DNA from: a bacterium | GTDB taxonomy: Bacteria > Hydrothermota > UBA3073 > JACQXS01 > JAQTXJ01 | Direction: 5' to 3' | NCBI GenBank assembly: GCA_041649255.1 | Contig: JBAZNK010000004.1 | Location: 28,647 to 92,646, forward strand | DNA: 64,000 bases | Position numbers and translations under genes: made by a program | Notes under the pieces: generated by a model | Seen by the model: the letters and a program-made list of their open reading frames with translations, nothing else | What the model was told of the DNA's origin: nothing | The model's database searches: none | Shown here: in pieces, positions 1 through 64,000 of the stretch | Layout: each line of letters opens with the position of its first letter | Numbering within the stretch: the first letter of the stretch is position 1

Positions 1-545
1 CTTAAAGTCATATCCAAACTACCACCTACACCGCCGCCTAAAGGTAAGTTAGAGGAATTTAACGTTGAATGTTTTATTTCTATTTTTGAAGAATCTATAG
101 AGATGAATCCAAACTGGTATACATATTCCTGTGGCATTATTAACGTACCACTGTCTATAGAAAATAAAGAATTTTGTATCGAATATATACAACCTTTTAC
201 ACAAAGAGAGCAACTGCGGACTATAAGCTGTCCGTTCCCAATTAACACAATATTGTTATTAATTGTAGTATCATGCGTGATTAAAAAAGATGAACTAATC
301 ACCCAGTCTCCTTTATTAAATTTGAATTCGGCTAAGTTCTTATTTTTTAATTCCATATCTTTAATAAAGGCGAAAGGACTCGTATGAATTGGCATATTTA
401 ATTTTGTTCCCGGGGCACTTAATCCCATAGCTTGTGGACCATACTGCTTAATTCCCCGACGCAGTACATCCAGTTGATTTGCATTCGTAATTCCGCCCAA
501 TAAAACAAATAAAAAGATTATAAAAATTATGGTAATATGTTTTTT
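1..545 (-). CDS. Secreted hypothetical protein, C-terminus beyond the left edge of the window. The 5' end is disrupted: with the A7 run at 540-546 read as A6 the ORF begins MKKHITIIFIIFLFVLLGGITNA, a clean signal peptide. As written, the ATG at 547-549 is out of frame.
   Basis: My manual reverse-complement translation gives one open minus-strand frame from ~545 to 1 (...QYGPQAMGLSAPGTKLNMPIHTSPFAFIKDMELKNKNLAEFKFNKGDWVISSSF...LPLGGGVGGSLDMTL). Hydrophobic N-terminus but no in-frame ATG. The plus-strand track ORF 103..387 is its antisense shadow. Confidence 0.35.
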
Positions 546-591
546 CATATTTTTTATTTTTAGTATTCAAAAAATTTCATACTTTCGCGCT

Positions 592-1998
592 TCATTCTTT
601 TTTCTTACAGCGCATTCCTTCCGGGGTATCTTCGAGGATATAACCAGAACTTTCAATCTGTTTTCTTAACGCATCCGATTTTGCCCAGTCTTTGCTCTTT
701 CTTGCGTTTTCCCTTTCAGCAATCAATGTTTTAATTTCATCCGGCAACTCTTTTTTTGTAGATTCTCTTTTTTCTTTTATTCTTATGCCTAAAACTTTAT
801 CAAAATCTAATAATGTCTCATAAACCCTGAAATGCTTACGTTTATAGGCTTCCTGAATAATTTCCAGAACTACAGCCACCGCCTGCGGAGTATTTAAATC
901 ATCATTTATTGCTTCAAGAAATTTCTCTTTATAGCCCTTAACCCAATCTTCATCACCAGTTTGGATGACGTCATCCAAACTACCCATTTGAGTAACAAAA
1001 TTATAAATATATTCTAATACCGTTTTTGCAGCCGTTAAAGCTTCATCCGTAAAACTCAATTCTGCCCTGTATTTAGCCATTAAAACAAACATTTTAAAAA
1101 CCATCGGGTCAAACCCCATATTCTTTAAATCCTGTAGTGTATAAAAATTAGCCAGGCTTTTACTCATCTTCGTATCTTTAATCTGCAAGAAATTTGCGTG
1201 AACCCAGTAATTAACGAACTTTTTCCCGGTAGCGCCTTCAGATTGGGCTATTTCATTGGTATGATGTACCGGAATATGGTCTATCCCGCCGGAATGAATA
1301 TCAAATGTTTCGCCAAGATATTTCATAGACATCGCCGAACACTCAATATGCCATCCCGGGAACCCTCTCCCCCACGGACTATCCCACTGCATAATATGAT
1401 TCGGCTGGTTTATTTTCCACAAAGCAAAATCAAACGGATTTCTTTTCTCCGGCTCAACTTCCACTCTTGCACCTGAGTTTTGACCATCAAGGTTTAGCCG
1501 CGCAAGTTTCCCGTAATCTTTGAATTTTGAAGTATCATAGTAAACGGCATTTTTAGTAACATATGCGTAACCTTTATTTACAAGTTTTTCTATCAATGCA
1601 ATCATATCGGGTATATGTTCGGTAGCTTTGCACATCAATTTGGGTTTTTTAATATTCAATTCTTCCATATCTTTAAGAAACGCCTGTGTATAGAACTCTG
1701 CAATTTCGTAAGGAGATTTTTTAGTTTTTTGGGCTTCCCTATCTATTTTATCTTCTCCTTCATCCTGGTCAGAAGCCAGATGTCCGACATCCGTAATATT
1801 CATTATATGGTTAACTTCGTAACCGTTATATTCGAGGACTCTGCGTAAAGTATCCGTAAAAATATAAGTTCTTAAATTTCCGATATGCGCATAATTATAA
1901 ACGGTCAAGCCACAGGAATAATACCCAACTTTTTTTGCAACTATAGGGATAAACTCATCCTTTTGTCTGGTTAACGTATTAAAAAGTTTTAGGCTCAT
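592..1998 (-). CDS. cysS: Cysteine--tRNA ligase (class I aaRS)
   Basis: 468 aa; HIGH-type motif (YAHIGNLRTY), KMSKS motif, Zn-binding Cys near the N-terminus, anticodon-binding C-terminal helices typical of CysRS. Confidence 0.9.
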   Translation of the reverse strand: MSLKLFNTLTRQKDEFIPIVAKKVGYYSCGLTVYNYAHIGNLRTYIFTDTLRRVLEYNGYEVNHIMNITDVGHLASDQDEGEDKIDREAQKTKKSPYEIAEFYTQAFLKDMEELNIKKPKLMCKATEHIPDMIALIEKLVNKGYAYVTKNAVYYDTSKFKDYGKLARLNLDGQNSGARVEVEPEKRNPFDFALWKINQPNHIMQWDSPWGRGFPGWHIECSAMSMKYLGETFDIHSGGIDHIPVHHTNEIAQSEGATGKKFVNYWVHANFLQIKDTKMSKSLANFYTLQDLKNMGFDPMVFKMFVLMAKYRAELSFTDEALTAAKTVLEYIYNFVTQMGSLDDVIQTGDEDWVKGYKEKFLEAINDDLNTPQAVAVVLEIIQEAYKRKHFRVYETLLDFDKVLGIRIKEKRESTKKELPDEIKTLIAERENARKSKDWAKSDALRKQIESSGYILEDTPEGMRCKKKE

Positions 1999-2033
1999 TC
2001 TGGAATATATCGTCCTGCTATTGTTTCAAGTGT

Positions 2034-3245
2034 TTACTTATTTTCCGTCTGATATTTTTTAATACCTTCGCGTAGAATTCTCATTGCATCACGCAGTTCT
2101 TTTTCTTTCAAAACGTACGCAATTCGTGCCTCATTTCTACCCCTGCCAGGCGTAACGTAGAACCCTTCACCCGGGGCAATCATAGTAGTTTTTCCATCCA
2201 CGCTAAAATCCGTCAGCATCCACTGGGTAAACTTTTCCGCATCTTCTACCGGCAACCTGCAAGTCATATAAAATGCGCCTTCCGGCAAAGTAGCGAACGC
2301 GCCCGGAATTTTCTGTATTTCTTCATAAACGACATTTCGACGCAATTCATATTCTTTCATCATTTCCGGTATAATATCATCCATTCTTCCGTATAATTCA
2401 ACCATACCAACCTGTTCAATCGTCGGGGGACAAAGTCTCGACATACTGCATCTCATAATTCCTTTTAAGATATTTTCATTCGTAGAAACTACGCAACCAA
2501 TTCTTGCTCCGCAAGCGCTAAAACGCTTTGAAACGGAATCAATCACGATTTTATATTCATCCTCGCCCGGCAAATTAAATACGCTTGTATGTTTCCTGCC
2601 ATCGAATAAAAATTCCCGGTAAACTTCATCGGATATCAGGTAAATATTATGTTTTTCCGCTATTCTAGCAACACGCATCATTTCATCTTTTGAATATATC
2701 GTTCCTGTAGGATTATTCGGCGTACATATTATAATTCCTTTTGTTTTTGGAGTTATCAGTTTTTCAATTTCTTCTTCTTCCGGCAAATGGAAACCCTCTT
2801 CTACTTTCGTAAGTATAGGAACCAATTTCACTTCTGCTATTGCCGCAAGGGATATGTAATTTGCATAACAAGGGTCAGGGATGAGAAACTCATCTCCTTT
2901 ATCTGCAAGAATTATATAAACAAACAATATTGCTTCAGAGCCACCTGTAGTTATAGAAACATTAGCTGTCGTTATATTTTTTGCTCCGAATGAATTATAG
3001 TAAGTTGCAATTGCTTTTCTTAATGCCAATAACCCATTAGACGGTCCATAAGCAAGGACTTTTTCTCCATATCCCTGTATAGCTCTCCAGAAATACGAGG
3101 GAGTTTGAATATCGGGCTGTCCGATATTCAAATGATAAACTTCTATACCCCTTGATTTTGCCTCGTCTGCACAAGGAATGAGTTTCCTTATAGGAGAAGC
3201 AGGTATAACACTTCCTCTATTAGAGATTAATAAGTTTTTGTTCAT
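2034..3245 (-). CDS. PLP-dependent aminotransferase, class I/II (aspartate/aromatic aminotransferase-like)
   Basis: 403 aa; SVSKRFSACGARIG PLP-lysine motif, NPTG motif, typical fold-type I layout. Confidence 0.85.
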   Translation of the reverse strand: MNKNLLISNRGSVIPASPIRKLIPCADEAKSRGIEVYHLNIGQPDIQTPSYFWRAIQGYGEKVLAYGPSNGLLALRKAIATYYNSFGAKNITTANVSITTGGSEAILFVYIILADKGDEFLIPDPCYANYISLAAIAEVKLVPILTKVEEGFHLPEEEEIEKLITPKTKGIIICTPNNPTGTIYSKDEMMRVARIAEKHNIYLISDEVYREFLFDGRKHTSVFNLPGEDEYKIVIDSVSKRFSACGARIGCVVSTNENILKGIMRCSMSRLCPPTIEQVGMVELYGRMDDIIPEMMKEYELRRNVVYEEIQKIPGAFATLPEGAFYMTCRLPVEDAEKFTQWMLTDFSVDGKTTMIAPGEGFYVTPGRGRNEARIAYVLKEKELRDAMRILREGIKKYQTENK

Positions 3246-4257
3246 TTGCGCACCTTATTTCACATTGTTTATCGTTTATAACTTTAAATTCTATCGGTAA
3301 ATTAATATTGTCCTCTATTACGGTTTCACCTATTTTAGCAGGGGTAAATACCCAATTTTTAACTAAAGCCTTTACATGAGGTTGGTCATATGTTATATCC
3401 GAAGGTAAAAACTTTACATCTTCCACTTCTCCTTTTTTATTTATATGAAGTCTTAGATTTATTCTCCCTTCCGAGCCTTTTAAGCTTGATTCCGAAGCAG
3501 GATAATCGGGCAATGTTATACTTTTAATTGTCGGCGCAGTATATATAGCGCATACGGGGTCGCCCTTACATATAATCTGTAATTCGGCATAATTTTTAGG
3601 TTCAATTCTTATACTTCTGATTTTATCTCCAACCCGGATTCCTTTTACTTCATCCATTCCTCTGATTATCTGTCCAAAAACGGTATATCTATTCCCGGTA
3701 GCATCCAATGACGGTATCGCCTGCAAGCAAACATAAAATTGTGATGAGGCGGAATTCGGGTCTTCTGCCCTTGCCATAGCTACCGTTCCCAAAATATGCC
3801 GTCTTGAATTAAATTCGGCTTTAATATTATACCCTGCGCCACCCGTACCATTTCCTGCGGGATCTCCACCTTGCACTAAAAATCCCGGTTCAACACGATG
3901 AAACGTTAACCCATCATAAAAATTAAGGTTTGCAAGCATAATAAAATTCTTTACGGTATTCGGAGCATCTTCAGGAAAAAATTTCATATAAATCTTATCG
4001 CCGTTTCCCATAGTAATAGTGGCTATTTCCGAACCATCTACTTTTAGAGTATCAAGTATTGATTTTTTAAGTTTTTGTGTTATTTGCACTCTCTTAGCGG
4101 GAGCTTCCTCTGTTGTACCATCAATATTAATTGTTTTTTCGACTACTTTCTTTTCGATTGGAGAAGAAGGTTCAATAACTATTTTATCTTCACCGACTAA
4201 ACTTCCAACTAATCCTATTAGCAAAACGACACAGGATATTCCCACAAATCTTTTCAT
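3220..4257 (-). CDS. Cyclophilin-type peptidyl-prolyl cis-trans isomerase with N-terminal signal/anchor and a C-terminal TonB_C-like domain
   Basis: 345 aa; cyclophilin core (FHRVEPGFLVQGGDP...GNGTGG...FGQII); hydrophobic N-terminus; C-terminal ~80 aa resemble the TonB C-terminal fold (RINLRLHINKKGEVEDVKFL...). Overlaps the aminotransferase stop by 26 nt. Confidence 0.65.
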   Translation of the reverse strand: MKRFVGISCVVLLIGLVGSLVGEDKIVIEPSSPIEKKVVEKTINIDGTTEEAPAKRVQITQKLKKSILDTLKVDGSEIATITMGNGDKIYMKFFPEDAPNTVKNFIMLANLNFYDGLTFHRVEPGFLVQGGDPAGNGTGGAGYNIKAEFNSRRHILGTVAMARAEDPNSASSQFYVCLQAIPSLDATGNRYTVFGQIIRGMDEVKGIRVGDKIRSIRIEPKNYAELQIICKGDPVCAIYTAPTIKSITLPDYPASESSLKGSEGRINLRLHINKKGEVEDVKFLPSDITYDQPHVKALVKNWVFTPAKIGETVIEDNINLPIEFKVINDKQCEIRCANEQKLINL

Positions 4258-4267
4258 TTATTCCCCC

Positions 4268-4744
4268 TTATTTCACTTCGTATTCTTTCAATCTGTCATA
4301 AAGCGAGTAATAAAACTTGTCCGCAAGTTCAGTATCATCTTCCGTATCTTTCCATGCTTTATACTCAAGATGATAACTCGTTTTAGTAGTATCAGGAACT
4401 TTTTCCATTGTTTTCGACTCTTTCTGGCGTGGACACCGAATCGCTACACGATAAAGACTGTCCCCTAAAACTTCTACGATAACTCTAACTCTTTGTTGTA
4501 TATTTACAGGTTTATAATCGGCTTCTATATGTCCTTCCGTCTCTTTCGTAATGGAAAACTGTTCCGCAACTATCGAATAAACGGCATTCCTAACCTCTTT
4601 ATAAGCACATCTGTAACGAGCCGCTCTTACTTTGTAAACGCTATTATCGTAAGTTTTCTTATGAGTTCCTTCCTGTGATAATTTAGAAGAACATCCTAAA
4701 AAAGAAACTATTATACCTACAACTAACAAAACACTTCTTCCCAT
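4268..4744 (-). CDS. Hypothetical lipoprotein
   Basis: 158 aa; signal peptide with lipobox (VSFLGC|SS); no recognisable catalytic motif. Confidence 0.5.
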   Translation of the reverse strand: MGRSVLLVVGIIVSFLGCSSKLSQEGTHKKTYDNSVYKVRAARYRCAYKEVRNAVYSIVAEQFSITKETEGHIEADYKPVNIQQRVRVIVEVLGDSLYRVAIRCPRQKESKTMEKVPDTTKTSYHLEYKAWKDTEDDTELADKFYYSLYDRLKEYEVK

Positions 4745-4783
4745 ATTTCTCCTTAAAACATTATTTACTACGCGATATTTTAC

Positions 4784-5839
4784 TTACGGTATAAAATTCG
4801 TTTTCTCGTCTATCCGCATTATAAACCCGGTCAATAATTTAACTATGTTTTCGATATCATTAAGAGATACGAGTTCTACCGGGCTGTGCATATACCTATT
4901 TGGTATGGAAACAAGTCCCGCTGCCACACCTTCTTTTGTCAATTGAATTGCGTTGGCATCCGTTCCCGTACCTCTTGGTGCTGCATCTATCTGGTATGGT
5001 ATTTTTTCTTTCTTAGCAACATCAACGAGTATTTCAAAAACTTTATGATTTATGTTGGGACCTCTAGATATAACTGGCCCTTTACCGATTTTTATATCCC
5101 CATTTTTTTCTTCCGTTCCGGGATAATCAGAAGCAAATGTAACATCTATTGCTATGCCGACATCCGGTGATACACGGAAAGCAGAAGTCGTTGCTCCTCT
5201 TAAACCAATCTCTTCCTGAACAGTTGCAACTCCAAAAACGCTTGATTTTATTTTCTTTTTTGAAAGATTTCTTAAAACCTCTGATACGATAAATGCTCCA
5301 CCTTTATCGTCAAATCCTCTTGCGACAACTCTATCTTTATTCAACACTTCGAATTCCACCGCCGGAACCGCAGGGTCACCGATACTAACCAATTTTTCTG
5401 CTTCCGCTTTTGTTTTTACTCCTATATCTATAAATAAATCTCCGATATCGGCTATTTTCTTTCTTTGTTCTTCTTTTAATAAATGAATGGGTGGTCTTCC
5501 GATTACGCCAAGTATTTTACCTTTGCTTGTATTAATCCATACTCTTTCACCAGGTAACAAATGAAGGTCAAATCCACCTATTAAAGAGAAATATATGAAT
5601 CCATCTTTGTTTATATATTTTACCATATATCCGATTTCATCCATATGCCCGGCAAGCATTATTCTTGGTTTTCCAGTCTTATTTAATACTCCCATCGCAT
5701 TTCCGTGAACATCCGTAAATACTTCATCCGTAAATTTTTTAGTTCTGTCTTTCCATATTTTCCGAGCTTCCCCTTCAAAACCTGAAGGGCTGACCGAATT
5801 TATAAAACTCCTTAAAAAATCTAAACTCTCTTTTTCCAT
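4784..5839 (-). CDS. M42 family metallopeptidase (glutamyl aminopeptidase / FrvX-like)
   Basis: 351 aa; M42 hallmarks (HMDEIG metal-binding motif, GG...D.G...E layout) and typical length. Confidence 0.8.
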   Translation of the reverse strand: MEKESLDFLRSFINSVSPSGFEGEARKIWKDRTKKFTDEVFTDVHGNAMGVLNKTGKPRIMLAGHMDEIGYMVKYINKDGFIYFSLIGGFDLHLLPGERVWINTSKGKILGVIGRPPIHLLKEEQRKKIADIGDLFIDIGVKTKAEAEKLVSIGDPAVPAVEFEVLNKDRVVARGFDDKGGAFIVSEVLRNLSKKKIKSSVFGVATVQEEIGLRGATTSAFRVSPDVGIAIDVTFASDYPGTEEKNGDIKIGKGPVISRGPNINHKVFEILVDVAKKEKIPYQIDAAPRGTGTDANAIQLTKEGVAAGLVSIPNRYMHSPVELVSLNDIENIVKLLTGFIMRIDEKTNFIP

Positions 5840-5916
5840 TTTTCCCCCTTTAAATTATTTAAGTCTATTTTTTACACAAATAATCTTACTGTCAACTAAT
5901 TTATAAAAAAATTGTA

Positions 5917-6258
5917 TTATATTTCATCTTCTTCTACTGCTCCTACTACTGAATCAACTTTCAATGTAATTATTTTCCCTACTCCTTTTTTCTCAAAGTC
6001 CAATCCAACTGCTCTTAAAATTCCCGTTATTTCTTTTGCAACATCAGGAATATCCGTTAATGCATAAATCGTTTTTGAACCCGGTTTATCTTTTGCTCCC
6101 ATTTTAAACATTGCAAATATTGGAACTTCCTGAGCAAGAACATCCTTCATCTGCTTTATGTCCCCTACAAAAGCAGACTCAACTCCGACTTCTACAAGAC
6201 ACGAAAGCAAATCGTCAAGCCACTGTTCTTTGTGTAAAATTATAATCAATAACCACAT
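5917..6258 (-). CDS. Small hypothetical protein, possibly PII-like/alpha-beta fold
   Basis: 113 aa ORF, acidic C-terminus; no motif I can name with confidence. Confidence 0.35.
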   Translation of the reverse strand: MWLLIIILHKEQWLDDLLSCLVEVGVESAFVGDIKQMKDVLAQEVPIFAMFKMGAKDKPGSKTIYALTDIPDVAKEITGILRAVGLDFEKKGVGKIITLKVDSVVGAVEEDEI

Positions 6259-6260
6259 CT

Positions 6261-6776
6261 CTATTTGTTGTTATAAACTACTTTTCCCCCTTGAGTCTGC
6301 ACTTCCAGACTTTCCGGTAATATGTTATCAAATTCTTTTATCACATCCATAATCTTTTCCGGGCTGCTTGCTTTTATTAATGCCTGCCGAATAGTATTTG
6401 ATTTTAACAACCTTGATATTTTCGCTACAGCTTGTAAATATGTTTTACCGATATCTTCCGGTGCCGCAATCATAAAAATTATATGCACGGGATTGTTGTC
6501 CAACGAGTTGTAAGATATCCCTTCCGGAGATATCCCAATTGCAACTTTTAATACTTTCACACCAGTGGTTCTTGCATGAGGAATGGCTATACCATCGCCA
6601 ATACCGGTTGTTTCTAATTGTTCCCGGGTTTCAATGGCTTTAATAAAATCTTCTGGATTCGTTAAAAAACCAGTTTTTACAAACGTATCCGTGAGTTCTT
6701 TTATTGCTTTAGATTTGTCTTTTTGTTGTAATTTACAATTTATGAATTCAATGCCCGTTAATTCCTGTAATAACAT
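6261..6776 (-). CDS. ptsN: PTS EIIA type-2 domain protein (PtsN / EIIA-Ntr-like)
   Basis: 171 aa; EIIA-2 motif around the phospho-His (GIAIPHART), typical length. Consistent with an RpoN-containing organism. Confidence 0.7.
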   Translation of the reverse strand: MLLQELTGIEFINCKLQQKDKSKAIKELTDTFVKTGFLTNPEDFIKAIETREQLETTGIGDGIAIPHARTTGVKVLKVAIGISPEGISYNSLDNNPVHIIFMIAAPEDIGKTYLQAVAKISRLLKSNTIRQALIKASSPEKIMDVIKEFDNILPESLEVQTQGGKVVYNNK

Positions 6777-6837
6777 AACATCCTCCCCGTTTCTCTAATT
6801 AAAATTAAATAAAGAGGAACTTTTTATGTAGTAGACG

Positions 6838-7512
6838 CTATTTTCGTCGAGCAGAAGAAGATTGTGGAGCTTTTGCAACGTCCTGCTTTGGCGGAATTAT
6901 TTTATTCTTTCGAGGAATTACAAGGACATAAGAATTTTTAGCTCCGGGTATTGCCCCACGAATAAAAAGTAAATTTTTAGGCTCATCAATTTTCACAAGT
7001 TTCAGATTGGCAGTAGTCTGATTCTCATTACCCATTCTTCCCGGTAATGGATGCCCTTTTACTGTCTCCCCCGGTTCTGCTGTTCCTACTGACCCAGGTC
7101 TACGATGAAACTTAGAACCATGACCATCAGGTCCACCCTTCCATCCATATCGTTTCATCCCACCCGCAAAACCTTTTCCGATTGAACAGCCTTCAACGTT
7201 CACCCTTTGAGTGCCCGAAAAAACCGTTACGCCAAGCTGACTACCTATTACCCAATCTTCAGGTGCATTCCTAACTTCATAAAGAACTTGCGTCGGTTTA
7301 ATATTAAGAGCTTTAAACTCTCCTGCATAAGGTTTATTAGGATGTTTCTTTTCTCCATACCCTAATACACACGCATTATAGCCTTCTTTCTGAGCTGTCT
7401 TGCGATAAATCACCGTATTGGGCTTCATTTCAACAACGCTTACGGGAACAACAGTACCATCTTCTTCAAAAATTTGAGTCATTCCGACTTTCTTTCCCAT
7501 TATTCTGACCAT
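6838..7512 (-). CDS. rplC: 50S ribosomal protein L3 (isolated copy, not in an S10 operon context)
   Basis: 224 aa; MGKKVGMTQIF..., GKGFAGGMKRYGW, basic C-terminal extension. The true start is possibly the internal Met (MGKK) at 7500. Confidence 0.88.
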   Translation of the reverse strand: MVRIMGKKVGMTQIFEEDGTVVPVSVVEMKPNTVIYRKTAQKEGYNACVLGYGEKKHPNKPYAGEFKALNIKPTQVLYEVRNAPEDWVIGSQLGVTVFSGTQRVNVEGCSIGKGFAGGMKRYGWKGGPDGHGSKFHRRPGSVGTAEPGETVKGHPLPGRMGNENQTTANLKLVKIDEPKNLLFIRGAIPGAKNSYVLVIPRKNKIIPPKQDVAKAPQSSSARRK

Positions 7513-7680
7513 ATTGTCGTTTAATATCTTATACTTACTATTTTGTCAACAAGAATTTCAACTATTATTAAATATCCTTGAATAAAGTTCTATTATTGTC
7601 ATAATTTGTATAAGGGGATGCTACAAAATATATCAAAGATCTATATAGAATAGATTCGATTTTTCAATACCTTATTTATG

Positions 7681-7875
7681 TTATGCATCCAGAGGAAACA
7701 TCTTTTTCATACTATCAGCAAGTCTTTCTTTCCTTGCAATATCCTCTTCTGATGGGACTTGTTTAACCACTTCATGAGTCTTTGGATCCTTAATCTTATA
7801 AACCGGAATTTCTCTCCCATTTGAATGGATTCCTGGAACTACCACATAAAAAGTAGGAGAAGTGTTTATTTCCAT
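7681..7875 (-). CDS. Small conserved hypothetical protein (64 aa), tandem paralog 1 downstream of fliD
   Basis: Starts MEINTSPTFYVVVPG...; preceded by GGAGGGG RBS. ~70% identical to the 8035..8229 ORF. Confidence 0.5.
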   Translation of the reverse strand: MEINTSPTFYVVVPGIHSNGREIPVYKIKDPKTHEVVKQVPSEEDIARKERLADSMKKMFPLDA

Positions 7876-8034
7876 TTCTATCCCCTCCAAGTTATAAACT
7901 CTTTTGACCTAAATTCTACCCTGACAGAACTACTTCTCTTCATTATTTAATTATTCCTGCTTTATATATATAATAAACTAAAAAATTATCTACATATCTA
8001 TAATTCCAAATATTATAACACTTTATTATATATA

Positions 8035-8229
8035 TTAAGCATCCACGGGAAACATCTTTGTCATGCTATTCGCAAGTCTTTCTTTCCTTGCAATATCCTC
8101 TTCCGATGGAATTTGTTTAACTATTTCACCGGTTTTAGAGTCTTGAATCCTATAAACTGGAATTTCTCTCCCATTTGAATGCATACCCGGAGACACTATA
8201 TAAAAAGTGGGGGACGTATTTATTTCCAT
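8035..8229 (-). CDS. Small conserved hypothetical protein (64 aa), tandem paralog 2 downstream of fliD
   Basis: MEINTSPTFYIVSPGMHSNGREIPVYRIQD...; GGAGGAG RBS 8 nt upstream; paralog of 7681..7875. Confidence 0.5.
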   Translation of the reverse strand: MEINTSPTFYIVSPGMHSNGREIPVYRIQDSKTGEIVKQIPSEEDIARKERLANSMTKMFPVDA

Positions 8230-8278
8230 TTTCTCTCCTCCTTCATTACAAGAAGTTCCTTGGGCTTTAGCCCTTAGA

Positions 8279-10186
8279 TTAAACTGTTGCAGCGCTTAAA
8301 AACGACTGCATAGATAAATATTGGCTCTGGTATTGAGTCATCATAACTTGCATTTGTGCAAGTTGTTTTGTATATGCCTCTACTCTCTTATCTATTCTTG
8401 ATTGCATTGACGTAATTCTAATATCAAGGTAGTTACTTTTACTATCCTGACCACTTATACTTTTTCCTACATAACCACCACTCTTAACATAATTATCAAC
8501 ATAATCATACAATTTTGATGCTTTTCCATATCCGGTATCCCCGGTAATTAATTGAAATAATTCTGATACATTGGAAGCTTTATTTGCAAGAGCATTTTCA
8601 AATTTATTAGTATCCGAAATCGAGTAATTCCCATTTGAATCGGCGGTTATACCTATTTGAGGAAGTTGTTCATAACCGGTATTAGCCACGCCGACAACTT
8701 TTTCTGACATATATCTCCTCAAATTTGAATACAACATTCTATAAATAGAGTTGTCGGAAAGCGGACCTTTGTCATATTCTCCTTCAGTTAATTTACGAGT
8801 CTTTGTTACTTCATCCAGATAATTAACCACATTATTATATGCACTTAGAAATGCTTGAACTTCTGCTTTTACTGATTCGGTATCGGAACCAACCGTAATA
8901 GTTACCGTTGGTGAAGTCTGAACCTTTATTAAATTCAATGTTAGTCCCGTAACTGCATCCGTAACCGTATTTGATTGCCGTTCCATAGATTCCGTATTAA
9001 TAATAAATTTAGAATTAAGTTCATCTTCTGCGTACACATAACCGCCTTCTCCATCTATCGCATCTTTTTTGGTTATCCTATTAAGTCCGGTAGTATTCGG
9101 GGAACCATCCCCAACAAGATTTCCTGTCACATCCTGGAGAGTAACGGTATAATTATTACCTGTTTCTTTACTCATAATTGTAAGTCTTGCTGTATCAGAG
9201 GTCGGATGAACGACAGTCGCAGTAACTCCTGAATCTGCATATCCGGCGCCACCTGCTGTATCTGTCTTTTGTGTTGTCCTGCCAAGTCCGGTAGTATTAT
9301 GTGAACTACTCCCAACAAGGTTCCCTGTTACATCTTCAAGAGTAACGGTATAATCATTACCTGTTTCTTTACTCATAACTGTAATTCTTGATGTCCCGGA
9401 AGTAGGATGCGTCACAGTCGCAGTAACCCTTGTGTCTGCAGCATTTATAGCCGCTGCCATATTGTCCATAATTGTATCGTTTGTATCGCTTGCAGAAACG
9501 TTTACCGCAATATCACTACTTGCAACTCCTTCTACAAGCACTTTAAACTTATATTCCCCGACATCTCCAGGGTTTTCTCCATATGTTTCATTCGCATCTA
9601 AATCTAAAGCCTCCCATATATCCGTTTCTGTACTTGTAAACCTGTCTGATGCCTGAATTGAATTCTGAGCTGCATTTATAGCAGTTGCCATATTTGTCAG
9701 AATTGTTTCATTTGTATCGCTCGCTGCAACGGTTACTGCAATATTGCCACTTGCAACACCTTCTTTAAGCACGTTAAATTTATATGTCCCGGCACCTAAA
9801 CTTAAATTTCCCCATATATCTGTTGCCGTATTTGTGAATTTATCCGATACCTGAATTGAATTTTTGGCTAACTGGGATATTGAAGTGTTATAATTCCCGG
9901 CCACTGCGGTACTCCCGGCAGATGCAGTAACAACATCAGTATCCGAAGAATTTGCTGATTTGCTATTAAAAGAATTAGCTCCTTCAGTAGTATTTTTTAT
10001 AGCATATGCCTGACTTTTTAATACATTTAATTTAGAAAGCAAGCTTGATAAAACTGAATTTGTAGATTGAATTACTGATTTTTGCGCCTTCAGTAAAGTA
10101 AGAGGTTGCTCAAGCTGTGTTCTGTAAGTTTGAATCATACTATCCAGAGCACTTGAGACAGAACCAGTCGACGATGTGCTTGCCAT
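8279..10186 (-). CDS. fliD: Flagellar filament capping protein FliD (hook-associated protein 2)
   Basis: 635 aa; FliD N-terminal and C-terminal coiled-coil domains around an internally duplicated Thr/Ser/Asn-rich central region. Confidence 0.85.
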   Translation of the reverse strand: MASTSSTGSVSSALDSMIQTYRTQLEQPLTLLKAQKSVIQSTNSVLSSLLSKLNVLKSQAYAIKNTTEGANSFNSKSANSSDTDVVTASAGSTAVAGNYNTSISQLAKNSIQVSDKFTNTATDIWGNLSLGAGTYKFNVLKEGVASGNIAVTVAASDTNETILTNMATAINAAQNSIQASDRFTSTETDIWEALDLDANETYGENPGDVGEYKFKVLVEGVASSDIAVNVSASDTNDTIMDNMAAAINAADTRVTATVTHPTSGTSRITVMSKETGNDYTVTLEDVTGNLVGSSSHNTTGLGRTTQKTDTAGGAGYADSGVTATVVHPTSDTARLTIMSKETGNNYTVTLQDVTGNLVGDGSPNTTGLNRITKKDAIDGEGGYVYAEDELNSKFIINTESMERQSNTVTDAVTGLTLNLIKVQTSPTVTITVGSDTESVKAEVQAFLSAYNNVVNYLDEVTKTRKLTEGEYDKGPLSDNSIYRMLYSNLRRYMSEKVVGVANTGYEQLPQIGITADSNGNYSISDTNKFENALANKASNVSELFQLITGDTGYGKASKLYDYVDNYVKSGGYVGKSISGQDSKSNYLDIRITSMQSRIDKRVEAYTKQLAQMQVMMTQYQSQYLSMQSFLSAATV

Positions 10187-10266
10187 TTTTTCCTTATTAC
10201 CTCATTTTTTTTAATCTGTCAATTTTTTATTATGTAGGGACTTGATTTTCCAAGTCCATTATTTTT

Positions 10267-10599
10267 TTATAGTCCTTCGCTAAATTTTTGAAGATTAAAA
10301 GCCTTGATCCATGACTCTTTAAGTCCTTGTAATATATGCATTGGTTCACCGAAATGACCTTTTCTCGCTTCCGCCATAGCATATTGATAAAGTCTAAAAA
10401 GTCTTGCAGGTATTTCTCCGTGGTCAAAATTTAAAGAATCTATAAGTTCGGCAATTACTGCCAAAGTTTTTCCTTTATCTTTCGCTATACATGCTGATAC
10501 TCCTATATCATATAATTTTGCTATCAACTCTTCTTTTGATAACCCCATAATTTCTTCTTTCAGAAAAGTGTCTGACGCATAACCTGGCATTGTTCTCAT
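10267..10599 (-). CDS. fliS: Flagellar export chaperone FliS
   Basis: 110 aa helical protein immediately upstream of fliD in transcription order; FliS-like motifs (KLYDIGVSACIAKDKG, LYQYAMAEA). Confidence 0.75.
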   Translation of the reverse strand: MRTMPGYASDTFLKEEIMGLSKEELIAKLYDIGVSACIAKDKGKTLAVIAELIDSLNFDHGEIPARLFRLYQYAMAEARKGHFGEPMHILQGLKESWIKAFNLQKFSEGL

Positions 10600-10674
10600 T
10601 TTTTCTCCTTTATCCCGCCTTGGACGGGATTATCCCAAATTTGTGCTGGGGGACAAATCCTTTGTCCTCTAACC

Positions 10675-10723
10675 AAAAAACAATGCTACAGGGGAAGAAG
10701 AAATCCTCTCCACCTGTAGCAAT
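10675..10723 (-). terminator. Probable intrinsic terminator/attenuator downstream of flagellin
   Basis: Inverted repeat CTACAGG...CCTGTAG (10690-10723) followed on the minus strand by CAUUGUUUUUUGG. Two more hairpins lie before fliS (10645-10661 GGACAAAtccTTTGTCC; 10606-10626 ATCCCG..CGGGAT). Confidence 0.45.
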
Positions 10724-10747
10724 TGTTTTATTGTTTTTCATTGTCCT

Positions 10748-11620
10748 TTATTTACCAAGCAATCCGAGTACGAATGAAGGCGCTGTATTCGCCTGTGCAA
10801 GTCCGGCTATTGCAGATTGCTGCAATATTGTATACTTCGTTACAGCCAACTGTTCCTCAGCCATGTCAGCGTTCATTATTCTTGAATAAGTTGCCCAAAC
10901 ATCTGATTCATGCTGAGCAATTCTTCCTTCCTTCACTAATAGACGCTCTTCATAAGTTCCGATGATATTAACAGCGGACTTATCTACTTTTGCAACAGCG
11001 GTTATAAGTGACGCAAGTAATGAACTTGCTGCCGTAATAGTAGAAACGCTCATCGTAGTAATAGAGGCAACTCCCGTTAACTGTTTGAAAGTTAGTCCAC
11101 TTGCTAAATTGTGAACCGTGAATGAGAGTTTGCTTGTCGCTGAATCGCTCGTTGTACCAACCCATGTTGACCTGTTGGTAGAATAGCTACCTTTCAACAG
11201 ATGCAAGCCTCTATACTGAGTCTGTTCTACAGTCTGGTTTATTTCATTTGCAAGAGATTTGAGTTCAGCCAGGACATTTGCTCTGTCAGTTGTTGACAGC
11301 AAGTCAGATGCTGCCCCTTCTGCAAGGACTGACATCTGAGTAAGCATATCCTTAATCGCTACTGCACCTGTTTCTGCAGTAATAAAAAGATTTTGGGTGT
11401 CTTGCACGTTTGTAAGTGCTTTGTGCCACCTCAATGCTGTTCCCTCTAACTCTTTTGCAATAGAAAATTCTGCCGGACCTTCGCCTGCTGAGTTTAACCT
11501 TTTGCCTGTGGCAATTCTGAGTTGGTGAGTACCTAACTCACGGTTAACTGCATTCAAGGCGTTTGATGCATTCATCGCACCCATATTGGTGCGGATTCTC
11601 GCTAAGTCTCCGAATGGCAT
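10748..11620 (-). CDS. fliC: Flagellin (short, 290 aa; N- and C-terminal D0/D1 helices, small variable region)
   Basis: N-terminus (LRIATGKRLNSAGEGPAEFSIAKEL) and C-terminus (IMNADMAEEQLAVTKYTILQQSAIAGLAQAN) match conserved flagellin domains; GGAGG RBS at 11635-11640. Confidence 0.85.
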   Translation of the reverse strand: MPFGDLARIRTNMGAMNASNALNAVNRELGTHQLRIATGKRLNSAGEGPAEFSIAKELEGTALRWHKALTNVQDTQNLFITAETGAVAIKDMLTQMSVLAEGAASDLLSTTDRANVLAELKSLANEINQTVEQTQYRGLHLLKGSYSTNRSTWVGTTSDSATSKLSFTVHNLASGLTFKQLTGVASITTMSVSTITAASSLLASLITAVAKVDKSAVNIIGTYEERLLVKEGRIAQHESDVWATYSRIMNADMAEEQLAVTKYTILQQSAIAGLAQANTAPSFVLGLLGK

Positions 11621-11646
11621 TTAATTTTCCATCACCTCCTGAATTG

Positions 11647-11674
11647 ATTATCGCTTACTTTCCCCAAAACTTTA
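11647..11674 (-). promoter_or_regulatory. Sigma-28 (FliA)-like promoter for flagellin
   Basis: Minus strand reads cTAAAGTTT-N12-GCGATAAt, close to the TAAAGTTT-N11-GCCGATAA consensus; ~15 nt upstream of the RBS. Confidence 0.45.
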
Positions 11675-11782
11675 GAAAAAAATTAAAAAACCTTAAATTA
11701 TTTTTTCATACCCGAAAATAAATAACCGGAAACCTGTATATAAATGCGACTTAACGGGTATGTGCAGAACTATTATATAATT

Positions 11783-11813
11783 TGTAGGGAACGCATATAT
11801 GCGTTCCCTACAA
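11783..11813. promoter_or_regulatory. Perfect 13-bp-arm palindrome TAGGGAACGCATA|TATGCGTTCCCTA between the island and the flagellin promoter (operator or terminator)
   Basis: Directly visible in sequence; loop-less and without a flanking U-tract, which favours a dimeric protein-binding site over a terminator. Confidence 0.5.
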
Positions 11814-11905
11814 ATTGATATTCAATTCTTCATTGAACTTGTGTGCCGGATACTCACTTAGCTGGGCCAGATGAGGGATTTCTTACCAGCTCTTGGATGT
11901 AATCC

Positions 11906-13405
11906 TTAGAGTTTGTTATCCACCTCTGCTGGAGCATCCCCTTGTCTATTTACTTTCCCCTTCTCTATTCCCTTAACTTTTGTAAATATTTCTATCGCTT
12001 TATTCTCATTTCCGGATTTCTGGTAACATAGAGCAAGATTTTTTAATGCAGGAACAAATTCGGGATTCAATTTAAGCGCCTCTTCCAATTGAAAAATTGC
12101 TTTATCATACAATCCTTTTAACATATAACCGAATCCGAGTTTATTACATATTTCACAATCCTTTTGTCCGAGTAGAATCGCCTTTTCAAAACAATCACAT
12201 GCTTCGTCTACATTTAGAATCTTCAACAATAATTCTCCCAACAAAACATACAAAACAGGATTATCCGGTTGGATACTTATTGCGTTTTTATAAGATTCCA
12301 TTGCTTTTTCTAATTCATCTTGCTGTTCATAAATCCTGCTTAATTTAAGATACGGCACAACATAATTTTTATCCGTTTCTATTGCCTCATTATAATAAAA
12401 GATAGCTTTATCATTCAATCCTGCTGATTCATAAACTTCCCCAAGCATCTCATATATTACCTGCGGCGTCATTTTTATATAAAATAATCTATGTTGAATG
12501 AGTTGACATTTCTTTAACGCAATTTTTAACTCTTTTACCGCATCAATATATTCTTCCTTTATTGAATAAGAGTGAGCAGCATGAACATTAAACATGCACT
12601 CATCGGGATACAACTTAATTGACTTGCTACACCATTCCAATGCCTTATCCGGCTCCTTTTTTCCATTATACGCATCTATTATATATATATGTGTGAATAA
12701 TCGAAAATGTGGAGATGAAACATCAGAACTAATAACCTTATGGAAATGCTTTATTGCCGAATTTTCATCCCCCATCGCGTGGTATTTCGAACCAAGATAA
12801 AAATTAACAACAGGGGAATCAGGATCTTTTTTATACCATTCTTTTAATATTTTTAGACGTCCTTCCTTCTTTTTTAATTCTCCGGAAAGATAACCCACAT
12901 GATATATAAATATATCCATTATTTTTACTTTAATTTTAAGTTTTTGCATAGATTCTTCCAGATCATTGTGAATCACACCACTATAACAAATCCCGGGAAT
13001 ATTTTTAAAAAGCCTTATTAATATGTTAACATCAAAAGCAGGAGAATAGGGGATAAAAAAATTCCTCGTACTAATTGCATACGCATCATATTCAGGATTC
13101 TGCAGCAATGTTTCTATTTTTTTTCTATTCTCTTCATCTATATACTCATCCGCATCTATAATTAGTATCCATTCTTTTGTAACATATTTTAATGACTCAT
13201 TCCTCGCTGCCGAAAAATCATCGCACCACTTAAAATAATATACTTTTGCCCCGTATGATTTGGCTATTTCTACCGTTTTATCACTTGAACCGGTATCTAC
13301 TACTATTATCTCATCTACTAAGTCCTTAAAACTATCCAGACATCTTGGTAAATTCTTTTCCTCATCTTTTACAATCATACATAGGGATATGCTTTGTTTT
13401 TTCAT
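11906..13405 (-). CDS. GT2 family glycosyltransferase fused to C-terminal TPR repeats (GmaR-like architecture), paralog 1
   Basis: 499 aa; N-terminal GT-A fold (ISLCMIVKDEEKNL...IVVDTGSSD...DADE DxD-type motif); C-terminal half TPR-like. Confidence 0.75.
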   Translation of the reverse strand: MKKQSISLCMIVKDEEKNLPRCLDSFKDLVDEIIVVDTGSSDKTVEIAKSYGAKVYYFKWCDDFSAARNESLKYVTKEWILIIDADEYIDEENRKKIETLLQNPEYDAYAISTRNFFIPYSPAFDVNILIRLFKNIPGICYSGVIHNDLEESMQKLKIKVKIMDIFIYHVGYLSGELKKKEGRLKILKEWYKKDPDSPVVNFYLGSKYHAMGDENSAIKHFHKVISSDVSSPHFRLFTHIYIIDAYNGKKEPDKALEWCSKSIKLYPDECMFNVHAAHSYSIKEEYIDAVKELKIALKKCQLIQHRLFYIKMTPQVIYEMLGEVYESAGLNDKAIFYYNEAIETDKNYVVPYLKLSRIYEQQDELEKAMESYKNAISIQPDNPVLYVLLGELLLKILNVDEACDCFEKAILLGQKDCEICNKLGFGYMLKGLYDKAIFQLEEALKLNPEFVPALKNLALCYQKSGNENKAIEIFTKVKGIEKGKVNRQGDAPAEVDNKL

Positions 13406-13542
13406 ATAAAAGTTCCCCTTGCTTATTCTTCAATATCAACTTCTATTCTTCTTTTGTTCCCGAGCCTTTAGCTTGCTTAGAACTGGTTTCCCACCCTTAC
13501 TCGTCATTCCCGTGTAAGCGGGAATCCAGTATTTTTGCTGTT

Positions 13543-14520
13543 TTATTTTCTTATCAAATCCTCTACAAGTTTATTTACAGTTTTCAATTGCTTCTCTGAT
13601 GAATAATGTTCATCAATAAATTCTTTATATTCTATTGATTTATAATCTTTCGAAAACACCAATTTTCTAAATTTTTCAGGTGTTTCAAATAAATATTTCT
13701 CAGGATAAATCTCATTTGCCCCCGGGAAATAGTGAATAATAGGTTTTATCCCTCTTGCCATAGCTTCCATTATTCCCATTCCCTGGCTTTCTCGGATACT
13801 TGTAGAAATAATAAAGTTTTTGTCTTCTAACCAGTTATTTATATCTTTTATAAACCCATAAAAAGTTATGTTCTTTTCCAAATGCCACAACTTAATTATA
13901 TGGTCGAAATAATCTTTTATTTCAAGTGCAGGAGGATAATCATCATTGCATCGTCCGACAATATGTAATTTATATTTTGGGTTCAGGTTAACTATTTCCT
14001 TAAAACACTGTAATAACAAGGGAATGTTTTTCGCGGGACGGAAATCTCCGATAAATGCAATATTATATCCCGGTTTTCTATCTTTAAATGCAAAATTATC
14101 CACGTCCACTCCATTAGGAATGACAACAGTGTCGACTTTTTCTTCAAGAAAAGGCACTAATCTTTTCGTTTTTTCTTTTATATGATTGGCAACAAAGATC
14201 AACCTATCAACTCCTCCCCATCTCACCATTGAAGGCGTTCCCGTATACGTTTCATAACTGTGCAACCGGCAAACAACCTTACATATTTTAGGTCTCTGTG
14301 TCACATAAGCCAAAATAGGTTTACACCATTCAAACCAGGAAACATCACTCCATTGCATAATATCGTACAATTCTTCCGCCGTATTCCCGGAAAACACTTT
14401 TGTTTCATACCTTACAGATAAATTTTTAATAATTGGATCTAAAAAAGAAAATTCTCCGGGTTCAGCAATAAAAGCAATACGAGGTTTCCCGGAAGTATTT
14501 TTAATGCCTACACCCATCAT
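13543..14520 (-). CDS. Glycosyltransferase, GT1/GT4-like (GT-B fold)
   Basis: 325 aa; C-terminal EGFG-like nucleotide-sugar binding region (RESQGMGIMEAMARGIKPI). Confidence 0.6.
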   Translation of the reverse strand: MMGVGIKNTSGKPRIAFIAEPGEFSFLDPIIKNLSVRYETKVFSGNTAEELYDIMQWSDVSWFEWCKPILAYVTQRPKICKVVCRLHSYETYTGTPSMVRWGGVDRLIFVANHIKEKTKRLVPFLEEKVDTVVIPNGVDVDNFAFKDRKPGYNIAFIGDFRPAKNIPLLLQCFKEIVNLNPKYKLHIVGRCNDDYPPALEIKDYFDHIIKLWHLEKNITFYGFIKDINNWLEDKNFIISTSIRESQGMGIMEAMARGIKPIIHYFPGANEIYPEKYLFETPEKFRKLVFSKDYKSIEYKEFIDEHYSSEKQLKTVNKLVEDLIRK

Positions 14521-14726
14521 TTATCTCCTCTTTTCTGCACCTGTCTGCCATTTTTTGACAGATATTCCCCATGTTTTATTTCTAATATATATATTTGATA
14601 TTTAATTTTTTTACAGACTCTTTGGTAATAACCATTAGAGCTCGTTATCCCGTTCCAGCGGGGGATTTTTAATTTATCTCTCATTATGCATGCCCATTTC
14701 TCACCCACTACTCATATCTCTTTCTC

Positions 14727-16223
14727 TCACCGTTTCTCCAGCCTTCTCACTTTCGTAAATACCTCTACCGCTTTATTCTCGTCCCCGACTTTCTGATAAC
14801 ATAGAGCAAGGTTTTTTAATGCAGGAACAAATTCGGAATTCAATTTAAGCGCCTCTTCCAATTGAAAAATTGCTTTATCATACAAGCCTTTTAACATATA
14901 ACCGAATCCGAGTTTATTACATATTTCACAAGTCTTTTGTCCGAGTAGAATCGCTTTTTCAAAACAATTACATGCTTCATCTACATTTAGAGTTTTTAAT
15001 AATAGCCCTCCAAATAAAACATATAAAACAGGATTATCGGGCTGAATACTTATTGCGTTTTTATAAGATTCCATTGCTTTTTCCAATTCATTTTGCTGCT
15101 CATAAATCCTGCTTAATTTAAGATACGGCACAATATAATTCCTATCCGTTTCTATCGTCTTGTTATAATAAAATATAGCTTTATCTTTCAATCCTGCTGA
15201 CTCATAAACTTCTCCAAGCATCTCATATATTACCTGCGGTGTCATTTCCATATAAAATAATCGTCGCTGAACCAGCTGACATTTCTTTAGTGCAATTTTT
15301 AACTCTCTTACCGCATCAATATATTCATCCTTTAATGAATAGGAATGAGCCGCATGAACGTTAAACATACATTCATCGGGATATAACTTAATTGACTTGC
15401 TACACCATTCCAACGCATTATCTGGATCTTTTTTCCCATTATACGCATCTATTATATATATATATGAGAATAATCGAAAATGTGCATACGGCGTATCCGA
15501 ATCAATAACTTTACGGAAATGTTTTATTGCCGAACTTTCATACCCCATTGCGTGGTATTTTGAAGCAAGATAAAAATTAATAATGGGCGAATCAGGCTCT
15601 TTTTTATGCCATTCTCTTAATATTTTCAAACGACCTTTTTTCTTTTTCAATTCTCCGGGAAGATAACCTGTATGATATATAAATATATCTGTAATTTTTA
15701 CTCTTAATTTAAGTTTGCGTATAGATTCCTCTATGTCATTATGAATTACACCACTATAATATAAGCCATGGGTATTTTTATAAAGACGGATTAACACATT
15801 AATATCATAAGCAGGAGAATGTGCTATATAAAAGTTCTTGATATTAATCCCATATGCATCATAGTCTGCACTCTGGAGCAAAACTCTAATTTTAGCCTTA
15901 TTTTCTTCATCTATATATTCATCCGCATCTATACTAAATATCCATTCTTTCGTTGCATATTTCAATGTTTCATTCCGTGCTTTTGAAAAATCATCGCACC
16001 AGTTAAAATAATATATTTTTGCCCCGTATGATTTGGCTATTTCTACCGTTCTATCACTTGACCCGGTATCCACTATTATTATTTCATCTGCTAAGTCCTT
16101 TACGCTTTCCAGACATTTCGACAAGTTTTTTTCTTCGTTCTTTACCATCATACATAATGAAATAGTTGGAACTCTATGATCAACCGTCTGTAATTTTTTA
16201 ATTTCACTATTGTTTTTATTCAT
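14727..16223 (-). CDS. GT2 family glycosyltransferase fused to TPR repeats (GmaR-like), paralog 2
   Basis: 498 aa; same architecture as 11906..13405. The 3' two-thirds are near-identical at DNA level; the antisense shadow ORFs 12097..12348 and 14870..15121 are homologous. Confidence 0.75.
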   Translation of the reverse strand: MNKNNSEIKKLQTVDHRVPTISLCMMVKNEEKNLSKCLESVKDLADEIIIVDTGSSDRTVEIAKSYGAKIYYFNWCDDFSKARNETLKYATKEWIFSIDADEYIDEENKAKIRVLLQSADYDAYGINIKNFYIAHSPAYDINVLIRLYKNTHGLYYSGVIHNDIEESIRKLKLRVKITDIFIYHTGYLPGELKKKKGRLKILREWHKKEPDSPIINFYLASKYHAMGYESSAIKHFRKVIDSDTPYAHFRLFSYIYIIDAYNGKKDPDNALEWCSKSIKLYPDECMFNVHAAHSYSLKDEYIDAVRELKIALKKCQLVQRRLFYMEMTPQVIYEMLGEVYESAGLKDKAIFYYNKTIETDRNYIVPYLKLSRIYEQQNELEKAMESYKNAISIQPDNPVLYVLFGGLLLKTLNVDEACNCFEKAILLGQKTCEICNKLGFGYMLKGLYDKAIFQLEEALKLNSEFVPALKNLALCYQKVGDENKAVEVFTKVRRLEKR

Positions 16224-18423
16224 CTTTTTCTAAAAGCTCCTTTAAAACTGCTTGTCGAAAACTATCAACACTATTTGTAACTTGTCCCCGTTTGTCAAAC
16301 ATAATCCCAAGACTGGAGTCATATTCCTGGAGATTTAAAATTGGAACGCACCAATTCCCGGAGACTATACTTAATATTTTTTCACATCTATCCACATATC
16401 TATAATGTTGATGGACTAATTGGTACCCTGCTTTTGCTATATGCTCCCTTTCATCTTCATTTTCTAAATAATATTTAATTTTTTTCACCAGATCATCAAA
16501 ATCGTGCACTTTCCAATAAATCAGATGCTTTCCGTTTGCAAACATATCCGGCATTGAAATCTCTTCTGTAAGTGCAAAAGTCCCTGTTCCAAGAATTTCA
16601 TGCAGCCGTGTCTCTGTATTTAACAACTCTGTAAAGTGAAGGTTGAGAAAAATCTTACATTGATTGATAAAACAATTTAATTCTTCTCCATATACGCTTT
16701 TATAAACTATGTTAATTCCTTCTTTCTGGAGAGAATTCAATATTTCTTGCCTGCGAGGGGAAATAAGTCCTGAAAAGCCAATATCATATATTTTAGGGGT
16801 ATCTATCTTTTTATGTATTTTAGGATTTACTCCTGAGGTACTTACCCAAAATACATTCTTTCCACCGAGTTCTCTTATTTCATTAAGTGCGCTATAGTCG
16901 TGATGAAAGAACATATCAAAAGCTGATATATTTTGTTTAAGGTTTTCTGCGTTTATTTTTGACCTCCAGTCAGCAATTTCAGAACGCTGGTGAATTAATT
17001 CACCATACCATACAACAGTAGGTTTTGGGAAGAATTTGATCACCCCCGGGGGAATACCGTGTCCCTGTAATACTATTGTTATATCGGCAGATGAATAAAT
17101 AACATTTGAAAGACTTTCTTTACGGGAATCAAAAGTCTTTATTTCATACCCAAGCTGTTGAAATGCATCTAAAACATGATATTCGACTCCCCATTTGTTA
17201 CTAAAAACACCAACAAGATTTATCTTTTTTATCGGATATTCCAAATTTTCTTTTTTTGAATGCAATGCCACAATTTCTCTAATTTGACAAGTTGAATCCG
17301 TCTCGGACAGACTCGCCTCAACCTTTTCCCCTTTTCCGTACCTACCTGCCAATTCACTTTGCAGGTCTCCATCTCCCAAAACTTTCAAAACTTCCAACCA
17401 ACGTTTTTCCCATGTATGTTCTCTAAGCGCCCTTTTTCTCGCATTAATACCAATCCTTATAGTTTCTTCGGGATGGGCAATATAATACTTTACTCTCTTT
17501 AGAAGTTCTTTTTCATTTCGATAAAAAAGAATTTCTTTGTCCAGTTCAAAATAATTGGATAATTCTTCATTATAAGTGGTTAAATATGCAACTCCGGTCA
17601 TTGGAACCTCAAAGTCTCTGCCTTTCATTGCTTTTGCATCTTTCGTATATCCAAATCCTAAAGTAATAAATGAATTATGATAAATTCTAATCATTTCTTC
17701 TTGTGAAACCTCACCTTCAGGCCACTCCTTGCCTCTTGCATAAACAGGGATTCCATTCTTTTTTAGCATTTCAATAATCCCGGTACGGATACCGTAGTTT
17801 TGTCCTATAAAACTAACGGGTATATTTTTTTGAATTGTTCTTCTCTCTTTCCCAAAAACCTTCTCATTTGCCCCGGGAGGAACAAATAAAGGTGTCGCGC
17901 CAACTGACAAATATTTTTCCACATCCTTCCTACTCTGTGCAGTAATACAAACATCAAAAATAGAGGCTATTTCTCCATTTCCACTCCACCCTGTTGTTTC
18001 TTTCTTGCCCCAAAAACAACTCGTATCATCAAAACCAAAATTTATCGTTATTATACCCATTTCATTTATCTGTTGTATGGTTTCTCTAAAAACCCATCTA
18101 CCGGAAAGATACCCAAAAAAAATATGGATTGGCTTTTGCAAATGCGCTTCTTTCACTTTTTCTAACAATATATTATTAAACTCATTTTTTTTAATAGTAT
18201 GCCAATCTAAGGAATATTGATTATATTCTTCTCCCCAATCATAATGGACAACATCCGCAATCTTATTCCATGAATCCACTAAACCGGCTTTTTCCCAATT
18301 AATGTTTTTTACGGCAATAAAAATTCTTGGACGGGTATTATAAGGTATTTTTTTGTTCTGCTGTTTCAATTTATTTCTGATTGACCTTACCAAATCCTTG
18401 TCTTTTATAAAACTCTTATCCAT
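16216..18423 (-). CDS. Protein with two tandem CgeB-like (DUF3880 + Glyco_trans_1_2-type) glycosyltransferase-like domains
   Basis: 735 aa; two repeats each ending in the CgeB-family motif (...ARKRALREHTWEKR... and ...AKAGYQLVHQHYRYVDR...). Confidence 0.5.
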   Translation of the reverse strand: MDKSFIKDKDLVRSIRNKLKQQNKKIPYNTRPRIFIAVKNINWEKAGLVDSWNKIADVVHYDWGEEYNQYSLDWHTIKKNEFNNILLEKVKEAHLQKPIHIFFGYLSGRWVFRETIQQINEMGIITINFGFDDTSCFWGKKETTGWSGNGEIASIFDVCITAQSRKDVEKYLSVGATPLFVPPGANEKVFGKERRTIQKNIPVSFIGQNYGIRTGIIEMLKKNGIPVYARGKEWPEGEVSQEEMIRIYHNSFITLGFGYTKDAKAMKGRDFEVPMTGVAYLTTYNEELSNYFELDKEILFYRNEKELLKRVKYYIAHPEETIRIGINARKRALREHTWEKRWLEVLKVLGDGDLQSELAGRYGKGEKVEASLSETDSTCQIREIVALHSKKENLEYPIKKINLVGVFSNKWGVEYHVLDAFQQLGYEIKTFDSRKESLSNVIYSSADITIVLQGHGIPPGVIKFFPKPTVVWYGELIHQRSEIADWRSKINAENLKQNISAFDMFFHHDYSALNEIRELGGKNVFWVSTSGVNPKIHKKIDTPKIYDIGFSGLISPRRQEILNSLQKEGINIVYKSVYGEELNCFINQCKIFLNLHFTELLNTETRLHEILGTGTFALTEEISMPDMFANGKHLIYWKVHDFDDLVKKIKYYLENEDEREHIAKAGYQLVHQHYRYVDRCEKILSIVSGNWCVPILNLQEYDSSLGIMFDKRGQVTNSVDSFRQAVLKELLEKDE

Positions 18424-18484
18424 AATTATTTCTATAAACTATATTTTTTTAATATTATTTTTCTTACATTTACACTAATCACTT

Positions 18485-20368
18485 TTATTTCTCGGGCAAG
18501 GGTTTTACAGCAACTACCCTGAGGAAGTGGTCCAGACTTTTCCCCTCTTTCAGAGCCACATCAGTATGGTAATCTCGTGGTATTTCTTCAACAATATTCT
18601 CAAACCCACTTTCTTTAAGAAAACGGGATAACCTCTCAAAATTATACCCTGCTAAATGACAATCCGCTCTGCTACGTTGCCCGCCAAAAATCATCGTCAT
18701 ATTATGGTCTGTTGGGGCATTCATATAATCTTCAATACATTTATCCCCATTTGGACATTCAATAATCAGCTTCCCCCCGGGTTGAAGCACCCTGAACCAT
18801 TCTTTCAACATTTGTTTAGCTTCCGGTATTAAAACATGTTCTATCATATGATATGATTCTACCAGTTCCGCGCTATTACCCTGGAATCCTAAGCTACATG
18901 CATCCATTATTACATCTGCAAACGAATTCTTGTAAAGGTCAATATTAACGTATCCTTTTTTATATACTTTACCACAGCCAATATGTAACCTTAGCTTGTT
19001 ATCACAAACCTGTACTAACGGCGCATAATCATTTAATTCTTCTTTCATCACCCTTAATAAATTTCGTTTCAGGGTATTAAAATCAAACTTTTCACATACC
19101 AACTTTCTTGCATTTTTACTCATTTTTTCCACTAACCGTGGATTATTGGCCAAAAAATTCATTTTTATTGCCAGGTCATTTAGATTAACAATTTCCTCTG
19201 GGAAAGCAATATTATCTTCCCTCACTACTTTATTTGCAACCTCTACCAATAATCCATTATGTTTATTTTTAACAAACTCATTCATAGGAGGAGCATTTGT
19301 AGTGATTGCCGGCAAACCACAAGCTAAGGCTTCTATCAAACTCAAGCCCAATCCATCTAATTTGGACGGGTAAACATAAATTAATCCTTTATGGTAGAGT
19401 CCAGGTAGAGGAATTGTTCCCACACAATAAGTAATTCTTTCATTCTTTTGGACAATCCCAACAATTTCTAACGGTAGTTTTTCCAATCCAATCTGGGAAT
19501 GAATTAAAAGAGAGAAATGAGGATTATATTTTGATATCGCATCAAAAGCCAGTATAACCGCAGGAGTCATCTTACGATAATTTATTCCCACCCATCCCGC
19601 ATTATGGAAAAAAGTATATTGAGCTTTTTCTTTTTTAGGCATAAAAAGCTCGGTATCTGTTCCCCAACCAATATAATGAGCATTGCAAAAATCTTTAACA
19701 AGGTCAAAAGTTCTTTTCGTAGAACACAATACCATATCATACAGTTTCATATAAGGCTTCCAATCTTCCTTATAATAATCAAGATAAGTTATGATTTTTA
19801 CTCCTTTTTGTTTACAAAAAATAATTAGATTCCAATCATACTCTTCATTAAATATAATCATACCTATATTGTTATCGTCAATCCATTTTGCAATTATATT
19901 GTGTGGGATAAGATACTGATTAAAAGTTGTAAGGTTCGAAACTTCCCATTCTCCCTTTGTTTTTAAAGAAGGATTCTCAGGCGTTCCTCCATTCCTTGCA
20001 AAAACAAAAGTATTGTATTCTTCGGACAGCGCATCTCTTATTGTTTTTGTGACATACGCCTGACCTCTTTCAAACCACAAACTTATAAATCCAATATTAA
20101 GTTTATTAGAACATTTTTTTCCCTTTCTTGCTTGGAGTTTTGCTTCGCCAGAAACATTAGTGCAAGTTATCCTGCTCCGCCGTGCTTGCTTACAAAGTCT
20201 ATATATAGAAGAATAACGTTCTTTTACTTCAGGATGTGCTTCTGTTATTGCATCTAACCTAAGCATTGCTTCTTCTGTTTTCCCGCACTTAATTAATGCC
20301 CGGATACGAACTATTTTATCATCAAAATTCATATTCCTCAATTGCCACTCTAATCCCGAGTTTGCCAC
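18485..20368 (-). CDS. Bifunctional protein: N-terminal TPR-like helical module + GT-B glycosyltransferase + C-terminal class I SAM-dependent methyltransferase
   Basis: 627 aa; GT-B motif (GLGLSLIEALACGLPAITT); C-terminal MTase motifs (LHIGCGKVYKKGYVNIDL motif I; LQPGGKLIIECPN). Confidence 0.65.
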   Translation of the reverse strand: MANSGLEWQLRNMNFDDKIVRIRALIKCGKTEEAMLRLDAITEAHPEVKERYSSIYRLCKQARRSRITCTNVSGEAKLQARKGKKCSNKLNIGFISLWFERGQAYVTKTIRDALSEEYNTFVFARNGGTPENPSLKTKGEWEVSNLTTFNQYLIPHNIIAKWIDDNNIGMIIFNEEYDWNLIIFCKQKGVKIITYLDYYKEDWKPYMKLYDMVLCSTKRTFDLVKDFCNAHYIGWGTDTELFMPKKEKAQYTFFHNAGWVGINYRKMTPAVILAFDAISKYNPHFSLLIHSQIGLEKLPLEIVGIVQKNERITYCVGTIPLPGLYHKGLIYVYPSKLDGLGLSLIEALACGLPAITTNAPPMNEFVKNKHNGLLVEVANKVVREDNIAFPEEIVNLNDLAIKMNFLANNPRLVEKMSKNARKLVCEKFDFNTLKRNLLRVMKEELNDYAPLVQVCDNKLRLHIGCGKVYKKGYVNIDLYKNSFADVIMDACSLGFQGNSAELVESYHMIEHVLIPEAKQMLKEWFRVLQPGGKLIIECPNGDKCIEDYMNAPTDHNMTMIFGGQRSRADCHLAGYNFERLSRFLKESGFENIVEEIPRDYHTDVALKEGKSLDHFLRVVAVKPLPEK

Positions 20369-20514
20369 GGGATATGTATATTTATTTTATATAACAAAAA
20401 ACTAAGCTTTGTCAATGCTAATTTTTCAACAAATTCTTAGCTGCTTAGAGTTTGTTATCCTTAATAGAGTGAAGAATTACAAGTTTTTATCTGTCTGCAT
20501 TAGTCTAAGTGGTT

Positions 20515-21708
20515 TTAATCGAATTCTTTTTTAATCAAAAATAATTTTTCAAGATGCCCCGACAACCCATACCCTGGTTCAATTTTTATAGCTCTTTGTA
20601 AATATTCTATCGCGTTGTCAATTTCGTTTTCTTCTTCGTATAATTTTACTAATTTAAGATATGGAGTAAGGTAATCTGGAGTAATTTCAATCGCTTTTTT
20701 ATAATAAAAAATAGCTTTTTCAATAATCCCAAGACACTCATAATTTGCACCTATCATTCCATATATTACGGACGGGGATACTTCCATATTAAATAATGAC
20801 TCGGTATTCCGTTTATTTAATTTTTTCATCCCATTTTTCAATTCTTTGATACTTTCTAAATATTCTTTTTTCAAATTATACGATTGTGACGCCATAATAT
20901 GTAACATAAAGTCATCCGGATATACCCTTAATGTCTTTCTAAACCATTTTAATGCCTCGTCCGGTAATTCTTTTTTATTATAAATATCAATTATATGAAG
21001 CATCCCCGGTAAAAAAATGGCTGATATTTGTGAAACAACTGCTTTCTTAAAATGCTCAATAGCTGTATCATAGTTACTCATAGATTCATATTTTTCACCA
21101 AGATAGAAATTAACAAGAGGGTCCGTTGGTGTTTCTTTATAACATTCTTTTAGCATATTAATTCTTTCTCCGTCATTTTTGTCCTTAGCTAAATATCCTG
21201 TATGGTATATGAAGATGTCTGTAATTCCTATTTTCACCCCTAACTTTTTAATGGAAGACTCTATCTGATTATGTATTTTTCCATTATAACAAATGCCGGG
21301 AATTTTTTTATAAAGTCTTATTAAAGTATTCACTGCAAATATAGGACTGTAAGGGGCAAGAAAATTTTTAGTGTTAATACTGTACGCACTGCACACCGGA
21401 TTTTGAAGAACTTGTTTGATTTTTTCTTTATTCCCAGAATCTATATATTCATCCGCATCTATAATCAGTATCCATTCTTTTGTTGCATATTTTAATGACT
21501 CATTCCTCGCTGCCGAAAAATCATCGCACCACTTAAAATAATATACTTTTGCTCCATATGACTTGGCTATTTCTACCGTTCTATCGGTTGAACCGGTATC
21601 TACTACTATTATCTCATCTACTAAGTCCTTAAAACTATCCAGACATCTTGGTAAATTCTTTTCCTCATCTTTTACAATCATACATAGGGATATGCTTTGT
21701 TTTTTCAT
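20515..21708 (-). CDS. GT2 family glycosyltransferase fused to TPR repeats (GmaR-like), paralog 3 (shorter, 397 aa)
   Basis: The first ~95 codons are near-identical in DNA to paralog 1 (21451-21708 vs 13141-13405); the remainder has diverged. Confidence 0.75.
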   Translation of the reverse strand: MKKQSISLCMIVKDEEKNLPRCLDSFKDLVDEIIVVDTGSTDRTVEIAKSYGAKVYYFKWCDDFSAARNESLKYATKEWILIIDADEYIDSGNKEKIKQVLQNPVCSAYSINTKNFLAPYSPIFAVNTLIRLYKKIPGICYNGKIHNQIESSIKKLGVKIGITDIFIYHTGYLAKDKNDGERINMLKECYKETPTDPLVNFYLGEKYESMSNYDTAIEHFKKAVVSQISAIFLPGMLHIIDIYNKKELPDEALKWFRKTLRVYPDDFMLHIMASQSYNLKKEYLESIKELKNGMKKLNKRNTESLFNMEVSPSVIYGMIGANYECLGIIEKAIFYYKKAIEITPDYLTPYLKLVKLYEEENEIDNAIEYLQRAIKIEPGYGLSGHLEKLFLIKKEFD

Positions 21709-21923
21709 AATTATTAATTTCCCTAATGTGAATTATTTCCCATAAACTCTGCCAAAAGTTGCTTTTGAAATAACCATTGGATTTTTTTATACGATAGGTA
21801 TCGGGACTTGATTTTACACTTCGGGACCCCGCTATGACAGCCGCATCAAGTCCATTTTCATCGACATCGGACATCATCAACGATGTTCCTACATCTCATT
21901 TATAACTATTCTTAATTACTTAT

Positions 21924-22538
21924 TTACTTTTCCAATTCTTTATTAACTATTTTAAGATTTTCTTTAGCTGTTTTATTATCCGGTTCAACTTTTAAAACTT
22001 TCTCATACCCTATTTTAGCTGATTCGTATTTACCCATCTTAAAATAACAATTAGCAAGCGCTATTAATGACCCAACTTCGGGTTGTTTTAATAATCCCGC
22101 CTCATAAAGAGGAATTGCCTGTTCATATTTACCGAGTTCAAAATACACATCTGCAAGGTTTTTCTTTGCACATATATTATTATCATCCATAGCAATTGCA
22201 GAGTGGAAAAAATTCTCAGCTTTTTTCTTATCTCCTCGGATAAAATATAAAGCTCCGATATTGCTATACACCTCTGTTGAAGGCTCAATATCAAGTGCCT
22301 TTTGATAAAATTCAATTGCTTTTTTAGAATCCTTTTTTATTGAATATATATTACCAAGGCCTATATACGGTTGGACAATGTCAGGATATTCCTTACTTAT
22401 CTCCTTGAATTTTTTTTCTGCCTCGTCAACTTTTCCGGTTTTTAAGAGTTTTATAGCTTGTTCAATTATTTTGTCCGGTTTTTCAAAATTTGTGTTAGGC
22501 ATTTGTTTCTTTGAAGATTTACTTTTTTTTGTATCCAT
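21924..22538 (-). CDS. TPR repeat protein with Lys-rich N-terminus
   Basis: 204 aa; 4-5 TPR units (AIEFYQKALDIEP, YEQAIPLYEAGL...). Confidence 0.65.
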   Translation of the reverse strand: MDTKKSKSSKKQMPNTNFEKPDKIIEQAIKLLKTGKVDEAEKKFKEISKEYPDIVQPYIGLGNIYSIKKDSKKAIEFYQKALDIEPSTEVYSNIGALYFIRGDKKKAENFFHSAIAMDDNNICAKKNLADVYFELGKYEQAIPLYEAGLLKQPEVGSLIALANCYFKMGKYESAKIGYEKVLKVEPDNKTAKENLKIVNKELEK

Positions 22539-22922
22539 TCTACCTCCTTCACTTCATTCGGGATATTTACCAGCCATTACCCAAAAGCTTCTAATCCCTT
22601 ACTCCATTTATTTTAAGAATTCCCTTCTTAAAACCATTGCTATGTTTCTTGCTATTTCATCTATTTCAGATGTATTATATAAATCAGTTACTGATTTATT
22701 CTGAATCGTTTTACACCTCTTTGCTACTTTTTTACCGTATTTCTTTTCTCTTTTTTTGTTTCCGTTCATAAATCCTCCATAGCTAAATATCTATATGTAT
22801 TATAGTATAGCAAATTCCGTGTCAAATGTAAAACTCTATAATTCATAGGGATTTCGACAATATATGCAATATGAGATATGAACATTCCCTCCTATTACAG
22901 CTAATTTTCTGCCCATTGTTTA

Positions 22923-25900
22923 TTAGTTATCATTTTTTAAAGTTTTATTTTCTTTAATAATCTTTACTTCTCTATTCAATCTTTCCGATTCCTGTGCAAA
23001 TCTAATAGATTTATCTTTTTCCCCTATTACTCTATAGCAAGTGCTTAAAATTTTATATGCAATCACCTTTTTAAATGCCTCTGTAAGCCTTCCTTCCGAT
23101 ATTAACTTTTCAAGTATCTTAATCGGCTTATTAAAGTTCTTTTGCTGCATAAAAACCATAGCAAGTTGGAAATAATAATACGCCTCTTCTTCTTGAGGTA
23201 GAATAATTACTTCCGGATAAAGTGTGCCTATTCTTTCAATCCCATTTTTAAAAGAGTTTTCTGCCTCTTGATACTTTTCAAGTTTTAAATAATATTCTCC
23301 AAGAAAATAGTACGGCAATGGAGAATTTGGAATAAGCTTGCTCGCAAAAATTACATTTTCAATAGCCTTTTTGAACCCTACTTCTCCTGCACTAACAGCG
23401 CTTTCTATAAGATATTTCAATGCATCATTTTCTTTGTTTATTTTTTCCACTTTCATTTCTTTTTCTTCAATAAACTTTTTTATCCAATCTTTTCCTTCAT
23501 ACCAGCTAATAACCCCATCAATCCCTTTTGCATAATAATAATTTAAAATAAGGGCGTAGCAAGTCTCTAAAAGCGGATCCCTGCTGAACTTGTAACTTTC
23601 TAATTCTTTTTCTGATAACTGCTCCAGTTTGGATACAAGATTTTCGGTATATTTTACTAATTCTTCCCTGTTATAAAAATCACATAAACATCTTCTTTTC
23701 GCTTCTTCCAGACTCCACATATCGGTATGCGGACATTTATAAGACAAAATGCCAAAACTCTCCCCTACTTTTACCTGTCTTTGAATATAACTTTTCAACT
23801 CCTGTTTATGATAATGATAAACGATAGCATCGGCATTATAAACTATTCTGTATTTATTTAGGGTTAATCTTAAACCTAATTCCGAATCCTGCCATCCATA
23901 TTTTAGGCTCTCATCAAACAGACCCGCTTCTTCAAAAGCGCTTCTTCTTAATGATATATTCGGGGCATAAAAATATCTAAATTCAACGTTGTCAGGAGAT
24001 TCAATACTCTCATAAGCAAACTGGATATCCCTGTTTTCTATATAGTTTATAAAATGCGATTTTTCTATTTCAGAAGGCCTTTGAATATACCCTAATACCA
24101 CTGTATTCTCATCCCCTTGTTGATGAGTATTTAAATGCTGCTTTATTAAATCTTTTTTTGCAATTACATCCTGACACGAAAGCAAAATGAATTTTCCCTT
24201 AGCTTCCTGTATCCCCTTATTTGTAGCAGCAGATTGACCTTTATGGGATTGTACATACTGCTTAAATTCACATGGGGCTTTTAATCCTTTAATGGCATCA
24301 ATAGTCCCATCCGTAGAACCATCGTCAACTACGATAATTTCCAAATCATCGGCATTAATACCATCCTGGTTGGCAAACGAATCAATACATTTAAGTAAAA
24401 TTTCTTTGTTATTATAAGAAGGAATAACTACCGATAATAGTTTTTCCTCGGGATACGTAAACTTAACTTTAATTTTATCCATTAAATCGGGTTTTATATG
24501 CCATACGGCAGTATCTTTAGCTTCTATAATCTTATATCCTTTGTTTATTATGCCCAATATAATTTCTTGCAAATTCTTACATTCCTTTGGTATAATTTCC
24601 TTTTTAATAATCATACAAGGAACATTTATGTTCTGAACTACAGTTTTTTCATTTCTGTATTTCTTATAATTTTCCCATACATCATTTTCAAATTCATATA
24701 TAAAATTATACTTAAAGGGCAAACTACTAGGAATAACTATTCCAGCGTCTTTCTTCCTATTTAGGTGACTCATTAAATGTTTATCCCATCGCAATGAGAC
24801 AACAACCCCACTATCCAGTATAGCAATATACTTACCCGAAGAATTTTGAATTATGTAATTTGTAATGTTTTCAAGTTCTTGCTCGTTTTCATATTTAATA
24901 TAAAACTTAAAATTTCGCTCCAATTCTCTGGCAATTTTATCACTTTTTGTCGCAATTAGTATGTCTGATAATTTCTCATCCGTATTAATTACCAAATTTT
25001 CTATAGAAGTTTTCGATATTTCCGTATCCTCCGTTACAATAAAAATTATAGTAAGTTCATTTAACAAATGAGACAACAAAGAAGAATCATAAGAAACTTT
25101 AAACCTTTCCGGGTATTTTTCTTTCGGCTCGGGTAATGTATTCCCAAGGTGAATTAACCTTTTTTCTACCATTTCGACGCTATAATTATCTTTAATAAGA
25201 GCTTTCCCATTTCGAGATAGTCTTTCCCACAATTCTTTATCATTATATACTTTAATTACCTCATTAGCAAAACTCTCAGGCGTATCTGCAATTAATCCGT
25301 GTTTGCCATTTTCTATTCCAATTCCTTCCGCTCCAATTGATGTGGTAACCACCGGAATGCCATTTGCAAGCGCTTCGGTCACTTTTCCTTTCATCCCCGC
25401 CCCATAAGTCAAAGGCGCAACCGAAATGCAACAGGAGTCAAGATATACATTAGTGTCGGGTACATACCCCGTTACGATAATGTCTTCAGACTCAAAAGCT
25501 CTAACTTCCGGAGGAGGAGCATTGCCAACTATAAAAAACTTTATATCCGGTAATTTTTTCTTAATTAAAGGAAATATCTCTTTACAAAAATATAACACCG
25601 CGTCTACATTAGGAGTATGTAAAAAACCTCCTACAAACAAAATATCTCCCCTGTTTTCCCTGCCAATAAAGTCTTCCGTGATTTTATGCGTATTGGGCAA
25701 AATTCTTATATCCAAATTGGGAGATTCCTTTAAAAGCGCTTCTCTATCCGTTTCGCAAACGGTTGTGACTACATCCATTTTTTCATAAGTTGCCAACTCT
25801 TTAATTTTATTATATGTAACTTTTCTAAAAAGAGATGGAATTCCTAAAATTTCTGCTTCTCGGAGTTCTCTCATAAAATGCACATCGTGACTATCCAGCA

Positions 25901-27050
25901 CCGTAACACTTTGTGGAGAAAATTTCCTTATAAAATCTATCCACCTGTCTGCAATATTATAAAATTCCAGAGAAACCAACTTAAATTTATTAAAGGTAAG
26001 CAATGCTTCAATTCCTTCGGGAAAAAGAGGATCATAAATTCCACTAATATGCCGCTTTAAATCACAATGAAAAACTGCTACATCCAATTCTTCCAATTTA
26101 TCTACATATTTTTCATACCCGAGTAAATCTTCCACTATAAACACAACATCATAATATTTCTTTAATATATTTATTTTTTGATACAGTCTCAATCCACCAG
26201 ATGAAGCGTCATACCAGGGAGGATATTCGGCAATTATTAATATTTGTTCTTTTTCTGACGGAACTTTATAAAAAGCGCTCTTATAATTACTTAAAACTTT
26301 TTCCCATTTATTAATAAACTTTTCCCTGTTAACTTCCTGGTGTTTTTTCATCCCGGATTTCACGTCCGTTCCTGCTGTTCCCCCTTCTATATGAGTAACC
26401 AGGCTTTTAGGTTGATACATTACCCTAAGTCCCGCTTCTCTACTTCTAAAACACAAATCAACATCTTCAAAATAGCAGGGACAAAACAATTCATCAAACT
26501 CACCGGTTCTATCTAAAGTACTTCGTTTAATATACATACAAGCGCCTGAAGAATAATCAATCTCTCTCTGATGATTATATTTTGGCTTATCGGGATTATC
26601 TCCCCTGCCGATATTTCGTGTTGCCCCATATCTAAAAATATTTCCTCCCCCTGCTTCATTTATAACACCGGTAGGATAAATAAACTTTGGGGCGACGATA
26701 CCAATATCTTCGGAACTATAAGCGCATTCAATTAATCCTTCAAGCCATCCGTTATGAACTAATGTATCATTATTTAATAACAATATGTCATTCTTTGCAT
26801 AAGTCCTCATAACCTGATTCATAGATAATACAAAACCTACATTCTCAGGGCTATTGATAACATCAACTTTATTTTCTAAACTTTCCAAATATTCTTTAGT
26901 CCCATCCGTACTCGCCTGGTCAAATACGCATATTCTATAATAAGGAGTTTTGGTATTCTTAAAAATACTTTCAATGCAATTCTTTAATAAATCAGCCCTA
27001 TTCCAGGTTGGAATAGTGATTATAACCGGTCTGTTTTTATCTGGTTTCAT
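22923..27050 (-). CDS. Giant multidomain glycosyltransferase: GT2 (GT-A) + GT1/GT4 (GT-B) + second GT2 + C-terminal TPR repeats
   Basis: 1375 aa. N-terminal GT-A (PVIITIPTWNRADLL...DQASTDGT...EDVDLCFR). Central GT-B (LFVGGFLHTPNVDAV...GMKGKVTEALANGIPVVTT). Third domain GT-A (LSVVIPSYNNKEIL...VVDDGSTDGT). C-terminal TPR. Confidence 0.7.
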   Translation of the reverse strand: MKPDKNRPVIITIPTWNRADLLKNCIESIFKNTKTPYYRICVFDQASTDGTKEYLESLENKVDVINSPENVGFVLSMNQVMRTYAKNDILLLNNDTLVHNGWLEGLIECAYSSEDIGIVAPKFIYPTGVINEAGGGNIFRYGATRNIGRGDNPDKPKYNHQREIDYSSGACMYIKRSTLDRTGEFDELFCPCYFEDVDLCFRSREAGLRVMYQPKSLVTHIEGGTAGTDVKSGMKKHQEVNREKFINKWEKVLSNYKSAFYKVPSEKEQILIIAEYPPWYDASSGGLRLYQKINILKKYYDVVFIVEDLLGYEKYVDKLEELDVAVFHCDLKRHISGIYDPLFPEGIEALLTFNKFKLVSLEFYNIADRWIDFIRKFSPQSVTVLDSHDVHFMRELREAEILGIPSLFRKVTYNKIKELATYEKMDVVTTVCETDREALLKESPNLDIRILPNTHKITEDFIGRENRGDILFVGGFLHTPNVDAVLYFCKEIFPLIKKKLPDIKFFIVGNAPPPEVRAFESEDIIVTGYVPDTNVYLDSCCISVAPLTYGAGMKGKVTEALANGIPVVTTSIGAEGIGIENGKHGLIADTPESFANEVIKVYNDKELWERLSRNGKALIKDNYSVEMVEKRLIHLGNTLPEPKEKYPERFKVSYDSSLLSHLLNELTIIFIVTEDTEISKTSIENLVINTDEKLSDILIATKSDKIARELERNFKFYIKYENEQELENITNYIIQNSSGKYIAILDSGVVVSLRWDKHLMSHLNRKKDAGIVIPSSLPFKYNFIYEFENDVWENYKKYRNEKTVVQNINVPCMIIKKEIIPKECKNLQEIILGIINKGYKIIEAKDTAVWHIKPDLMDKIKVKFTYPEEKLLSVVIPSYNNKEILLKCIDSFANQDGINADDLEIIVVDDGSTDGTIDAIKGLKAPCEFKQYVQSHKGQSAATNKGIQEAKGKFILLSCQDVIAKKDLIKQHLNTHQQGDENTVVLGYIQRPSEIEKSHFINYIENRDIQFAYESIESPDNVEFRYFYAPNISLRRSAFEEAGLFDESLKYGWQDSELGLRLTLNKYRIVYNADAIVYHYHKQELKSYIQRQVKVGESFGILSYKCPHTDMWSLEEAKRRCLCDFYNREELVKYTENLVSKLEQLSEKELESYKFSRDPLLETCYALILNYYYAKGIDGVISWYEGKDWIKKFIEEKEMKVEKINKENDALKYLIESAVSAGEVGFKKAIENVIFASKLIPNSPLPYYFLGEYYLKLEKYQEAENSFKNGIERIGTLYPEVIILPQEEEAYYYFQLAMVFMQQKNFNKPIKILEKLISEGRLTEAFKKVIAYKILSTCYRVIGEKDKSIRFAQESERLNREVKIIKENKTLKNDN

Positions 27051-27061
27051 ATAATTCTGCC

Positions 27062-27092
27062 CTTTTTATTAAGCCACAGAATTCACAGAAGG
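27062..27092. repeat. Left arm of an imperfect inverted repeat (CACAGAA units) flanking the GxxExxY gene
   Basis: AGCCACAGAATTCACAGAAGGACACAGAAAA here; its reverse complement TTCTGTGATTTCTGTGTCATTCTGTGGCT lies at 27611-27640. Confidence 0.55.
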
Positions 27093-27143
27093 ACACAGAA
27101 AATTCCCTCGTTTATTTCTGTGAATTTCTATCTTCCGCATCTC

Positions 27144-27527
27144 TCAATACACCATCCTTTTTACTTCACACTTTTTCTCTCCAAAATTTAAAAGAAGTCC
27201 TACTTTTACGTTTGTAGTCTTAAGGTAATTTGATAGTTGAGATTCATTTTTGGAATTGTACTCTTTGTCTACTTTGAGTTCTACCAATACTTTTTCCTCG
27301 ACATAAATGTCACAAGCAAAATCTCCAACAGGTTCTCCTTTATAATGAACACTTATAGAGAATTCACTTTTGGCTTCTATGCCTCTTAATCTAAGTTCCA
27401 CAAGTAATGCATTTTTATATACCTTTTCTAAAAAGCCATATCCCAAGTTTTTGTAAACCTCAAAAGCAGCCCCAATTATCTTCTCTGTTAACTCTTTGTA
27501 TAAAAATTCCTCTGATTTCTGCGTCAT
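27144..27527 (-). CDS. GxxExxY family protein (PD-(D/E)XK-like; family typically found in rRNA intervening sequences)
   Basis: 127 aa; family signature LTEKIIGAAFEVYKNLGYGFLEKVYKNAL...; flanked by inverted repeats. Confidence 0.8.
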   Translation of the reverse strand: MTQKSEEFLYKELTEKIIGAAFEVYKNLGYGFLEKVYKNALLVELRLRGIEAKSEFSISVHYKGEPVGDFACDIYVEEKVLVELKVDKEYNSKNESQLSNYLKTTNVKVGLLLNFGEKKCEVKRMVY

Positions 27528-27610
27528 TCTTTAACTATAAGTTTTATTGGTTTTTTATTTGTTTAACTTTATTCATTATTATATTCTCTATTAACTTTTT
27601 GTATAAGACA

Positions 27611-27640
27611 TTTCTGTGATTTCTGTGTCATTCTGTGGCT
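27611..27640. repeat. Right arm of the inverted repeat flanking the GxxExxY gene; additional CTGTG units follow up to 27720
   Basis: See left arm; extra TCTGTGACTA, ATCTGTGTGCTA and TTTCTGTTTTTG units plus the hairpin CCTGCCTGACGGCAGGCAGG at 27681-27700. Confidence 0.55.
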
Positions 27641-27758
27641 ATAATTTTTATCTGTGACTATCCTTCTACTCCCTGCCTGACGGCAGGCAGGTGTGCAAAT
27701 CTGTGTGCTAATTTTTCTGTTTTTGTTTTTCTTTTCCATTTTCTCTTTGGTCCACTCC

Positions 27759-28805
27759 CTATAATTTTATACACTTCTCAAGAACTTTTTCCGGCAAAAT
27801 AATTGACATACAATCCTTTTCGCATTTACTTTTATAGCACCCCAAACAATCCAATTCAGGTTCAATAATCTCTCCAAGCCCATATAATTCAAACTCATTT
27901 CTGTTGAAAATATTATTCAGAAGTATTATTTTCTTTTCAAATCCTATCGCTATATGTAAAGCCATAGTGACCTGTGTAACCACAACTTCGCACACATTTA
28001 CGACCCAAAGAAAATCCTTTAAACTGAAAGTCCCCCAGTATTCTGCTCCGCTTTTTGTTTTTATCCTTTTGTTTTTTTCGTCTTCCTGCGGTCCTCCCAA
28101 AAGAAGCGGAATAAAACCGGCGCTTTTTAATTTTTTAGCTAATGTTACCCAGTTTTCTTCGCTCCAGTTACGAGTTTCCCATCTCCCCCCGCATCCCGTA
28201 TTTAATCCTACTATGCGACCTTTTAATTTTGGGAGTTCCGGGGACTTACCTTTAAGTTCAAGAATATATTTTTCGCCTGAGAAATTAAATCCGCAAACTT
28301 CAAATATTTCCTCAACATAATGTTTTTTATTAGCTTTTTCTATATCATCCCATAATCCCGTTAAAAACTTATGTTCGGCATCTTTATCAATAGAACTGCA
28401 TTTGCCGTCTTTAAGAATAAAACCCTTTTTTATATCCGCAGAAATAAGCCTTGCAAGGGAACAAGTTTCCTTGTCTTTATCAAGATTGTAAAGTATGTCA
28501 AACTTATCTCCTAAAAGAGATACGACGTTTGAAAGCTCAAACTTCATAGGATAATCTACGATAGAAGGCAAAAGTTCCGGGAATATGCTTAACCATGTAA
28601 TCTCGCTATCGGGATATATCTCTTTGAGTCTTCTTAAAATTGGAGTTGTTCTTATAACGTCTCCTGCTGCGCCAAATTTTATTATTAGAATTCTTTTTGA
28701 CACCTCTTTATAATATTCACAATTGTCACAATGAACTCCCTTTTCTTTATGGAATTTACAAGGAATATCCCCTTTGTAAAACCTGCAATTAGTTTTAATT
28801 TTCAT
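27759..28805 (-). CDS. GT9 family glycosyltransferase (heptosyltransferase-like) with N-terminal Cys4 zinc-ribbon-like motif
   Basis: 348 aa; GT9 motif (ILIIKFGAAGDVIRTTPILRRL); N-terminal C-x7-C-x9-C-x2-C; overlaps the start of the upstream radical-SAM gene by 11 nt (translational coupling). Confidence 0.6.
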   Translation of the reverse strand: MKIKTNCRFYKGDIPCKFHKEKGVHCDNCEYYKEVSKRILIIKFGAAGDVIRTTPILRRLKEIYPDSEITWLSIFPELLPSIVDYPMKFELSNVVSLLGDKFDILYNLDKDKETCSLARLISADIKKGFILKDGKCSSIDKDAEHKFLTGLWDDIEKANKKHYVEEIFEVCGFNFSGEKYILELKGKSPELPKLKGRIVGLNTGCGGRWETRNWSEENWVTLAKKLKSAGFIPLLLGGPQEDEKNKRIKTKSGAEYWGTFSLKDFLWVVNVCEVVVTQVTMALHIAIGFEKKIILLNNIFNRNEFELYGLGEIIEPELDCLGCYKSKCEKDCMSIILPEKVLEKCIKL

Positions 28806-31800
28806 TGCCCCTTCCTTTTAGAAATGCTTCTCCTATTTGTGGCATAATGGTGCATAAAAGCCAGCAATGGCATTTCCCGCTGTTCATAAAATCCCGAATC
28901 TTAGTTGCTTTGGACGATTCCCATAATTTATCAAAAGGAGTATCTTTAACATTCCCAACTAACATCTGTTTATTCATCGGACAGAAAAAAAGGTCTCCTT
29001 GAGGATTAAACATAGCAAAATGCACTCCTGCCATACACTTCTTAAAAACTCTGGTAGGATGTAATTGATATTCAACTAAATTCGACCAGAAATATAATTG
29101 CGCAAGTAACCCTATATCGCTTGTAATTGATGTCGTTCTTTTTGCATCAATCATTTTTTTAAGTATTATTTCGATAATGCCTTGAACTTCCAATAACTTT
29201 TCCTTGCTCCATTTCGGGTCCGGCGGTAATACAAATTGAGCCGAAAATATACAATTAAGCCTATTTACAAATTCATAAACAGGCAATAGTTCCGTATAAT
29301 TGTCAGGAGTAACTGTAAAATTAATATTGTAATGAATGTCTTCAAACTCTTTCTGCACTTGAGTTATTGTTCGGACTAAATTATTAAATGCATCCTTTCT
29401 GCCCCTGATTTCATTATGCTTTTCAAATAAGCCGTCAAGAGAAGACCCCAGCCAGATAGATTTTGGCTCATACTTCCTTTTTACCTCCATAAGTTTTTTT
29501 ATCGTTAAATTCGCATCCATACTATTTGTCAAAATTCCAATACTCGCTTCCGGCAACTGTTCTGTTAAGCAACCGCATATTTCTACAAAATCTTTTCTCA
29601 AAAAAGGTTCTCCACCGGAAAGGACTATAGATTTAACATTTTTAAGATATTTGGAATCTCCGATAAACTTCTGAATTTCTTCAAGTGTTAATTGTTTTTT
29701 CTCTAACTCCGGGAATTTGCTGTATTTATCCCACAAATCACAAAAAGTGCATTTACAATTACACCTGTAAGTTAATTCCATATGTAGTTCTTCAGGCCCC
29801 TTCCCTAAATTTATTGCATTATCTATTTTTGGAATTCCTTTTTGAATAGTGTGGTTAATGCTCTCTAAAAGATACTTAAATGGATATCCCTTAATATTAT
29901 GCTCTCTGTACAAGTCCTCTATTTCATAATACAGATTTATTAGAGAAGGGTCTATCTCTTGCGCTTTACGCAGATATGCAATTGCTTCATCTATCTTGCC
30001 TTGCATTTTGCATAAGTATCCCATATTAACGTATGCATCAATATAATCCGGTTTAATTGAAATGGATTTTTTGAAACAACTTTCCCCGTCCTGAAGCTTG
30101 CCAACAGAAACCATTGACACCCCTGTAATATCCCAGATTTCATAATCATCCGGCACGCAAGATAACAATTTTACAAATAGTAAACAGGCTTCTTGTAATT
30201 GTTGGTTAGAAGCCCATTTTTTCCCGAGTTCCAAAACCCATTTTTTTAAATCCGGGTCAATGCTTAATGCTTTTTGAAGCAACTCTTTAGGAAAATCTAA
30301 CTTCCCGGTATTAAAATATAATTTACATAGAATAGAATAAACTTTTGTTGACTCAGGATGCGCTGATAAAACACTTTCCAATTTTAAAATCGCATTCTTG
30401 TAATCTCCTGAATTTATAAAGTTTTCTGCTTCATTTATTTCTTTATCAACTCCCCTTACAGACGGAACTTTTTCGTTAGCTTTTGTATCTTTCCCCGTTC
30501 CCCATTCTTTAATTTCCTTTAAACATTCTTCGTATAAATCCTGTAATCCGATTTTTTGATAGCAGAACGCAAGGTTTTGAATAATAGAGATATTGCGGGA
30601 TTCTTTTTCTATGGAGTTAATAAAATATGGAATTGCTTTTTCAGGTTCTCCTGTATTAAAATAATAATTACCTATGAGATTATTTCTGTTCAGTAATCTT
30701 GGAGCAGGGTAAACACTTGGAACTTTCAAATCCCACGCAAGTTGGCAGAACTCTTCAAATCTTCTTAAACGCACTAAATAAGTATTAGAGCCATCTTTTG
30801 ATTCCCAATACTCTCCTCCTTTACTAAAATCAATGTCAAATTCTTCCTGATGGTCATAAGCATAAGTCCCGGGAGCAAAGCTGCAAAATGCAGGGCAGGG
30901 ATTGACAGTCCCAATATAATCTTTATTTCTTCTTAAAAACTTAAGCGTCTCTCTGAAATCTTCTTCTGTTTCCCCAGGCAAACCAAACATAAAATTAACG
31001 GCACAACTAAGGCCGGCTTTACAACCATCTCTTACTATTTTCTCAGGGTTAATATCTTTTGCCAACAATTTTCCTGCCTTTAACATTAAAGGAACTGAAG
31101 CAGTTTCCATTCCGTATCCTAATGCTACACACCCTGATTGTTTTAATTTAAGTAAAAGTTCATAAGTCATATCCTTTCTCATAATTGCCTGACCGCTCCA
31201 CTGGATTTTCAGCCCATCTTTTACTATGAAATCAGCAAGTTTTTCTAACTCCTTAACACTTCCATTGACCAAACTATCCTGAAAATCAAAGAAACTTCCT
31301 TTTGGATGTTTTTTCAATTGATACAACATTTCCTTATACATATTTTCTGCCGTTCTGAATCGAAATCTTTTCCAGAAAGGACGTTCATTGCAATACACAC
31401 ATTTATTACAGCATCCCCTGCTTGAGATAATTGGAATTTTAAATGGTTCTTTATAATCATTGAAATCGTAATCCGAAAAATCCGGCATTGGCAAAGAATT
31501 AACGTCTTTAATTAACTCTCTATCCCCGCAATCAACCACTTCGCCATTTTTACATATAAGCGTCCCTGCACAAAAATCTACTTTCGGATTTTTAACAATT
31601 TCTTCTAAAGTAACTTCTCCTTCCCCCTGGACAATAAAGTCTACGTTTTCATCTTTAATAATTGCTTTTCCTGCTAAGTCCCTGCTTACATGGGGACCAC
31701 CAAATACAATAATTATTTTGCTGTTTTTTTTCTTAATTTGTTTTGCCAGGTAAAGACTAATATATAAAGAAGAAAAATATATTGAAAATCCAACAACTTT

Positions 31801-33768
31801 TGCTCCACTGCCTAATATTATATCTACATAGTCATTTAAATAATTCTTATGATATTCTATAAACTCATCTACCACGGATGGATTATTCCAGAATGCAAGT
31901 GATTTTTCTAACTCCCAGACATCAGTGTATTTACCTCTTCTCAATTTATAGAGTTCTATATTCAAATCTAAGGAAAGAACTTCATACCCCTGATGTCTCA
32001 CATAAGCAGTCAAACTGGCTAATGCCAGAGGCGGAGTGCTTATTCCCCATGCCGGAGCTTGAACAAGCACAACATCTGCATTCGTAATTTTATTTTTAAT
32101 GTTTGCGTCCGATAAAGACGGAAAATGTTTTTTCATAATATTTTTTACCTCTATTTTCTGGTTATTATCTTTAATTTTACCGCTTTTTTCAAGTTTAAGG
32201 TATTTATCTATAATTTTATTTTTTTTGTTAAGTTCCGCATACAAGGCAGAAAGTTTATCAAATATTTCAGTATTAAACGTTTCTTTAACTAAAGACCTTT
32301 CATAATATTTAGTCGCTTCTTGATATTTCTTTTCATAAAGATAATAATCGCCTATGAGTTTATTCTCGTTAGGTAATTGTTTGAAACCCAATACTATACC
32401 TAATGACTCTAAATGATTAGTAAATTTTTGAAATCTATTTAAACGAATTACATAATTATTTTTTCCGTCTTTACTTTTCCAGTAAACAGCATTATCGTTT
32501 ACTTCTATATTAAATTCTTCCGGGTGAGAATATGCATAACAGCCGGTTGTAAACCCACAAAATCCGGCGCTTGGATTAACTGAGCAATGAGGTCGTAGAT
32601 AGTCAGCATTTCTTGTGAAGAAATCCAAATCGGCTTGAAAATCTTCTTCCGTATCTCCCGGGAAACCGAACATCCAATTCAATCCTATACCTAATTGCGC
32701 TTTATAGCAATCTTTGATAAACTTATCAAAATCGGCATTTTTACACAATAGTTTCCCCATTTTAAGTAATTGTCCTTTTGAAGAATGTTCCATTCCAAAA
32801 CAAAGATGAAAACAGCCAGAATTATGAATTTTCTGCAATAATTCAAATGTCATTTCCGGACGAACGGTCGCTTGCCCCATCCATTCAATACCAAGATTGC
32901 TTTCTATCGCAAGGTCACAAAATTTTTCAAGGGCTTTAACATTACCATTTACCAAAGAATCAGTAAATTCAATTTTTTTTATGTTATATTTAGAAACCTG
33001 GTATTTTACTTCTTCAAAAATTTTCTCCCCTGTTCTGCTTCTAAATTTATACCAAAACACTTTTTCATCGCAATAAATACAATTATTAGGACACCCTCTT
33101 GAAGTTGTAGCCGGTAACATTACAGGCTCTTTATATAATTCAAAAGGAAAATCAGAAAAATCGGCATAAGGCAAAGAATTAAGGTCTGCGATTAATGGTC
33201 TGTCTCCACCGTAATAAATTTTTCCATTTCTGGAAAATAACACGCCTTTTATTGGGTCAAATTCTTCTCCTTTTTCAATAGCTTTGACCAATTCATATAA
33301 AGTTTCTTCCCCTTCCCCGTGAACTACGAAATCTACTTCATTTCTTAAAACAAATTCTTCTCCTTTTATGCCTCTTGCCGCATGGGGACCACCAAAAACG
33401 ATAATCCTGCTCGGGTCTTTCTTTTTAATTTCGGACGCCAATACCAAACTCATTTGTTCCGTAGACCATAGTATTGTAAAACCGATTATTTTAGAGCCGG
33501 AATTTAAAATCTCATCTACGTATCTATCTATTAATTTCTTATGTGCCTTTACAAAATTGCTTACCGCTTGAATATCGCCCCAGAATCCTTCGTTTAATGT
33601 CCACGCATTTGCATATTTAGTATCCTTGAATTCATTATACAATTCAATATTAATGTCCCTCTTGTAAACTTCATAACCGTAAGATTTTAAATAAGCAGAT
33701 AAACAAGCTATAGCAAAAGGAGGGCTTTGTCTTCCCCATGCAGGTGTCTGGATTAATGCTATTTTCAT
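28795..33768 (-). CDS. Giant tri-radical-SAM protein: two tandem B12-binding (class B) radical-SAM domains, TPR linkers, and a C-terminal SPASM/twitch-type radical-SAM domain
   Basis: 1657 aa. Domain 1 (KIALIQTPAWG...TSRGCPNNCIYCDE: CxxxCxxC). Domain 2 (VVLVQAPAWGISTPP...SSRGCCNKCVYCNE). TPR region ~aa 1000-1290. Domain 3 (MELTYRCNCKCTFCD plus C-terminal Cys-rich CMAGVHFAMFNPQGDLFFCP...GKCHCWLLC). Confidence 0.8.
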   Translation of the reverse strand: MKIALIQTPAWGRQSPPFAIACLSAYLKSYGYEVYKRDINIELYNEFKDTKYANAWTLNEGFWGDIQAVSNFVKAHKKLIDRYVDEILNSGSKIIGFTILWSTEQMSLVLASEIKKKDPSRIIVFGGPHAARGIKGEEFVLRNEVDFVVHGEGEETLYELVKAIEKGEEFDPIKGVLFSRNGKIYYGGDRPLIADLNSLPYADFSDFPFELYKEPVMLPATTSRGCPNNCIYCDEKVFWYKFRSRTGEKIFEEVKYQVSKYNIKKIEFTDSLVNGNVKALEKFCDLAIESNLGIEWMGQATVRPEMTFELLQKIHNSGCFHLCFGMEHSSKGQLLKMGKLLCKNADFDKFIKDCYKAQLGIGLNWMFGFPGDTEEDFQADLDFFTRNADYLRPHCSVNPSAGFCGFTTGCYAYSHPEEFNIEVNDNAVYWKSKDGKNNYVIRLNRFQKFTNHLESLGIVLGFKQLPNENKLIGDYYLYEKKYQEATKYYERSLVKETFNTEIFDKLSALYAELNKKNKIIDKYLKLEKSGKIKDNNQKIEVKNIMKKHFPSLSDANIKNKITNADVVLVQAPAWGISTPPLALASLTAYVRHQGYEVLSLDLNIELYKLRRGKYTDVWELEKSLAFWNNPSVVDEFIEYHKNYLNDYVDIILGSGAKVVGFSIYFSSLYISLYLAKQIKKKNSKIIIVFGGPHVSRDLAGKAIIKDENVDFIVQGEGEVTLEEIVKNPKVDFCAGTLICKNGEVVDCGDRELIKDVNSLPMPDFSDYDFNDYKEPFKIPIISSRGCCNKCVYCNERPFWKRFRFRTAENMYKEMLYQLKKHPKGSFFDFQDSLVNGSVKELEKLADFIVKDGLKIQWSGQAIMRKDMTYELLLKLKQSGCVALGYGMETASVPLMLKAGKLLAKDINPEKIVRDGCKAGLSCAVNFMFGLPGETEEDFRETLKFLRRNKDYIGTVNPCPAFCSFAPGTYAYDHQEEFDIDFSKGGEYWESKDGSNTYLVRLRRFEEFCQLAWDLKVPSVYPAPRLLNRNNLIGNYYFNTGEPEKAIPYFINSIEKESRNISIIQNLAFCYQKIGLQDLYEECLKEIKEWGTGKDTKANEKVPSVRGVDKEINEAENFINSGDYKNAILKLESVLSAHPESTKVYSILCKLYFNTGKLDFPKELLQKALSIDPDLKKWVLELGKKWASNQQLQEACLLFVKLLSCVPDDYEIWDITGVSMVSVGKLQDGESCFKKSISIKPDYIDAYVNMGYLCKMQGKIDEAIAYLRKAQEIDPSLINLYYEIEDLYREHNIKGYPFKYLLESINHTIQKGIPKIDNAINLGKGPEELHMELTYRCNCKCTFCDLWDKYSKFPELEKKQLTLEEIQKFIGDSKYLKNVKSIVLSGGEPFLRKDFVEICGCLTEQLPEASIGILTNSMDANLTIKKLMEVKRKYEPKSIWLGSSLDGLFEKHNEIRGRKDAFNNLVRTITQVQKEFEDIHYNINFTVTPDNYTELLPVYEFVNRLNCIFSAQFVLPPDPKWSKEKLLEVQGIIEIILKKMIDAKRTTSITSDIGLLAQLYFWSNLVEYQLHPTRVFKKCMAGVHFAMFNPQGDLFFCPMNKQMLVGNVKDTPFDKLWESSKATKIRDFMNSGKCHCWLLCTIMPQIGEAFLKGRGNEN

Positions 33769-34916
33769 ATTTTTTTTGCAACAACAACCATTTCAGGTCC
33801 TATGTTAATGTCAAGGTTATCTAAATATTCTATAACTTGCAAAGCAATTTTTTTGTCCTCTAGGAATAATCGTTCTTGAATAAGATTAATACAAGTCTTA
33901 AGGGGACCTCCAGTGCTTCTGGTATACAATTTCAGGATTTCAAAACCTGCTTTCTCCAGATATTTACGCATAGTATCCGGAGTAAAGTAATATAAATGAT
34001 TAGGCCATGCCTTCCATTCCCATATTTTCCCCTGCGCCTTTGCCATAAAAGAATCAAAGTTAAGCGTGGTAAGCCACAACAGCCCATCGGATTTAATCGT
34101 TCTTTGCATTTCTTTTAATATCAATAATGGGTCTTTAAGATGTTCAATCACACATTGTATAGCAATTACGTCAAATTCATTAGCAGGAAACCTTGCGTCA
34201 ACAAAGTTATCTCCAATAGTTATATCTAATCCAAGTTTTTCAATGGCATAATTTGCAGTTTCAGGACAGGTTTCAAAACCTTTTACTTTCCAACCTTCTT
34301 CCTGGGCGGCTTTTAAAAACTCACCATTTGCACAACCTATATCTAAAATTTTTCCTTTATGAGTTATATATTTTTCAATTTCTCTTAATTCTCCCTTTCT
34401 GGCCAAAATTCTTGTTAAAATATTATTAGATATATTTTCCATAGTCTCATCATTGAAAACACTGTAATAGCTATTCAATTCATCGTCAGATGGTAGAGGG
34501 TTATAAGCCACAAGCCCGCAAGTTTTACATCTCACTAGATTAGAAGGATTTTCTTGATATACTATTTCATAATTATTTCCCCCACAAAGATTGCAATCAC
34601 TATATTCAATTTTTGCTAAATGAGACTCTTCCGTACACTCAATGTCCGGAGTTTGGCTCATTTTATTAAGCCAGTTTTCAAAATCTTTGTCAACTTTTGT
34701 TGCTCTCATTATCCATTCCGGTGGAACATCTGCCTTACCTACTTTAATACAAAGCTTACATAACATAGGGTACAACTCGTCCGTTTCAGGATATATTTCT
34801 ATTAAACTTTCTAATCTAAGTATCGCTTCTGTAGAGTTCCCATTTTTCTCTAATTGGCGGATATGGTCTATTTTATCAGAGAGTGCCATAGCAAGCCTCC
34901 TTATAGTTTGTAACAC
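33765..34916 (-). CDS. TPR-like N-terminal module + Cys4 zinc ribbon + class I SAM-dependent methyltransferase
   Basis: 383 aa; CNLCGG...CKTCG zinc ribbon; MTase motif I (ILDIGCANGEF); post-II/III motifs (VIAIQCVIEHLKDP...IKSDGLLWLTT). Confidence 0.7.
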   Translation of the reverse strand: MLQTIRRLAMALSDKIDHIRQLEKNGNSTEAILRLESLIEIYPETDELYPMLCKLCIKVGKADVPPEWIMRATKVDKDFENWLNKMSQTPDIECTEESHLAKIEYSDCNLCGGNNYEIVYQENPSNLVRCKTCGLVAYNPLPSDDELNSYYSVFNDETMENISNNILTRILARKGELREIEKYITHKGKILDIGCANGEFLKAAQEEGWKVKGFETCPETANYAIEKLGLDITIGDNFVDARFPANEFDVIAIQCVIEHLKDPLLILKEMQRTIKSDGLLWLTTLNFDSFMAKAQGKIWEWKAWPNHLYYFTPDTMRKYLEKAGFEILKLYTRSTGGPLKTCINLIQERLFLEDKKIALQVIEYLDNLDINIGPEMVVVAKKI

Positions 34917-34928
34917 ATTTCTTTTTCA

Positions 34929-35969
34929 TTATTTATTTCTAATTTCTTGCTCCAACAATGTTATTTGTTTTTCATATAATTCTTTTAATTTTTTGATATA
35001 TGTTTGAAATTTTGCCGAAGTATCCAACTCGTTCTGTATTATCTTTCTTCCGCTTTCTCGCCATTTTTCAATTTCGCAAGCAACTTCAGAATTTACAAGG
35101 ACTGGAGAACCATTAGCAATATGATTTCGCAACATTTTTACTTCATCAATTAAAAGTTGATTTAGGTCAAACGGGACTTTTTCTTTCTTATCCGCTTTTT
35201 CTTTCTTATCCGCTTTGACTTTATTTTCTACCTCAACTTGATTTTTATACAGAATCAAAATATATTTTTCTTCTTCCCTTGCAAACTTACACATAAACCC
35301 CAAAATTTCAGCCATTACATCAAAAGTCTTTTTTGAATAGAATGAAACATGTCCGGATTTTACCACAATATAATCCCAATCTTTGCCAACTTTTTTAAAA
35401 TCCCCATACTCTTGAGTTGCAGTATTTATTAAAAGTGTCCCCCGTGGTTTCACTATCCGTAATAATTCTCTAAATTCTTTCATAGGATTGGTCAAATGCT
35501 CAGCTACTTCAACACTCAATACCGCATCAAAATAATTATCAGGGAAATGCTTCTCTACCAAAGAACTCTTGAACAGGTAATTATTTTCTTGTAGACAGGA
35601 TGAGATATCAACCCCAACCATATCCAAACCGGCTTTTCTTCCAATTTTTACTGTCTCTCCTAATCCACATCCAAAATCTAAAACTTTGTGCACAGGAGCG
35701 ATAGATTCTAACAATAGGTCTTTCAATCTAAGAACACAGTCCCTCGTGGTTCTCTCAAACCACGGTTCCCCATTCCAATATGCCTGACTGTAGAACTTAC
35801 TTAAAGCTTCAACATCAAGATTATCTATGTAATCAGTAAACAGAAACTCACAATTTGGACACTGATAAAATCTTGCTCCTTCTTTCTCAAAGACAAAGGA
35901 TGCTGTTTTTTTGCATATTTTACAGGTTTTCTCCATAGATTCAGTTCTCTTTGACATAACTTTTTTCAA
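34929..35969 (-). CDS. Zinc-ribbon + class I SAM-dependent methyltransferase with C-terminal coiled-coil tail module
   Basis: 346 aa; CKICKK...CPNCEF; VLDFGCGLGE motif I; KADKKEKADKKEK repeat; last ~45 aa homologous to the tail of 37237..39333. Confidence 0.7.
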   Translation of the reverse strand: MKKVMSKRTESMEKTCKICKKTASFVFEKEGARFYQCPNCEFLFTDYIDNLDVEALSKFYSQAYWNGEPWFERTTRDCVLRLKDLLLESIAPVHKVLDFGCGLGETVKIGRKAGLDMVGVDISSCLQENNYLFKSSLVEKHFPDNYFDAVLSVEVAEHLTNPMKEFRELLRIVKPRGTLLINTATQEYGDFKKVGKDWDYIVVKSGHVSFYSKKTFDVMAEILGFMCKFAREEEKYILILYKNQVEVENKVKADKKEKADKKEKVPFDLNQLLIDEVKMLRNHIANGSPVLVNSEVACEIEKWRESGRKIIQNELDTSAKFQTYIKKLKELYEKQITLLEQEIRNK

Positions 35970-36013
35970 GCCAATAATTCTAGTAAAATTTTATCTATTG
36001 ATAATTATTACCA

Positions 36014-37240
36014 TTACTTACTGCATATAATAAAATGTTGTTTGGAAATCTTATGTTCTTTGATTTCGCTTTTTTTATAATCTACAGAAAAACCAAATTT
36101 TTTAAGTTTTTCCAATAAATCCATTCCATAATCTCTATAAACTAATGTGTGCCCGCCATGATATACAGGCGGTAAAAGATAAACGTCTTTTTCTCCTTCC
36201 GGTTTGACTCTTATAGTTGTGATTTTTGCGGGACTTTCTATCGGTATCGGTAGCGAAAGGAAAAATTTACCAGACCGTTTAAGCACTCTAAATATCTCTC
36301 TATATCCCTTATTGTCCAATCTAACATGTTCAAAAACATCTGCCGCGATAACAATATCAAAAGAATTTGAAGCAAACGGTAGATTCTGAACATTCACATA
36401 TTTACAGGAATCTATATTCTCATCAACTTTTTCAGGTATATACTCCGTATCTAAATAATCAAACTTTTGCTCTAAAATTTTACAACGGGGTCTTCCACCG
36501 CTTATTTCAAGGATTTTAAGTTTTTTATTTGACTCCCAGAATATCATCGGTTTATTTCCTTTGTCCAAACATTGAGCAAGTTGATATACAAGCATCCTAT
36601 CCCTACTATGAGAACTACAATTTAAACAATTTAATCCCTGTCGCCGATATTCCAGCAGCTTAGCTTTATTGTTATACTCACAACATACAGTATTGATAAG
36701 CTCTTTTAGTACAAGGTCAGAATCTAAGAACCCTTTTGGACTACCGCAAACATTACAATAAGGCGTTTTATTCGTTTTATAATTTGTTTTAAGACAATCT
36801 ATGGCTTTTTCTATCTTATTGGTATGAACATAAAGTCCGTATAAAATAATATACAATTCTTTTTGTTCAGGATAGTTAACGCAAAGGGATTTTAATCTTG
36901 TTATAGCTTCTTCTATATTGTTTTTTTCTATCAGTTGTTGAACTATAATTATTCTTTTTGAAAGTCCCATATTTCCACATTCATTATAGCCAAAATTTTT
37001 CAATACATCTTCTAATCCCGTCTCGACTTCAATCGCTTTTTTTACCCATTCTGTTGGAATATCAAACTTTTTAACGTTAATGTAAAGTTTACATATCATT
37101 GGATAGAGTTCTTTAATATCCGGGTACAATTTTAGAAGGGTTTCTAAGTTAAATACTGCCTCTTCTGATTTTCCGGTTGTAATTAATTGACGGATTTTAG
37201 TTATTTCCTCAGAAAATGTCATTGAAATATTCCTTTTCAT
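36014..37240 (-). CDS. TPR-like N-terminal module + zinc ribbon + class I SAM-dependent methyltransferase
   Basis: 408 aa; N-terminal module homologous to those of 33765..34916 and 18485..20368; MTase motifs (IVIAADVFEHV...LKRSGKFFLSLP). Confidence 0.7.
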   Translation of the reverse strand: MKRNISMTFSEEITKIRQLITTGKSEEAVFNLETLLKLYPDIKELYPMICKLYINVKKFDIPTEWVKKAIEVETGLEDVLKNFGYNECGNMGLSKRIIIVQQLIEKNNIEEAITRLKSLCVNYPEQKELYIILYGLYVHTNKIEKAIDCLKTNYKTNKTPYCNVCGSPKGFLDSDLVLKELINTVCCEYNNKAKLLEYRRQGLNCLNCSSHSRDRMLVYQLAQCLDKGNKPMIFWESNKKLKILEISGGRPRCKILEQKFDYLDTEYIPEKVDENIDSCKYVNVQNLPFASNSFDIVIAADVFEHVRLDNKGYREIFRVLKRSGKFFLSLPIPIESPAKITTIRVKPEGEKDVYLLPPVYHGGHTLVYRDYGMDLLEKLKKFGFSVDYKKSEIKEHKISKQHFIICSK

Positions 37241-39333
37241 TTCTTATTCTTAATTTCTTCCTCTAACAATCTTATTTGTTTTTCGTATAATTCCTTCAAT
37301 CTTTTGATATATGATTGAAATTTCGCCGTAGTATCAAATTCGTTCTGTATAGTTTCCCTTCCCTTTATTTTTAGTTCTTCAATAAGCTTGTCTTTTTCCT
37401 TAATAATACTTTCTTTCGCTTGAATAATGTTTTCTTTTTCCTGAATAATTCTATCTTTCCCTTGGAAAGATTCATTTCTAAGTTTTTTTTCATTATTATT
37501 TTTTTCTTCTAAATACTTTATTGGAAAACCATATATTAAATGATTCATTGGAACATTTTGTTTTTCAACTTTCCCGCATACAGCGATAATATAAATAAAT
37601 TTTTCAAATACTTGAAAATTCTCAGATGAATCCTTCCAGGTAGGTTGTGTATGGATCGGAAGAACCTTAAAATCTGTTGTTTGTTCTCTCTTGTTTTTTT
37701 CTAAAAACTGTTTTTCTATAATCATACCTTCAAAGTAGTCCTGCCCCCAAAAAGTTATTTCGGAAAAATATTTTTTTAGAAAAACATCAAATTCGTCAAT
37801 ATAATACTCATGAATATGAAAAGGATTTTTCCAGTCTTCAACGGCATCCGTATAAATTTTCTTATTAGGAGTAGAAATTATTAATATCCCATCCGTTTTT
37901 AATACTCTTTTTATTTCTGATAAATACATTTCAGGGTTTTGTAGATGCTCTACTACTTCAAAAGACACCACAACATCAAATACTTTGTCCGGGAAAGATA
38001 ATTTTTCAGCATTCATTACCTTAAATTCCAGGTTTTTATTTTCATAATTAGATTTGCAATACTCTATTGTTTCTTTGGAAATATCAATTCCTGTAACTTT
38101 TTTCGCACCACTTTTCAAGAGATGATAAGAACCATATCCACACCCACAACCTGCATCAAAAACTATTTTATCTTTTACATATTGACTGGCAAACATATAC
38201 CGCGTAATATGTTCAAGAAATAAACTTTCTCTCTCTGGGTTATCCGGAACCAATCTTTCTCCTGTAGATTCCATTTTTAACTTATTTTGCACTCCTTTTT
38301 GTTTAATTTTATAAGTTGCCTGACCTGCATCATTACCCTTTTCACAATTTTGTAGTGCTTGCTCGTTTTTGGTTTTTTGTAAGTTATTTACCAATTCATC
38401 ATATTCTTCCATCAACCCGGGTATCTGGCAGCTATAAGAACTCACACCGTAAGATATGCAGGATGAACATATAGGATTAGATATCCGCTTTTTTGCTATC
38501 TCGTCTGTATTCATATCAAGATAATTTCCAACTATGCCTTCCGGCTCAAAAGTTCCACAACACTGAAGAACCTCGCCTTTGTAAGTAAACGCAATTTGAT
38601 TGTAAAGTAAAGGACAAGGCATCCTGTATTTTTTCGCAATCTCCATAGCGGGCAACACAGGTAATAAATATTCAGAGGTTATGAATTCATCTTTATTTTT
38701 CCCCATAAAGTTATCAGCAAGAGCTATAAGCTCCTCAAATACCATATGTTTTGCATAATAGGTCGCAAAGCCAAAGCCCAAATCTTTCGCATATTTCTCC
38801 ATCAATTTCATCTCCATGAGATTAGTTTTATATTTATGATAATAGATATATACATTAGTAGTTGCCCCTGTTTGTTCTTTTGCTAAGGATAAAAGGTGCA
38901 TATTCATTTTCACTTTTTCAATATTTCCTCCCGCGTGAAAACGATTGTAAGTATTTTGGTACCACCCCGAAAGACTTATACAGAAGTTTTTGGGATTATA
39001 TTGCATAATTTCGTAAAAATCAACCGTCTTATTTAAGTTGCTGCTAATATTAACCTCAAATTGTAAAGATTTTGCAAAACTAATCAACTCAACAAGATTT
39101 GGATGCAAGAGTGGCTCACCCCAATTATATATGTCAATATCCTTAACTTGCGGGTAGTCATTTCTAAGTTTGGAAACTATCTTTCTGAATAAATTTAGAC
39201 TCATAAATGGTAACGTTTTATCATTTATTATTTTCCCTTTTCCTCTTGGGCAGGAAGGACAACGTAAGTTACAGTTTCCAACTATATCCATATGAACGGT
39301 TTTGATGTTCATAGGAGTAAAAGGTTCTTGCAT
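37237..39333 (-). CDS. Radical-SAM (CxxxCxxC, possible SPASM-like Cys cluster) fused to class I SAM-dependent methyltransferase and C-terminal coiled-coil tail
   Basis: 698 aa; VGNCNLRCPSCPRG radical-SAM motif; later Cys cluster PCPLLYNQ...QCCGTF; MTase motif I VFDAGCGCGYGS, VVSFEVVEHLQNP, DGILIISTPN; tail ...FQSYIKRLKELYEKQIRLLEEEIKNKK. Confidence 0.75.
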   Translation of the reverse strand: MQEPFTPMNIKTVHMDIVGNCNLRCPSCPRGKGKIINDKTLPFMSLNLFRKIVSKLRNDYPQVKDIDIYNWGEPLLHPNLVELISFAKSLQFEVNISSNLNKTVDFYEIMQYNPKNFCISLSGWYQNTYNRFHAGGNIEKVKMNMHLLSLAKEQTGATTNVYIYYHKYKTNLMEMKLMEKYAKDLGFGFATYYAKHMVFEELIALADNFMGKNKDEFITSEYLLPVLPAMEIAKKYRMPCPLLYNQIAFTYKGEVLQCCGTFEPEGIVGNYLDMNTDEIAKKRISNPICSSCISYGVSSYSCQIPGLMEEYDELVNNLQKTKNEQALQNCEKGNDAGQATYKIKQKGVQNKLKMESTGERLVPDNPERESLFLEHITRYMFASQYVKDKIVFDAGCGCGYGSYHLLKSGAKKVTGIDISKETIEYCKSNYENKNLEFKVMNAEKLSFPDKVFDVVVSFEVVEHLQNPEMYLSEIKRVLKTDGILIISTPNKKIYTDAVEDWKNPFHIHEYYIDEFDVFLKKYFSEITFWGQDYFEGMIIEKQFLEKNKREQTTDFKVLPIHTQPTWKDSSENFQVFEKFIYIIAVCGKVEKQNVPMNHLIYGFPIKYLEEKNNNEKKLRNESFQGKDRIIQEKENIIQAKESIIKEKDKLIEELKIKGRETIQNEFDTTAKFQSYIKRLKELYEKQIRLLEEEIKNKK

Positions 39334-39474
39334 TTTAAGTTGCCTCCCGCAACAGTCTCAACTACTAAAAAAGCAGGAAAATTAGGAATTTCCACTCTTT
39401 TTTATTTTCTAATTTTGACATAAAATTTTATTTATCTATATCTTTTTTATTATCGTCAAATTTTCCTTAAAACT

Positions 39475-40683
39475 TTAACTTACATATGCTTCTTTATTCC
39501 ACTCCCGCATAGTTTCTATTATACTGCTTGCGCGATGGACATAAGTATGTTCCTGTAAAACTCTTTGTCTTGCTTTTTTTGCAATCTTTTTTCTTTCGGT
39601 TGAATGCTGAAGATAAAAGTTAACCAGTTCTTTTAATTCTTCCTTATCCTTGAAAGTTATTACCTCTTCTTTTGGAATAAACAAATCAATCAAAGTCTTA
39701 CGTTCATCCGTAATAAGAAACCCGCCCGCAGCAGGAACATCAAATACCCTTTGATTACATCCCTCCGGCATTTGAAAACTTGTAATATTTAAATTTATTT
39801 CACTCCCGTTATAAACCAAAGGCAATTGAGTGTAATAGTTTACGGCAGGCAACAATGTTACGTTCTTGAAAAGTTTATGCCAACCCGTATCTCCATATAT
39901 TCTTAATCCACAAGATAAAATATTCTCCAAGACTTCTTGTCTTTTGTTAAACGTAGCTTTTAATGCAATATAAGACTCAAGTTCAGTTAATTTTCCATTA
40001 TCAATCGGCAATTTTAATTCCAGAGTTTCAGATATTTTTTTCAATGCTTTGCCTGAGAAAATTCCACTTTTATTATGTAATAATTTTAAGGTTTCATCAG
40101 ATAGTTTTTCCCATTCATTAATATTAGAGACTTTCTTTTTCCACTTATCAACTGATTCTATCATAGAATCTCCAACAAAGCTTATATCCGTTACATATTT
40201 ACCGGGTATATTTTCCATTAGTTTAAATATTTCCGGGTCAGTTCCAAGAGGTAAATACTTAACTTTTTTAAATCCTGATTCTTGAAGTTCAGAAACATAC
40301 AAAGGGTCCCACACAAATACGTTGGCATAAGGAGAAACGTTTTCTTTGTCATAACCTTCAAGAATATATCTAGGGGAATCTACATACCATATTGCATACG
40401 GAATCTTTAACTCGGTTAACAATCCCGTAATTTTCCCTTCACAGTCAAACCCCTCGTGGTTTACGGTGAATATGAAATCCGGTTGAAATTCACATAACGT
40501 AACCAGAAGTTCTTTTAGGAAGGTATCTTTCTTGTTAACAGTTATTTTACGAACTTCGCAGCCAAGTCTTTCAAATGCAGTAGCGCATTCTTTGACAATA
40601 TAATAATCCCATTCAAATATAACTATCCTTGTCTTATTTCTTTTGAATTTTGCATAAGATGTTGCGGATTTAATCTTTTGCAT
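39475..40683 (-). CDS. CgeB-like (DUF3880/Glyco_trans_1_2) glycosyltransferase-like protein
   Basis: 402 aa; C-terminal motif KIAKKARQRVLQEHTYVHR typical of CgeB-family proteins. Confidence 0.5.
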   Translation of the reverse strand: MQKIKSATSYAKFKRNKTRIVIFEWDYYIVKECATAFERLGCEVRKITVNKKDTFLKELLVTLCEFQPDFIFTVNHEGFDCEGKITGLLTELKIPYAIWYVDSPRYILEGYDKENVSPYANVFVWDPLYVSELQESGFKKVKYLPLGTDPEIFKLMENIPGKYVTDISFVGDSMIESVDKWKKKVSNINEWEKLSDETLKLLHNKSGIFSGKALKKISETLELKLPIDNGKLTELESYIALKATFNKRQEVLENILSCGLRIYGDTGWHKLFKNVTLLPAVNYYTQLPLVYNGSEINLNITSFQMPEGCNQRVFDVPAAGGFLITDERKTLIDLFIPKEEVITFKDKEELKELVNFYLQHSTERKKIAKKARQRVLQEHTYVHRASSIIETMREWNKEAYVS

Positions 40684-40693
40684 CGCTCATATT

Positions 40694-41752
40694 TCAGACT
40701 TTGCAGGAAATTCCGACTTTACTTATTACTGCTCTCAGTTTTTGAAATTCCTTTTTAGGATTGAAATGTGTTTTTATATAAATCTTACCATCTTCTACTA
40801 ATTCTCTCCTTAGGTTCTCATCATTCAAAACTCTTTTTATCTCTTTTACCCATTTATCCGGATTTAAGAAATCATCTATTAATATGGCGCCCGGTCCAGC
40901 AGCTTCAGGGATTCCACCTATTCTTCCTGCAACTACAGGTATTCCATTAAGCAAAGCTTCTACAATTATCATACCAAAAGTTTCTCCTATTACTGAAGGG
41001 ACAACTAATAATTTAGTAGTAGAATAAAAATATTTCGGAGGAGTATATCCCATATATCTTACATTTGGAAGTTTAAGTTTTATTCCATGTCCTACAGTTA
41101 AAAACTGTTCTTCCGGCATTAATCTGGCAATTTCACAAAAAGTTAAAATACCTTTACGGACTTCAGGCTGATACATAGTAATATACTTCTGAGGTACAAA
41201 TATCTCCTCGCATATGATTTCATCATAGTTGATAAACGGATAAATCACTTCCGAATCCATATTTGTAAACTCTTTTAACACCTGTCTTGTATATTCGGAA
41301 TTTGATATAATAGCATCTGCCTGTTGAAGCATCTCACGATTTCTTACAAGCGTAGTTTCATACAAATTGTAATAATTACAGTTTTTACAATTTCTGTCAC
41401 ATATTTCTGCATATAAGGGCACATGACAGAAATAATCCATACCATGAACAAAAAGAACTACCGGAATGTTTAACCTTTTGGCGATACTGACTGCAAAGGG
41501 AGCAAGATCAAACTGCGTAAATATGACATCCGGCAATAAAGTTTCTATACTTTTTGTAAGACTTAGCAATTCGCTAAAAGTATTTACTGTTACACCATTT
41601 TTTTCCACTTTTCTGCTTCTATTCTTTTCAATACAAAAAGCATAGGTATCAAATCCTTCCTCGCTTAAATGCTCAAGCAATGTTAAACTACTTTTTTCTG
41701 CACCTCTTAAAGGAGGATACAAATCGTGTGCTATGAATAATATTTTTTTCAT
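40694..41752 (-). CDS. GT4 family glycosyltransferase (GT-B)
   Basis: 352 aa; GETFGMIIVEALLNGIPVVAGRIGGIPE nucleotide-sugar binding motif. Confidence 0.75.
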   Translation of the reverse strand: MKKILFIAHDLYPPLRGAEKSSLTLLEHLSEEGFDTYAFCIEKNRSRKVEKNGVTVNTFSELLSLTKSIETLLPDVIFTQFDLAPFAVSIAKRLNIPVVLFVHGMDYFCHVPLYAEICDRNCKNCNYYNLYETTLVRNREMLQQADAIISNSEYTRQVLKEFTNMDSEVIYPFINYDEIICEEIFVPQKYITMYQPEVRKGILTFCEIARLMPEEQFLTVGHGIKLKLPNVRYMGYTPPKYFYSTTKLLVVPSVIGETFGMIIVEALLNGIPVVAGRIGGIPEAAGPGAILIDDFLNPDKWVKEIKRVLNDENLRRELVEDGKIYIKTHFNPKKEFQKLRAVISKVGISCKV

Positions 41753-41938
41753 TTATTCCTAATGCCTTTTTTAAATCAGCAAGTTCCGTGTCATTTATTA
41801 AAATATTCTGAACTCTCTTATATCATAAACATTTAAAGCTTTATTTAAAATACAAAAATATTTTCAATGTGGAAAATATTTCCTATCTAATAGGCAAAGA
41901 ACTAACTATTTTTTAATCACAAGAATGGATTATTAAAA

Positions 41939-42208
41939 ATGCTTGACTTTTTAAATATTAAGATTAATTGTTTTAACAGAATGGCGATTATCAAGAGAGA
42001 TAAGATTATAATTGAAGGTGAAGAAAATATAGGACTATCTCCTTCTCAACAGTCTATTCCTGTAGATACCCCGAATAATACAGAGTTAAAGGAGCCCGGG
42101 ATAAGTATAAACAAAGCAAATGGCATAGTTAACAGTATAGACATATTATGTACTTGTGGGCGTAAGATTCATATAGATTGTGAATACGAGGAAAAACCAA
42201 AAGCATAA
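41939..42208 (+). CDS. Small hypothetical protein with C-terminal Cys/His cluster, divergent from the modification island
   Basis: 89 aa ORF; ...ILCTCGRKIHIDCEYEE; no family assignment possible by eye. Confidence 0.3.
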   Translation: MLDFLNIKINCFNRMAIIKRDKIIIEGEENIGLSPSQQSIPVDTPNNTELKEPGISINKANGIVNSIDILCTCGRKIHIDCEYEEKPKA

Positions 42209-42263
42209 TTAGAAAATAGAAAAATAGGACATCCCGCTTTGACGGGTATCTGATAAATCCTTT

Positions 42264-43520
42264 ATGAATAATAATTATAAAGTTCTTGTTTATGATTCCT
42301 CTTACGAAGTATGCAACACGCTAAAGAATATTCTAAAAGATTTTAATTTCGAAATAGTAGAGTGTACAAATGTAAAAGATTTTTTTAAGTTTCTTGAAAG
42401 TATATTTTTTAATATCGCCTTTTTTGACACAGAAAACAAAGATAAAATCGAGATAGATATTTTTCAGAAATTTAAGATGGCTATGAATCCTGATATAAAT
42501 ATTATTTTAACATCTACAGTTCCCAAAGTTGAAATTGCAATTCGCGGCATTAAGTTCGGAATTTTAGATTATTTAACAAAACCTCTTAATAAGAAAGAAG
42601 TGTTGGAAAGCGTAAATAAAGTAGTGAACAAAGAACAGCCTTTTGAGAGAACCGGGTTGGGTTTATTAATAGGAGTTTCTCCAAAAATGCAACAACTTTA
42701 TTCTGAAATCTTAAATGTCGCTCCAACAAACTCCACAGTATGCATTCAAGGAGAAAACGGGACCGGCAAAGAATTGATAGCCCAAACCATTCATAATCTT
42801 TCCCTTCGTAAAGACGCGAACTTTATACCTGTAAATTGCAGTGCCATTCCTGAAAGCCTGCTCGAGACAGAATTATTTGGTCACGTAAAAGGCGCATATT
42901 CCGGAGCATCTCGCGATAATCCTGGCATTTTCAGGGCAGCCGAAAAAGGAACCATATTTCTTGATGAAATAGCAGAAATACCACACAGCATTCAGATAAA
43001 ACTCCTAAGGGTTCTTGAAGAAAAAGAAGTCAGATCTATTGGAAGCGCCCAGAATTATAAAATTGATTGTCGCATTATTACAGCTACAAACAAAGATCTT
43101 GAAAGAGCCGTTTTACAAGGAAAAATAAGAGAAGATTTTTTCCATAGACTGTTTGTCGTTTCTATAATAGTCCCTCCGCTTAGAGAAAGAAGAGAAGACA
43201 TTCCCCTTCTAATTGAACACTTCTTAATTTTAACCAAGGGACAAAATAAAAAACAGATTTCGGACGAAGTTCTTGAAGCTTTATGCTCTTATGATTGGCC
43301 CGGAAACGTCAGAGAATTAGAAAACGTGATAGAAAGCGCTTGCGTTACAAGCAGCAGTAATAGTTTAATCAAACTAACCGATATTCCCTTAAAAATAAGA
43401 GGAAGCAAAGGATTCATGCCAAATCGAAAATCTGTTTTATGGGATGACACACAAAAAAGCCTCATTCAAAGGACACTTGCCCAAACAGGCACAACAAACT
43501 CAAAACTGCAAAACTACTAG
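42264..43520 (+). CDS. Sigma-54-dependent response regulator (REC + AAA+ sigma-54 activator; NtrC/FlgR/FlrC-like); the C-terminal Fis-type HTH is in another frame (43490-43606)
   Basis: REC residues (D10, D55, T/S ~82, K ~104); Walker A GENGTGKEL; GAFTGA-type motif (GHVKGAYSGA); ESELFGH-like; the ORF stops just before the HTH NKLKTAKLLGIDRKTLYRKLKRYKI, which is readable in the frame offset by 2. Confidence 0.8.
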   Translation: MNNNYKVLVYDSSYEVCNTLKNILKDFNFEIVECTNVKDFFKFLESIFFNIAFFDTENKDKIEIDIFQKFKMAMNPDINIILTSTVPKVEIAIRGIKFGILDYLTKPLNKKEVLESVNKVVNKEQPFERTGLGLLIGVSPKMQQLYSEILNVAPTNSTVCIQGENGTGKELIAQTIHNLSLRKDANFIPVNCSAIPESLLETELFGHVKGAYSGASRDNPGIFRAAEKGTIFLDEIAEIPHSIQIKLLRVLEEKEVRSIGSAQNYKIDCRIITATNKDLERAVLQGKIREDFFHRLFVVSIIVPPLRERREDIPLLIEHFLILTKGQNKKQISDEVLEALCSYDWPGNVRELENVIESACVTSSSNSLIKLTDIPLKIRGSKGFMPNRKSVLWDDTQKSLIQRTLAQTGTTNSKLQNY

Positions 43521-43792
43521 GCATAGATCGCAAAACATTATACAGAAAACTCAAAAGATATAAAATAGTATCTCCATCACCCCAGACACAAGACACAACA
43601 CAATAAACCAGCACAAAAACAAAACAACCCAATCAAAATAAACTACACATTAAACACACTCAAAATACCCCAACACAAACAAAATCAACCACAATAGTGT
43701 AGCATAAAACTACACCCCAAAACCCCTAACCAACAACACAAAACAACACAGCGTCAATTCGCTACACCACACTGTCGCTCAATGCCTCAGTG

Positions 43793-44005
43793 TGGCAAAT
43801 TGACATATAGGAACAAAATGCCACATTGTAACATAAGGCAAAAAGCCACACCTCGGGATTATTTATCATCACAGTAAAATAACTCAGGGGTATATTGCTA
43901 CACTAGACTGTGGCTAAATAGAACATTGGGGCAAATTGACATATGAGAACAAAAGCCACACCGCAAAGTAAGGCAAAAAGCCACACCTCGAGACTGTTTA
44001 TTATC
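43793..44005. repeat. Two ~75-bp direct repeats (period ~138 bp) with recurring GCCACA/TGTGGC motifs inside a CA-only intergenic region; candidate enhancer (UAS) elements
   Basis: GGCAAATTGACATAT[A/G]GGAACAAAA..GCCACA...TAAGGCAAAAAGCCACACCTCG[G/A]GA.T.TTTAT at 43795-43870 and 43933-44008; long-range inverted repeat GGGGCAAATTGACA (43935) / TGTCAATTTGCCCC (44052). Confidence 0.6.
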
Positions 44006-44150
44006 CTATTAATACAACTTAGGGGTAAATCGCCACATATAGTTGTGTCAATTTGCCCCTGTGGTTATTTAGGACATACTGATTTGTATGATGATGTAAC
44101 TATTTGTTGGGTGTGGGTTTTAGGGTATTAGTGTGAATAATTTTGTATAT

Positions 44151-44165
44151 TGGCACATTTGTTGC
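44151..44165 (+). promoter_or_regulatory. Sigma-54 promoter (TGGCAC-N5-TTGC) upstream of the second activator gene
   Basis: TGGCACatttgTTGCTATTATAATAT; exact -24/-12 consensus; lies inside the track ORF start (44143), so the real start is ATG 44182. Confidence 0.55.
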
Positions 44166-44181
44166 TATTATAATATCTACT

Positions 44182-45231
44182 ATGGCAAAATTAACGGAAT
44201 TATTTTCTGAATTTAACGTTGCTGCAGAACGATTAGAAGGGGCTTACAAGGTTTTACAGGAGAAGGTTGAGCGTGCAAACCTATCCTACGGTTTTGGACC
44301 TCTTGTTGGAAGAACTGAAGGGATGAAGGAAATATACGAGATAATTCGTGCAGTTGCAAAGAGTAGAGCTTCGGTTTTGGTATATGGGGAGTCCGGGACC
44401 GGAAAAGAACTTGTATCAAGAGCAATACACTACGAGAGTAATTGCAAAGATAAACCTTTTATTTCCATAAATTGTGCGGCTATTTCCGAGGGGTTGTTAG
44501 AAAGCGAGCTTTTTGGTCATGAGAAAGGAGCTTTTACCGGAGCATTAGAAAAAAGAAAAGGGAAATTTGAACTTGCCAATGGAGGGACATTACTTCTTGA
44601 TGAAATTTCAGAGATGGGACTTATGCTCCAGGCGAAATTACTTCGTGTATTACAGGAATTTAGGTTTTTTAGAGTAGGCGGTTCCGAAGAAATAAAAGTA
44701 GATGTGAGGATAATTGCCACAACAAACCTTAATCCAAAAGAAGCTATTGAAAAACAAAAACTCAGAGAAGACCTTTTTTACAGGTTAAACGTAGTGAGCG
44801 TTAATATTCCACCATTGAGAGAAAGAAAAGAGGATATTCCTGTTCTTGCGGCTTATTTTTTAAGGAAATATTCCACTTTTTACAATAAACAGGTAAATTC
44901 CATCTCAACAGATGCATTAAAAATTCTTTTAAATTATAACTGGCCTGGAAATGTAAGAGAACTTGAAAATGTAATAGAGAGGGCAGTGATTCTTAATTCT
45001 TCTCCCTCGGTTCTCACTTCACATCTCAATCTTTCCAATAACTCAAATGATGTGCAATTAAACGGACTTATTGGATTATCTTTAGATGAAATAGAAAAGA
45101 AAGTTATTATTGAAACATTAAAAAAGAATAATGGGAACCGGACAAATACTGCTAAAATGTTAAAAGTAAGTATCCGGACAATAAGAGAAAAAATCAGGCA
45201 ATATAAAAAAGATGGGGAAATAATTGACTAA
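44182..45231 (+). CDS. Sigma-54-dependent transcriptional activator lacking any receiver/sensor domain (PspF-like: ~40-aa N-terminal helix + AAA+ + Fis HTH)
   Basis: GESGTGKELVSRAIH Walker A; GAFTGA (EKGAFTGAL); ESELFGH; intact C-terminal HTH (NRTNTAKMLKVSIRTIREKIRQY). Confidence 0.8.
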   Translation: MAKLTELFSEFNVAAERLEGAYKVLQEKVERANLSYGFGPLVGRTEGMKEIYEIIRAVAKSRASVLVYGESGTGKELVSRAIHYESNCKDKPFISINCAAISEGLLESELFGHEKGAFTGALEKRKGKFELANGGTLLLDEISEMGLMLQAKLLRVLQEFRFFRVGGSEEIKVDVRIIATTNLNPKEAIEKQKLREDLFYRLNVVSVNIPPLRERKEDIPVLAAYFLRKYSTFYNKQVNSISTDALKILLNYNWPGNVRELENVIERAVILNSSPSVLTSHLNLSNNSNDVQLNGLIGLSLDEIEKKVIIETLKKNNGNRTNTAKMLKVSIRTIREKIRQYKKDGEIID

Positions 45232-45315
45232 TAGGTGGAGTTTTTTGCCTATTGTAAAAAAAAGTAGTTTTATGAATTTATTATTTTATATACCTATTAT
45301 AGGTAGTGTTAATTT

Positions 45316-45330
45316 TGGCACGAAATTTGC
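45316..45330 (+). promoter_or_regulatory. Sigma-54 promoter (TGGCAC-N5-TTGC) of the flgB operon
   Basis: TGGCACgaaatTTGCTATTATAAATAT, 19 nt upstream of the flgB ATG; same downstream TATTATAA(A)TAT box as the 44151 promoter. Confidence 0.6.
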
Positions 45331-45348
45331 TATTATAAATATATTACA

Positions 45349-45759
45349 ATGAATAGTATTTTTAACGATATGGGTTTTGGCGCTACAAAAAAAGGGTTGG
45401 ATGTTAGCGCTTTGAGAAACAAGGTAATTGCCCAGAATATTTCAAATGTCTCAACGCCGGGATATTCTTCGTCAAAAGTAAAGTTTGAAGAGCTTCTTGA
45501 CGAAAAACTCGGGTTCAAATTATCCGGGACACGCACAAATCAAAGTCATCTACCCGTTGGCAGGGCAAATAACGAAATTAACAACGTAAATCCCTTAGTT
45601 GAAACATCAACTGATCCGATTCCGGCTGGGAAAGTCAACAACATAGAGATAGACAAAGAAATAGTTTCGCTTGCAAAAAATTCTTTAGATTGGGATACGT
45701 ATGTTAATTTGATTTCTTTCAAATATAGGCTTTTAACGCTAAGTATAAGAAGACAATAA
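45349..45759 (+). CDS. flgB: Flagellar basal-body rod protein FlgB
   Basis: 136 aa; N-terminal rod motif (LDVSALRNKVIAQNISNVSTPGY). Confidence 0.85.
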   Translation: MNSIFNDMGFGATKKGLDVSALRNKVIAQNISNVSTPGYSSSKVKFEELLDEKLGFKLSGTRTNQSHLPVGRANNEINNVNPLVETSTDPIPAGKVNNIEIDKEIVSLAKNSLDWDTYVNLISFKYRLLTLSIRRQ

Positions 45760-45783
45760 CAAAAATAAAACGGAGGTTATTAT

Positions 45784-46287
45784 ATGGGATGGTTTCCGGG
45801 AATTGACATAAGCGCGTCCGGGCTTTATGCGCAGCGTGTCAAACTAAATCAAGTAGCAAACAATATTGCAAATATAAATACGACCCGTAGTTTTTCGGGT
45901 GGACCTTATCGCAGACACGAGGTTTTATTGAAATCGGAAGATAATTTTTCGCAGCATCTTAGTGGACTGGAAGCTACACAAACGCCTCTTTCTTTGACAC
46001 ATCCTCGTCATATGCCATCGCTTGACGCTATGGGATCAGAATCCACACGGCAAAGACAAGGCGTAGCAGTAGATGAAGTAACTGAAGATACCGTAACTCC
46101 CTTTAAGACGGTATATAATCCTTCTCATCCGGATGCAGATAAGGATGGTTACGTAAAATTACCGAATGTAGACATTACTAAAGAACTTACGGATATGGTA
46201 ATAGCCAAAAGGGCTTACGAAGCAAATGTTGCATCAATTAATGCGAGTAAATCAATGGCAAGAACAGCACTTGACATAGGGAGATAA
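45784..46287 (+). CDS. flgC: Flagellar basal-body rod protein FlgC
   Basis: 167 aa; SASGLYAQRVKLNQVANNIANINTTRS N-terminus and conserved C-terminus (IAKRAYEANVASINASKSMARTALDI). Confidence 0.85.
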   Translation: MGWFPGIDISASGLYAQRVKLNQVANNIANINTTRSFSGGPYRRHEVLLKSEDNFSQHLSGLEATQTPLSLTHPRHMPSLDAMGSESTRQRQGVAVDEVTEDTVTPFKTVYNPSHPDADKDGYVKLPNVDITKELTDMVIAKRAYEANVASINASKSMARTALDIGR

Positions 46288-46394
46288 AAAGAAATGCAAA
46301 TTTTAGATTCTAGACTTTGCCTGCCTGCCGGTAGGCAGGGATTTGGGATAAGTACGATCTCGGCATCCACCTTAGGTGGAGATAGGAGGGTTAA

Positions 46395-46681
46395 TGGATA
46401 AAATTAGTAGAATTCAATTCGAAGCTCTTGCAAAATTAGAAGCGGCAAAATCAGACAAATCCGTTGATTTTAAATCCGTTTTAGAGAATTTTGTTAAAGA
46501 GGTTAATGACTTACAAAAGGAAGCAGACAATTCCATAGAGAAATTTACTTCAGGAAAAGAGGTAGACATTCATAAGGTAATGATAGCGACTCAAGAGGCA
46601 CAAATAAGCTTCCAACTTATGCTTGAACTTCGTAATAGATTGCAGACGGCTTACGAAGAAGTAATGCGCACGCAGATATAA
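46395..46681 (+). CDS. fliE: Flagellar hook-basal body protein FliE
   Basis: 95 aa from the ATG preceded by AGGAGGG (the track ORF starts upstream at 46376); C-terminus NRLQTAYEEVMRTQI typical of FliE. Confidence 0.75.
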
Positions 46682-46747
46682 TATTTAAAGTATACTAATA
46701 TGAACAATATAATATAATGAGGGAGATATTTTATTTAAAATAATCCT

Positions 46748-48226
46748 ATGAAATTCTGGAGCAAGCTTGGAATATTACAGAAAATTCTTTTTATTGGGAT
46801 AATCATAACAGCGATAGCGTCTTTTATGATTGTTCCAACTATGAAGAGCAAAAATGAAAAATTTGTCACTCTTTATTCTGAACTCAGTTTAAAAGAAGCA
46901 GGCGAGATAACAAAAAACCTTAAAGAGCTTAGCATTCCTTACAAAATAACGGATGGTGGCACAAAAATTCTTGTTCCTGAACTTCAAGTTTATGAGTCCA
47001 GACTAAATTTAGCATCTAAAGGAATTCCCAAGGGTGGAACGGTCGGCTATGAAATATTTGACAAAAACAATCTTGGGACAACGGCATTTGTAGAAGAAAT
47101 AAATTATAAACGTGCACTTGAGGGAGAACTTGTGCGAACTATTCAGAGCATAGAAGAAGTCAGCAGTGTAAGGGTTCACCTTGTTACACCAAAGGAACGA
47201 TTATTTAAAGAAGACCAAAAATCACCGAGTGCATCAGTAGTATTAAGATTAAAAAGTCCTCTTGCCGAGTCACAAATAAAGGGCATTGCTCATCTTATTG
47301 CCTCATCCGTAGAAGGTTTAGAGGCACAAAATGTAACTATACTTGATTATTCCGGAGAACTTTTACACGGTGGGGTTGGCGGGGAAGCGGACAACATTGC
47401 CATTTTATCAGGCAATCAATTAGAAACAAAACGCGATGTAGAGCGTTATCTTGCGCAAAAAGCTCAAGCCTTACTTGAAAAAGCAGTAGGTTATAGCAAT
47501 GTAATCGTAAAAGTAAATGCAGACATTAATTTTACCAATATAGTCGAGACTAACGAAAAATATGACCCGGAAGGACAGGTAGTAAGAAGTGAGGAAAAAC
47601 GTTCCGGCGGACAAAGTGGTGAAAAAAGTTCTGTAACTAATTATGAGATAACAAAAAGTGTTCAGCAGGTAATCAATCGTGCCGGCACCATAAACAGGCT
47701 TTCTGTTTCGGCTTTAATAAATGGGACATACGATCTTATAGAAGAAAACGGGAAGAAATCTTATAAATATACTCCTCGTAGTGAAACCGATTTAATGAAG
47801 TTTCAATCGCTTGTAAAAAATGCAGTAGGATATACATTAACAAGGGGAGATTCTATAGAAGTCACTTCCGTTCCTTTCGGAGCGCCTGTTATTGACACAC
47901 AGAAACCGGAAAAAGAAGGGATACCTATTTTAGTTATAATACAACCACTTATAACACCTATAGTGACCGGAATAGTAATTATTATAGTTCTTATGTTTTT
48001 AATACGGTTATTAGGTTCTATGCCTTCCGCTGCCGGTCGCCCTGTCAATCGTTCTGCCGCTCCCGGACAAACTGCTGCAAACGCTCAGACATCTCCAGAT
48101 AGAGCAACAGAAAGTACAAAGGGAGAAGAAAAAACAGATTTCAATAAACTAAAAGAAGACTTTTCAAAGACCGTAGCTGAGAACCCAAATATGCTTGCGG
48201 GAGTAATAAAAAGATTACTGAAATAA
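46748..48226 (+). CDS. fliF: Flagellar M-ring protein FliF
   Basis: 492 aa; N-terminal TM, conserved periplasmic region (ELQVYESRLNLASKGIP), second TM and cytoplasmic tail. Confidence 0.85.
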   Translation: MKFWSKLGILQKILFIGIIITAIASFMIVPTMKSKNEKFVTLYSELSLKEAGEITKNLKELSIPYKITDGGTKILVPELQVYESRLNLASKGIPKGGTVGYEIFDKNNLGTTAFVEEINYKRALEGELVRTIQSIEEVSSVRVHLVTPKERLFKEDQKSPSASVVLRLKSPLAESQIKGIAHLIASSVEGLEAQNVTILDYSGELLHGGVGGEADNIAILSGNQLETKRDVERYLAQKAQALLEKAVGYSNVIVKVNADINFTNIVETNEKYDPEGQVVRSEEKRSGGQSGEKSSVTNYEITKSVQQVINRAGTINRLSVSALINGTYDLIEENGKKSYKYTPRSETDLMKFQSLVKNAVGYTLTRGDSIEVTSVPFGAPVIDTQKPEKEGIPILVIIQPLITPIVTGIVIIIVLMFLIRLLGSMPSAAGRPVNRSAAPGQTAANAQTSPDRATESTKGEEKTDFNKLKEDFSKTVAENPNMLAGVIKRLLK

Positions 48227-48281
48227 AAACAAGATAACGAGTTCTAATGGCTATCGCCAAAGAACTTGTAATAAATAATAC

Positions 48282-49265
48282 ATGGCAGAAGAACTATCAG
48301 GACCACAAAAAGCAGCAGTTATTATCGCATGGCTTGATGATACTCTTGCAGTTGAAGTTTTAAAACAATTATCTCCTGAAGAAATAAAATCAGTAGCAAA
48401 AGAAATAGCCCAACTTGGAAATATTCCACCAAGGGCAGTAAAAAATGTATTATCTGAATTTAATGAATTAATGACAGAACAACCTATTGTAGGCAACCAG
48501 ACAAGGGCAACTGCACTTCTAAATCAGGTAATGGGAAATTTGGAATATTCAGAAATAGTAGGGGATTATGGCGGAGAAAGCGACAAAAAGGCATTGGAAA
48601 TTCTCCAGAATGCAGATCCTTTTGCTCTTCTTGATGCAATAAAAAATGACCAGCCACAAACTATAGCAATAACGTTAAGGACCATTCCCCCGGCAAAAGC
48701 ATCAATGATTTTAAGAGACTTGCCTCCCGAAACAATGGAGGAAGTCATAAAAAAAATGACCAAACTTGATAACGTTTCTTCGGAAACAGTTAATATAATA
48801 GCACAAAGTTTAAGGATGAAACTACGATTAGCGACATCCAAAGAAGAGATTCGTCGTTCAAGCGGAATTGGTATTGCATCTACAATTGTATCTTATATTG
48901 GTGGAGCAGATGCTCAAAATATATTAAAGTCTATAGGGGAAAAAGATTCGGATACGGCAAACAGGATGAAAGATTTAATATTCACATTTGATGATATAGC
49001 AGATATGGAAGACAAAGCGCTCCAGCAGATTATTCGTGAGATAGACAGGCATACTCTTGTTGTAGCATTAAAAGGTGCCAATGAGAAGATAAAAAATAAG
49101 ATTTTATCCAACGTATCAGAAAGGGCAAAAGAAGAGTTGATGGAAGAATTTGAAACGCTTGGTGCTTTGAGATTAGCGGAAATAGAAGAATCTCAAAGAA
49201 AAGTTGTAGAAATAATACGAAGGCTTGATGAAGAAGGCAAGGTTACGTTACAAAAGAAACAATAA
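48282..49265 (+). CDS. fliG: Flagellar motor switch protein FliG
   Basis: 327 aa; FliG N-terminal, middle and C-terminal domains (LSGPQKAAVII...; MEDKALQQIIREID). Confidence 0.85.
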   Translation: MAEELSGPQKAAVIIAWLDDTLAVEVLKQLSPEEIKSVAKEIAQLGNIPPRAVKNVLSEFNELMTEQPIVGNQTRATALLNQVMGNLEYSEIVGDYGGESDKKALEILQNADPFALLDAIKNDQPQTIAITLRTIPPAKASMILRDLPPETMEEVIKKMTKLDNVSSETVNIIAQSLRMKLRLATSKEEIRRSSGIGIASTIVSYIGGADAQNILKSIGEKDSDTANRMKDLIFTFDDIADMEDKALQQIIREIDRHTLVVALKGANEKIKNKILSNVSERAKEELMEEFETLGALRLAEIEESQRKVVEIIRRLDEEGKVTLQKKQ

Positions 49266-49271
49266 TAATTT

Positions 49272-49847
49272 ATGGAATATACAATAAAGACGAGCATGCC
49301 ATTAAAAGATATATCTTTTCGGCAGGCTACGCAAAATACATGCGAACATCTAGATTTCTGGAATAAAGTTTACGGGGAAGGGTTTAAAGATGGTAGCCTA
49401 AAAGGCACAGAAAAAGGGCTAACAATGGCAAAGAACGAGTTGCAAAATACTAAAGAGAAGTTAGAATTTTTAGTTCATTCTTTTTTAGAGGAAAAAGAGA
49501 AACTTTTAAAATCATCGGAAACAACCATATTTCAATTAGTAAAAGAGATAGCCAAAAAAGTTATAGAGATTGAGATAAACGAAAACCCTAAAGTAATTGT
49601 TGATACTGTAGGCGAAGCAATAAAGCGGATAAGAGAAGAAGAAAGGGTTATAATTAAAGTTAATCCCGTAGATTTTGACATTATAAAATCAAAAGAAAGC
49701 GAATGGGTAGCTTCTCTTCCTTATGTTTCAAAGTTTCAAATAACAGCCGACGAAAATATATCCCGGGGAGGTTGTTTAATAGAAACCAGTGTTGGGAAAA
49801 TAGATGCCACTATTGAGTCCAAGTTTAAGAAATTAGAAGAGCTCTAA
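49272..49847 (+). CDS. fliH: Flagellar assembly protein FliH
   Basis: 191 aa; position between fliG and fliI; FliH/YscL-like C-terminal region. Confidence 0.7.
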   Translation: MEYTIKTSMPLKDISFRQATQNTCEHLDFWNKVYGEGFKDGSLKGTEKGLTMAKNELQNTKEKLEFLVHSFLEEKEKLLKSSETTIFQLVKEIAKKVIEIEINENPKVIVDTVGEAIKRIREEERVIIKVNPVDFDIIKSKESEWVASLPYVSKFQITADENISRGGCLIETSVGKIDATIESKFKKLEEL

Positions 49848-49857
49848 TAAACAAACT

Positions 49858-51177
49858 ATGACAGAACTTATATTGGATAAATATTTAACAAAAATAGAGA
49901 ATACGGACTTTATATCTCATAGCGGTAAAGTTACGGGTGTAACAGGACTTATAATTGAAGCACGTGGACTTCATGCAGCAATTGGGGAAGTTTGCAATCT
50001 AATAAATAATAACAATCCCCACGAAAGCATAAAAACTGAAGTAGTTGGTTTCAAGGGCGACAATACACTTCTTATGCCACTTGGTTCAATGGATGGTATT
50101 TCTCCCGACACTGAAGTTATTACAACAGGCAAGCCATTGGAAATACCTGTCAGCAATGCTCTTCTTGGAAGGGTATTAGACGGGCTTGGGAATCCAATAG
50201 ACGACAAGGGACCTCTTTTAAGTTCCGAAAACAGGTGTGTATATAATGTAGCGCCTCATCCTTTAAAACGTTCAAGAGTAAAAGAGGTTTTACCTACCGG
50301 GATAAAGGCAATAGATGGTTTTTTAACTTGCGGAAAAGGCCAAAGGATAGGAATATTTTCCGGAAGCGGCATAGGGAAGAGTACATTAATGGGTATGATT
50401 GCGAGGTATTGCAAAGCCGATATAAACGTAATTGGACTGACAGGGGAAAGGGGAAGGGAAGTTAAAGACTTCATCGAAAAAGATTTAAAAGAAGGTATTA
50501 GCAAATCGGTCGTAGTGGTTTCCACTTCCGAACAACCTGCTCTTATAAGGTTAAAAGGAGCATTTACGGCTACTACGATAGCAGAATATTTCAGAGATAA
50601 GGGTTATAACGTATTATTATTATTGGATTCCATAACTCGTATAGCAATAGCACAAAGAGAGGTAGGGTTATCCATTGGGGAACCGCCAACAACAAAAGGA
50701 TTTACTCCTTCGGTTTTTGCGCTTTTACCAAAACTTCTTGAGCGTTCGGGAATGTCTGATACCGGTAGTATTACAGGTTTTTACACCGTTCTTGTCGAAC
50801 AGGGAGATATGGATGAGCCAATATCGGATGCCGTAAGAGCAATTCTTGATGGACACATCGTTCTTTCAAGAAAACTTGCCCATGCAAATCATTATCCTGC
50901 GATAGACATTCTTTCGAGTATTTCAAGACTAATGATAGACATTGTCCCCAAAGAACACAATAATGCAGCAAGGTTAACGAGAGACATTCTTGCATTACAT
51001 AGAGAAACAGAAGACCTTATAAATATTGGGGCATATGTCAGACATTCCAACCCCAAAATAGACCACGCAATAGATATGATTGATAAAATTAACGATTTTG
51101 CAGAACAAGAAATCGATTTAAAAGCAGAGTATAAGCAAACCATTCAACAATTAATTGAGCTTAGCAAGTCCGCCTGA
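49858..51177 (+). CDS. fliI: Flagellum-specific ATPase FliI
   Basis: 439 aa; Walker A GSGIGKST, Walker B LLLLDSITR, T3SS ATPase signature. Confidence 0.9.
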   Translation: MTELILDKYLTKIENTDFISHSGKVTGVTGLIIEARGLHAAIGEVCNLINNNNPHESIKTEVVGFKGDNTLLMPLGSMDGISPDTEVITTGKPLEIPVSNALLGRVLDGLGNPIDDKGPLLSSENRCVYNVAPHPLKRSRVKEVLPTGIKAIDGFLTCGKGQRIGIFSGSGIGKSTLMGMIARYCKADINVIGLTGERGREVKDFIEKDLKEGISKSVVVVSTSEQPALIRLKGAFTATTIAEYFRDKGYNVLLLLDSITRIAIAQREVGLSIGEPPTTKGFTPSVFALLPKLLERSGMSDTGSITGFYTVLVEQGDMDEPISDAVRAILDGHIVLSRKLAHANHYPAIDILSSISRLMIDIVPKEHNNAARLTRDILALHRETEDLINIGAYVRHSNPKIDHAIDMIDKINDFAEQEIDLKAEYKQTIQQLIELSKSA

Positions 51178-51194
51178 GGCGGAGTTGATAAAAA

Positions 51195-51641
51195 ATGAAA
51201 AGATTTGAATTTAGGCTTGATAAAGTTATGAATTATAAAAAAAATATAGAAGAGATGAAGAAACAAGAACTTGCACAAGCTATGAGATTGCTTCTTGAAG
51301 CTCAAATAAAAGCTTCCCAGTTGAAAAAATATAAATCCTGCCAGCTTAAAGAGATGACTGAGATCCAGGAAGATGATATATATACAAGATTATTGTATGA
51401 TAAGTATATATTAGCTTTAAATTTTCACATAAAAATGGCTGAAAAATTAATAGCAGAAAGAATCCTTTTAAGCGAACAAAAAAGACTTGAAGTTGTTGAG
51501 GCATCTAAAGCCCGACGTATCTTTGAAAAATTAAAGGAGAAAAAAATAGAAGAATTTAATTACGAGCGAAATAAATGGGAACAAGGCGTTGAAGATGAAT
51601 GTGCTAAATACGTTCATAATAATCAGAGTACGATAAGATAA
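51195..51641 (+). CDS. fliJ: Flagellar export protein FliJ
   Basis: 148 aa coiled-coil protein directly after fliI. Confidence 0.65.
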   Translation: MKRFEFRLDKVMNYKKNIEEMKKQELAQAMRLLLEAQIKASQLKKYKSCQLKEMTEIQEDDIYTRLLYDKYILALNFHIKMAEKLIAERILLSEQKRLEVVEASKARRIFEKLKEKKIEEFNYERNKWEQGVEDECAKYVHNNQSTIR

Positions 51642-51673
51642 TCCGCCAAGGCGGGACTAAAAAAAATATAATT

Positions 51674-52465
51674 ATGGCTGACGAAGAACAAAAACAAGAG
51701 TTAACTAACTCTGAATCCACTGCTCCGGATAACAAGGCAGGGAAAAAAACAAAGCCTAAAAAAGGTGGGTTTTCGATTAAATTCCCTAAAAAAGCTTCGG
51801 GCGGTAAAAAAAATAAATCCAGAGACGAAAGAGATGATAGAGACAAGGAAAAGAAAACAGATGGGAAAGATGCTCCAAAAGAAGGGACCGGGAAAAAGCC
51901 CCCCAAAAAAATGTTATTATTAATAATTATAGGTGCCGCTGTTATTATTATTGCAGCAGCAGGATTTTTTGTCTTAAAACCGAAGCTCGCATCAAAAAAA
52001 AACATAGCAGAACAAGCAGATTCTTCAAAAGTTGCTTTGGCAGATACATTCAAAACCGATTCTTTACTTACAGATACATCTTCTTACAGTCTTTCTAATG
52101 CCGACACCAACAAATTAAATGCCGACTCTATTCTTGCTCAAGATGAAACAACTCAAAATTCTAATTCTTCACAACTTGATGTCGCTATAAAACAAGCGGA
52201 AGACAAGACAATACTCGAAAAACAATTATTAGAAACAAAACGTGTAAATGACAGCATCGTCAAAGAATCCGAACGTAAACTTACCAAGACTCTGGAATCT
52301 ATGGAACCTGAGGGCATGAGCGCCATTATGGATAGTCTTGATGATAATACCGTTATTGATTTATTATCAAAAATGAAACCTAAGAATGTTTCCGAGATAT
52401 TAAGCGTTATGAATCCGGGCAGGGCGGCTAAACTTATAAGAGACATTAACTCTAGAAACAAATGA
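51674..52465 (+). CDS. YlxF/MotE-family flagellar protein (Lys-rich N-terminus, one TM, C-terminal MgtE_N-like domain)
   Basis: 263 aa; C-terminus SAIMDSLDDNTVIDLLSKMKPKNVSEILSVMNPGRAAKLI resembles the MgtE N domain; same position as ylxF in the B. subtilis fla/che operon. Confidence 0.55.
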   Translation: MADEEQKQELTNSESTAPDNKAGKKTKPKKGGFSIKFPKKASGGKKNKSRDERDDRDKEKKTDGKDAPKEGTGKKPPKKMLLLIIIGAAVIIIAAAGFFVLKPKLASKKNIAEQADSSKVALADTFKTDSLLTDTSSYSLSNADTNKLNADSILAQDETTQNSNSSQLDVAIKQAEDKTILEKQLLETKRVNDSIVKESERKLTKTLESMEPEGMSAIMDSLDDNTVIDLLSKMKPKNVSEILSVMNPGRAAKLIRDINSRNK

Positions 52466-54957
52466 ATAATAATACTAATATAATTTCTAAAAACTGTCTA
52501 CCTGTTTCAAAAGGGAAGACAAAAACTGCTTTACTTAAAAATACCCAATTTAACTCTCTTAATAATCTAAAAGGGGAAAAATATCAGGACAATAGAGCAA
52601 GTTTTAATGATGAACTATTTAAGGTCTTAACTGTTCCGGGTATGTCTTCCCTTAAAGAATCTTCGATGAAAATATCTACACCCAACAATACTACTTCTAA
52701 CCGGTTGAATTCAAATTCTTCTTCCACCTCATTAAACAATACGGCAACCCGTCTTACATCCTCAACTGCCAAGGAGACAGAAACTACGAGCACCGCCAAG
52801 AATATTTCTACCAAGTTAAATACAAATTCAAATTCTTCTTCCACCTCATTAAACAATACAACAACCCGTCTTACATCCTCAACTGCCAAGGAGACAGGAA
52901 CTACGAGCACCGCCAAGAATATTTCTACCAAGTTAAATACAAATTCAAATTCTTTTTCCACCTCATTAAACAATACAGCAACCCGTCTTACGTCCTCAAC
53001 TGTCAAGGAGACAGGAACTACGAGCACCGCCAAGAAAGAGACTACGACATTGGGGATTGATAAATCGCCAAGCATATCTATTCCGGAAGCCTTGAAGACA
53101 AATAAACCGGATTCCAGTTCTCTCCCTACCTACGTCAGGCAGGCAGGGAATAATAACCCTATCGCTACACCTATTAATCTTTCCGAAACAAACAAACAAA
53201 CAACTTCAGTATTTTTTAATAAAAATATAAAATTGACTGTCACAGCTGAACATCCTATATCATATGATAAAAACACCGCGAATCAAATTCAGTCACAGTC
53301 TAATTCTGACTTAGCAAGCAAAGTATCTGATAAGACAAACAAACAAACTGAACCAACAAGTAATAACACAATCCCGGGGCATCAAATTTCCGCTTCAAAA
53401 ATAATTACAACAAGTACTTCTATACCTACCGGATTAAAAGCAGGTTCAAATTCTTCCCCATCTTCATATTTAAATGACGCCTCTACCGCAAAAGCACCGG
53501 TTACTTCTAAAACACTTTTTCTTAAGGAATCTACGACAGTACATCAGAAAACAGACAAAAACATAACAACTAAACTTTTATCCTTAAATGACAAAGAAAC
53601 AGGGACTACGCCCACTACAAAGGTAGGGGCTACGACATTAGGAATTGATAAATCGCCGAGCATATCCATTTCGGAAGTCCTGAAGACAAATAAATCTGAT
53701 GCTATCAATACCCGCCAAGACAGGATAAGGAATTTATCATCTACGATAAATTCTTCCCGCGTTAAGTTTGATAATTTATCAAGTTCCACGCCTATTAATA
53801 TTTCCGACTTAAACAAGCAAATATCTACAGTATTTTCCAATAAAAATACTGCAAGTCAAATTCAGCCAGAATCTCGTTCTGACTTAGCAAATAAGGTATC
53901 TGACAAACCAAAAGAGAAAACAAAACCAATAAACAGTAAAGCAATTTCGGGTTCTGTTACAAGCGAACTTTCCGTTCAACCGCGTTCAGAGGAAATACCT
54001 GTCATTCGCCTCAAGCAAACCAACAGTACGGTATCTTCTTCGTCCATTTTTCCACCAAAGGCGGATGAGTCCATTCTTCCAACAATACTCCAAACAAAAG
54101 TCGAACAAGTAGCTCAAGGGAGGCTCAATATAAGACACTCTGCTCCGATAGAGAGAACTGATACCGGAACGGATAAAAAAATTAATACTGACAATAACTT
54201 ATCTAAAAATATATTTATTAAAGAGCAGGTTATTCCATTATCTACGCCAAGACAAGATGTTTCATATTCAAAAACCTATTCAAATATGTTCAATACGAAT
54301 GACAGGAATACGGATAACCTTAGCGTTCAAAAGCAATCACAGAAAACCGTTTCCAATGTATCTTTTAATACTGCCGGGTCAGAACCATTATCACCTAACA
54401 ACGACGTAATTAATATTCTCCAGTCAAAGGAAAACGCATCTAAGACTGACATTACGCCTAAAAACACTTCTTTTACAGGGTCTTCTACCACTCAAACAAT
54501 CTTTCAATCTAGTTTTCCCTTCATTTCAAATCATATTAAAACCTCTTTAACGACAACTAAAACAGGAGATTTGATAACAACTACTTTCAATCTCAAACCG
54601 GAGCATTTAGGCAAATTAAAAATAAGTTTAATTTCGCATAATAATTTTACTCAAGACAAAACTTCTATATCAGAGCTCAAACTTGTCGTTGATAACATTG
54701 CGACCAAACAATTATTAGAATCTAATATTTCACAACTTAAATCTGCTCTTCTTTCAGAAGGGGTTATGATTCAAGAATTTAATATTTCTCTTAATCAAGA
54801 TGCGTCTGATAATGCACATCAATCTTTGCCAGGGTACAATCATTCAAAATTATCTACACTATCTTCCATCAAAGACGAGTCTAATTTTGATAGGAATGTA
54901 ATTCCATCGGGTATTAACTTAGCTTATGAAAAAGGAAAAATTGATTTATTTATTTAA
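52462..54957 (+). CDS. fliK: Flagellar hook-length control protein FliK (unusually long, 831 aa, repeat-rich N-terminal ruler region)
   Basis: C-terminal Flg_hook domain (TTFNLKPEHLGKLKISLI...LKLVVDNIATKQLLESNISQLKSALLSEGVMIQEFNIS); Ser/Thr/Asn-rich N-terminal region with tandem repeats. Confidence 0.7.
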   Translation: MNNNTNIISKNCLPVSKGKTKTALLKNTQFNSLNNLKGEKYQDNRASFNDELFKVLTVPGMSSLKESSMKISTPNNTTSNRLNSNSSSTSLNNTATRLTSSTAKETETTSTAKNISTKLNTNSNSSSTSLNNTTTRLTSSTAKETGTTSTAKNISTKLNTNSNSFSTSLNNTATRLTSSTVKETGTTSTAKKETTTLGIDKSPSISIPEALKTNKPDSSSLPTYVRQAGNNNPIATPINLSETNKQTTSVFFNKNIKLTVTAEHPISYDKNTANQIQSQSNSDLASKVSDKTNKQTEPTSNNTIPGHQISASKIITTSTSIPTGLKAGSNSSPSSYLNDASTAKAPVTSKTLFLKESTTVHQKTDKNITTKLLSLNDKETGTTPTTKVGATTLGIDKSPSISISEVLKTNKSDAINTRQDRIRNLSSTINSSRVKFDNLSSSTPINISDLNKQISTVFSNKNTASQIQPESRSDLANKVSDKPKEKTKPINSKAISGSVTSELSVQPRSEEIPVIRLKQTNSTVSSSSIFPPKADESILPTILQTKVEQVAQGRLNIRHSAPIERTDTGTDKKINTDNNLSKNIFIKEQVIPLSTPRQDVSYSKTYSNMFNTNDRNTDNLSVQKQSQKTVSNVSFNTAGSEPLSPNNDVINILQSKENASKTDITPKNTSFTGSSTTQTIFQSSFPFISNHIKTSLTTTKTGDLITTTFNLKPEHLGKLKISLISHNNFTQDKTSISELKLVVDNIATKQLLESNISQLKSALLSEGVMIQEFNISLNQDASDNAHQSLPGYNHSKLSTLSSIKDESNFDRNVIPSGINLAYEKGKIDLFI
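52711..53040 (+). repeat. 2.8 tandem copies of a 117-bp (39-codon) in-frame repeat inside fliK
   Basis: The marker TCAAATTCTT recurs at 52711, 52828 and 52945; unit encodes NSNSSSTSLNNTATRLTSSTAKETETTSTAKNISTKLNT; a diverged larger-scale copy lies at ~53590-53900. Confidence 0.8.
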
Positions 54958-55009
54958 GTCCGGGTTCCGGGCTCCCGAACATTTTCGGGGAAATGAAGGA
55001 GGTGATTAA

Positions 55010-55669
55010 ATGATAACGAATATACAGAGCCTTAATTACACAACTACTAGCGCTACAGCATCTACTGCTTCTACTGACATTACAGGTAAAGATGAATTTT
55101 TAAAACTTCTTACAACTCAACTCAAATACCAGGATCCTACTGCTCCTATGGATAACAAAGATTTTCTTGCACAGCTTGCACAGTTTTCGAGTTTAGAGCA
55201 ACTTCTTAACGTCAACGGAAATCTTCAGGCAAATTTTCTTGCTCTCCAATCTCTAAACAATTCTTCCGCGACTGATTTTATCGGAAAAACCGTTAAGGCC
55301 ACAGGTAATTCTGTTTCTCTTGTTGAAAACGCATCGGTTCCTATTAGTTATTCTCTTGCCGGGGCTGCTGAAGCAACAGTAAGTATTTACGATTCCAACG
55401 GAAATTTAGTCCGCACTTTAGATTCTGAATGGCAAAGTTCGGGTGACAATCAAATGTTATGGGATGGAAAAGATTCTTCGGGCAATGCTTTGGCGCCGGG
55501 GAAATATACTTTTTCGGTTTCAGCAAAGGATACTGATGATAATTCCGTAACAGCTACAGGATACCTCAGCGGTAAAATAACGGGAGTAAAGTTCGTCAAC
55601 GGTAATCCTGTACTTATGATGGGTGACACAGAAATATCTTTTAGTGATATTTACGAGATAAATGGTTAA
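55010..55669 (+). CDS. flgD: Flagellar hook capping (scaffolding) protein FlgD
   Basis: 219 aa; DEFLKLLTTQLKYQDPTAPMDNKDFLAQLAQFSSLEQL signature; AGGAGG RBS. Confidence 0.85.
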   Translation: MITNIQSLNYTTTSATASTASTDITGKDEFLKLLTTQLKYQDPTAPMDNKDFLAQLAQFSSLEQLLNVNGNLQANFLALQSLNNSSATDFIGKTVKATGNSVSLVENASVPISYSLAGAAEATVSIYDSNGNLVRTLDSEWQSSGDNQMLWDGKDSSGNALAPGKYTFSVSAKDTDDNSVTATGYLSGKITGVKFVNGNPVLMMGDTEISFSDIYEING

Positions 55670-55684
55670 TAAGGAGGTGATGAA

Positions 55685-56098
55685 ATGGTAGATAAATTAA
55701 CGGTAACTAATTCTGTTAATACAAAGAGACCAATCACACCCGTATCAGGTGGAATATCTGATAGTAAATCAGGGCAGATACAAGGGGCAGGTTCAACCAG
55801 TTTTGCCGAACTGTTAAGAGAAAAAGGGATTCAACTTTCAAATCATGCCAACACGAGAATACAGTCCAGAAATATTCCAACCAGCACAGAGAATGTTTCG
55901 AGACTGCAGTCTGCAATAGACAAAGCCAGTGCCAAGGGTGCAAAAGAATGCCTTGTTCTTATGGACAACACTGCATATTTGGTCGCTCTAAAACATTTGC
56001 CTGACGGGAAAGCAAGTCAGACAGTAGTTACTGTTATAAGTAAAGATGAGCTTCAACAGCGCATTTTTACTTCTATAGATTCGGTTGTAATTGCTTGA
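55685..56098 (+). CDS. Flagellar operon protein (TIGR02530-like ORF conserved between flgD and flgE)
   Basis: 137 aa; the call is positional and by size, in the known flgD-X-flgE arrangement of Firmicutes and spirochaetes. Confidence 0.45.
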   Translation: MVDKLTVTNSVNTKRPITPVSGGISDSKSGQIQGAGSTSFAELLREKGIQLSNHANTRIQSRNIPTSTENVSRLQSAIDKASAKGAKECLVLMDNTAYLVALKHLPDGKASQTVVTVISKDELQQRIFTSIDSVVIA

Positions 56099-56217
56099 GG
56101 CCGGACCTTGCCATAGTGGCAAGGAAGCCTCTTTATGTCGCTGAATGACTGATGCGGCATACTTTCCGCCCGAAAGGCGGAAAGTCTCGCCAAGGCGGGA
56201 CAAGGAGGAGGGGGAAA

Positions 56218-58263
56218 ATGATAGGATCATTATATACAGGAGCGAGTGGGCTTAGAGCTCATCTCCTGAGACTTGACGTAGTTAGTAACAATCTTGCAAA
56301 TGTTAACACAATTGGTTTTAAGGCAGGCAGAACGACTTTTGAAGAAGCTTTATCACGTTTCATATCTTCCGCTCGCAGGGCTGATGACGATATGGGAGGT
56401 ATAAACCCGGCTCAAATCGGGACAGGTGTTAATGTTTCTTCTATTGATAATATCTTTACACAGGGGGGATTATCCTCTACGGGTGTAACTACTGACCTTG
56501 CTATACAGGGAAATGGATTTTTTACGGTAAAGGATAATTCCGGCGCAAATTATTATACAAGAGCCGGTATGTTCAGACTTGATTCTTTAGGACATTTAGT
56601 AACCCCGGATGGTCTCAGACTTCAGGGTAAAATGGCAGACAGCGAAGGGACTATCGCATCCGGAACAAGCATAGAAGACCTGATACTTCCACTCGGTGTA
56701 AAAGTTCCTGCAAAAGCAACGACAGAAGCGAAATTTACTTGCAACCTTAATATGGCAGAGAATCCATTAGAGACAATTCTAAATTCACAAAGAATGTTGG
56801 GAGATGCTATATCCACAGACGCATTAAGTGGACTCACTGACGGTTCAGGTTCAAGAATGACTTTAGACGCCAATGATAACGTAACATTCACAGTCGGGGC
56901 ATCATCGACCATTTTATCTTATGACATAAGCAGTGACGGAGCAGCTTCAGACAACAAGTTTCATACATTAGCCGGGCTTGCGGCAGAACTACAAAGCTTT
57001 GTGACAGGGTTAGCGGGACACGCTGCAGATACCGTAACAGTGGTTGCTGGGACAGGAGCCGGGGCACAAACCCAGATAAGATGGGCCAATAGCGCCGGAG
57101 CAACAGCTACGTTTGATTCTAATAATGCAGTATTAAAGGATATGTTTTCTTCATATAGCGGAACAGTATTAGCCGGGAATATAGATTCGGATAATTTCTT
57201 ACATAACGCAACCGGTGCGGACAGACTTGAGGACTTATATTCGTCATCAGGGACAAATTTAGGGTTAACAGCCGGTGACACTTTGATATTTTCAGGAACA
57301 AATGGAACTAGCGCAGTAAATACGACACATGCGATGATTGCAGCAGATACCTTAGATACTTTATGCGGTTGGTTAGAGACAGATTTTTCAATAGCAACCG
57401 GGGAAGCAAAAATGGATTCTGACGGCAAACTTGTAATTGAAGGAGATAAAGGGACAGCCAATGCATTAACAGCATCCATCACAGAAGCAGGTAATACGAT
57501 ATTTAACGGTTCAATGGGACTCGCGGAATCGCAAGCAGCGACAGACATAACACATTCAACATCATTCTCGGTTTATGATTCACTTGGCGTAACTCACACG
57601 GTAACAGTAAAGTTCCAGAAAGATGAAATAACATCAAATTTATGGCATTGGACTACAACTCTTGATAGAGGAACAATATTAAACGGAGGAAGCGGGGATG
57701 TAAGTTTCAATAGCGATGGCAGTTTAGCATCTTTTGGATATACAGGAGGCGTAAGTGCGTTTTCGTTCGATCCTGAAGATGGTGCTACAAATCCGGTAAA
57801 TATTGATTTTAATGCAGGTACAATAAATGCATTCGACGGGATAACTCAGTTATCAGGGGCAACTACAACAATTATGTCTCACCAGAACGGTTATGCAATG
57901 GGAAGATTGTCAACCATAGCAGTAAATGGTAACGGAGAAATTACAGGTAGTTTCACAAATGGTATAACGAGAACATTAGCTGAGGTATCGCTTGCAACAT
58001 TCACTAATCCTGCCGGATTAAAGAAAGCGGGTAATTCGTTATGGCAGGAGGATGTAAACTCAGGGACAGCAGTTCTTGGAAAAGCAGGAACAACTTTACC
58101 TGATACAAGCATATCCGCAGGATATCTTGAGCAATCCAATGTAGACATGGCAAATGAATTTATAGAAATGATTATCGCACAGAGGGGATTCCAAGCAAAT
58201 TCAAAAACCATAGCATTGGGAGACCAAATGCTGGCAGAATTAGCGGCATTAAAACGAATATAG
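56218..58263 (+). CDS. flgE: Flagellar hook protein FlgE (large, 682 aa)
   Basis: Start MIGSLYTGASGLRAH... after AGGAGGAGGGGG RBS (the track ORF start 56152 reads through an upstream hairpin region); conserved C-terminus (GYLEQSNVDMANEFIEMIIAQRGFQANSKTI). Confidence 0.85.
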   Translation: MIGSLYTGASGLRAHLLRLDVVSNNLANVNTIGFKAGRTTFEEALSRFISSARRADDDMGGINPAQIGTGVNVSSIDNIFTQGGLSSTGVTTDLAIQGNGFFTVKDNSGANYYTRAGMFRLDSLGHLVTPDGLRLQGKMADSEGTIASGTSIEDLILPLGVKVPAKATTEAKFTCNLNMAENPLETILNSQRMLGDAISTDALSGLTDGSGSRMTLDANDNVTFTVGASSTILSYDISSDGAASDNKFHTLAGLAAELQSFVTGLAGHAADTVTVVAGTGAGAQTQIRWANSAGATATFDSNNAVLKDMFSSYSGTVLAGNIDSDNFLHNATGADRLEDLYSSSGTNLGLTAGDTLIFSGTNGTSAVNTTHAMIAADTLDTLCGWLETDFSIATGEAKMDSDGKLVIEGDKGTANALTASITEAGNTIFNGSMGLAESQAATDITHSTSFSVYDSLGVTHTVTVKFQKDEITSNLWHWTTTLDRGTILNGGSGDVSFNSDGSLASFGYTGGVSAFSFDPEDGATNPVNIDFNAGTINAFDGITQLSGATTTIMSHQNGYAMGRLSTIAVNGNGEITGSFTNGITRTLAEVSLATFTNPAGLKKAGNSLWQEDVNSGTAVLGKAGTTLPDTSISAGYLEQSNVDMANEFIEMIIAQRGFQANSKTIALGDQMLAELAALKRI

Positions 58264-58353
58264 GAATAAGTAGAGAGCAGTAAGTTAAGGTAGAGAGTTA
58301 ATTATTCCGCTTCAGGCGGATAAGAGTTAAGTCCGTCTGAAGCGGATAAGAAT

Positions 58354-59139
58354 ATGGATATAACAACGATTGCAGGCGTAGCGATAGGGTTTTACCTATT
58401 ATTCACTGCTATATTGCAGGGAGGATCGGCCAAAATTTTTATTGATATTCCTGCAATAATGATTACCGGAGGCGGTACACTTGCAGCCGTGCTTATTAAT
58501 TACCAATTTACGGATGTTATCAGGATACTCAAAGTTACTGCAAAAGCTTTTATACATAAACCTATTGCACCCGTAAAAACAATTAATCTTTTATTAGAGA
58601 TGAGTAAAAAAGCTCGTAGAGACGGGTTTATTGCACTTGAAGAAGATTTAAAAAAAGTTGAAGATAAATTTTTAAGGGTTGCCCTCAGGTGTGTAGTTGA
58701 CGGCAGCCCGCTTGACAGGACTCAGAAACTATTAGAAACAGAAGTAGAGAATTTAGAGTTAAGACATAGCAAAGGGATAGGAATATTTAAAGCCGGGGGG
58801 AAATTTGCGCCGGCTTTTGGGTTACTTGGAACGTTAATCGGGCTGGTTCAAATTGGACGAGTCGTAAACGAGCCATCTGCAATTGTTTCAAGCATAGCAG
58901 TAGCATTTGTGTCGACTTTTTACGGAGTAATACTTTCGAATTTAATTTTTCTCCCCATAGCAGGTAAATTAGATGGATTAACGCAAGAGGAGACATTAGA
59001 GAAGAGGCTTATAATAGAAGGAATTCTATCAATACAGTCCGGAGAACCGACACTTGTAATAGAAGACCAATTAATAGCATTTTTGCCTCCGGAAGAAAGA
59101 GAAAAAAGAATAAAAATAAAAATGGAAGAGGAAGAGTAA
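58354..59139 (+). CDS. motA: Flagellar motor stator protein MotA (no motB follows)
   Basis: 261 aa; MotA/TolQ/ExbB channel motifs (AFGLLGTLIGLVQIG; ILSNLIFLPIAGKL). Confidence 0.8.
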   Translation: MDITTIAGVAIGFYLLFTAILQGGSAKIFIDIPAIMITGGGTLAAVLINYQFTDVIRILKVTAKAFIHKPIAPVKTINLLLEMSKKARRDGFIALEEDLKKVEDKFLRVALRCVVDGSPLDRTQKLLETEVENLELRHSKGIGIFKAGGKFAPAFGLLGTLIGLVQIGRVVNEPSAIVSSIAVAFVSTFYGVILSNLIFLPIAGKLDGLTQEETLEKRLIIEGILSIQSGEPTLVIEDQLIAFLPPEEREKRIKIKMEEEE

Positions 59140-59159
59140 AGAAGGCAGGCACGTAAAAA

Positions 59160-60122
59160 ATGGAAGAAAGAATATTGTCTCAGGAAGAAATTTCCACTTT
59201 GTTAAAAACCGTTCCTAAAAGTAATGAAGATACTCCTTCTAAAGAAAAAAAGATAGAAGAATACGACATCAAGAGATATGTAGGAATTACAAGGGAACAT
59301 TTCCCGATATTTAAAGAAATTAATGAATATTTCGACTTTCTTTTTGAACAATCGGTTGCCACGAGAACGGGAAACTTCATCAATATGATAACTTCTGAGC
59401 CGGAAATCAGCACTCTTGGTGAATTCATTTCTTCGGCATCCAATCCCACTTATATCATTATGTTCAAACTTGACCCTGCGGTTGGCGATGTGTATATGGA
59501 TATTTCGCCTTCGTTTGTACACTCGCTTGTAGATATGGAATTTGGAGGAACCGGCAGAATCAATAAAAATCCACCTGACATCACCATAATTGAACGTGCA
59601 GCTATGCCTAAAATTGCCAGAGCATTACTTGGTGAACTTGAAAAAGCATGGGGAAAATATGTTGCAGTATCTTCAAAAATAGTATCCCAGCAAACCAATC
59701 CATTAACTATAGCTCCACCGGAATCTGTAGTTCCAATTCTCAGTATTTCTTTTACCTTAACAATTGACGATATTCCTATGTCTCTACGAATTGCTTATTC
59801 TTCGGAAATCGCAAGGGCTCTTGCTGCCGAGGTTATAACTCACGAGCGTGTAACGAGAAAAACAGCCAATGCTGAGCTCCAGGAAAAAATCAAGCAGATA
59901 TTAATGCATGCAAGAGTAAATGTTTATGCTGAGCTTGGACGTTCAGGCATTTTTGTTTCTGATTTATTAGAATTGAAAGCAGGTGATATAATCCCTTTAA
60001 ACCTTCATACAGACAGTGAAATAATTGTTTACGTGGAAGATAAAAAGAAGTGGTTTGCCAAAGCAGGCGTTTATAAAATGAGAATGGCATCTAAAATTAC
60101 GCGTCCATACAAAAGGAGGTAA
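59160..60122 (+). CDS. fliM: Flagellar motor switch protein FliM
   Basis: 320 aa; N-terminal LSQEEISTLL CheY-P-binding-like motif, FliM middle domain, C-terminal FliN-like domain. Confidence 0.8.
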   Translation: MEERILSQEEISTLLKTVPKSNEDTPSKEKKIEEYDIKRYVGITREHFPIFKEINEYFDFLFEQSVATRTGNFINMITSEPEISTLGEFISSASNPTYIIMFKLDPAVGDVYMDISPSFVHSLVDMEFGGTGRINKNPPDITIIERAAMPKIARALLGELEKAWGKYVAVSSKIVSQQTNPLTIAPPESVVPILSISFTLTIDDIPMSLRIAYSSEIARALAAEVITHERVTRKTANAELQEKIKQILMHARVNVYAELGRSGIFVSDLLELKAGDIIPLNLHTDSEIIVYVEDKKKWFAKAGVYKMRMASKITRPYKRR

Positions 60123-60126
60123 AAAA

Positions 60127-60516
60127 ATGTGTCCAAAAGAAGATAATGTTCAGGAAGATAAACTTGCCGTATCGCCGGAAAAGAAAGTAACTGCGAAAAA
60201 GGCAAAGTTTGAAGAAGTTACCCCTGAAGAGAATATGCCCCCCAAAGTATCTAACATTGAGGGCATTTTAGACGTTCCGATGGAAGTTTCCGTAAGACTT
60301 GGGAAAACAACTCTTTCCATACAGGAACTTTTGAATACCGGGCCCGGTTCAATTGTAGAACTGGATAGTATTGCTGGTGGAACAGTAGATATTCTTATTA
60401 ACAACAGAATATTCGCCAGGGGTGAAATTATAGTTATTGAAGAAAGATTTGGAGTTCGTATAACAGCTCTTATAAACCCGGAAGAAAGAATTCAACAATT
60501 GGGAAAACAAGCATGA
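60127..60516 (+). CDS. fliN: Flagellar motor switch protein FliN
   Basis: 129 aa; SpoA/FliN domain (VPMEVSVRLGKTTLSIQELLNTGPGSIVELDSIAGGTVDILINNRIFARGEIIVI). Confidence 0.8.
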   Translation: MCPKEDNVQEDKLAVSPEKKVTAKKAKFEEVTPEENMPPKVSNIEGILDVPMEVSVRLGKTTLSIQELLNTGPGSIVELDSIAGGTVDILINNRIFARGEIIVIEERFGVRITALINPEERIQQLGKQA

Positions 60517-60541
60517 TAAAAACGAGAAGTGAGAGAAAAAG

Positions 60542-61108
60542 ATGAATAACTTAATATTTTTTTTATTAAACCAGTCCGCCTCAGGCGGAACTGACAGGCA
60601 AATGATAAGCGATTCTTCTGCTGCACCCGTATATAAAACTTTACTTGTCCCGACAAATGCAGCAGGTTCATTTTCCAGCATGATTTTTAGAGCCATTGGG
60701 AGTCTTATTGTTGTAATTGCCATAATGTTTGTAATTATATGGCTTCTGCGTAAATTTTCCAGCAAAAATGGATTATTGGGAAAAAGTGGGGGCGAAAAAA
60801 TTATTAATGTAATTGCTAAATCCGCACTTAACTCAAAGCAGGCTATTTATGTAGTTGAGGTTCCGGAACGGATACTTATATTAGGAGTAAGCGGCGACAA
60901 TATAAATATATTATCAGAAATAAAAGAGCCCTCTACAATAAAATCTCTTAAAGAAGGCTCAAAAGAAGGTATATTTGCCCAATACTTAAAGGGATTTACT
61001 TTAAGAGGCAGATCCGCTCCCAATGTGAAAAACAATGCATCGCAGTTGACCGATAAAGAGGCAACATCAGACAGAAGGGATAAACGTGGGTCCGGGTTAT
61101 TGGGATAA
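60542..61108 (+). CDS. fliO: Flagellar biosynthesis protein FliO/FliZ
   Basis: 188 aa; single TM (LIVVIAIMFVIIWLL) followed by a FliO-like region; immediately upstream of fliP. Confidence 0.6.
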   Translation: MNNLIFFLLNQSASGGTDRQMISDSSAAPVYKTLLVPTNAAGSFSSMIFRAIGSLIVVIAIMFVIIWLLRKFSSKNGLLGKSGGEKIINVIAKSALNSKQAIYVVEVPERILILGVSGDNINILSEIKEPSTIKSLKEGSKEGIFAQYLKGFTLRGRSAPNVKNNASQLTDKEATSDRRDKRGSGLLG

Positions 61109-61110
61109 AA

Positions 61111-61875
61111 ATGAAGAAACTACTATTAAAAATACAGAACAAGATTCTTTCCTATCCTCATTATCCGTATATATTAACACCTGTTTTATTTATTTTTTTA
61201 CTGTTCATAGCACAACCGCTTTTAGCGGCGAAAACGGTTAGTTTTGATACGCTAACTCCACCAATACAAATTGCGATAGCATTAACGCTTATCCCGTTGA
61301 TTCCTTTTTTACTTTTAACACTCACTTCTTTCACTCGCATAATCATTGTTTTTTCAATGCTTAGAAACGCATTAACGACTCGTTCAGTTCCTCCGAACCA
61401 GGTATTAATAGCGCTTGCATTATTTATGACTTTTTACATAATGAGACCTACTTTTGAAACAATATATAACGATGCGATTAGTCCTTATATTAACAAAGAC
61501 ATCTCTTCGAAAGAAGCAATAGAGAAAGGTATCGCACCTCTCCGCACTTTTATGTTAAAGCAGGTGAGGGAAGAGGATTTAGCTTTATTCGTTCATTTTT
61601 CGGAAGGGAAGAAGCCAACAACCGTAGCCGAAATTCCATTTACTACAATTATGCCGGCTTTTATTACTTCCGAATTAAGAATTTCATTTGAAATGGGATT
61701 TTTAATATACTTACCTTTTTTAATCATAGATTTAGTTTTAGCATCAATATTATTATCTATGGGGATGTTTATGGTTCCGCCTATGATGATTTCAGCACCT
61801 TTAAAATTATTATTATTCATTCTTGTTAACGGTTGGGATTTAATCGTAAAATCTTTAATTACGAGTTTTAGATAA
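61111..61875 (+). CDS. fliP: Flagellar export apparatus protein FliP
   Basis: 254 aa; signal/TM plus conserved FliP motifs (RIIIVFSMLRNALTT; PFLIIDLVLASILLSMGMFMVPP). Confidence 0.9.
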   Translation: MKKLLLKIQNKILSYPHYPYILTPVLFIFLLFIAQPLLAAKTVSFDTLTPPIQIAIALTLIPLIPFLLLTLTSFTRIIIVFSMLRNALTTRSVPPNQVLIALALFMTFYIMRPTFETIYNDAISPYINKDISSKEAIEKGIAPLRTFMLKQVREEDLALFVHFSEGKKPTTVAEIPFTTIMPAFITSELRISFEMGFLIYLPFLIIDLVLASILLSMGMFMVPPMMISAPLKLLLFILVNGWDLIVKSLITSFR

Positions 61876-61877
61876 CT

Positions 61878-62147
61878 ATGGATCAAGGAATGGCAATTTC
61901 TATTTTTAAGGATACTTTAATAACAACGCTTGTTTTATCTTTACCAATGTTGCTTGCAGGATTGGTAATAGGCGTTCTTATATCTATTTTTCAGGCTGTT
62001 ACTGCAATAAAAGAAATGACATTATCTTTTGTACCTAAGATTCTGGCAGTGGGCGCCGTAATGTATTTTACTTTACCGTGGATGCTAACAAAGATGGTAG
62101 AATTTACAGCAAGAATGTTTGCCCAGATGGAACATCTAGTTAAATAA
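61878..62147 (+). CDS. fliQ: Flagellar export apparatus protein FliQ
   Basis: 89 aa, two TM helices; typical FliQ sequence. Confidence 0.85.
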   Translation: MDQGMAISIFKDTLITTLVLSLPMLLAGLVIGVLISIFQAVTAIKEMTLSFVPKILAVGAVMYFTLPWMLTKMVEFTARMFAQMEHLVK

Positions 62148-62149
62148 CT

Positions 62150-62908
62150 ATGATACTAGAGCTAACTCTTATGAAAGGCATTTTTATATTTTTCAGGACT
62201 CTTGGAGTTATTATTACTTCTCCTATTCTTGGCGATAGGGGTTTTCCTGCCACTGCAAAAATAGCGCTTGCCCTATCAATTGCTTTTTTACTTACGCCGG
62301 TTCTCAATATAGAAGTGCCGAATCCTGATTCTATTATTACATTAATTCTTATTATCTCAAGAGAAATATTAATAGGCGTAGCTATTGGTTCGGTAGTACT
62401 TTTCATTTTTATGGGCGTGCAATTAGCAGGTTCCATTATGGGTTTCCAGATGGGAATGTGGTTAGCCGAAATGGTTGATCCTACTTTTGGGATAGAGATA
62501 CCTGTTATTGCTCAATTTAATTATTTATTTGCCATTATGATTTTTATTTGTGTAAACGGGCATCTTATCGTTTTAAACGCGGTAAGGCAAACTTTCAAAT
62601 TGCTACCTCTCGGGACTTTTTCGTTAAGCAATTCTTTTATGGAACAATTTGTTGCGACGGGAAGCAGCATTTTTAGAGTAGGTTTTGAAATAGGGGCACC
62701 GATTATTGGTGTTTTGTTATTAATCTCTATTGCCCTTGGTCTTATTTCCCGTGCTATTCCTGAATTTGACGTTCTTATGGCTTCAATTCCACTTACCATT
62801 GGCGTCGGGTTATGGCTTATGGCAGCATCTCTACCTTACATAGCCGTAACCGTTATAAAGATGATTAATAAATTAGAACCAACCATATATAATCTATTCA
62901 GACCTTAA
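62150..62908 (+). CDS. fliR: Flagellar export apparatus protein FliR
   Basis: 252 aa polytopic membrane protein following fliQ; FliR-like. Confidence 0.85.
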   Translation: MILELTLMKGIFIFFRTLGVIITSPILGDRGFPATAKIALALSIAFLLTPVLNIEVPNPDSIITLILIISREILIGVAIGSVVLFIFMGVQLAGSIMGFQMGMWLAEMVDPTFGIEIPVIAQFNYLFAIMIFICVNGHLIVLNAVRQTFKLLPLGTFSLSNSFMEQFVATGSSIFRVGFEIGAPIIGVLLLISIALGLISRAIPEFDVLMASIPLTIGVGLWLMAASLPYIAVTVIKMINKLEPTIYNLFRP

Positions 62909-62999
62909 AATATGAAAAGCATAACGATTAATAAAGAGTCCGGAGTTAAATATTGGACAAACAATTATCCCGTCAGGACGGGAATGAAGGAAACAAATT

Positions 63000-64000
63000 A
63001 TGGACGAAGATAGGACACTGCCGGCGACCGGGATGCGTCGCGGGAAAGAAAGACAAAAAGGAAATGTCCCCAGAAGCTCAGAAGCGAGTACTGTTTTGCT
63101 TTTAATAGTTAGCTTATTTTTATTTCCTGTTATTGGAGGAAAACTTGCAGGTGGTATTACTAACATAACGAAATATTTTTTCGGTAGTGGGATGCTTATG
63201 TCTATCAATGAAAAAACTACTTTATCTATAATTGCTTTTTCCATTAAGAATTTATTACCTTTCCTTATTCCTTTTTTTGCCATTCTTATTGTCGTTGATA
63301 TCCTTGGTTCTATTATTCTTGGTGGATGGGTATATGCACCTGAAGCGCTTGCTGTTAAGTGGGGAGCCATAAATCCAGCACAGGGAGCCAAAAACTTATT
63401 TAGCCCAAGTGCTTACTTTACTTTACTTAAGTCTCTGTTAAAATTAACTCTCATTGGAACCGTTATTTTTGTTGGGATAAAAGGAATCATAGCTCCAATG
63501 TTAGCGCTTACTAATTCTTCTGCTGAAGCCCAGTCAAGTTTTTTAGTTGCAACTATATTCAAGTTACTTCTTAATACTATTCTTGTATTTTTAGTTATCG
63601 CAGTATCAGATTATATTTTCCAGAAATGGACTTATGAAAAAAGTATACGGATGACTTCCCAGGAAGTAAAAGAGGAGACAAGACAAACAGAAGGGCCTCC
63701 TGAGATCAGAAGCAGGATTAGAGCAAAGCAACGAGAGTTATCAAGACGAAGAATGATGCGAGAGGTTCCAAAGGCAACCGTTATTATAACAAACCCAACA
63801 GAACTTGCCATTGCCATAAGATATGAACAGCCTAAAGATTCGGCACCGGTTATAGTTGCAAAAGGAGGCGGAGATGTAGCCAAGAAAATCAGAGAAATTG
63901 CAAACAAACATAACATTCCTATTGTTGAAAACAAGCCTCTTGCGAGGTTATTATTTACTACCTGTGATATAGACGATCAAATTCCGGTTAAATTATACCA
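63000..64000 (+). CDS. flhB: Flagellar export apparatus protein FlhB (partial, C-terminus beyond the window)
   Basis: Start MDEDRTLPATGMRRGKERQKGNVPRSSE...; four TM region; conserved EVKEETRQTEGPPEIRSRIRAKQRE and ...PTELAIAIRYEQ (NPTH-like autocleavage region reads NPTE). Not in the ORF track because no stop falls within the window. Confidence 0.8.
   Translation, partial: MDEDRTLPATGMRRGKERQKGNVPRSSEASTVLLLIVSLFLFPVIGGKLAGGITNITKYFFGSGMLMSINEKTTLSIIAFSIKNLLPFLIPFFAILIVVDILGSIILGGWVYAPEALAVKWGAINPAQGAKNLFSPSAYFTLLKSLLKLTLIGTVIFVGIKGIIAPMLALTNSSAEAQSSFLVATIFKLLLNTILVFLVIAVSDYIFQKWTYEKSIRMTSQEVKEETRQTEGPPEIRSRIRAKQRELSRRRMMREVPKATVIITNPTELAIAIRYEQPKDSAPVIVAKGGGDVAKKIREIANKHNIPIVENKPLARLLFTTCDIDDQIPVKLY

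Follow-up and report, generated by a model that had tools for sequence, protein, structure and literature searches.

A predicted NtrC-type enhancer and its compositionally extreme flanks in the flagellar gene cluster of an uncultured bacterial lineage

Introduction

The E. coli promoter glnAp2 is served by an NtrC site of the form TGCACC-N5-GGTGCA, and for FlbD and FleQ, too, dyad sites have been described close to flagellar sigma-54 promoters. In sigma-54 promoters, the second G of the GG doublet is nearly invariant. In Pseudomonas, CrcZ is encoded just downstream of the activator gene cbrB.

The usual distance of an enhancer from its sigma-54 promoter is 80-150 bp on the upstream side; it acts through looping, in which IHF often takes part (PMC4987338). 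As for Rho loading, the rules of RhoTermPredict call for at least 78 nt with C/G > 1 and a C every 11-13 nt (PMC6407284). In E. coli, %CA, %CAC, %ACA, %AAC and %CAA correlate positively with Rho termination (PMC6144790), and, of the polymerase-binding aptamers by which Rho termination is triggered and transcriptional interference relieved, 28.5% share a CA-rich motif (PMC6847712).

Here we analyse the region between two sigma-54 activator genes, hereafter bEBP1 (upstream) and bEBP2 (downstream), in a 64-kb stretch of bacterial DNA (the window), of which an earlier description made from the letters of the window (the sequence-only reading) was available. Judging from its sequence, the region is most likely the transcriptional control region of bEBP2 within a flagellar gene cluster.

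Results and discussion

Genomic setting and the upstream activator gene

The comparison set consisted of 168 fetched loci, 1.38 Mb in total. Among representative genomes and metagenome contigs, the best matches apart from L001 were ~50-54% identical and useless for the intergenic region; the useful relatives came via a protein database and the look-up of their contigs. The nearest named relatives are labelled candidate division WOR-3. The clade consists of three lineages, namely the window and L165, L001 and L164, and L167 and L168; L161 and L166 are relatives outside it.

Two Sigma54_activat genes flank the region according to Pfam. After the region, the plus strand carries flgB, flgC, fliE, fliF, fliG, fliH, fliI and fliJ, and on the minus strand are the genes for flagellin, FliS and FliD and a ~30-kb glycosyl/methyl-transferase island. 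There is no histidine kinase gene adjacent to the activators, and rpoN and rho are both outside the 64-kb window.

In this strain, the 3' end of bEBP1 is out of frame through a 1-nt deletion. The deletion, near 43490, ends the ORF at 43520, giving a 418-aa product with REC, Sigma54_activat and AAA_lid in which HTH_8 is missing (Pfam); HTH_8 and an S/P/Q/T-rich tail follow in the next frame, which closes with the TAA at 43604-43606, the frame-2 translation of the 3' end being TAKLLGIDRKTLYRKLKRYKIVSPSPQTQDTTQ followed by the stop. L164 and L167 have one extra A and an intact bEBP1 of 447 aa with HTH_8, and the deletion recurs in L165, whose aligned region does not differ from the window. Because the frame is broken, the segment 43521-43606, which encodes the DNA-binding domain and the tail, reads as non-coding, and the sequence-only reading had accordingly put the intergenic region at ~650 bp; since bEBP1 is coding up to 43606, the true gap is 575 bp (43607-44181). 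The features of the region are collected in Table 1.

Table 1. Features of the region between the two activator genes and its surroundings (positions in the window; a dot marks features without strand).
Feature	Position	Strand	Description	Basis
bEBP1	42264..43606	+	upstream sigma-54 activator gene (receiver + AAA+ + HTH_8)	Pfam, frame-2 translation, relatives
CA tract	43607..43750	+	non-coding; A 79, C 47, T 14, G 4; dyad e0 inside	composition, folding
Dyad site e0	43699..43713	.	GTAGCATAAAACTAC, 52 bp before a1	same e-to-a spacing as later units
Tandem unit 1	43751..43886	.	a1 43751, b1 43774, c1 43792, d1 43810, e1 43835	
Tandem unit 2	43887..44021	.	a2 43887, b2 43910, c2 43928, d2 43945, e2 43970	
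Partial unit 3	44022..44065	.	a3 44022, b3 44045	
G+T patch	44066..44140	+	G+T-rich, C-poor, between array and promoter; minus strand C+A-rich, mirroring the CA tract	
Conserved promoter block	44146..44178	+	TATATTGGCACATTTGTTGCTATTATAATATCT	perfect pattern match
bEBP2	44182..45231	+	downstream activator gene, 349 aa, AAA+ + HTH_8, without receiver	Pfam
Second perfect sigma-54 promoter	45316..45330	+	TGGCACGAAATTTGC, 18 nt before the flgB ATG, without dyad array	

The promoter of bEBP2

A consensus sigma-54 promoter had been reported upstream of bEBP2, and it is indeed there: TGGCACATTTGTTGC at 44151-44165 is a perfect match, a -24/-12 element TGGCAC-N5-TTGC whose GG and GC doublets are 10 nt apart, co-oriented with bEBP2 and ending 16 nt before its ATG. 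The match to TGGCACATTTGTTGCT (44151-44166) is exact; 1.8 matches with at most one mismatch would be expected in the window. The surrounding 33-nt block is invariant in the window, L164, L165, L167 and L168, and hence in all three lineages, and L161 and L163 have an orthologous block, ATATTGnCAC-N5-TTGCTATTA. If transcription begins at the distance customary for a sigma-54 promoter, the start would be at ~44177, with a ~5-nt leader and no Shine-Dalgarno sequence, so that the promoter would yield a nearly leaderless mRNA. The promoter of flgB shares with that of bEBP2 the extended form TTGCTATTATAA.

As for the protein, no NCBIfam model reached its cut-off, the best match of bEBP2 being FlbD (376 bits, under the cut-off of 750). 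Its N-terminal 40 residues are kept in L161 and L166.

At the same upstream positions, promoters of the form TGACAC-N5-TTGCT instead of TGGCAC, with the second G of the GG doublet missing, are also found in the lineage; these may interest sigma-54 specialists more than the control region itself.

The dyad array

The sequence-only reading had described two diverged 75-bp direct repeats with a period of ~138 bp. The repeats are real, and they are part of a contiguous tandem array of ~2.3-2.6 units rather than two isolated copies; the array spans ~43740 (or 43699) to ~44060, its units are 75-78% identical, and the period found is 135-136 bp. The cluster of GCCACA/TGTGGC motifs, given as at least 8, is likewise present, with 7 exact copies in 43791-44037 and near-variants (GCTACA, TGTGGT) making up the difference; window-wide, 22 copies were found and 12.5 are expected. 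The 14-bp inverted repeat was recovered as described (43928-43941 with 44046-44059, 100% complementary).

The GCCACA boxes are half-sites of a dyad, GTGGC-N5-GCCAC. Thirteen dyad sites with at most 3 mismatches are located at 43699-44059, five per 135-bp unit, with a regular spacing of 52, 23, 18, 18 and 25 bp. When up to 2 mismatches are allowed, the intergenic regions contain 6 (window), 6 (L164), 8 (L167), 5 (L161) and 1 (L166) dyads with the 5-nt spacer, and for other spacers the counts are mostly 0, with a maximum of 3 (L161, 7 nt). The whole window has 8 dyad matches, 6 of them inside one 290-bp stretch, and the observed count was reached by 0/200 shuffles in L161 and by 0/200 in L001.

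The array is present in all three lineages (window/L165, L001/L164, L167/L168) and in L161, and L166 has a single dyad; at the orthologous position, a dyad is found in the three lineages of the clade and, beyond it, in a relative with an activator of 64% identity. Perfect copies of GTGGCAAATCGCCAC occur in L164, as its site a2, and twice in L161; the best dyads of the window carry 2 mismatches, and the e0 orthologue of L167, GTGGCACAAAGCTAC, has 1 mismatch to the consensus. Block 43788-43828 of unit 1 is identical in L164, TGACATATAGGAAC (43801-43814) is invariant across all three lineages, and the best-conserved element of the array is TGTGTCAATTTGCCCCTGTG (44044-44063), the partner of the c sites in the 14-bp inverted repeat. 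Half-site columns are 73% invariant, compared with 58% for the rest of the array, which is a modest excess; among 130 half-site positions, 8 changes are window-specific and 4 are L164-specific, numbers that are very small.

Dyads with a fixed spacer, repeated and clustered ~80-500 bp upstream of a -24/-12 promoter and kept at the orthologous promoter in relatives, are what defines an enhancer of this kind, and they are what is found here, the array sitting 90-450 bp upstream of the conserved promoter. Among the functions that the sequence-only reading had suggested, that of an enhancer/UAS array is therefore the one favoured, given the strict dyad spacer, the conservation and the location upstream of the -24/-12 promoter. 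The array is most likely an NtrC-type sigma-54 enhancer, predicted to serve the gene of a flagellar regulator. Its dyads would be bound by the HTH_8 dimer of an enhancer-binding protein, which would oligomerise and reach the polymerase by DNA looping, as NtrC does. Because the dyad is found at no other promoter in the cluster, bEBP1 is more likely than bEBP2 to be the predicted binder. It counts against the enhancer that bEBP1 is without its DNA-binding domain in the window strain, that every dyad of the window has 2 or more mismatches, and that the half-site columns exceed the rest of the array in conservation by so little.

The sequence-only reading had also proposed to look for the motif at other sigma-54 promoters. 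Within the 64-kb window, the other sigma-54 promoters of the cluster are without the dyad, and its assignment to an enhancer-binding protein is for this reason drawn from position and geometry. We do not count the absence against the enhancer, as a dyad confined to this region argues for a regulator dedicated to the bEBP2 promoter. The same absence is also what one would expect if the dyads were not sites for the flanking activators but operators to which another dimeric transcription factor binds (a repressor, for example, or a nucleoid-associated protein); the degenerate state of the sites in the window strain and the single dyad of L166, which has no -24/-12 promoter, fit such operators as well. 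However, several traits are those of enhancers of the NtrC type (PMC4987338), namely a dyad of 15 bp whose half-sites are centred one helical turn from each other, the many copies, and the location 90-450 bp upstream of a -24/-12 promoter and between two HTH_8 activator genes; the whole architecture is conserved together with both of these genes across lineages, so that operators for a different factor appear distinctly unlikely.

Some other candidate elements in the array were discarded. A 62-codon ORF (43943-44131) has no ribosome-binding site, and its ATG is ATA in L167; a sigma-70 promoter starting from TTGACA within the c sites lacks a -10 element at workable spacing; and two terminator-like hairpins on the minus strand are simply the dyads e0 and a1 beside T-rich sequence.

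An unusual replication or recombination site had been a further suggestion of the sequence-only reading. GCCACA resembles the 3' part of the DnaA box, and gene orientation switches nearby: every gene left of 41752 is on the minus strand and every gene right of 41939 on the plus strand, with GC and AT skew flipping there. Yet the region begins 1.7 kb downstream of this switch, which lies at a divergent promoter within the flagellar cluster, and the skew tracks the coding strand, one plus-strand gene having negative skew. Moreover, no dnaA, dnaN or gyrB is nearby, the neighbours being flagellar and glycosylation genes; TTATCCACA with at most one mismatch is at chance level (24 found, 21 expected, two of them in the region); and in every relative the repeats go together with the pair of activator genes. 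The region is thus exceedingly improbable as an origin or recombination site.

Composition of the flanking tracts

The C+A bias of the plus strand is as pronounced as had been noticed, 43560-43790 containing A 111, C 76, T 30 and G 14 (81% C+A). The biased stretch had been called non-coding, which does not hold for its first ~46 nt (43566-43606), encoding the C-terminal tail of bEBP1, and holds for the remainder. The peak, 43595-43694, with 90% C+A, is the top value among all 100-nt windows in the 64 kb and is 6 sd above the window mean (0.51, sd 0.063). In the 168 loci (1.38 Mb), C+A of 86% or more over 100 nt is found only in the orthologous tracts of the clade, the next best value being 80%, and among 92-nt flanks downstream of long ORFs, 0/826 have G of 2 or less or A+C of at least 80 of 92. 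The CA tract is likely among the most compositionally extreme bacterial non-coding stretches that one would meet.

This composition appears to be maintained while the sequence drifts. It is kept in L164 and L167, with G counts in the three lineages of 2/92, 0/80 and 2/87 nt, at a sequence identity to L167 of ~60-64%. Between the window and L167, 18/36 mismatches are A<->C, where ~20% would be expected (the transition share is 61% at four-fold sites), an excess that may be partly an alignment artefact of low-complexity sequence. Divergence of the tract is at or above the synonymous rate, with indels, among them one of 9 bp that separates the window from L164. Only this clade has a long tract: L161 has a short one and L166 has none as such, these two relatives showing only weak versions of it; the most C+A-rich 100 nt of the 13-kb locus of L161 are nevertheless at the orthologous place. 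Internally, the tract contains short repeats (a 34-nt pair at 60-nt spacing, AGACACA x2.7, AACAACACAA x1.9), and no k-mer motif is enriched in it beyond composition.

The plus-strand RNA of the tract is predicted to fold with an MFE of -6.7 kcal/mol over 189 nt, its one small hairpin being dyad e0. No plus-strand intrinsic terminator follows the tract; canonical intrinsic terminator matches are at chance level in 1-20000.

On the other side of the array is the G+T patch, which goes unmentioned in the sequence-only reading (44066-44140). Its C+A content is 29% in the window and falls to 19% in L167, where sequence identity is just 63%, and the minus strand of 44060-44137 (C 24, G 3) ties for the highest C-G excess in the 64 kb. 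In L161, there is also a G+T-rich stretch before the promoter-like element.

Possible functions of the flanking tracts

The flanks would, as a tentative interpretation that we consider possible, end read-through transcription and so insulate the enhancer and the promoter. The CA tract may stop transcription entering from upstream bEBP1. Directly after the bEBP1 stop codon, ~145 nt of G-depleted CA tract would give a nascent RNA that is unstructured, C-rich and G-poor, and the 75-nt C-depleted G+T patch, being C+A on the opposite strand, would give the same RNA to a polymerase entering from the other side. Rho would be loaded by such an RNA; alternatively, the RNA would behave as do the CA-rich polymerase-binding aptamers of E. 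coli. With read-through ended in either way, enhancer and promoter would be protected from transcriptional interference.

The composition of the tract agrees with that of rut sites (C 25, G 1 at 43599-43676; C 31, G 5 at 43703-43780), the largest C-to-C gap in the 78-nt tract window is 11 nt, and the tract is untranslated, beginning at the stop codon 43604-43606. Against Rho, the other intergenic regions of the window have G > C on the sense strand, except for two (C-G +0.04 and +0.05), and none of them exceeds 20% C. Also against Rho, the tract is not unique on the plus strand by C-G excess alone, being equalled by windows antisense to genes, and Rho loading needs no T depletion.

A more specific form of the insulation proposal is that the mirror-image, near-G-free C+A tracts, one per strand and both reading towards the array, are a dedicated two-sided insulator, in which polymerase entering from either side is removed before it can sweep activators off or occlude the promoter; what selection would maintain in such an insulator is composition rather than sequence. 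This is an unlikely reading in our estimate, and we know of no description of a purpose-built architecture for the protection of bacterial enhancers.

It is also conceivable that the enhancer and promoter stand as described and that both the CA tract and the G+T patch are functionless, having arisen by slippage or duplication of CA-rich seeds beside the stop codon and now decaying neutrally. Since divergence is at or above the synonymous rate and indels occur, neutral decay from a purer CA-rich ancestor could mimic a maintained composition. The short internal repeats, the 9-bp indel, the 64% identity to L167 (no better than at synonymous sites), the lack of motif enrichment beyond composition and the restriction of the long tract to this clade, with a short one in L161 and none as such in L166, all fit; in addition, the tail of bEBP1, SPSPQTQDTTQ, which is absent from L161 and L166, resembles read-in to CA-rich sequence. 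In contrast, neutral decay would not readily account for G being held at 0-2 per 80-92 nt in three lineages, for the share of A<->C among the mismatches (50% against ~20%), for a mirrored C-depleted patch beyond the array that is stronger in L167 despite 37% sequence change, for the C+A maximum of the L161 locus at the orthologous spot, or for there being nothing comparable in 1.38 Mb of other loci. Neutral flanks are therefore doubtful in our view.

Alternatively, the flanks might act as DNA, either by holding a symmetric protein assembly (an activator oligomer or a nucleoid protein) or as flexible DNA, with CA/TG steps replacing IHF for looping. Mirror symmetry is to be expected from a DNA feature, composition is conserved and sequence is not, and the G+T patch, lying between enhancer and promoter, occupies the place at which an IHF site or a bend is usual for sigma-54 promoters (PMC4987338). 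On the other hand, the CA tract is on the far side of the array, where looping has no need of it, and no helical phasing of A/T tracts is seen in either flank or in the whole region. Intrinsic curvature is therefore unsupported, and it was rejected as a candidate, the 10-11 bp spectral power not being above that of shuffles for the CA tract, the G+T patch or the whole region in the window, L167 and L161. To our knowledge, there is no protein that recognises such a C+A/G+T composition. Overall, an action of the flanks at the DNA level seems rather improbable.

The sequence-only reading had further considered a CA-rich RNA leader or sRNA. The plus-strand RNA would indeed be essentially unstructured, but the tract lacks a promoter and a terminator of its own, matches nothing in Rfam and is not enriched in Hfq/Crc motifs; moreover, as the CA tract is upstream of the bEBP2 promoter, it is not the leader of that promoter, and a 3'-UTR or Rho-loading role fits better. 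As a regulatory RNA, the tract could be a CrcZ-like protein sponge, its location just downstream of a receiver-type sigma-54 activator gene resembling cbrB-crcZ, or a read-through leader of bEBP2 pairing with the G+U patch, since a long duplex between CA tract and G+T patch is possible, at -32 to -54 kcal/mol. However, no -24/-12 or convincing sigma-70 promoter precedes the tract and no plus-strand terminator is behind it, AANAANAA is found once where 2.4 are expected and ARN repeats once where 2.7 are expected, and the sequence of the tract is not conserved. The duplex energy is no better than that of composition-matched shuffles (z -1.4, +0.3 and -1.1), and bEBP2 has no Shine-Dalgarno sequence, so that a leadered read-through mRNA would presumably be translated poorly. 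Searches of Rfam gave no match, with E-values up to 10 on 42000-46000 or at the gathering score on the whole window. A regulatory RNA is thus very unlikely. Two specific candidates were rejected outright: the CrcZ-like sponge sRNA, for its motif count below expectation, the lack of its own promoter and terminator and the lack of an Rfam match; and a specific pairing of the CA tract with the G+T patch, whose energies equal those of shuffles in three genomes and whose arms do not co-vary.

Overall interpretation

That the region combines an out-of-frame 3' end of bEBP1, a dyad enhancer and a sigma-54 promoter can be held, for the three jointly, with good confidence. The best explanation of the whole, in which two composition-extreme insulating flanks are added to the bEBP1 3' end, the enhancer and the promoter, seems to us somewhat probable.

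As an element, the predicted enhancer with its promoter is of an ordinary kind. It adds a predicted binding motif, GTGGC-N5-GCCAC, and flagellar regulatory wiring for an uncultured lineage whose relatives are nearly absent from public data; motif and wiring are useful for annotation and otherwise of little weight. The interesting part of the region is the CA tract. If it is truly an insulator directed at Rho or the polymerase, bacteria would protect enhancers from read-through via selection on composition alone, and the locus would be a clean natural test case for CA-rich nascent RNA promoting termination; if it is neutral, the tract shows how far slippage can drive local composition.

Comparison with known systems

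Like CrcZ/CrcY of Pseudomonas, the CA tract is an A/C-rich region right after the gene of a receiver-type sigma-54 activator (there cbrB); unlike them, it has no promoter or terminator of its own, no AANAANAA enrichment, no sequence conservation and no Rfam match.

As with the rut sites and iRAPs of E. coli, the predicted RNA of the tract is rich in C, poor in G, unstructured and free of ribosomes over 78 nt or more, its Cs being closely spaced (PMC6407284). In E. coli, Rho termination goes along with CA-rich di- and trinucleotides (PMC6144790), and CA-rich iRAPs relieve interference (PMC6847712). The tract described here differs in being far more extreme (C/G 12-25, with T depleted too), longer and mirrored on the other strand.

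As in the flagellar cascades of Vibrio (FlrA/FlrC), Pseudomonas (FleQ/FleR) and Caulobacter (FlbD, ftr sites), two activators head operons of the flgB-fliE-fliF type with their own sigma-54 promoters, and FlbD is the best NCBIfam match of bEBP2. In contrast to these cascades, it is the receiver-less and not the receiver-type activator that owns the sigma-54 promoter and the predicted enhancer, no histidine kinase gene is adjacent, and no NCBIfam model matches at its cut-off. The dyad bears no relation in sequence to the FleQ box. For FlbD, the literature was searched for the ftr consensus, which returned nothing.

The closest parallel to the array itself is the NtrC enhancer of glnAp2. In both, half-sites of 5-6 bp are separated by a 5-bp gap and the sites are clustered upstream of a -24/-12 promoter (PMC4987338); in both, a receiver-AAA+-HTH_8 activator is encoded next door, and oligomerisation and looping would be expected here as well. 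The two differ in that the neighbouring activator is without HTH in the window strain, that the half-site is GTGGC/GCCAC, and that 13 predicted sites, multiplied through tandem duplication of a 135-bp five-site unit, extend out to 450 bp.

Gene context and relatives

The two sigma-54 activator genes, bEBP1 upstream and bEBP2 downstream, lie in a flagellar cluster whose plus-strand order is small conserved ORF, bEBP1, bEBP2, flgB, flgC, fliE, fliF, fliG, fliH, fliI and fliJ; the minus-strand neighbours are flagellin, FliS, FliD and a glycosyl- and methyl-transferase island of about 30 kb. bEBP2 (349 aa) has AAA+ and HTH_8 domains and no receiver, and no histidine kinase gene adjoins the receiver-type activator bEBP1. 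Given this layout, the point at ~41.8 kb where gene orientation and skew switch represents a divergent operon boundary, and DnaA boxes are no commoner than chance; a replication site, one of the possibilities raised for the intergenic region, is therefore unsupported.

The 89-aa ORF immediately 5' of bEBP1 matched nothing in Pfam or NCBIfam; in the related loci L161, L164, L166, L167 and L168, this slot is filled by a small called gene of 72-106 aa. Two long gaps devoid of ORFs of at least 100 aa have no Rfam match, and in the shorter one a TGACAC-type promoter precedes GGAGG and a short ORF. The flagellin-linked island contains two very large ORFs and, in the 231-bp gap 5' of a PDDEXK_3-family gene, five copies of CACAGA(A/T); on the plus strand, few stretches of the window are richer in G+T than this gap.

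Representative genomes and JGI metagenomes yielded a single useful relative, the MAG L001 (DNA identity 94%), the remainder having at most 54% protein identity; the lineage is rare. Further relatives were found through a large protein database followed by contig look-ups. Among them, L164 proved to be the same contig as L001, while L167/L168 represent a third lineage of the clade, with a four-fold-site divergence from the window of 31%, against 25% for L164. More distant are L161, which is syntenic (bEBP2 64% identical; NCBI protein name "candidate division WOR-3"), L163 (68% identical, upstream sequence limited to 220 bp) and L166 (bEBP1 58% identical, gap of just 115 bp).

Coordinates of the features discussed (in the window unless another locus is named)
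Feature	Locus	Position	Strand	Remark
Gap without ORF	window	7513-8278		766 nt
Gap without ORF	window	22539-22922		384 nt; short ORF from near 22769 (-)
Very large ORF	window	22923-27050	-	1375 aa
PDDEXK_3-family gene	window	27144-27527		
CACAGA(A/T) copies	window	~27610-27700	-	
Very large ORF	window	28795-33768	-	1657 aa
TGACAC-type elements	window	41793-41778, 22824-22809	-	
TGACAC-type elements	L161	5774-5789, 7187-7202		
TGACAC-type element	L163	1379-1394		
TGACAC-type elements	L166	414-399, 20-5	-	
TGTCAC variant	L163	48-63		
Palindrome CCTATCTAATAGG	window	41882-41894		
89-aa ORF	window	41939-42208	+	
bEBP1 ORF as read	window	42264-43520	+	
bEBP1 end, shifted frame	window	43521-43606	+	stop at 43604-43606
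Non-coding gap	window	43607-44181		575 bp
Dyad sites	window	43699, 43751, 43774, 43792, 43810, 43835, 43887, 43910, 43928, 43945, 43970, 44022, 44045		at most 3 mismatches
TGTGTCAATTTGCCCCTGTG	window	44044-44063		
G+T patch	window	44066-44140		
Stretch identical to L164	window	44141-44264		124 nt
Block TATATTGGCACATTTGTTGCTATTATAATATCT	window	44146-44178		33 nt
Promoter TGGCACATTTGTTGC	window	44151-44165	+	promoter region 44151-44184
Palindrome CCTATTATAGG	window	45293-45303		
flgB promoter region	window	45316-45351	+	

Left boundary of the intergenic region

The bEBP1 ORF encodes receiver, AAA+ and lid domains and is missing HTH_8, which is encoded in the next frame (...TAKLLGIDRKTLYRKLKRYKIVSPSPQTQDTTQ*). 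Compared with L164 and L167, the window has a 1-nt deletion at ~43490, and the resulting truncation falls before HTH_8; the relatives have one extra A near this position and an intact bEBP1 of 447 aa. The same deletion is present in the Logan contig L165, which equals the window over the aligned region and possibly comes from the window's own population, so that it is not an independent confirmation. Judged from the relatives, the sequence following the ORF is the disabled 3' end of bEBP1. The left edge proposed by the sequence-only reading was thus misplaced because the upstream gene is broken, and only the sequence beyond the displaced stop is non-coding. The truncation may reflect an activator that works without DNA binding in the window strain, a pseudogene, or an assembly error common to assemblies of the same reads.

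A tandem array of dyad sites

Seven exact GCCACA/TGTGGC boxes, of 22 in the whole window, fall within 247 bp; the reported boxes are present, seven exact ones where eight or more were first counted. The gap of L161 (625 bp, without a long CA tract, i.e. the G-poor C+A stretch following the bEBP1 stop) contains GTGTGGCAAATCGCCACAC twice, and L164 has one perfect GTGGCAAATCGCCAC. These perfect dyads identify the boxes, by comparison, as half-sites of GTGGC-N5-GCCAC. The spacer scan is decisive: allowing two mismatches, a 5-nt spacer gave 6, 6, 8, 5 and 1 matches in five intergenic regions, whereas other spacers from 0 to 12 nt mostly gave none and at most three (L161, 7 nt).

At up to three mismatches, 13 sites are found in the window, with recurring spacings of 52, 23, 18, 18 and 25 bp, that is, five sites per 135-bp unit and ~2.6 units. 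The two diverged direct repeats described earlier are present, as a contiguous tandem array with a period of 135-136 bp, and the 14-bp inverted repeat exists and is perfect. The hairpin within the CA tract is the leftmost dyad site of the array.

The pieces best conserved in the three lineages are TGACATATAGGAAC (c sites), CAAAAAGCCACA (e sites) and TGTGTCAATTTGCCCCTGTG. Invariant columns make up 73% of half-site positions and 58% of the rest of the array, a modest excess, and the alignments point to weak-site turnover around a few strong sites. In the window strain, where bEBP1 lacks its HTH, the best dyads have two mismatches, while lineages with an intact bEBP1 have sites with 0-1 mismatch; eight half-site changes are window-specific and four L164-specific, an excess too small to be called decay. 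A search of the 64 kb for the motif at other sigma-54 promoters found no dyad elsewhere; neither the flgB promoter nor any other promoter-like element in the cluster has one, so that the binder probably serves the bEBP2 promoter alone.

Predicted promoters and a second palindromic motif

The consensus sigma-54 promoter claimed before bEBP2 is confirmed at the sequence level, TGGCACATTTGTTGC matching -24/-12 perfectly. It lies in a 33-nt block that is invariant across all clade members, and its orthologous counterpart in L161 and L163 reads ATATTGnCAC-N5-TTGCTATTA. The extended form TTGCTATTATAA is common to the flgB promoter, a second perfect match whose 3' edge is 18 nt before the ATG. Both canonical promoters leave 16-18 nt to the ATG, without a Shine-Dalgarno sequence. 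From the usual sigma-54 geometry, transcription of bEBP2 would start near 44177 with a leader of ~5 nt, the flgB leader would measure ~7 nt, and translation from such predicted leaders would be nearly leaderless. The equivalents of these promoters in L161 and L163 lie ~140-230 nt upstream.

The window and L164 are identical over a stretch spanning the promoter and the first 28 bEBP2 codons, as against a 25% overall four-fold-site difference; L167 differs there. Recent recombination may account for this identity, as may constraint on the beginning of a leaderless-type mRNA.

In the GG doublet at -24, the second G is, to our knowledge, nearly invariant among sigma-54 promoters. It is replaced by A in promoter-like TGACAC-N5-TTGCT elements, which lie 5' of flagellar and glycosylation operons and, in L161 and L163, take the slots upstream of bEBP2 and flgB that canonical TGGCAC promoters fill in the window clade. 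All four occurrences of TG[GAT]CAC-N5-TTGC[AT] in the window are intergenic, each with a same-strand ATG shortly 3'. Such elements hint that the sigma-54 of this lineage recognises the -24 element in a relaxed or altered manner.

CCTAT-N0-5-ATAGG occurs only twice in the 64 kb, as CCTATCTAATAGG and CCTATTATAGG (0.45 expected). One palindrome lies in the divergent region 5' of the small ORF and bEBP1 operon, while the other stops 12 bp short of the flgB -24 element. L164 retains both palindromes, and L167 retains that of flgB. They are candidate binding sites of a second regulator, perhaps bEBP2.

The CA tract and the G+T patch

The extreme plus-strand C+A bias noticed at first sight is real. 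Positions 43560-43790 contain 111 A, 76 C, 30 T and 14 G, the bias starting within the S/P/Q/T-rich tail of bEBP1; over 100 nt from 43595, C+A reaches 90%, the highest value in the 64 kb (mean 0.51, sd 0.063). Among 168 fetched loci from many phyla (1.38 Mb), 86-90% per 100 nt is found only in the orthologous tracts of the clade, the runner-up being 80%, and of 826 92-nt flanks 3' of long ORFs, not one shows G <= 2 or A+C >= 80. The long form is specific to the clade. L161 has ~45 C+A-rich nt at the orthologous place, still the C+A maximum of its 13-kb locus, and the L166 gap is C-rich and G-poor with T not depleted. Between the repeats and the promoter, a C-poor G+T patch, absent from the first list of features, is C+A-rich on the minus strand, so that the tracts on either side of the array are both C+A-rich when read towards it. 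A G+T-rich stretch likewise precedes the promoter-like element of L161.

Within the clade, alignment indicates that the sequence of the CA tract is not conserved: window and L167 are 64% identical, at a four-fold-site divergence of 31%, and a 9-bp indel separates window and L164. Its composition is retained, with C+A of 85%, 84% and about 81% and 2, 0 and 2 G in 92, 80 and 87 nt in the three lineages, and A<->C transversions account for 18 of 36 window-L167 mismatches (the transition share of 61% at four-fold sites would predict ~20%). Together, these data suggest that composition is under selection; alternatively, the pattern may stem from unnoticed misalignment of low-complexity sequence or from the decay of a purer ancestral tract. 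The G+T patch shows the same behaviour: it is 63% identical in L167, with G+T rising from 71% in the window to 81% there.

The possibility of a small RNA found no support in the tract: no known RNA family, no promoter in front, no plus-strand terminator behind. Counts of AANAANAA and ARN repeats do not exceed expectation, leaving a CrcZ-like sponge unsupported. Complementarity between tract and G+T patch is that of composition alone (z -1.4, +0.3 and -1.1), which rejects specific pairing; A/T tracts lack the phasing that curvature would require, and no k-mer is enriched beyond composition. A and C form the only two-letter alphabet unable to base-pair, and folding of the plus-strand RNA of the tract (189 nt) accordingly gives an MFE of -6.7 kcal/mol. 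What remains is the composition as such.

The tract begins at the stop codon, is not followed by an intrinsic terminator, and agrees with published composition rules for Rho-type termination (25 C and one G in 78 nt, maximum C-C gap 11 nt). In E. coli, Rho-dependent termination is positively correlated with %CA, %CAC, %ACA, %AAC and %CAA (PMC6144790), and 28.5% of the RNA-polymerase-binding aptamers known to induce Rho termination and to reduce transcriptional interference share a CA-rich motif (PMC6847712). Our best guess, although less likely than not, is that the tract and its mirror image form a putative Rho-type terminator/insulator: the tract would keep bEBP1 transcripts from crossing the enhancer and promoter of a gene under separate control, and the G+T patch would likewise stop antisense transcription from the right. 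Against this, sense-strand G outnumbers C in nearly all other gaps of the window and C stays at 20% or below in every one, windows antisense to genes equal the tract on the C-G score, and Rho does not need T depletion. In addition, slippage offers a plausible neutral origin. A neutral low-complexity expansion ranks somewhat below the terminator reading in likelihood, and an architectural role at the DNA level ranks lower still. The G-free tract and its mirror image are an unusual variant feature around a predicted sigma-54 enhancer.

A probable sigma-54 enhancer region

The comparative evidence supports the enhancer possibility, unlike the small-RNA and origin alternatives, and array and promoter together are most likely a sigma-54 enhancer region, with predicted binding at the dyads. 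A binder dedicated to one promoter favours bEBP1, with its signal-responsive receiver, as the activator of bEBP2. bEBP1 would bind the dyads and activate bEBP2, which would then drive the structural operons, an order that we infer.

Enhancer and promoter would be a new instance of a familiar element type. The dyad spans 15 bp, its half-sites being centred one helical turn from each other, and in this resembles the NtrC site. In NtrC-type enhancers, the activator oligomerises on its sites and reaches the closed complex via DNA looping (PMC4987338). The array further resembles these enhancers in the many copies of its dyad, in its position 90-450 bp 5' of a -24/-12 promoter, and in the HTH_8 activator genes that flank it on both sides.

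Follow-up and report, generated by a model that had tools for sequence, protein, structure and literature searches.

The locus raises the question of whether an activator gene and the adjoining flagellar operon are transcribed from sigma-54 promoters that lie so close to their start codons that hardly any leader remains. The window, i.e., the whole 64-kb stretch of DNA that was analysed, comes from a group of groundwater MAGs to which candidate division WOR-3 and Ignavibacteria are the closest named lineages. A preliminary description had pointed to two textbook sigma-54 promoters, one ahead of a minimal activator gene and one ahead of flgB, and the features on which the question turns are the following:

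42264–43520, + strand: EBP1, receiver domain and sigma-54 AAA+ activator with a GAYSGA loop, frameshifted inside its C-terminal HTH in the window
43740–44060, without strand: candidate enhancer (UAS) array for P_ebp2, tandem repeat units of about 135 bp with GTGGC/GCCAC half-sites
44151–44165, + strand: -24/-12 core of P_ebp2, the predicted promoter of the receiver-less activator gene (TGGCACatttgTTGC), one of two exact matches in the window
44166–44181, + strand: AT-rich stretch from the -12 C to the activator ATG (TATTATAATATCTACT), predicted start region about 44176–44179
44182–45231, + strand: EBP2, 349-aa sigma-54 activator, AAA+ with GAFTGA, lid and Fis-type HTH, without receiver or sensor domain
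45291–45305, without strand: palindrome TACCTATTATAGGTA, 10 nt upstream of the P_flgB -24 box
45316–45330, + strand: -24/-12 core of P_flgB, the predicted promoter of the flgB operon (TGGCACgaaatTTGC), exact match in the window
45331–45348, + strand: AT-rich stretch from the -12 C to the flgB ATG (TATTATAAATATATTACA), predicted start region about 45341–45344
45349–62908, + strand: flgB-flgC-fliE-fliF-fliG-fliH-fliI-fliJ-...-flgD-flgE-motA-fliM-fliN-fliO-fliP-(fliQ)-fliR, by NCBIfam and Pfam assignments

Exact matches to TGGCAC-N5-TTGC occur at just two places in the 64-kb window, 44151–44165 and 45316–45330 on the + strand, as had been claimed. The mean number expected by chance is 0.09, and none of 100 dinucleotide-preserving shuffles reached two matches. 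Both sites place a GG and a GC doublet one helical turn apart, which is the spacing of sigma-54 promoters. Furthermore, P_flgB agrees at all 13 specified positions with the extended -24/-12 consensus of sigma-54 (RpoN), YTGGCACGrNNNTTGCW, in the form in which the compilation of Barrios et al. (1999) is cited in PMC5243855. Both matches continue into TTGCTATTATAA, which has no other exact copy in the window; TAT follows it directly at the 44151 site, whereas an additional A intervenes at the 45316 site. This identical stretch had been described as an extended downstream box. Its identity at the two sites holds, but it does not represent a separate conserved element, because only TTGCT(A)(T) is constrained across 16 related promoters while the remainder is AT-rich and drifts; it consists mostly of the -12 flank and AT-rich DNA.

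When the third base is left free, the generalised motif TGnCAC-N5-TTGC has four matches in the window (0.38 expected), all four of which are intergenic and face the next gene. Two of them read TGACAC-N5-TTGC, for which 0.03 matches are expected:

41779–41793, - strand: variant site TGACACggaacTTGCT in front of a divergent operon's first glycosyltransferase gene (ATG at 41752, 26 nt away), identical in the related locus L002
22810–22824, - strand: variant site TGACACggaatTTGCTATACTATAAT in front of a 53-aa ORF (22769–22608, 40 nt away)

The 53-aa ORF carries a GGAGG site and sits ahead of a gene for a TPR protein. A standard scan for sigma-70 promoters with a 16–18-nt spacer returned nothing on the + strand at P_ebp2 or P_flgB, and no structured RNA or riboswitch in 41700–45800 matched Rfam at E ≤ 1. 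The Bacteroidetes-type -7 motif TAnnTTTG was also considered and rejected, since the TA is absent from all sites in the table of related promoters.

The promoter cores are conserved among relatives. In L001 and L002, the P_ebp2 core is unchanged (100% identity) along with the 5 bases that precede it and the 14 that follow it, whereas the next 85 nt upstream of this block have diverged. P_flgB is kept in L001, L010, and L002 (TGGCAT there) and reads TGACAC in L009, L011, and L013. Across 16 related promoters, T-G-n-C-A-C and T-T-G-C-T are invariant in 15–16 of the 16 and the 5-nt spacer is present in every one; in the related loci that have TGnCAC-N5-TTGC, it is found solely at these promoter positions. 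The -24 GG is retained at the two window promoters and in L001, L002, L010, L007, and L018, and it reads GA or GT at the orthologous promoters of L009, L011, and L013 as well as at the two further window sites. As the orthologous promoters of the closest outgroups read TGACAC or TGTCAC, the second G of the “invariant” GG appears to be free in this clade. The designation as sigma-54 promoters is very probable from the geometry, the conservation, and the adjacent activator genes, but it is strained by the GA or GT that the outgroup orthologs carry at -24. Canonical sigma-54 motifs upstream of flgB are also present in other lineages, namely in L007 (Melioribacteraceae), the distant L018, and L059. 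In L018, an rpoN gene with a canonical RpoN box adjoins flgB; an RpoN-box scan of the 64-kb window and 59 loci found rpoN in this distant locus only and none in the loci from the clade of the window. A metagenome scan with an FlgB alignment returned distant relatives (25–37% identity) and no intermediate ones. A KSB1 match (P0049, L014) was set aside in view of its non-flagellar context and its resemblance to a split response regulator.

The distance between promoter and start codon is short. The activator ATG at 44182 lies 16 nt and the flgB ATG at 45349 lies 18 nt past the -12 C. If a sigma-54 start 11–14 nt beyond the -12 C is assumed, this geometry predicts leaders of 3–6 nt for the activator gene and 5–8 nt for flgB, in agreement with the few nucleotides proposed in the preliminary description. 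Both predicted messages begin near an AUG rather than a GUG or UUG, and neither gene is preceded by a Shine-Dalgarno sequence, as had likewise been stated. The contrast drawn with fliC, fliE (ATG 46394), flgD, and flgE (true ATG 56218), which do carry GGAGG-type sites, is weak: in a survey of 50 window genes, 26 had no recognisable Shine-Dalgarno sequence, including fliF, fliG, fliH, and fliI. Its absence is thus not special in this window, whereas the promoter-to-ATG distance is. From the -12 C to the activator ATG, the gap measures 16 nt in the window, 17 nt in L001, and 16 nt in L002; to the flgB ATG, it measures 18 nt in the window, 18 nt in L001, 17 nt in L002, 15 nt in L010, and 16 nt in L009. 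A gap of 15–18 nt is hence shared by all eight promoters of the window's sublineage, and because it varies within this range, a strict +1 at the A of the AUG is unlikely. The near-leaderless arrangement is confined to this sublineage, as leaders of 132–212 nt are present in the closest outgroups that share the gene order, which are WOR-3-like relatives.

Both start codons are supported by comparison with the relatives. A TTG upstream of the activator gene (44143) was rejected as its start since a 1-nt indel in L001 shifts the frame, and substitutions are mostly synonymous only after the ATG at 44182. The second Met of FlgB (45370), which would provide a 26-nt leader, was rejected as well: L002 has Ile and L010 has Thr in its place, and the seven orthologous FlgB proteins are in register from their first Met onwards. 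In the predicted flgB RNA the first 24 nt are unpaired, and the predicted EBP2 message has its AUG within a stem that is weak (-9.2 kcal/mol, z = -1.5). A sigma-54 promoter is nothing out of the ordinary for flagellar genes, but an almost missing leader is unusual.

The two genes immediately upstream of flgB encode proteins of the class that sigma-54 promoters depend on. EBP1 and EBP2 both match PF00158 (1e-64 to 1e-69), which places them among the bEBPs. For EBP2, the Pfam matches are PF00158 at 2e-69 and HTH_8 at 4e-13, and the PDB matches (1e-58 to 1e-83) comprise NifA, ZraR, NtrC1, FlrA, FlrC, FleQ, and PspF. In sequence it is nearest to NtrC-type response regulators (55–59% identity), so that EBP2 looks like a response regulator that has shed its receiver. 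It is probably regulated through its abundance and not through phosphorylation. The out-of-frame HTH of EBP1 is visible in a frame-2 reading, and L001 contains an intact ortholog of 447 aa. No histidine kinase gene was seen near the activator genes.

The candidate enhancer array lies 120–390 bp upstream of P_ebp2, within the roughly 80–400 bp typical of upstream enhancers. It contains three exact copies of the 12-mer GGCAAATTGACA, at 43794, 43930, and 44046 (inverted), and the half-sites GTGGC/GCCAC occur seven times in 631 nt, as opposed to 0.41 expected (P = 3e-7). L001, L002, and the WOR-3 locus L011 are enriched in half-sites to a comparable degree, and L011 contains the full palindrome GTGGCAAATCGCCAC twice. 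Upstream of P_flgB, the search for an enhancer array yielded only the TTATAGGT palindrome at about -45. TTATAGGT forms one half of TACCTATTATAGGTA and is kept upstream of flgB in L001, L002, L010, L011, and L013; TACCTATTATAGGTA may be a site for an activator or an architectural protein.

Downstream of P_flgB, the genes from flgB to fliR apparently form a single operon with short intergenic gaps, inside which no further -24/-12 matches were found. The “Firmicute-like operon” of the preliminary description is apt for the gene order but not for the affiliation of the lineage, whose nearest named relatives are WOR-3 and Ignavibacteria. A + strand scan found no terminator between EBP2 and flgB and no clear one between EBP1 and EBP2, and longer read-through transcripts may therefore coexist with the short ones. 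The flagellin gene fliC is preceded by a sigma-28-like TAAA-N16-GCGATAA, which bears out the suggested use of sigma-28 for flagellin.

Judged by their sequence, P_ebp2 and P_flgB are, with fair probability, enhancer-dependent sigma-54 promoters that give rise to very short-leadered messages: the geometry fits sigma-54 and not sigma-70, and two activator genes lie immediately upstream. RNA polymerase with sigma-54 would bind TGGCAC-N5-TTGC as a closed complex, and the AAA+ activator from the adjoining gene (EBP1, EBP2, or both) would use ATP to open the AT-rich DNA past the -12 element. Transcription would then start about 11–14 nt past the -12 C, i.e., 3–6 nt before the activator ATG and 5–8 nt before the flgB ATG. 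Translation of both messages is expected to begin at the 5'-proximal AUG in a leaderless-like, Shine-Dalgarno-independent manner, because a leader of 3–8 nt has no room for a ribosome-binding site. The EBP2 gene would be switched on by a DNA-bound activator, either EBP1 upon a signal or EBP2 itself via positive feedback. Having no regulatory domain, EBP2 is probably active once made and would in turn drive the 17-kb flgB-fliR operon, with the flagellin gene under its separate sigma-28-like promoter. Such a cascade circuit is likely, since P_ebp2 has its own GTGGC/GCCAC array and P_flgB does not.

Both sites can also be read as composites, in which the sigma-54 site overlaps a working sigma-70 extended -10 element (TGcTATTAT) whose TG is supplied by the -12 TTGC. 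A housekeeping polymerase would then make a basal, activator-independent short-leader transcript, which sigma-54 would induce or compete with. Dual promoters of this kind would explain the start-up of an activator gene that itself lies behind a sigma-54 promoter, and both promoter readings predict nearly the same start site. TGnTAnnnT is indeed present at the two window promoters (TGCTATTAT), at the small-ORF (sORF) site, and in L002 and L010, a perfect TATAAT stands at 44169–44174, 7 nt before the ATG, and Bradyrhizobium japonicum produces leaderless mRNAs behind TGnTA promoters (PMC4842269). Although the extended -10 may act in the window itself, we consider dual promoters unlikely, as it is not conserved among orthologs: it is lost while the -24/-12 core stays in L001 flgB (TATTAA), L009 (TAATGC), L013 flgB (TGTGAC), L011 and L013 EBP2 (TATTAA), and L007 (ATAGAT), and the empty standard scan left no usable -35 element at 16–18 nt. 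It is quite improbable that sigma-70 acts here without any involvement of sigma-54, through an extended -10 or through TTGRCA plus a -10, with TGGCAC being coincidental or an activator-binding site. This would accommodate the variable second G of the GG in relatives, the L009 flgB site (TTGACA-N17-GATAAT), and the sORF site (TTGACA-N15-TATAAT), but sigma-70 cannot contact TGnCAC and TTGC as a -35/-10 pair at their invariant spacing of 5 nt. Moreover, only 3 nt separate the L009 -10 from the ATG, so that a sigma-70 start would land within or beyond the start codon, L013 flgB is without any -10-like hexamer yet retains TTGACACAAAATTTGCT identical to L011, and the sites in Ignavibacteria, L007, and L018 fit sigma-54 alone.

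Sigma-54 polymerase might also bind both sites while longer upstream transcripts, originating at EBP1 or as read-through from P_ebp2, supply most of the EBP2 and FlgB. The “leaderless” message would then be minor and the start codons would be used internally without a Shine-Dalgarno sequence, as at fliF, fliG, and fliI. No intrinsic terminator was called among EBP1, EBP2, and flgB on the + strand, and internal initiation of this type is evidently routine in this genome. This account is nonetheless rather unlikely given the strong purifying selection on the promoter cores and the 15–18-nt gap kept in 8/8 promoters; the outgroups retain the same promoters despite their long leaders, which argues that the promoters are the primary drivers there. 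Finally, canonical sigma-54 would not be expected to tolerate a third base that can be G, A, or T among orthologous promoters. Such freedom would suit another factor particular to the lineage, be it a different sigma or a dimeric repressor or activator, whose site TGnCAC-N5-TTGCT resembles the sigma-54 consensus partly by accident. We regard such a factor as highly improbable: all remaining consensus positions fit sigma-54, CACG(r) and TTGCW among them, an enhancer array and genes for sigma-54 activators adjoin, and we know of no other promoter class with the TGnCAC-N5-TTGC geometry.

That sigma-54 governs flagellar genes is well established for Proteobacteria. The literature searched contained no such description for lineages like WOR-3 or Ignavibacteria, and the sigma-54 reading would by itself represent a modest extension. 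The sigma-54 closed complex covers the DNA to about the start site. If the short leaders are confirmed, the start codon would lie within or at the edge of this footprint, and transcription initiation and ribosome loading would therefore be coupled on a nearly leaderless message; a coupling of sigma-54 footprint and start codon on a leader-poor message was not found in the literature searched. The variable -24 element also bears on sigma-54 specificity. In Escherichia coli, it is residue R456 in the RpoN box that recognises the second G of the -24 GG, wild-type sigma-54 keeps only ~1.4% of its activity on a GA-type -24 box, and, in synthetic-biology work, a residue change at R456 re-targets sigma-54 to GA, GT, or GC (PMC12096077). 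It may tentatively be proposed, although we would sooner doubt than expect it, that the sigma-54 of the WOR-3-related clade reads TGnCAC instead of TGGCAC, and that the sublineage of the window deleted leaders of 130–210 nt, leaving its promoters abutting the start codons. If true, both a relaxed specificity at -24 and leaderless-type messages driven by sigma-54 would have natural examples here. The clade would amount to a natural experiment on the supposedly invariant GG, with orthologous promoters that differ only at the base read by R456, and a natural counterpart to R456 re-targeting (PMC12096077) would be checkable in MAG sequences.

Compared with known sigma-54 promoters, the two sites share the exact GG...GC cores, the obligatory spacing, bEBP genes next door, and, at one promoter, an enhancer-like array. 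They differ in that the -12 element lies just 15–18 nt from the start codon, without room for a ribosome-binding site, and in that sister lineages carry A or T for the second G at orthologous promoters. Likeness to leaderless or short-leadered mRNAs resides in a start codon predicted 2–8 nt from the 5' end, the use of AUG, the missing Shine-Dalgarno sequence, and the unstructured 5' end of flgB. Known leaderless mRNAs, in contrast, arise from sigma-70-type promoters, often with an extended -10 TGnTA (PMC4842269), and with a gap of 15–18 nt the AUG is here probably not exactly at +1. The literature searched held no report of sigma-54-driven leaderless mRNAs, which does not prove their absence. 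Like PspF-type activators, EBP2 consists of a roughly 40-aa N-terminal helix, an AAA+ domain with GAFTGA, a lid, and a Fis-type HTH; it differs in being nearest to NtrC-type response regulators and in that no PspA-like inhibitor is evident.

The wiring had been likened to a Campylobacter/Helicobacter cascade. As in the sigma-54 class 2 of the FlgSR system, sigma-54 is predicted to serve rod and hook genes and sigma-28 the major flagellin, and the -12 element is of the TTGCT type. In epsilon-proteobacteria, however, the genes for the export apparatus, MS-ring, and switch belong to a genome-scattered, sigma-70-dependent class 1, and FlgR of Campylobacter and Helicobacter lacks a DNA-binding domain. 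Here, the export, MS-ring, and switch genes, including fliF, fliG, fliI, and fliP-R, also stand behind the predicted sigma-54 promoter P_flgB, and both activator genes encode an HTH; the comparison is imprecise. In Vibrio and Pseudomonas, two sigma-54 activators act in succession (FlrA to FlrC; FleQ to FleR), followed by sigma-28 for flagellin. The present locus resembles these hierarchies in having two sigma-54 activators, one of them with a receiver, a predicted sigma-54 promoter over MS-ring, export, and rod genes, and a sigma-28-like flagellin promoter. It departs from them in that the second activator has neither an N-terminal FleQ domain nor a receiver, the activator genes stand in tandem directly upstream of flgB with no kinase gene nearby, and one apparent promoter serves flgB-fliR. 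By this comparison, the logic of the wiring appears nearer to the hierarchies with two activators, FlrA/FlrC or FleQ/FleR, than to the Campylobacter cascade.

By domain and family assignments the window holds a flagellar supercluster, in which fliD, fliS and the flagellin gene occupy one flank on the minus strand. The plus strand carries, in order, a small ORF, EBP1 (receiver and AAA+ domains), a 660-bp spacer, EBP2 (349 aa; AAA+ and HTH domains only) and flgB through fliR. The whole 64-kb window contains exactly two matches to TGGCAC-N5-TTGC, both on the plus strand, confirming the sites reported in the preliminary description before the activator gene and flgB. Shuffled versions of the window (100, dinucleotide-preserving) gave a mean of 0.09 matches and none with two. 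TTGCTATTATAA lies directly 3′ of both cores, a 12-mer without further exact copy in the window, and P_flgB, the predicted flgB promoter, fully matches the extended consensus YTGGCACGrNNNTTGCW.

Promoter-associated features of the window
44151–44165, plus strand: core of P_ebp2 (predicted EBP2 promoter), exact TGGCAC-N5-TTGC, 16 nt before the EBP2 ATG (44182)
45316–45330, plus strand: core of P_flgB, exact TGGCAC-N5-TTGC, 18 nt before the flgB ATG (45349)
45291–45305: palindrome TACCTATTATAGGTA, immediately before the −24 box of flgB
43740–44060: tandem repeat units of ~135 bp with GTGGC/GCCAC half-sites, the enhancer-like array of P_ebp2
41793–41779, minus strand: variant site TGACACGGAAcTTGCT, preceding the divergent glycosyltransferase operon
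22824–22810, minus strand: variant site TGACACGGAAtTTGCT, preceding a 53-aa ORF (no assigned family) and then a TPR gene
11648–11674, minus strand: TAAA-N16-GCGATAA, a sigma-28-like promoter preceding the flagellin gene (ATG 11620), with a strong AGGAGGTG after it
11906–41752, minus strand: 30-kb glycosyltransferase/methyltransferase/radical-SAM/TPR block separating the flagellin operon from the flgB operon, with proteins of 1375 and 1657 aa among its products

The 30-kb block is presumably an island for glycosylation of flagellin or of the surface; it contains a solitary PD-(D/E)XK gene at 27144–27527. Two tandem paralogous small ORFs (7681–7890 and 8035–8229, minus strand; 69 and 64 aa, ...EINTSPTFY.V.PG.HSNGREIPVY...) are found between fliD and an isolated ribosomal-protein-L3-like gene, which adjoins a PtsN-like PTS IIA gene (6261–6776). 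Short GC-rich hairpins such as CCTGCCtgccggtaGGCAGG, CTTTCCGCCcgaaaGGCGGAAAG and CGCCaaGGCG recur in flagellar-operon spacers (46320–46339, 56108–56128, 56163–56185 and 56187–56200, and upstream of 51195, 51674, 58354, 10599 and 42264) and could be RNA-stability or processing elements. The operon had been described as Firmicute-like. A candidate division WOR-3 MAG and related contigs carry receiver-less EBP2 orthologs (62–68% identity) in the same gene order, so that the label applies to gene order only. By FlgB, the nearest genomes are two unclassified groundwater MAGs (96% and 88% identity), followed by Ignavibacteria and Melioribacteraceae (30–38%); only five sequences among 5.8 billion proteins exceed 60% identity.

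The window shares P_ebp2, together with the 5 bases before and the 14 bases after it, unchanged with L001 and L002, two loci of its sublineage; the 85 nt upstream of this stretch are heavily diverged in L001. The −24 box at flgB reads TGGCAC in the window, L001 and L010, TGGCAT in L002, and TGACAC in L009 and the WOR-3-like outgroups L011 and L013. Tabulated with a common anchor, 16 promoters show T-G-n-C-A-C, the 5-nt spacer and T-T-G-C-T unchanged in 15–16 cases each; at the third −24 position 8 have G, 7 have A and 1 has T. The generalised TGnCAC-N5-TTGC matches four times in the window (0.38 expected) and TGACAC-N5-TTGC alone twice (0.03 expected); both of these minus-strand variant sites are TGACACGGAAnTTGCT, with −24/−12 geometry and GA in place of GG. 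In motif-bearing related loci the generalised motif is confined to these promoter positions. The TTATAGGT half of the palindrome is kept before flgB in L010, L011 and L013; the similar TTATAGAG lies at ~22835–22842 (minus strand), 9 nt upstream of the TGACAC site at 22824. Two related metagenome contigs carry TGCCACCGCGCTTGC 95 nt upstream of flgB (L044, 2547–2561; L048, 736–750), the second G of the −24 box being replaced by C.

Judged from these sequences, the two sites are likely sigma-54 promoters. The rigid one-turn spacing of the two blocks is sigma-54 geometry; blocks separated by 5 nt cannot serve a sigma-70 holoenzyme as −35 and −10, and a standard scan found no sigma-70 promoter at either site. 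Two sigma-54 activator genes lie directly upstream, and EBP2, whose GAFTGA is intact, matches NifA, ZraR, NtrC1, FlrA, FlrC, FleQ and PspF at 1e-58 to 1e-83. Distant lineages independently place predicted sigma-54-type sites before flgB: canonical TGGCAC-N5-TTGCA in a Melioribacteraceae locus (L007), a canonical site in L059, and canonical TGGCACGCCGCTTGC in the GC-rich L018 (1922–1936), between flgB and the gene immediately upstream of it, rpoN (~300–1790; RpoN box ARRTVSKYRE). Upstream of flgB, four Ignavibacteria-like genomes (L003, L005, L006 and L008, ~9905–9925) have in common TGGCATCTAATTTGA, a −24/−12-like motif with GA in place of the −12 GC; the gene preceding this motif codes for a small CxCG protein, and the window's small ORF at 41939–42208 is its homologue. 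An rpoN gene was not found in the 64-kb window or in the clade's retrieved loci. The variable third base is unexpected for sigma-54. In E. coli this base is read by R456 of the RpoN box, wild-type sigma-54 retains ~1.4% activity on a GA-type box, and R456H, R456L and R456Y/M/W/F prefer GA, GT and GC, respectively (PMC12096077). The free base is a caution and not a refutation, because non-canonical −24 boxes have been taken as RpoN sites in Leptospira, where band shifts support them, and proposed as such in Caulobacter (PMC5243855, PMC4287350).

The extended downstream box had been described as identical at both promoters, which holds for the window; clade-wide, only TTGCT(A)(T) is constrained and the sequence beyond it is AT-rich and drifting (TATTAATAAT at L001 flgB, TATTATATATAA in L010, TATTAACAAATA at EBP2 of L011 and L013, TGTGACATTAAC at L013 flgB). 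In our reading it comprises the −12 flank and the DNA that would have to melt, with no separate element. Its letters also spell an extended −10 (TGnTATTAT), a motif linked in B. japonicum to leaderless mRNAs (PMC4842269), which makes a dual sigma-54/sigma-70 promoter a live rival. Pure sigma-70 promoters are unlikely, since several orthologs retain the −24/−12 core but have lost the −10-like hexamer. The short leader does not depend on the choice between sigma-54 and dual promoters, because both give approximately the same start.

Comparison with relatives confirms the ATGs at 44182 and 45349 as the correct starts. Substitutions downstream of the EBP2 ATG are mostly synonymous, and a 1-nt insertion between box and ATG in L001 rules out a longer ORF starting at TTG 44143. 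Alignment of seven FlgB orthologs (down to 52% identity) begins at the first Met, with the motif M-x-x-I-F-x-D-x-G-F; the sole alternative, Met-8, is ruled out, the residue being Ile in L002 and Thr in L010. A sigma-54 start, falling 11–14 nt beyond the −12 C, would leave leaders of 3–6 nt (EBP2) and 5–8 nt (flgB), and the earlier arithmetic placing the starts just before the ATG is right. Neither gene has a Shine-Dalgarno sequence, as also stated there, an absence that is itself unremarkable because 26 of 50 window genes lack one.

Distance from the last C of the −12 TTGC to the ATG
Window sublineage, EBP2: 16, 17 and 16 nt
Window sublineage, flgB, down to 67% FlgB identity: 18, 18, 17, 15 and 16 nt
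WOR-3-like L011 and L013: 132–212 nt
L007: 28 nt
Other Ignavibacteria: roughly 35–40 nt
L018 and L059: 86 and 60 nt

These distances, short in the window sublineage and longer elsewhere, argue that the short gap is a derived trait, leaders having been lost at both promoters. In the WOR-3-like relatives the same promoters are followed by leaders of ~130–210 nt (L011, 5790–6000 and 7202–7339; L013, 63–220 and 1394–1525). Repeated CCGTGTTTCC-like motifs and potential stems occur in them, so these leaders may be regulatory and lost in the window lineage. From the 3-nt variation in gap length, the AUG is probably preceded by a few nucleotides and does not coincide exactly with +1. Folding of the predicted flgB message leaves its first 24 nt unpaired, and the AUG of the predicted EBP2 message lies inside a weak stem. 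Given a functional promoter, a leader of at most 8 nt is likely; sigma-54 promoter and such a leader together are moderately probable. In a GC-rich soil bacterium (L016, 315–346), TGGTAC-N5-TTGC lies 14 nt before the flgB ATG, perhaps a very short sigma-54 leader that arose independently; this 9/10 match among ~50 loci has a non-negligible chance probability. No report of sigma-54-driven leaderless messages was found in the literature searched, which is absence of evidence only. Promoters abutting start codons are an unusual feature worth direct test, as is the apparently free base, clade-wide, inside the “invariant” GG.

The array at P_ebp2 includes three exact copies of the 12-mer GGCAAATTGACA (at ~−383, −247 and −125), which lie among seven GTGGC/GCCAC half-sites versus 0.41 expected (P = 3e-7). 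L001 and L002 show the same enrichment, as does the WOR-3 locus L011, which has two copies of the perfect palindrome GTGGCAAATCGCCAC. The array is flanked by a CA-rich stretch (43600–43740) partly complementary to a GT-rich one (44104–44146). EBP1 is frameshifted inside its C-terminal HTH (43470–43620, plus strand): frame 0 ends ...LAQTGTTNSKLQNY*, and frame 2, NKLKTAKLLGIDRKTLYRKLKRYK, matches the intact 447-aa L001 ortholog, so that either the assembly is in error here or DNA binding has truly been lost. The nearest full-length relatives of EBP2 are response regulators (55–59% identity, versus only 41% to EBP1); it looks like an NtrC-type regulator minus its receiver and is probably active once made.

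The restriction of the GTGGC/GCCAC array to P_ebp2 suggests an activator cascade from ebp2 to flgB–fliR. A DNA-bound activator, either EBP1 upon a signal or EBP2 through feedback, would switch on ebp2, and EBP2 would then drive flgB–fliR and perhaps also the two TGACAC sites. The cascade had been likened to that of Campylobacter/Helicobacter, and the sigma-28-like flagellin promoter agrees with this. Sigma-54 flagellar promoters are known as a class, and the two predicted here would add an unstudied lineage to it. The logic of the proposed circuit is nearer the FlrA/FlrC or FleQ/FleR hierarchies, because two activators are present and MS-ring, switch and export genes lie behind a predicted sigma-54 promoter.

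Follow-up and report, generated by a model that had tools for sequence, protein, structure and literature searches.

How is a flagellar sigma-54 activator controlled when it carries no input domain of its own? The question is raised by a 349-aa protein, here called the minimal activator, encoded directly upstream of flgB in the window (the whole 64,000-nt stretch of DNA that was analysed). A preliminary description of the gene had presented it as a PspF-like protein consisting of little more than an AAA+ core and a DNA-binding domain, encoded beside a receiver-containing activator, transcribed from a sigma-54 promoter of its own, where self-activation would set up a positive feedback loop at the top of the flagellar hierarchy. 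The parts of the gene are as follows.

44182..45231, + strand: receiver-less sigma-54 activator, 349 aa (N-terminal helix, AAA+, lid, HTH_8; Pfam)
44185..44274, + strand: N-terminal stub, residues 2-31, one long helix (alignment to REC-bearing relatives; AF2)
44386..44409, + strand: Walker A motif GESGTGKE, columns G69-E76 invariant in both homologue alignments
44527..44544, + strand: GAFTGA loop, the sigma-54 contact motif (direct sequence reading), columns invariant
45082..45204, + strand: Fis-type HTH_8 DNA-binding domain (PF02954), residues 301-341 (Pfam, 4e-13)

Pfam assigned Sigma54_activat (PF00158) to residues 41-207 (2e-69) and AAA_lid_14 to residues 213-285, and returned no REC (PF00072), GAF or PAS match in the protein, which bears out the earlier claim that only about 40 residues, and no sensory domain, precede the AAA+ core; the exact number is 40. 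The phospho-acceptor Asp is absent too. In the homologue alignments LLLDEISE (Walker B) occupies invariant columns and the arginine-finger columns are intact, and matches to PDB entries reach 1e-83. Judged by its AAA+ motifs and Fis-type HTH, the protein is a bacterial enhancer-binding protein (bEBP; clade 6 AAA+).

An ORF of this kind could be a 5′-truncated or frameshifted response regulator, or a pseudogene, with its receiver part lying upstream. A superficially similar case is a 362-aa KSB1 homologue (L005), where a receiver ORF of 87 aa stops 16 nt short of the gene; it was rejected as a second example of a receiver-less activator, being an apparent split gene. At the present locus, however, the frame of the minimal activator is closed by a TGA at 44134, 48 nt 5′ of the ATG. 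When five receiver domains from the closest REC-bearing relatives were compared with 43400-44300 by tblastn, even the best match was at chance level (E = 0.078, 18.5 bits), and no frame of the 660-bp intergenic region upstream shows receiver similarity. Orthologues begin at the same point (MAK / MGKEING / MSKEING), and in one of them, L087, a 1-nt indel just 5′ of the ATG throws an upstream TTG extension out of frame. Together, the stop, the tblastn null result, the shared start and the L087 indel refute an upstream in-frame sensory extension or a frameshifted receiver. A conserved promoter also lies directly upstream of the gene. The pattern of substitution points the same way: compared with the locus L001 there are 0 nonsynonymous and 69 synonymous changes (dN/dS 0), leaving the protein 100% identical, while the comparison with L087 gives 82 synonymous changes, a dN/dS of 0.01 and 99% protein identity. 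The gene is under strong purifying selection, and the corresponding dN/dS values of its neighbours are higher (flgB 0.05-0.14, flgC 0.07-0.09, the receiver-containing activator 0.02-0.05, vs L001/L087). We therefore find an artefact or pseudogene scarcely credible.

The stub indicates where such a protein may have come from. Its LFSEFN aligns to the KPFSxxE segment (receiver beta5/alpha5) of FlgR/FlrC-like REC-bearing relatives, and it also aligns to the ENxxLRxxL-type coiled-coil linker of REC-bearing relatives; in the AF2 model, residues 2-31 form a helix (pLDDT 55-70), after which the chain is disordered. P0005, the REC-bearing protein closest to the minimal activator (59% identity), is encoded in the order PAS-kinase, regulator, flgB (locus L006). 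By these alignments, the minimal activator goes back to a flagellar response regulator of the FlgR/FlrC/NtrC1 type. Receiver and kinase have been lost, and only the alpha5/linker helix (the stub, a relic), the AAA+ motor and the HTH are retained, in what we take to be a functional bEBP. It shares 41% identity with the adjacent receiver-containing activator and is thus not a local duplicate. No kinase gene adjoins it in the window, L001, L003 or L087. Describing it as PspF-like is apt for its architecture but not for its family: it scores 281.7 bits against a cut-off of 443.55 for the NCBIfam PspF equivalog (TIGR02974) and 236.7 bits against 529 for the PspF model PRK11608, PspF ranks low among the bEBPs matched in the PDB (203 bits, vs 280 for NifA, ZraR and NtrC1), and the stub reads as a receiver alpha5/linker relic. 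The best NCBIfam match is FlbD (375.9 bits, cut-off 750), and the FlgR equivalog gives 288.9 bits (cut-off 750). A representative search at 1e-30 returned 85,617 relatives, from which 50% clustering did not separate an orthologue group; receiver-less proteins of 312-361 aa were present among the close relatives in that search. A genome-collection scan for further orthologues yielded only the same MAG and generic NtrC-family matches at <=54% identity.

The genes on either side of the minimal activator are these.

41981..42208, + strand: conserved small Cys protein, 75 aa from a conserved ATG, motif GIVxSIDIxCTCGRxIHIxCEY, always upstream of the receiver-containing activator
42264..43606, + strand: REC + AAA+ (+HTH) activator (Pfam), orthologues 445-447 aa with HTH_8
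45349..62908, + strand: flagellar operon flgB flgC fliE fliF fliG fliH fliI fliJ, then fliK flgD flgE motA fliM fliN fliO fliP fliQ fliR (Pfam)

The receiver-containing neighbour noted in the preliminary description is confirmed by Pfam as a REC + AAA+ gene (the REC-activator), whose frame at this locus runs over 42264-43520: a 1-nt deletion near 43497 ends it at 43520 and cuts off the HTH, which the +1 frame past the deletion still encodes to 43606. Its sigma-54 loop reads GAYSGA in place of GAFTGA (GAYSGA or GAFSGA among orthologues). The small Cys protein is lineage-restricted, matched no known family in domain and family searches, and is modelled by AF2 as a 4-stranded sheet at low to moderate confidence (mean pLDDT 61). 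The unit formed by these two genes shows a conserved TTGAC(T/A) but lacks any sigma-54 motif. The order small Cys protein, REC-activator, repeat-rich intergenic region, minimal activator, flgBC-fliEFGHIJ is common to L001, L087 and L003, the last being a WOR-3 locus that is 64% identical and keeps the synteny.

Motif scans of the window gave the following sigma-54-type promoters and associated palindromes.

44151..44165, + strand: sigma-54-type promoter TGGCACATTTGTTGC (perfect TGGCAC-N5-TTGC), 17 nt before the minimal-activator ATG
45316..45330, + strand: second sigma-54-type promoter TGGCACGAAATTTGC (perfect TGGCAC-N5-TTGC), 18 nt before the flgB ATG
41779..41793, - strand: sigma-54-like variant TGACACGGAACTTGC, preceding a divergent glycosyltransferase / methyltransferase / radical-SAM operon
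22810..22824, - strand: sigma-54-like variant TGACACGGAATTTGC, preceding a 53-aa ORF and a TPR gene
45293..45303, no strand assigned: palindrome CCTATTATAGG, 12 nt upstream of the flgB -24 element, a candidate second-regulator site on weak evidence
41882-41894: palindrome CCTATCTAATAGG, near the 41779..41793 promoter of the glycosyltransferase operon

The minimal activator is thus preceded by a canonical and conserved sigma-54-type motif, in line with the promoter first proposed for it, and flgB, directly downstream, has its own. These two are the only perfect TGGCAC-N5-TTGC matches in 64 kb; a relaxed TGRCAY scan gave 4 matches, all intergenic and all facing operons, where 0.35 were expected from shuffles. 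A 33-nt block containing the 44151 promoter is invariant in the window, L001 and L087 although the flanking intergenic DNA has diverged, and L003 has TGACAC-N5-TTGC at the equivalent position. The flgB motif is kept in L087 and reads TGGCAT in L001; L003 has TGACAT-N5-TTGC at the place equivalent to 41779..41793. At the minimal activator, the -12 C at 44165 predicts a start at about 44177 and a leader of about 5 nt that lacks a Shine-Dalgarno sequence and is overlapped by a perfect TATAAT at 44169-44174; given this short leader and the TATAAT, a sigma-70 or leaderless start may be used. The window holds two palindromes of the type CCTAT-N(0-7)-ATAGG, where shuffles lead one to expect 0.6; each lies upstream of a sigma-54-type promoter, and the copy before flgB is kept in L001 and L087. 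As a common site of the target promoters it was set aside as a weak lead only, in view of the modest excess and its absence in L003, and no site common to all putative target promoters was found. We did not see rpoN in the 64-kb window.

Upstream of the 44151 promoter, the intergenic region contains two further features.

43540..43745, + strand: CA-rich tract with very little G (A 54%, C 30%, G 4%), separating the REC-activator gene from the array
43745..44065, no strand assigned: enhancer-like array of two 135-nt direct repeats with about 8 imperfect TGGC-N5-GCCA-type sites (repeat and motif analysis)

The tract 3′ of the REC-activator gene is likewise CA-rich in L001 and L087. The array carries GGCAAATTGACA three times, its proximal site (44046-44059) is strictly conserved, and the exact 13-mer TGGCAAATCGCCA is present in both L001 and L003. 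Sites with <=1 mismatch are ~40-90x denser in the array than elsewhere in the available sequence of each of the 4 genomes, with a gap of 5 only. The repeats also fold better than shuffles (z = -5.3 on the + strand, -3.2 on the - strand), and neither the window nor the intergenic region has an Rfam match. An RNA-structure reading was rejected on the ground that the long-range arm pairing 43928-43941 with 44046-44059 is altered in L001 and L087 without compensation; protein-binding palindromes are the simpler reading.

Which protein might bind these palindromes bears directly on the proposal that the minimal activator may activate itself. Under positive autoregulation, the minimal activator would bind the array and fire its own promoter as a bistable on-switch primed by read-through from the REC-activator gene. 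It has the HTH and, before its gene, the sigma-54-type promoter with a large site array that such a loop needs; the + strand between the activator genes has no predicted terminator, leaving read-through priming possible; and with the REC-activator lacking its HTH in this strain, the minimal protein would be the sole adjacent DNA-binding activator. Should that HTH loss be real, it would count against the cascade proposed below, since the REC-activator of this strain would then be unable to bind the array. Against the loop, within the window the array motif occurs only before the minimal activator and is missing from flgB and the remaining sigma-54-type promoters, which the minimal activator would also serve. 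Furthermore, the exact array core is kept between the L001 and L003 lineages, between which the recognition helix of the minimal activator differs at 4/10 positions while that of the REC-activator (IDRKTLYRKL) has stayed the same. Moreover, a loop that receives no input would call for an additional brake, and none was found. We regard autoregulation as unlikely; an array before the minimal gene alone fits a cascade at least as well. From the conservation of its recognition helix and the absence of the array at other promoters, we infer that the REC-activator is the array binder.

The best explanation of the locus, to which we give about an even chance, is a two-tier cascade running from the REC-activator through a constitutive minimal activator to flgB. 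A sigma-70-type promoter would express the small Cys protein and the REC-activator, which an unlinked kinase would phosphorylate. The phosphorylated REC-activator would then bind the TGGC-N5-GCCA array, 90-400 bp upstream, and fire the sigma-54 promoter at 44151. Once made, the minimal activator would turn on the sigma-54 promoter of flgBC-fliEFGHIJ, and it probably also serves the sigma-54-like promoters of the glycosylation island; flagellin would follow from a sigma-28-type promoter. We infer from the sequence which activator serves which site and in what order the tiers act. In this order the REC-activator is placed above the minimal one, and the idea that the minimal activator heads the flagellar hierarchy is not supported. 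That it should be constitutively active is argued from its linker type. In negatively regulated bEBPs with long coiled-coil linkers, receiver deletion produces constitutively active oligomers, while in positively regulated relatives such as FleR it inactivates the protein (PMC10696123). The receiver-bearing relatives of the minimal activator have the long helical linker typical of the former kind (NtrC1, DctD), so loss of the receiver should give a constitutive ring, and the amount of protein would then be the main control, with no phosphorylation step.

A different relationship between the two activators, in which they form mixed rings as in FleQ/FleT or HrpR/HrpS, would have the REC subunit confer signal control and the minimal subunit shift activity from class II to class III promoters. 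Precedents are known (PMC11999139; PMC10084136), and the tandem genes are strictly syntenic in four genomes. The variant sigma-54 loop of the REC-activator (GAYSGA or GAFSGA) and the extreme constraint on the minimal protein, which fits several interaction surfaces, are compatible with co-assembly, as is the HTH-less REC-activator of this strain, which could reach DNA through its partner. Yet the AAA+ motifs are complete in the one protein as in the other, in the relatives each carries an HTH whose recognition helix differs from that of its neighbour, and the two share only 41% identity. Mixed rings, a putative arrangement, seem distinctly unlikely.

Control might also be exerted by an anti-activator in trans, as by PspA, HrpV, FleN or FliX, with the N-terminal helix serving as a dock for a partner that restrains the ring until an assembly checkpoint; candidates for that partner are the small Cys protein and an FlhG-like ATPase whose gene would lie elsewhere. 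Where a bEBP has no regulatory domain, its control is ascribed to a protein that binds it in trans (PMC7175178). Over its 40 residues the stub does not differ between the window, L001 and L087, and it stays well conserved in proteins of 62-68% overall identity, suggesting more than a decaying relic; in addition, the cluster invariably includes the gene of the lineage-restricted small protein. Nevertheless, no PspA-, FleN/FlhG- or FliX-like gene was found among the window ORFs with a Pfam scan or precomputed Pfam matches (most ORFs of the 64 kb), and the small protein, with no known fold or family and a low-confidence model, is linked to the activator by position only. We hold restraint by such a partner to be rather improbable. 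A broader proposal goes beyond a constitutive relay: through its invariant N-terminal helix and its AAA+ surface, the minimal activator would either co-assemble with the REC-activator or dock the small Cys protein, and a complex of two activators with two HTH specificities would switch promoter classes. This is similarly doubtful. If true, the class switch would be FleQ/FleT-like but of independent origin, in an uncultured lineage related to WOR-3, and it could accommodate the natural loss of the REC-activator HTH, as in this strain.

The locus thus presents a naturally fixed flagellar response regulator without a receiver. It suggests that a constitutive activator under purely transcriptional control, or else a partner, can take the place of the phosphorylation checkpoint of Campylobacter, Vibrio and Pseudomonas. 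The circuit of this uncultured lineage is compact, comprising two activators, two conserved sigma-54 promoters and an unusually large conserved enhancer array, and relatives have TGACAC where the canonical -24 element reads TGGCAC.

Known systems share several of these features. Like the minimal activator, the receiver-deletion constructs of NtrC1 (Aquifex) and DctD have a long helical linker before the AAA+ domain (PMC10696123), and NtrC1 is among the best PDB sequence matches. Those truncations are laboratory-made, whereas this one is natural, fixed and under strong purifying selection. In Escherichia coli, PspF, a group 4 bEBP, likewise consists of AAA+ and HTH with no N-terminal sensory domain and is expected to be constitutively active (PMC7175178); it has no receiver/linker relic, however, and its family is associated with a divergent pspABCDE operon and PspA, whereas here the neighbours are the REC-activator and flgB, the context is flagellar, and no PspA was found among the scanned window ORFs. 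The second-tier flagellar sigma-54 activators FlgR (Campylobacter, Helicobacter), FlrC (Vibrio), FleR (Pseudomonas) and FlbD (Caulobacter) are, as here, encoded beside rod or basal-body genes. In Vibrio and Pseudomonas, the gene of the second activator is itself sigma-54-dependent. Unlike the minimal activator, these proteins have a receiver with a phospho-acceptor Asp and a nearby kinase; with no receiver and no adjacent kinase, the checkpoint input that comes through FlgS, FlrB or FleS is missing here.

Paired activators offer the nearest parallels. In Pseudomonas syringae, the bEBP genes hrpR and hrpS are adjacent, as at this locus, and their products, both without N-terminal domains, are controlled in trans by HrpV (PMC10084136); pairs of this type form a hetero-hexamer. 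Here one activator has kept its receiver, the pair are distant paralogues (41% identity) and not a recent duplication, and the regulon is different. The closest precedent is FleQ to FleT in Rhodobacter (Cereibacter) sphaeroides, where a second, truncated sigma-54 activator also stands before early flagellar genes and FleQ activates the sigma-54-dependent fleT-fliEFGHIJ operon (PMC7277832; PMC11999139). FleT precedes fliEFGHIJ and the minimal activator flgBC-fliEFGHIJ; both have a sigma-54-type promoter, with the dependence predicted in our case, and both are paired with a master or master-like activator. FleT, however, lacks a DNA-binding as well as a regulatory domain and cannot activate alone, whereas the minimal activator has a full HTH_8, and here the partner carries a receiver domain. 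Hence, the locus is most likely a lineage-specific version of the known two-activator flagellar cascade and not a new kind of system, and it leaves the current understanding of sigma-54 regulation standing.

The minimal sigma-54 activator encoded before flgB consists of an AAA+ core and an HTH and nothing more, as the preliminary description had it, and the activator gene next to it does carry a receiver. The features of this region are as follows.

41981-42208 (+): conserved small protein
42264-43520: receiver-bearing activator (receiver plus AAA+), directly upstream of the minimal gene
43540-43745: CA-rich, almost G-free tract, 205 nt, directly after the receiver-bearing activator gene (A 54%, C 30%, G 4%, T 12%)
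43745-44065: repeat array, 320 bp, with two 135-nt direct repeats plus inverted repeats
44151-44165: sigma-54-type promoter of the minimal gene, 17 nt before its ATG
44182-45231 (+): minimal activator, 349 aa; Pfam sigma-54 interaction domain (residues 41-207, 2e-69), AAA lid (213-285) and Fis-type HTH_8 (301-341)
45316-45330: sigma-54-type promoter of flgB, 18 nt before its ATG

Pfam found no further domains in the minimal activator. Its Walker A (GESGTGKE), Walker B (LLLDEISE) and GAFTGA motifs are intact and lie in invariant alignment columns, and its best relatives of solved structure are NifA, ZraR and NtrC1 (1e-83 to 1e-75). The absence of a receiver is real, on five concordant grounds: an in-frame TGA at 44134 upstream of the ATG; abundant stops in all frames across the 660-bp region upstream; a tblastn search of the upstream DNA, in which five receiver domains taken from the closest REC-bearing relatives gave a best E of only 0.078; start points that agree to a few residues in the orthologues P0002, P0003 and P0004 (62-68% identity; 353-364 aa); and, in the close relative L087 (MAG GCA_028716385.1), a 1-nt indel immediately ahead of the ATG, which puts the upstream TTG out of frame. 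Together these also dispose of an in-frame sensory extension hidden by a frameshift, which had been raised earlier. The similarly sized KSB1 homologue L005 was rejected as a parallel case; it begins 16 nt after the end of an 87-aa receiver ORF and so looks like a split gene.

The minimal activator is 100% identical in a second close relative, L001 (MAG GCA_028688815.1), where the DNA is ~94% identical, and 99% identical in L087. By the Nei-Gojobori method, 0 nonsynonymous and 69 synonymous differences separate it from L001, and 4 and 82 from L087, giving dN/dS of 0 to 0.01; values are higher in flgB (0.05-0.14), flgC (0.07-0.09) and the receiver-bearing activator (0.02-0.05). This constraint extends to the 40-residue N-terminal stub.

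The stub aligns with the receiver-domain end of REC-bearing relatives (KPFSxxE becoming LFSEFN) and with their long helical linker (ENxxLRxxL type); an AlphaFold model has residues 2-31 as a single helix that leads into a disordered connector. Among REC-bearing relatives the nearest is P0005 (59% identity), whose gene follows that of a PAS-histidine kinase and precedes flgB, an arrangement similar to FlgSR/FlrBC. Identity to the adjacent receiver-bearing activator is only 41%, so that origin as a local duplicate was rejected. Judged from sequence, the stub alignment, the context of P0005 and the low identity to the neighbor together indicate a FlgR/FlrC-type regulator whose receiver was deleted. 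FlbD is the top NCBIfam equivalog, yet far under its cut-off (376 vs 750). The earlier label "PspF-like" holds as an analogy of architecture; kinship with PspF was rejected, with the equivalog scoring 282 against a cut-off of 444.

The two promoters listed are the only perfect matches to TGGCAC-N5-TTGC in 64 kb. Around 44151, a stretch of 33 nt shows no change between the window, L001 and L087, whereas the DNA next to it has diverged, so the claim that the minimal gene has its own sigma-54 promoter is borne out at the level of sequence. Relaxing the -24 element to TGRCAY yielded two more sites, 41793 (-) and 22824 (-), with TGACAC/TGACAT-type rather than TGGCAC elements.

41779-41793 (-): sigma-54-like promoter variant, before the divergent glycosylation operon
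22810-22824 (-): sigma-54-like promoter variant, before a 53-aa ORF and then a TPR gene

All four sites are intergenic and correctly oriented (expected, 0.35). At the equivalent three places the 64%-identical WOR-3 locus L003 has TGACAC or TGACAT-N5-TTGC [5590 (-), 7774 (+), 9187 (+)], and the flgB promoter of L001 has TGGCAT. Non-canonical -24 elements stand where related genomes have canonical ones; A in place of the second G appears to be tolerated in the lineage, which suggests relaxed -24 recognition. From the -12 C at 44165, the minimal gene is predicted to start at ~44177, with a leader of ~5 nt; that of flgB (45349) is likewise short (~7 nt, predicted). Neither has a Shine-Dalgarno sequence, and GGAGG is present at other operon genes (flgC, flgD, fliN). 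In L003 the same promoters lie 135-210 nt from the start codons. Because a perfect TATAAT (44169-44174) overlaps the minimal-gene leader, a leaderless sigma-70 start may be an alternative.

Downstream of the minimal gene runs a long flagellar operon (flgB, flgC, fliE-J, fliK, flgD, flgE, motA, fliM-R); on the other side of the window are fliD, fliS, the flagellin gene and a glycosyltransferase, methyltransferase and radical-SAM island of ~30 kb. The island (12000-41752, -) separates flagellin from the regulators and is headed by a sigma-54-like promoter. Its products include TPR-glycosyltransferases, methyltransferases and a 1657-aa multi-radical-SAM/B12 protein, and its probable role is the modification of flagellin. 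In L087 a NeuB/CMP-sugar pathway replaces it. Directly behind the 22824 promoter and ahead of the TPR gene is an unannotated basic ORF (22607-22768, -; 53 aa, MNGNKKREKKYGKK...) with a GGAGG Shine-Dalgarno. Upstream of the flagellin gene (10748-11620, -) are a sigma-28-like CTAAAG-N15-AGCGATAA (11640-11680, -) and a strong GGAGG, elements that would fit the late, FliA-dependent class. A PTS EIIA-2 (PtsN-like) gene lies at 6261-6776 (-). Such genes often accompany rpoN; the ORFs of the window that were examined include no rpoN.

Between the two activator genes, the CA-rich composition recurs in L001 and L087. In the array, GGCAAATTGACA occurs three times and nowhere else in the window. TGGC-N5-GCCA (≤1 mismatch) is ~40-90 times denser in the intergenic region than elsewhere in the sequence examined for each of four genomes, at gap 5 only (0 at gaps 4 or 6). 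L001 and L003 share the exact 13-mer TGGCAAATCGCCA, and the proximal site (44046-44059) lies inside a 21-nt block, CTGTGTCAATTTGCCCCTGTG, invariant in three genomes. The array looks like a candidate enhancer (UAS) for a dimeric HTH protein. As RNA the region folds better than shuffles; a structured RNA was rejected, as changes in the long-range arm are uncompensated in L001 and L087 and Rfam had no match in the CA-rich tract or upstream region.

The array is confined to the minimal-gene promoter, and its motif recurs neither near flgB nor near the remaining sigma-54-type promoters. Between the window lineage and L003, the recognition helix of the receiver-bearing activator (IDRKTLYRKL) is identical, as is the array core; that of the minimal activator differs at 4 of 10 positions. 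The palindrome CCTAT-N-ATAGG has only two copies in the window, one of them 12 nt ahead of the -24 element of flgB and the other ~90 nt ahead of the 41793 (-) promoter; L087 has neither that promoter nor the left half of its palindrome. This points weakly to a tie with sigma-54-type promoters. The unit of small ORF and receiver-bearing activator lacks a sigma-54 motif and has a conserved TTGACT (TTGACA in L003) ~35 nt ahead of its ATG, which would place it in the first tier. The most economical model, in which we infer the assignment of activator to target, would be a four-tier cascade from sigma-70 to the receiver-bearing activator, from this to the minimal activator, then to the genes for basal body, hook and glycosylation, and finally to sigma-28. 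[quoted passage not shown] It bears a C-terminal GIVxSIDIxCTCGRxIHIxCEY, belongs to no Pfam or NCBIfam family, has only two other protein clusters among 5.8 billion sequences, and is modeled by AF2 as a four-stranded sheet with low to moderate confidence. The receiver-bearing activator itself has a 1-nt deletion within 43490-43606 (GGCAACAA to GGCACAA) relative to L001, L087 and L003, which costs the HTH recognition helix (418 aa vs 445-447 aa); KTAKLLGIDRKTLYRKLKRYKI is still encoded intact in the +1 frame. The deletion also appears in a SRR8542065 Logan contig that matches the window at 100% identity; it reflects either a genuine, recent mutation or an error in the reads or assembly.

Regulatory-domain-less bEBPs such as PspF and HrpR/S are a recognized group regulated in trans, and FleT lacks both R and D domains (PMC7175178). 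Removal of the receiver causes constitutive activity in negatively regulated bEBPs with long coiled-coil linkers and inactivation in positively regulated ones such as FleR (PMC10696123); the linker type argues for constitutive activity of the minimal activator, as in the negatively regulated class. It may also regulate itself, form hetero-oligomers or be controlled by an anti-activator, readings that are not mutually exclusive. The earlier observation is thus confirmed and its interpretation supported in part; the locus is a clean, testable example of an already known kind, unsurprising to a specialist. By analogy, its closest functional precedent is FleQ/FleT of R. sphaeroides, where FleQ with sigma-54 activates the operon of fleT and fliEFGHIJ, and hetero-oligomers of FleQ and FleT go on to activate class III genes (PMC7277832; PMC11999139). 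Both systems have a truncated second activator before early flagellar genes and a sigma-54 promoter, here predicted from sequence. Unlike FleT, the minimal activator retains a full HTH and derives from a FlgR-type regulator, and its partner, unlike FleQ, carries a receiver.
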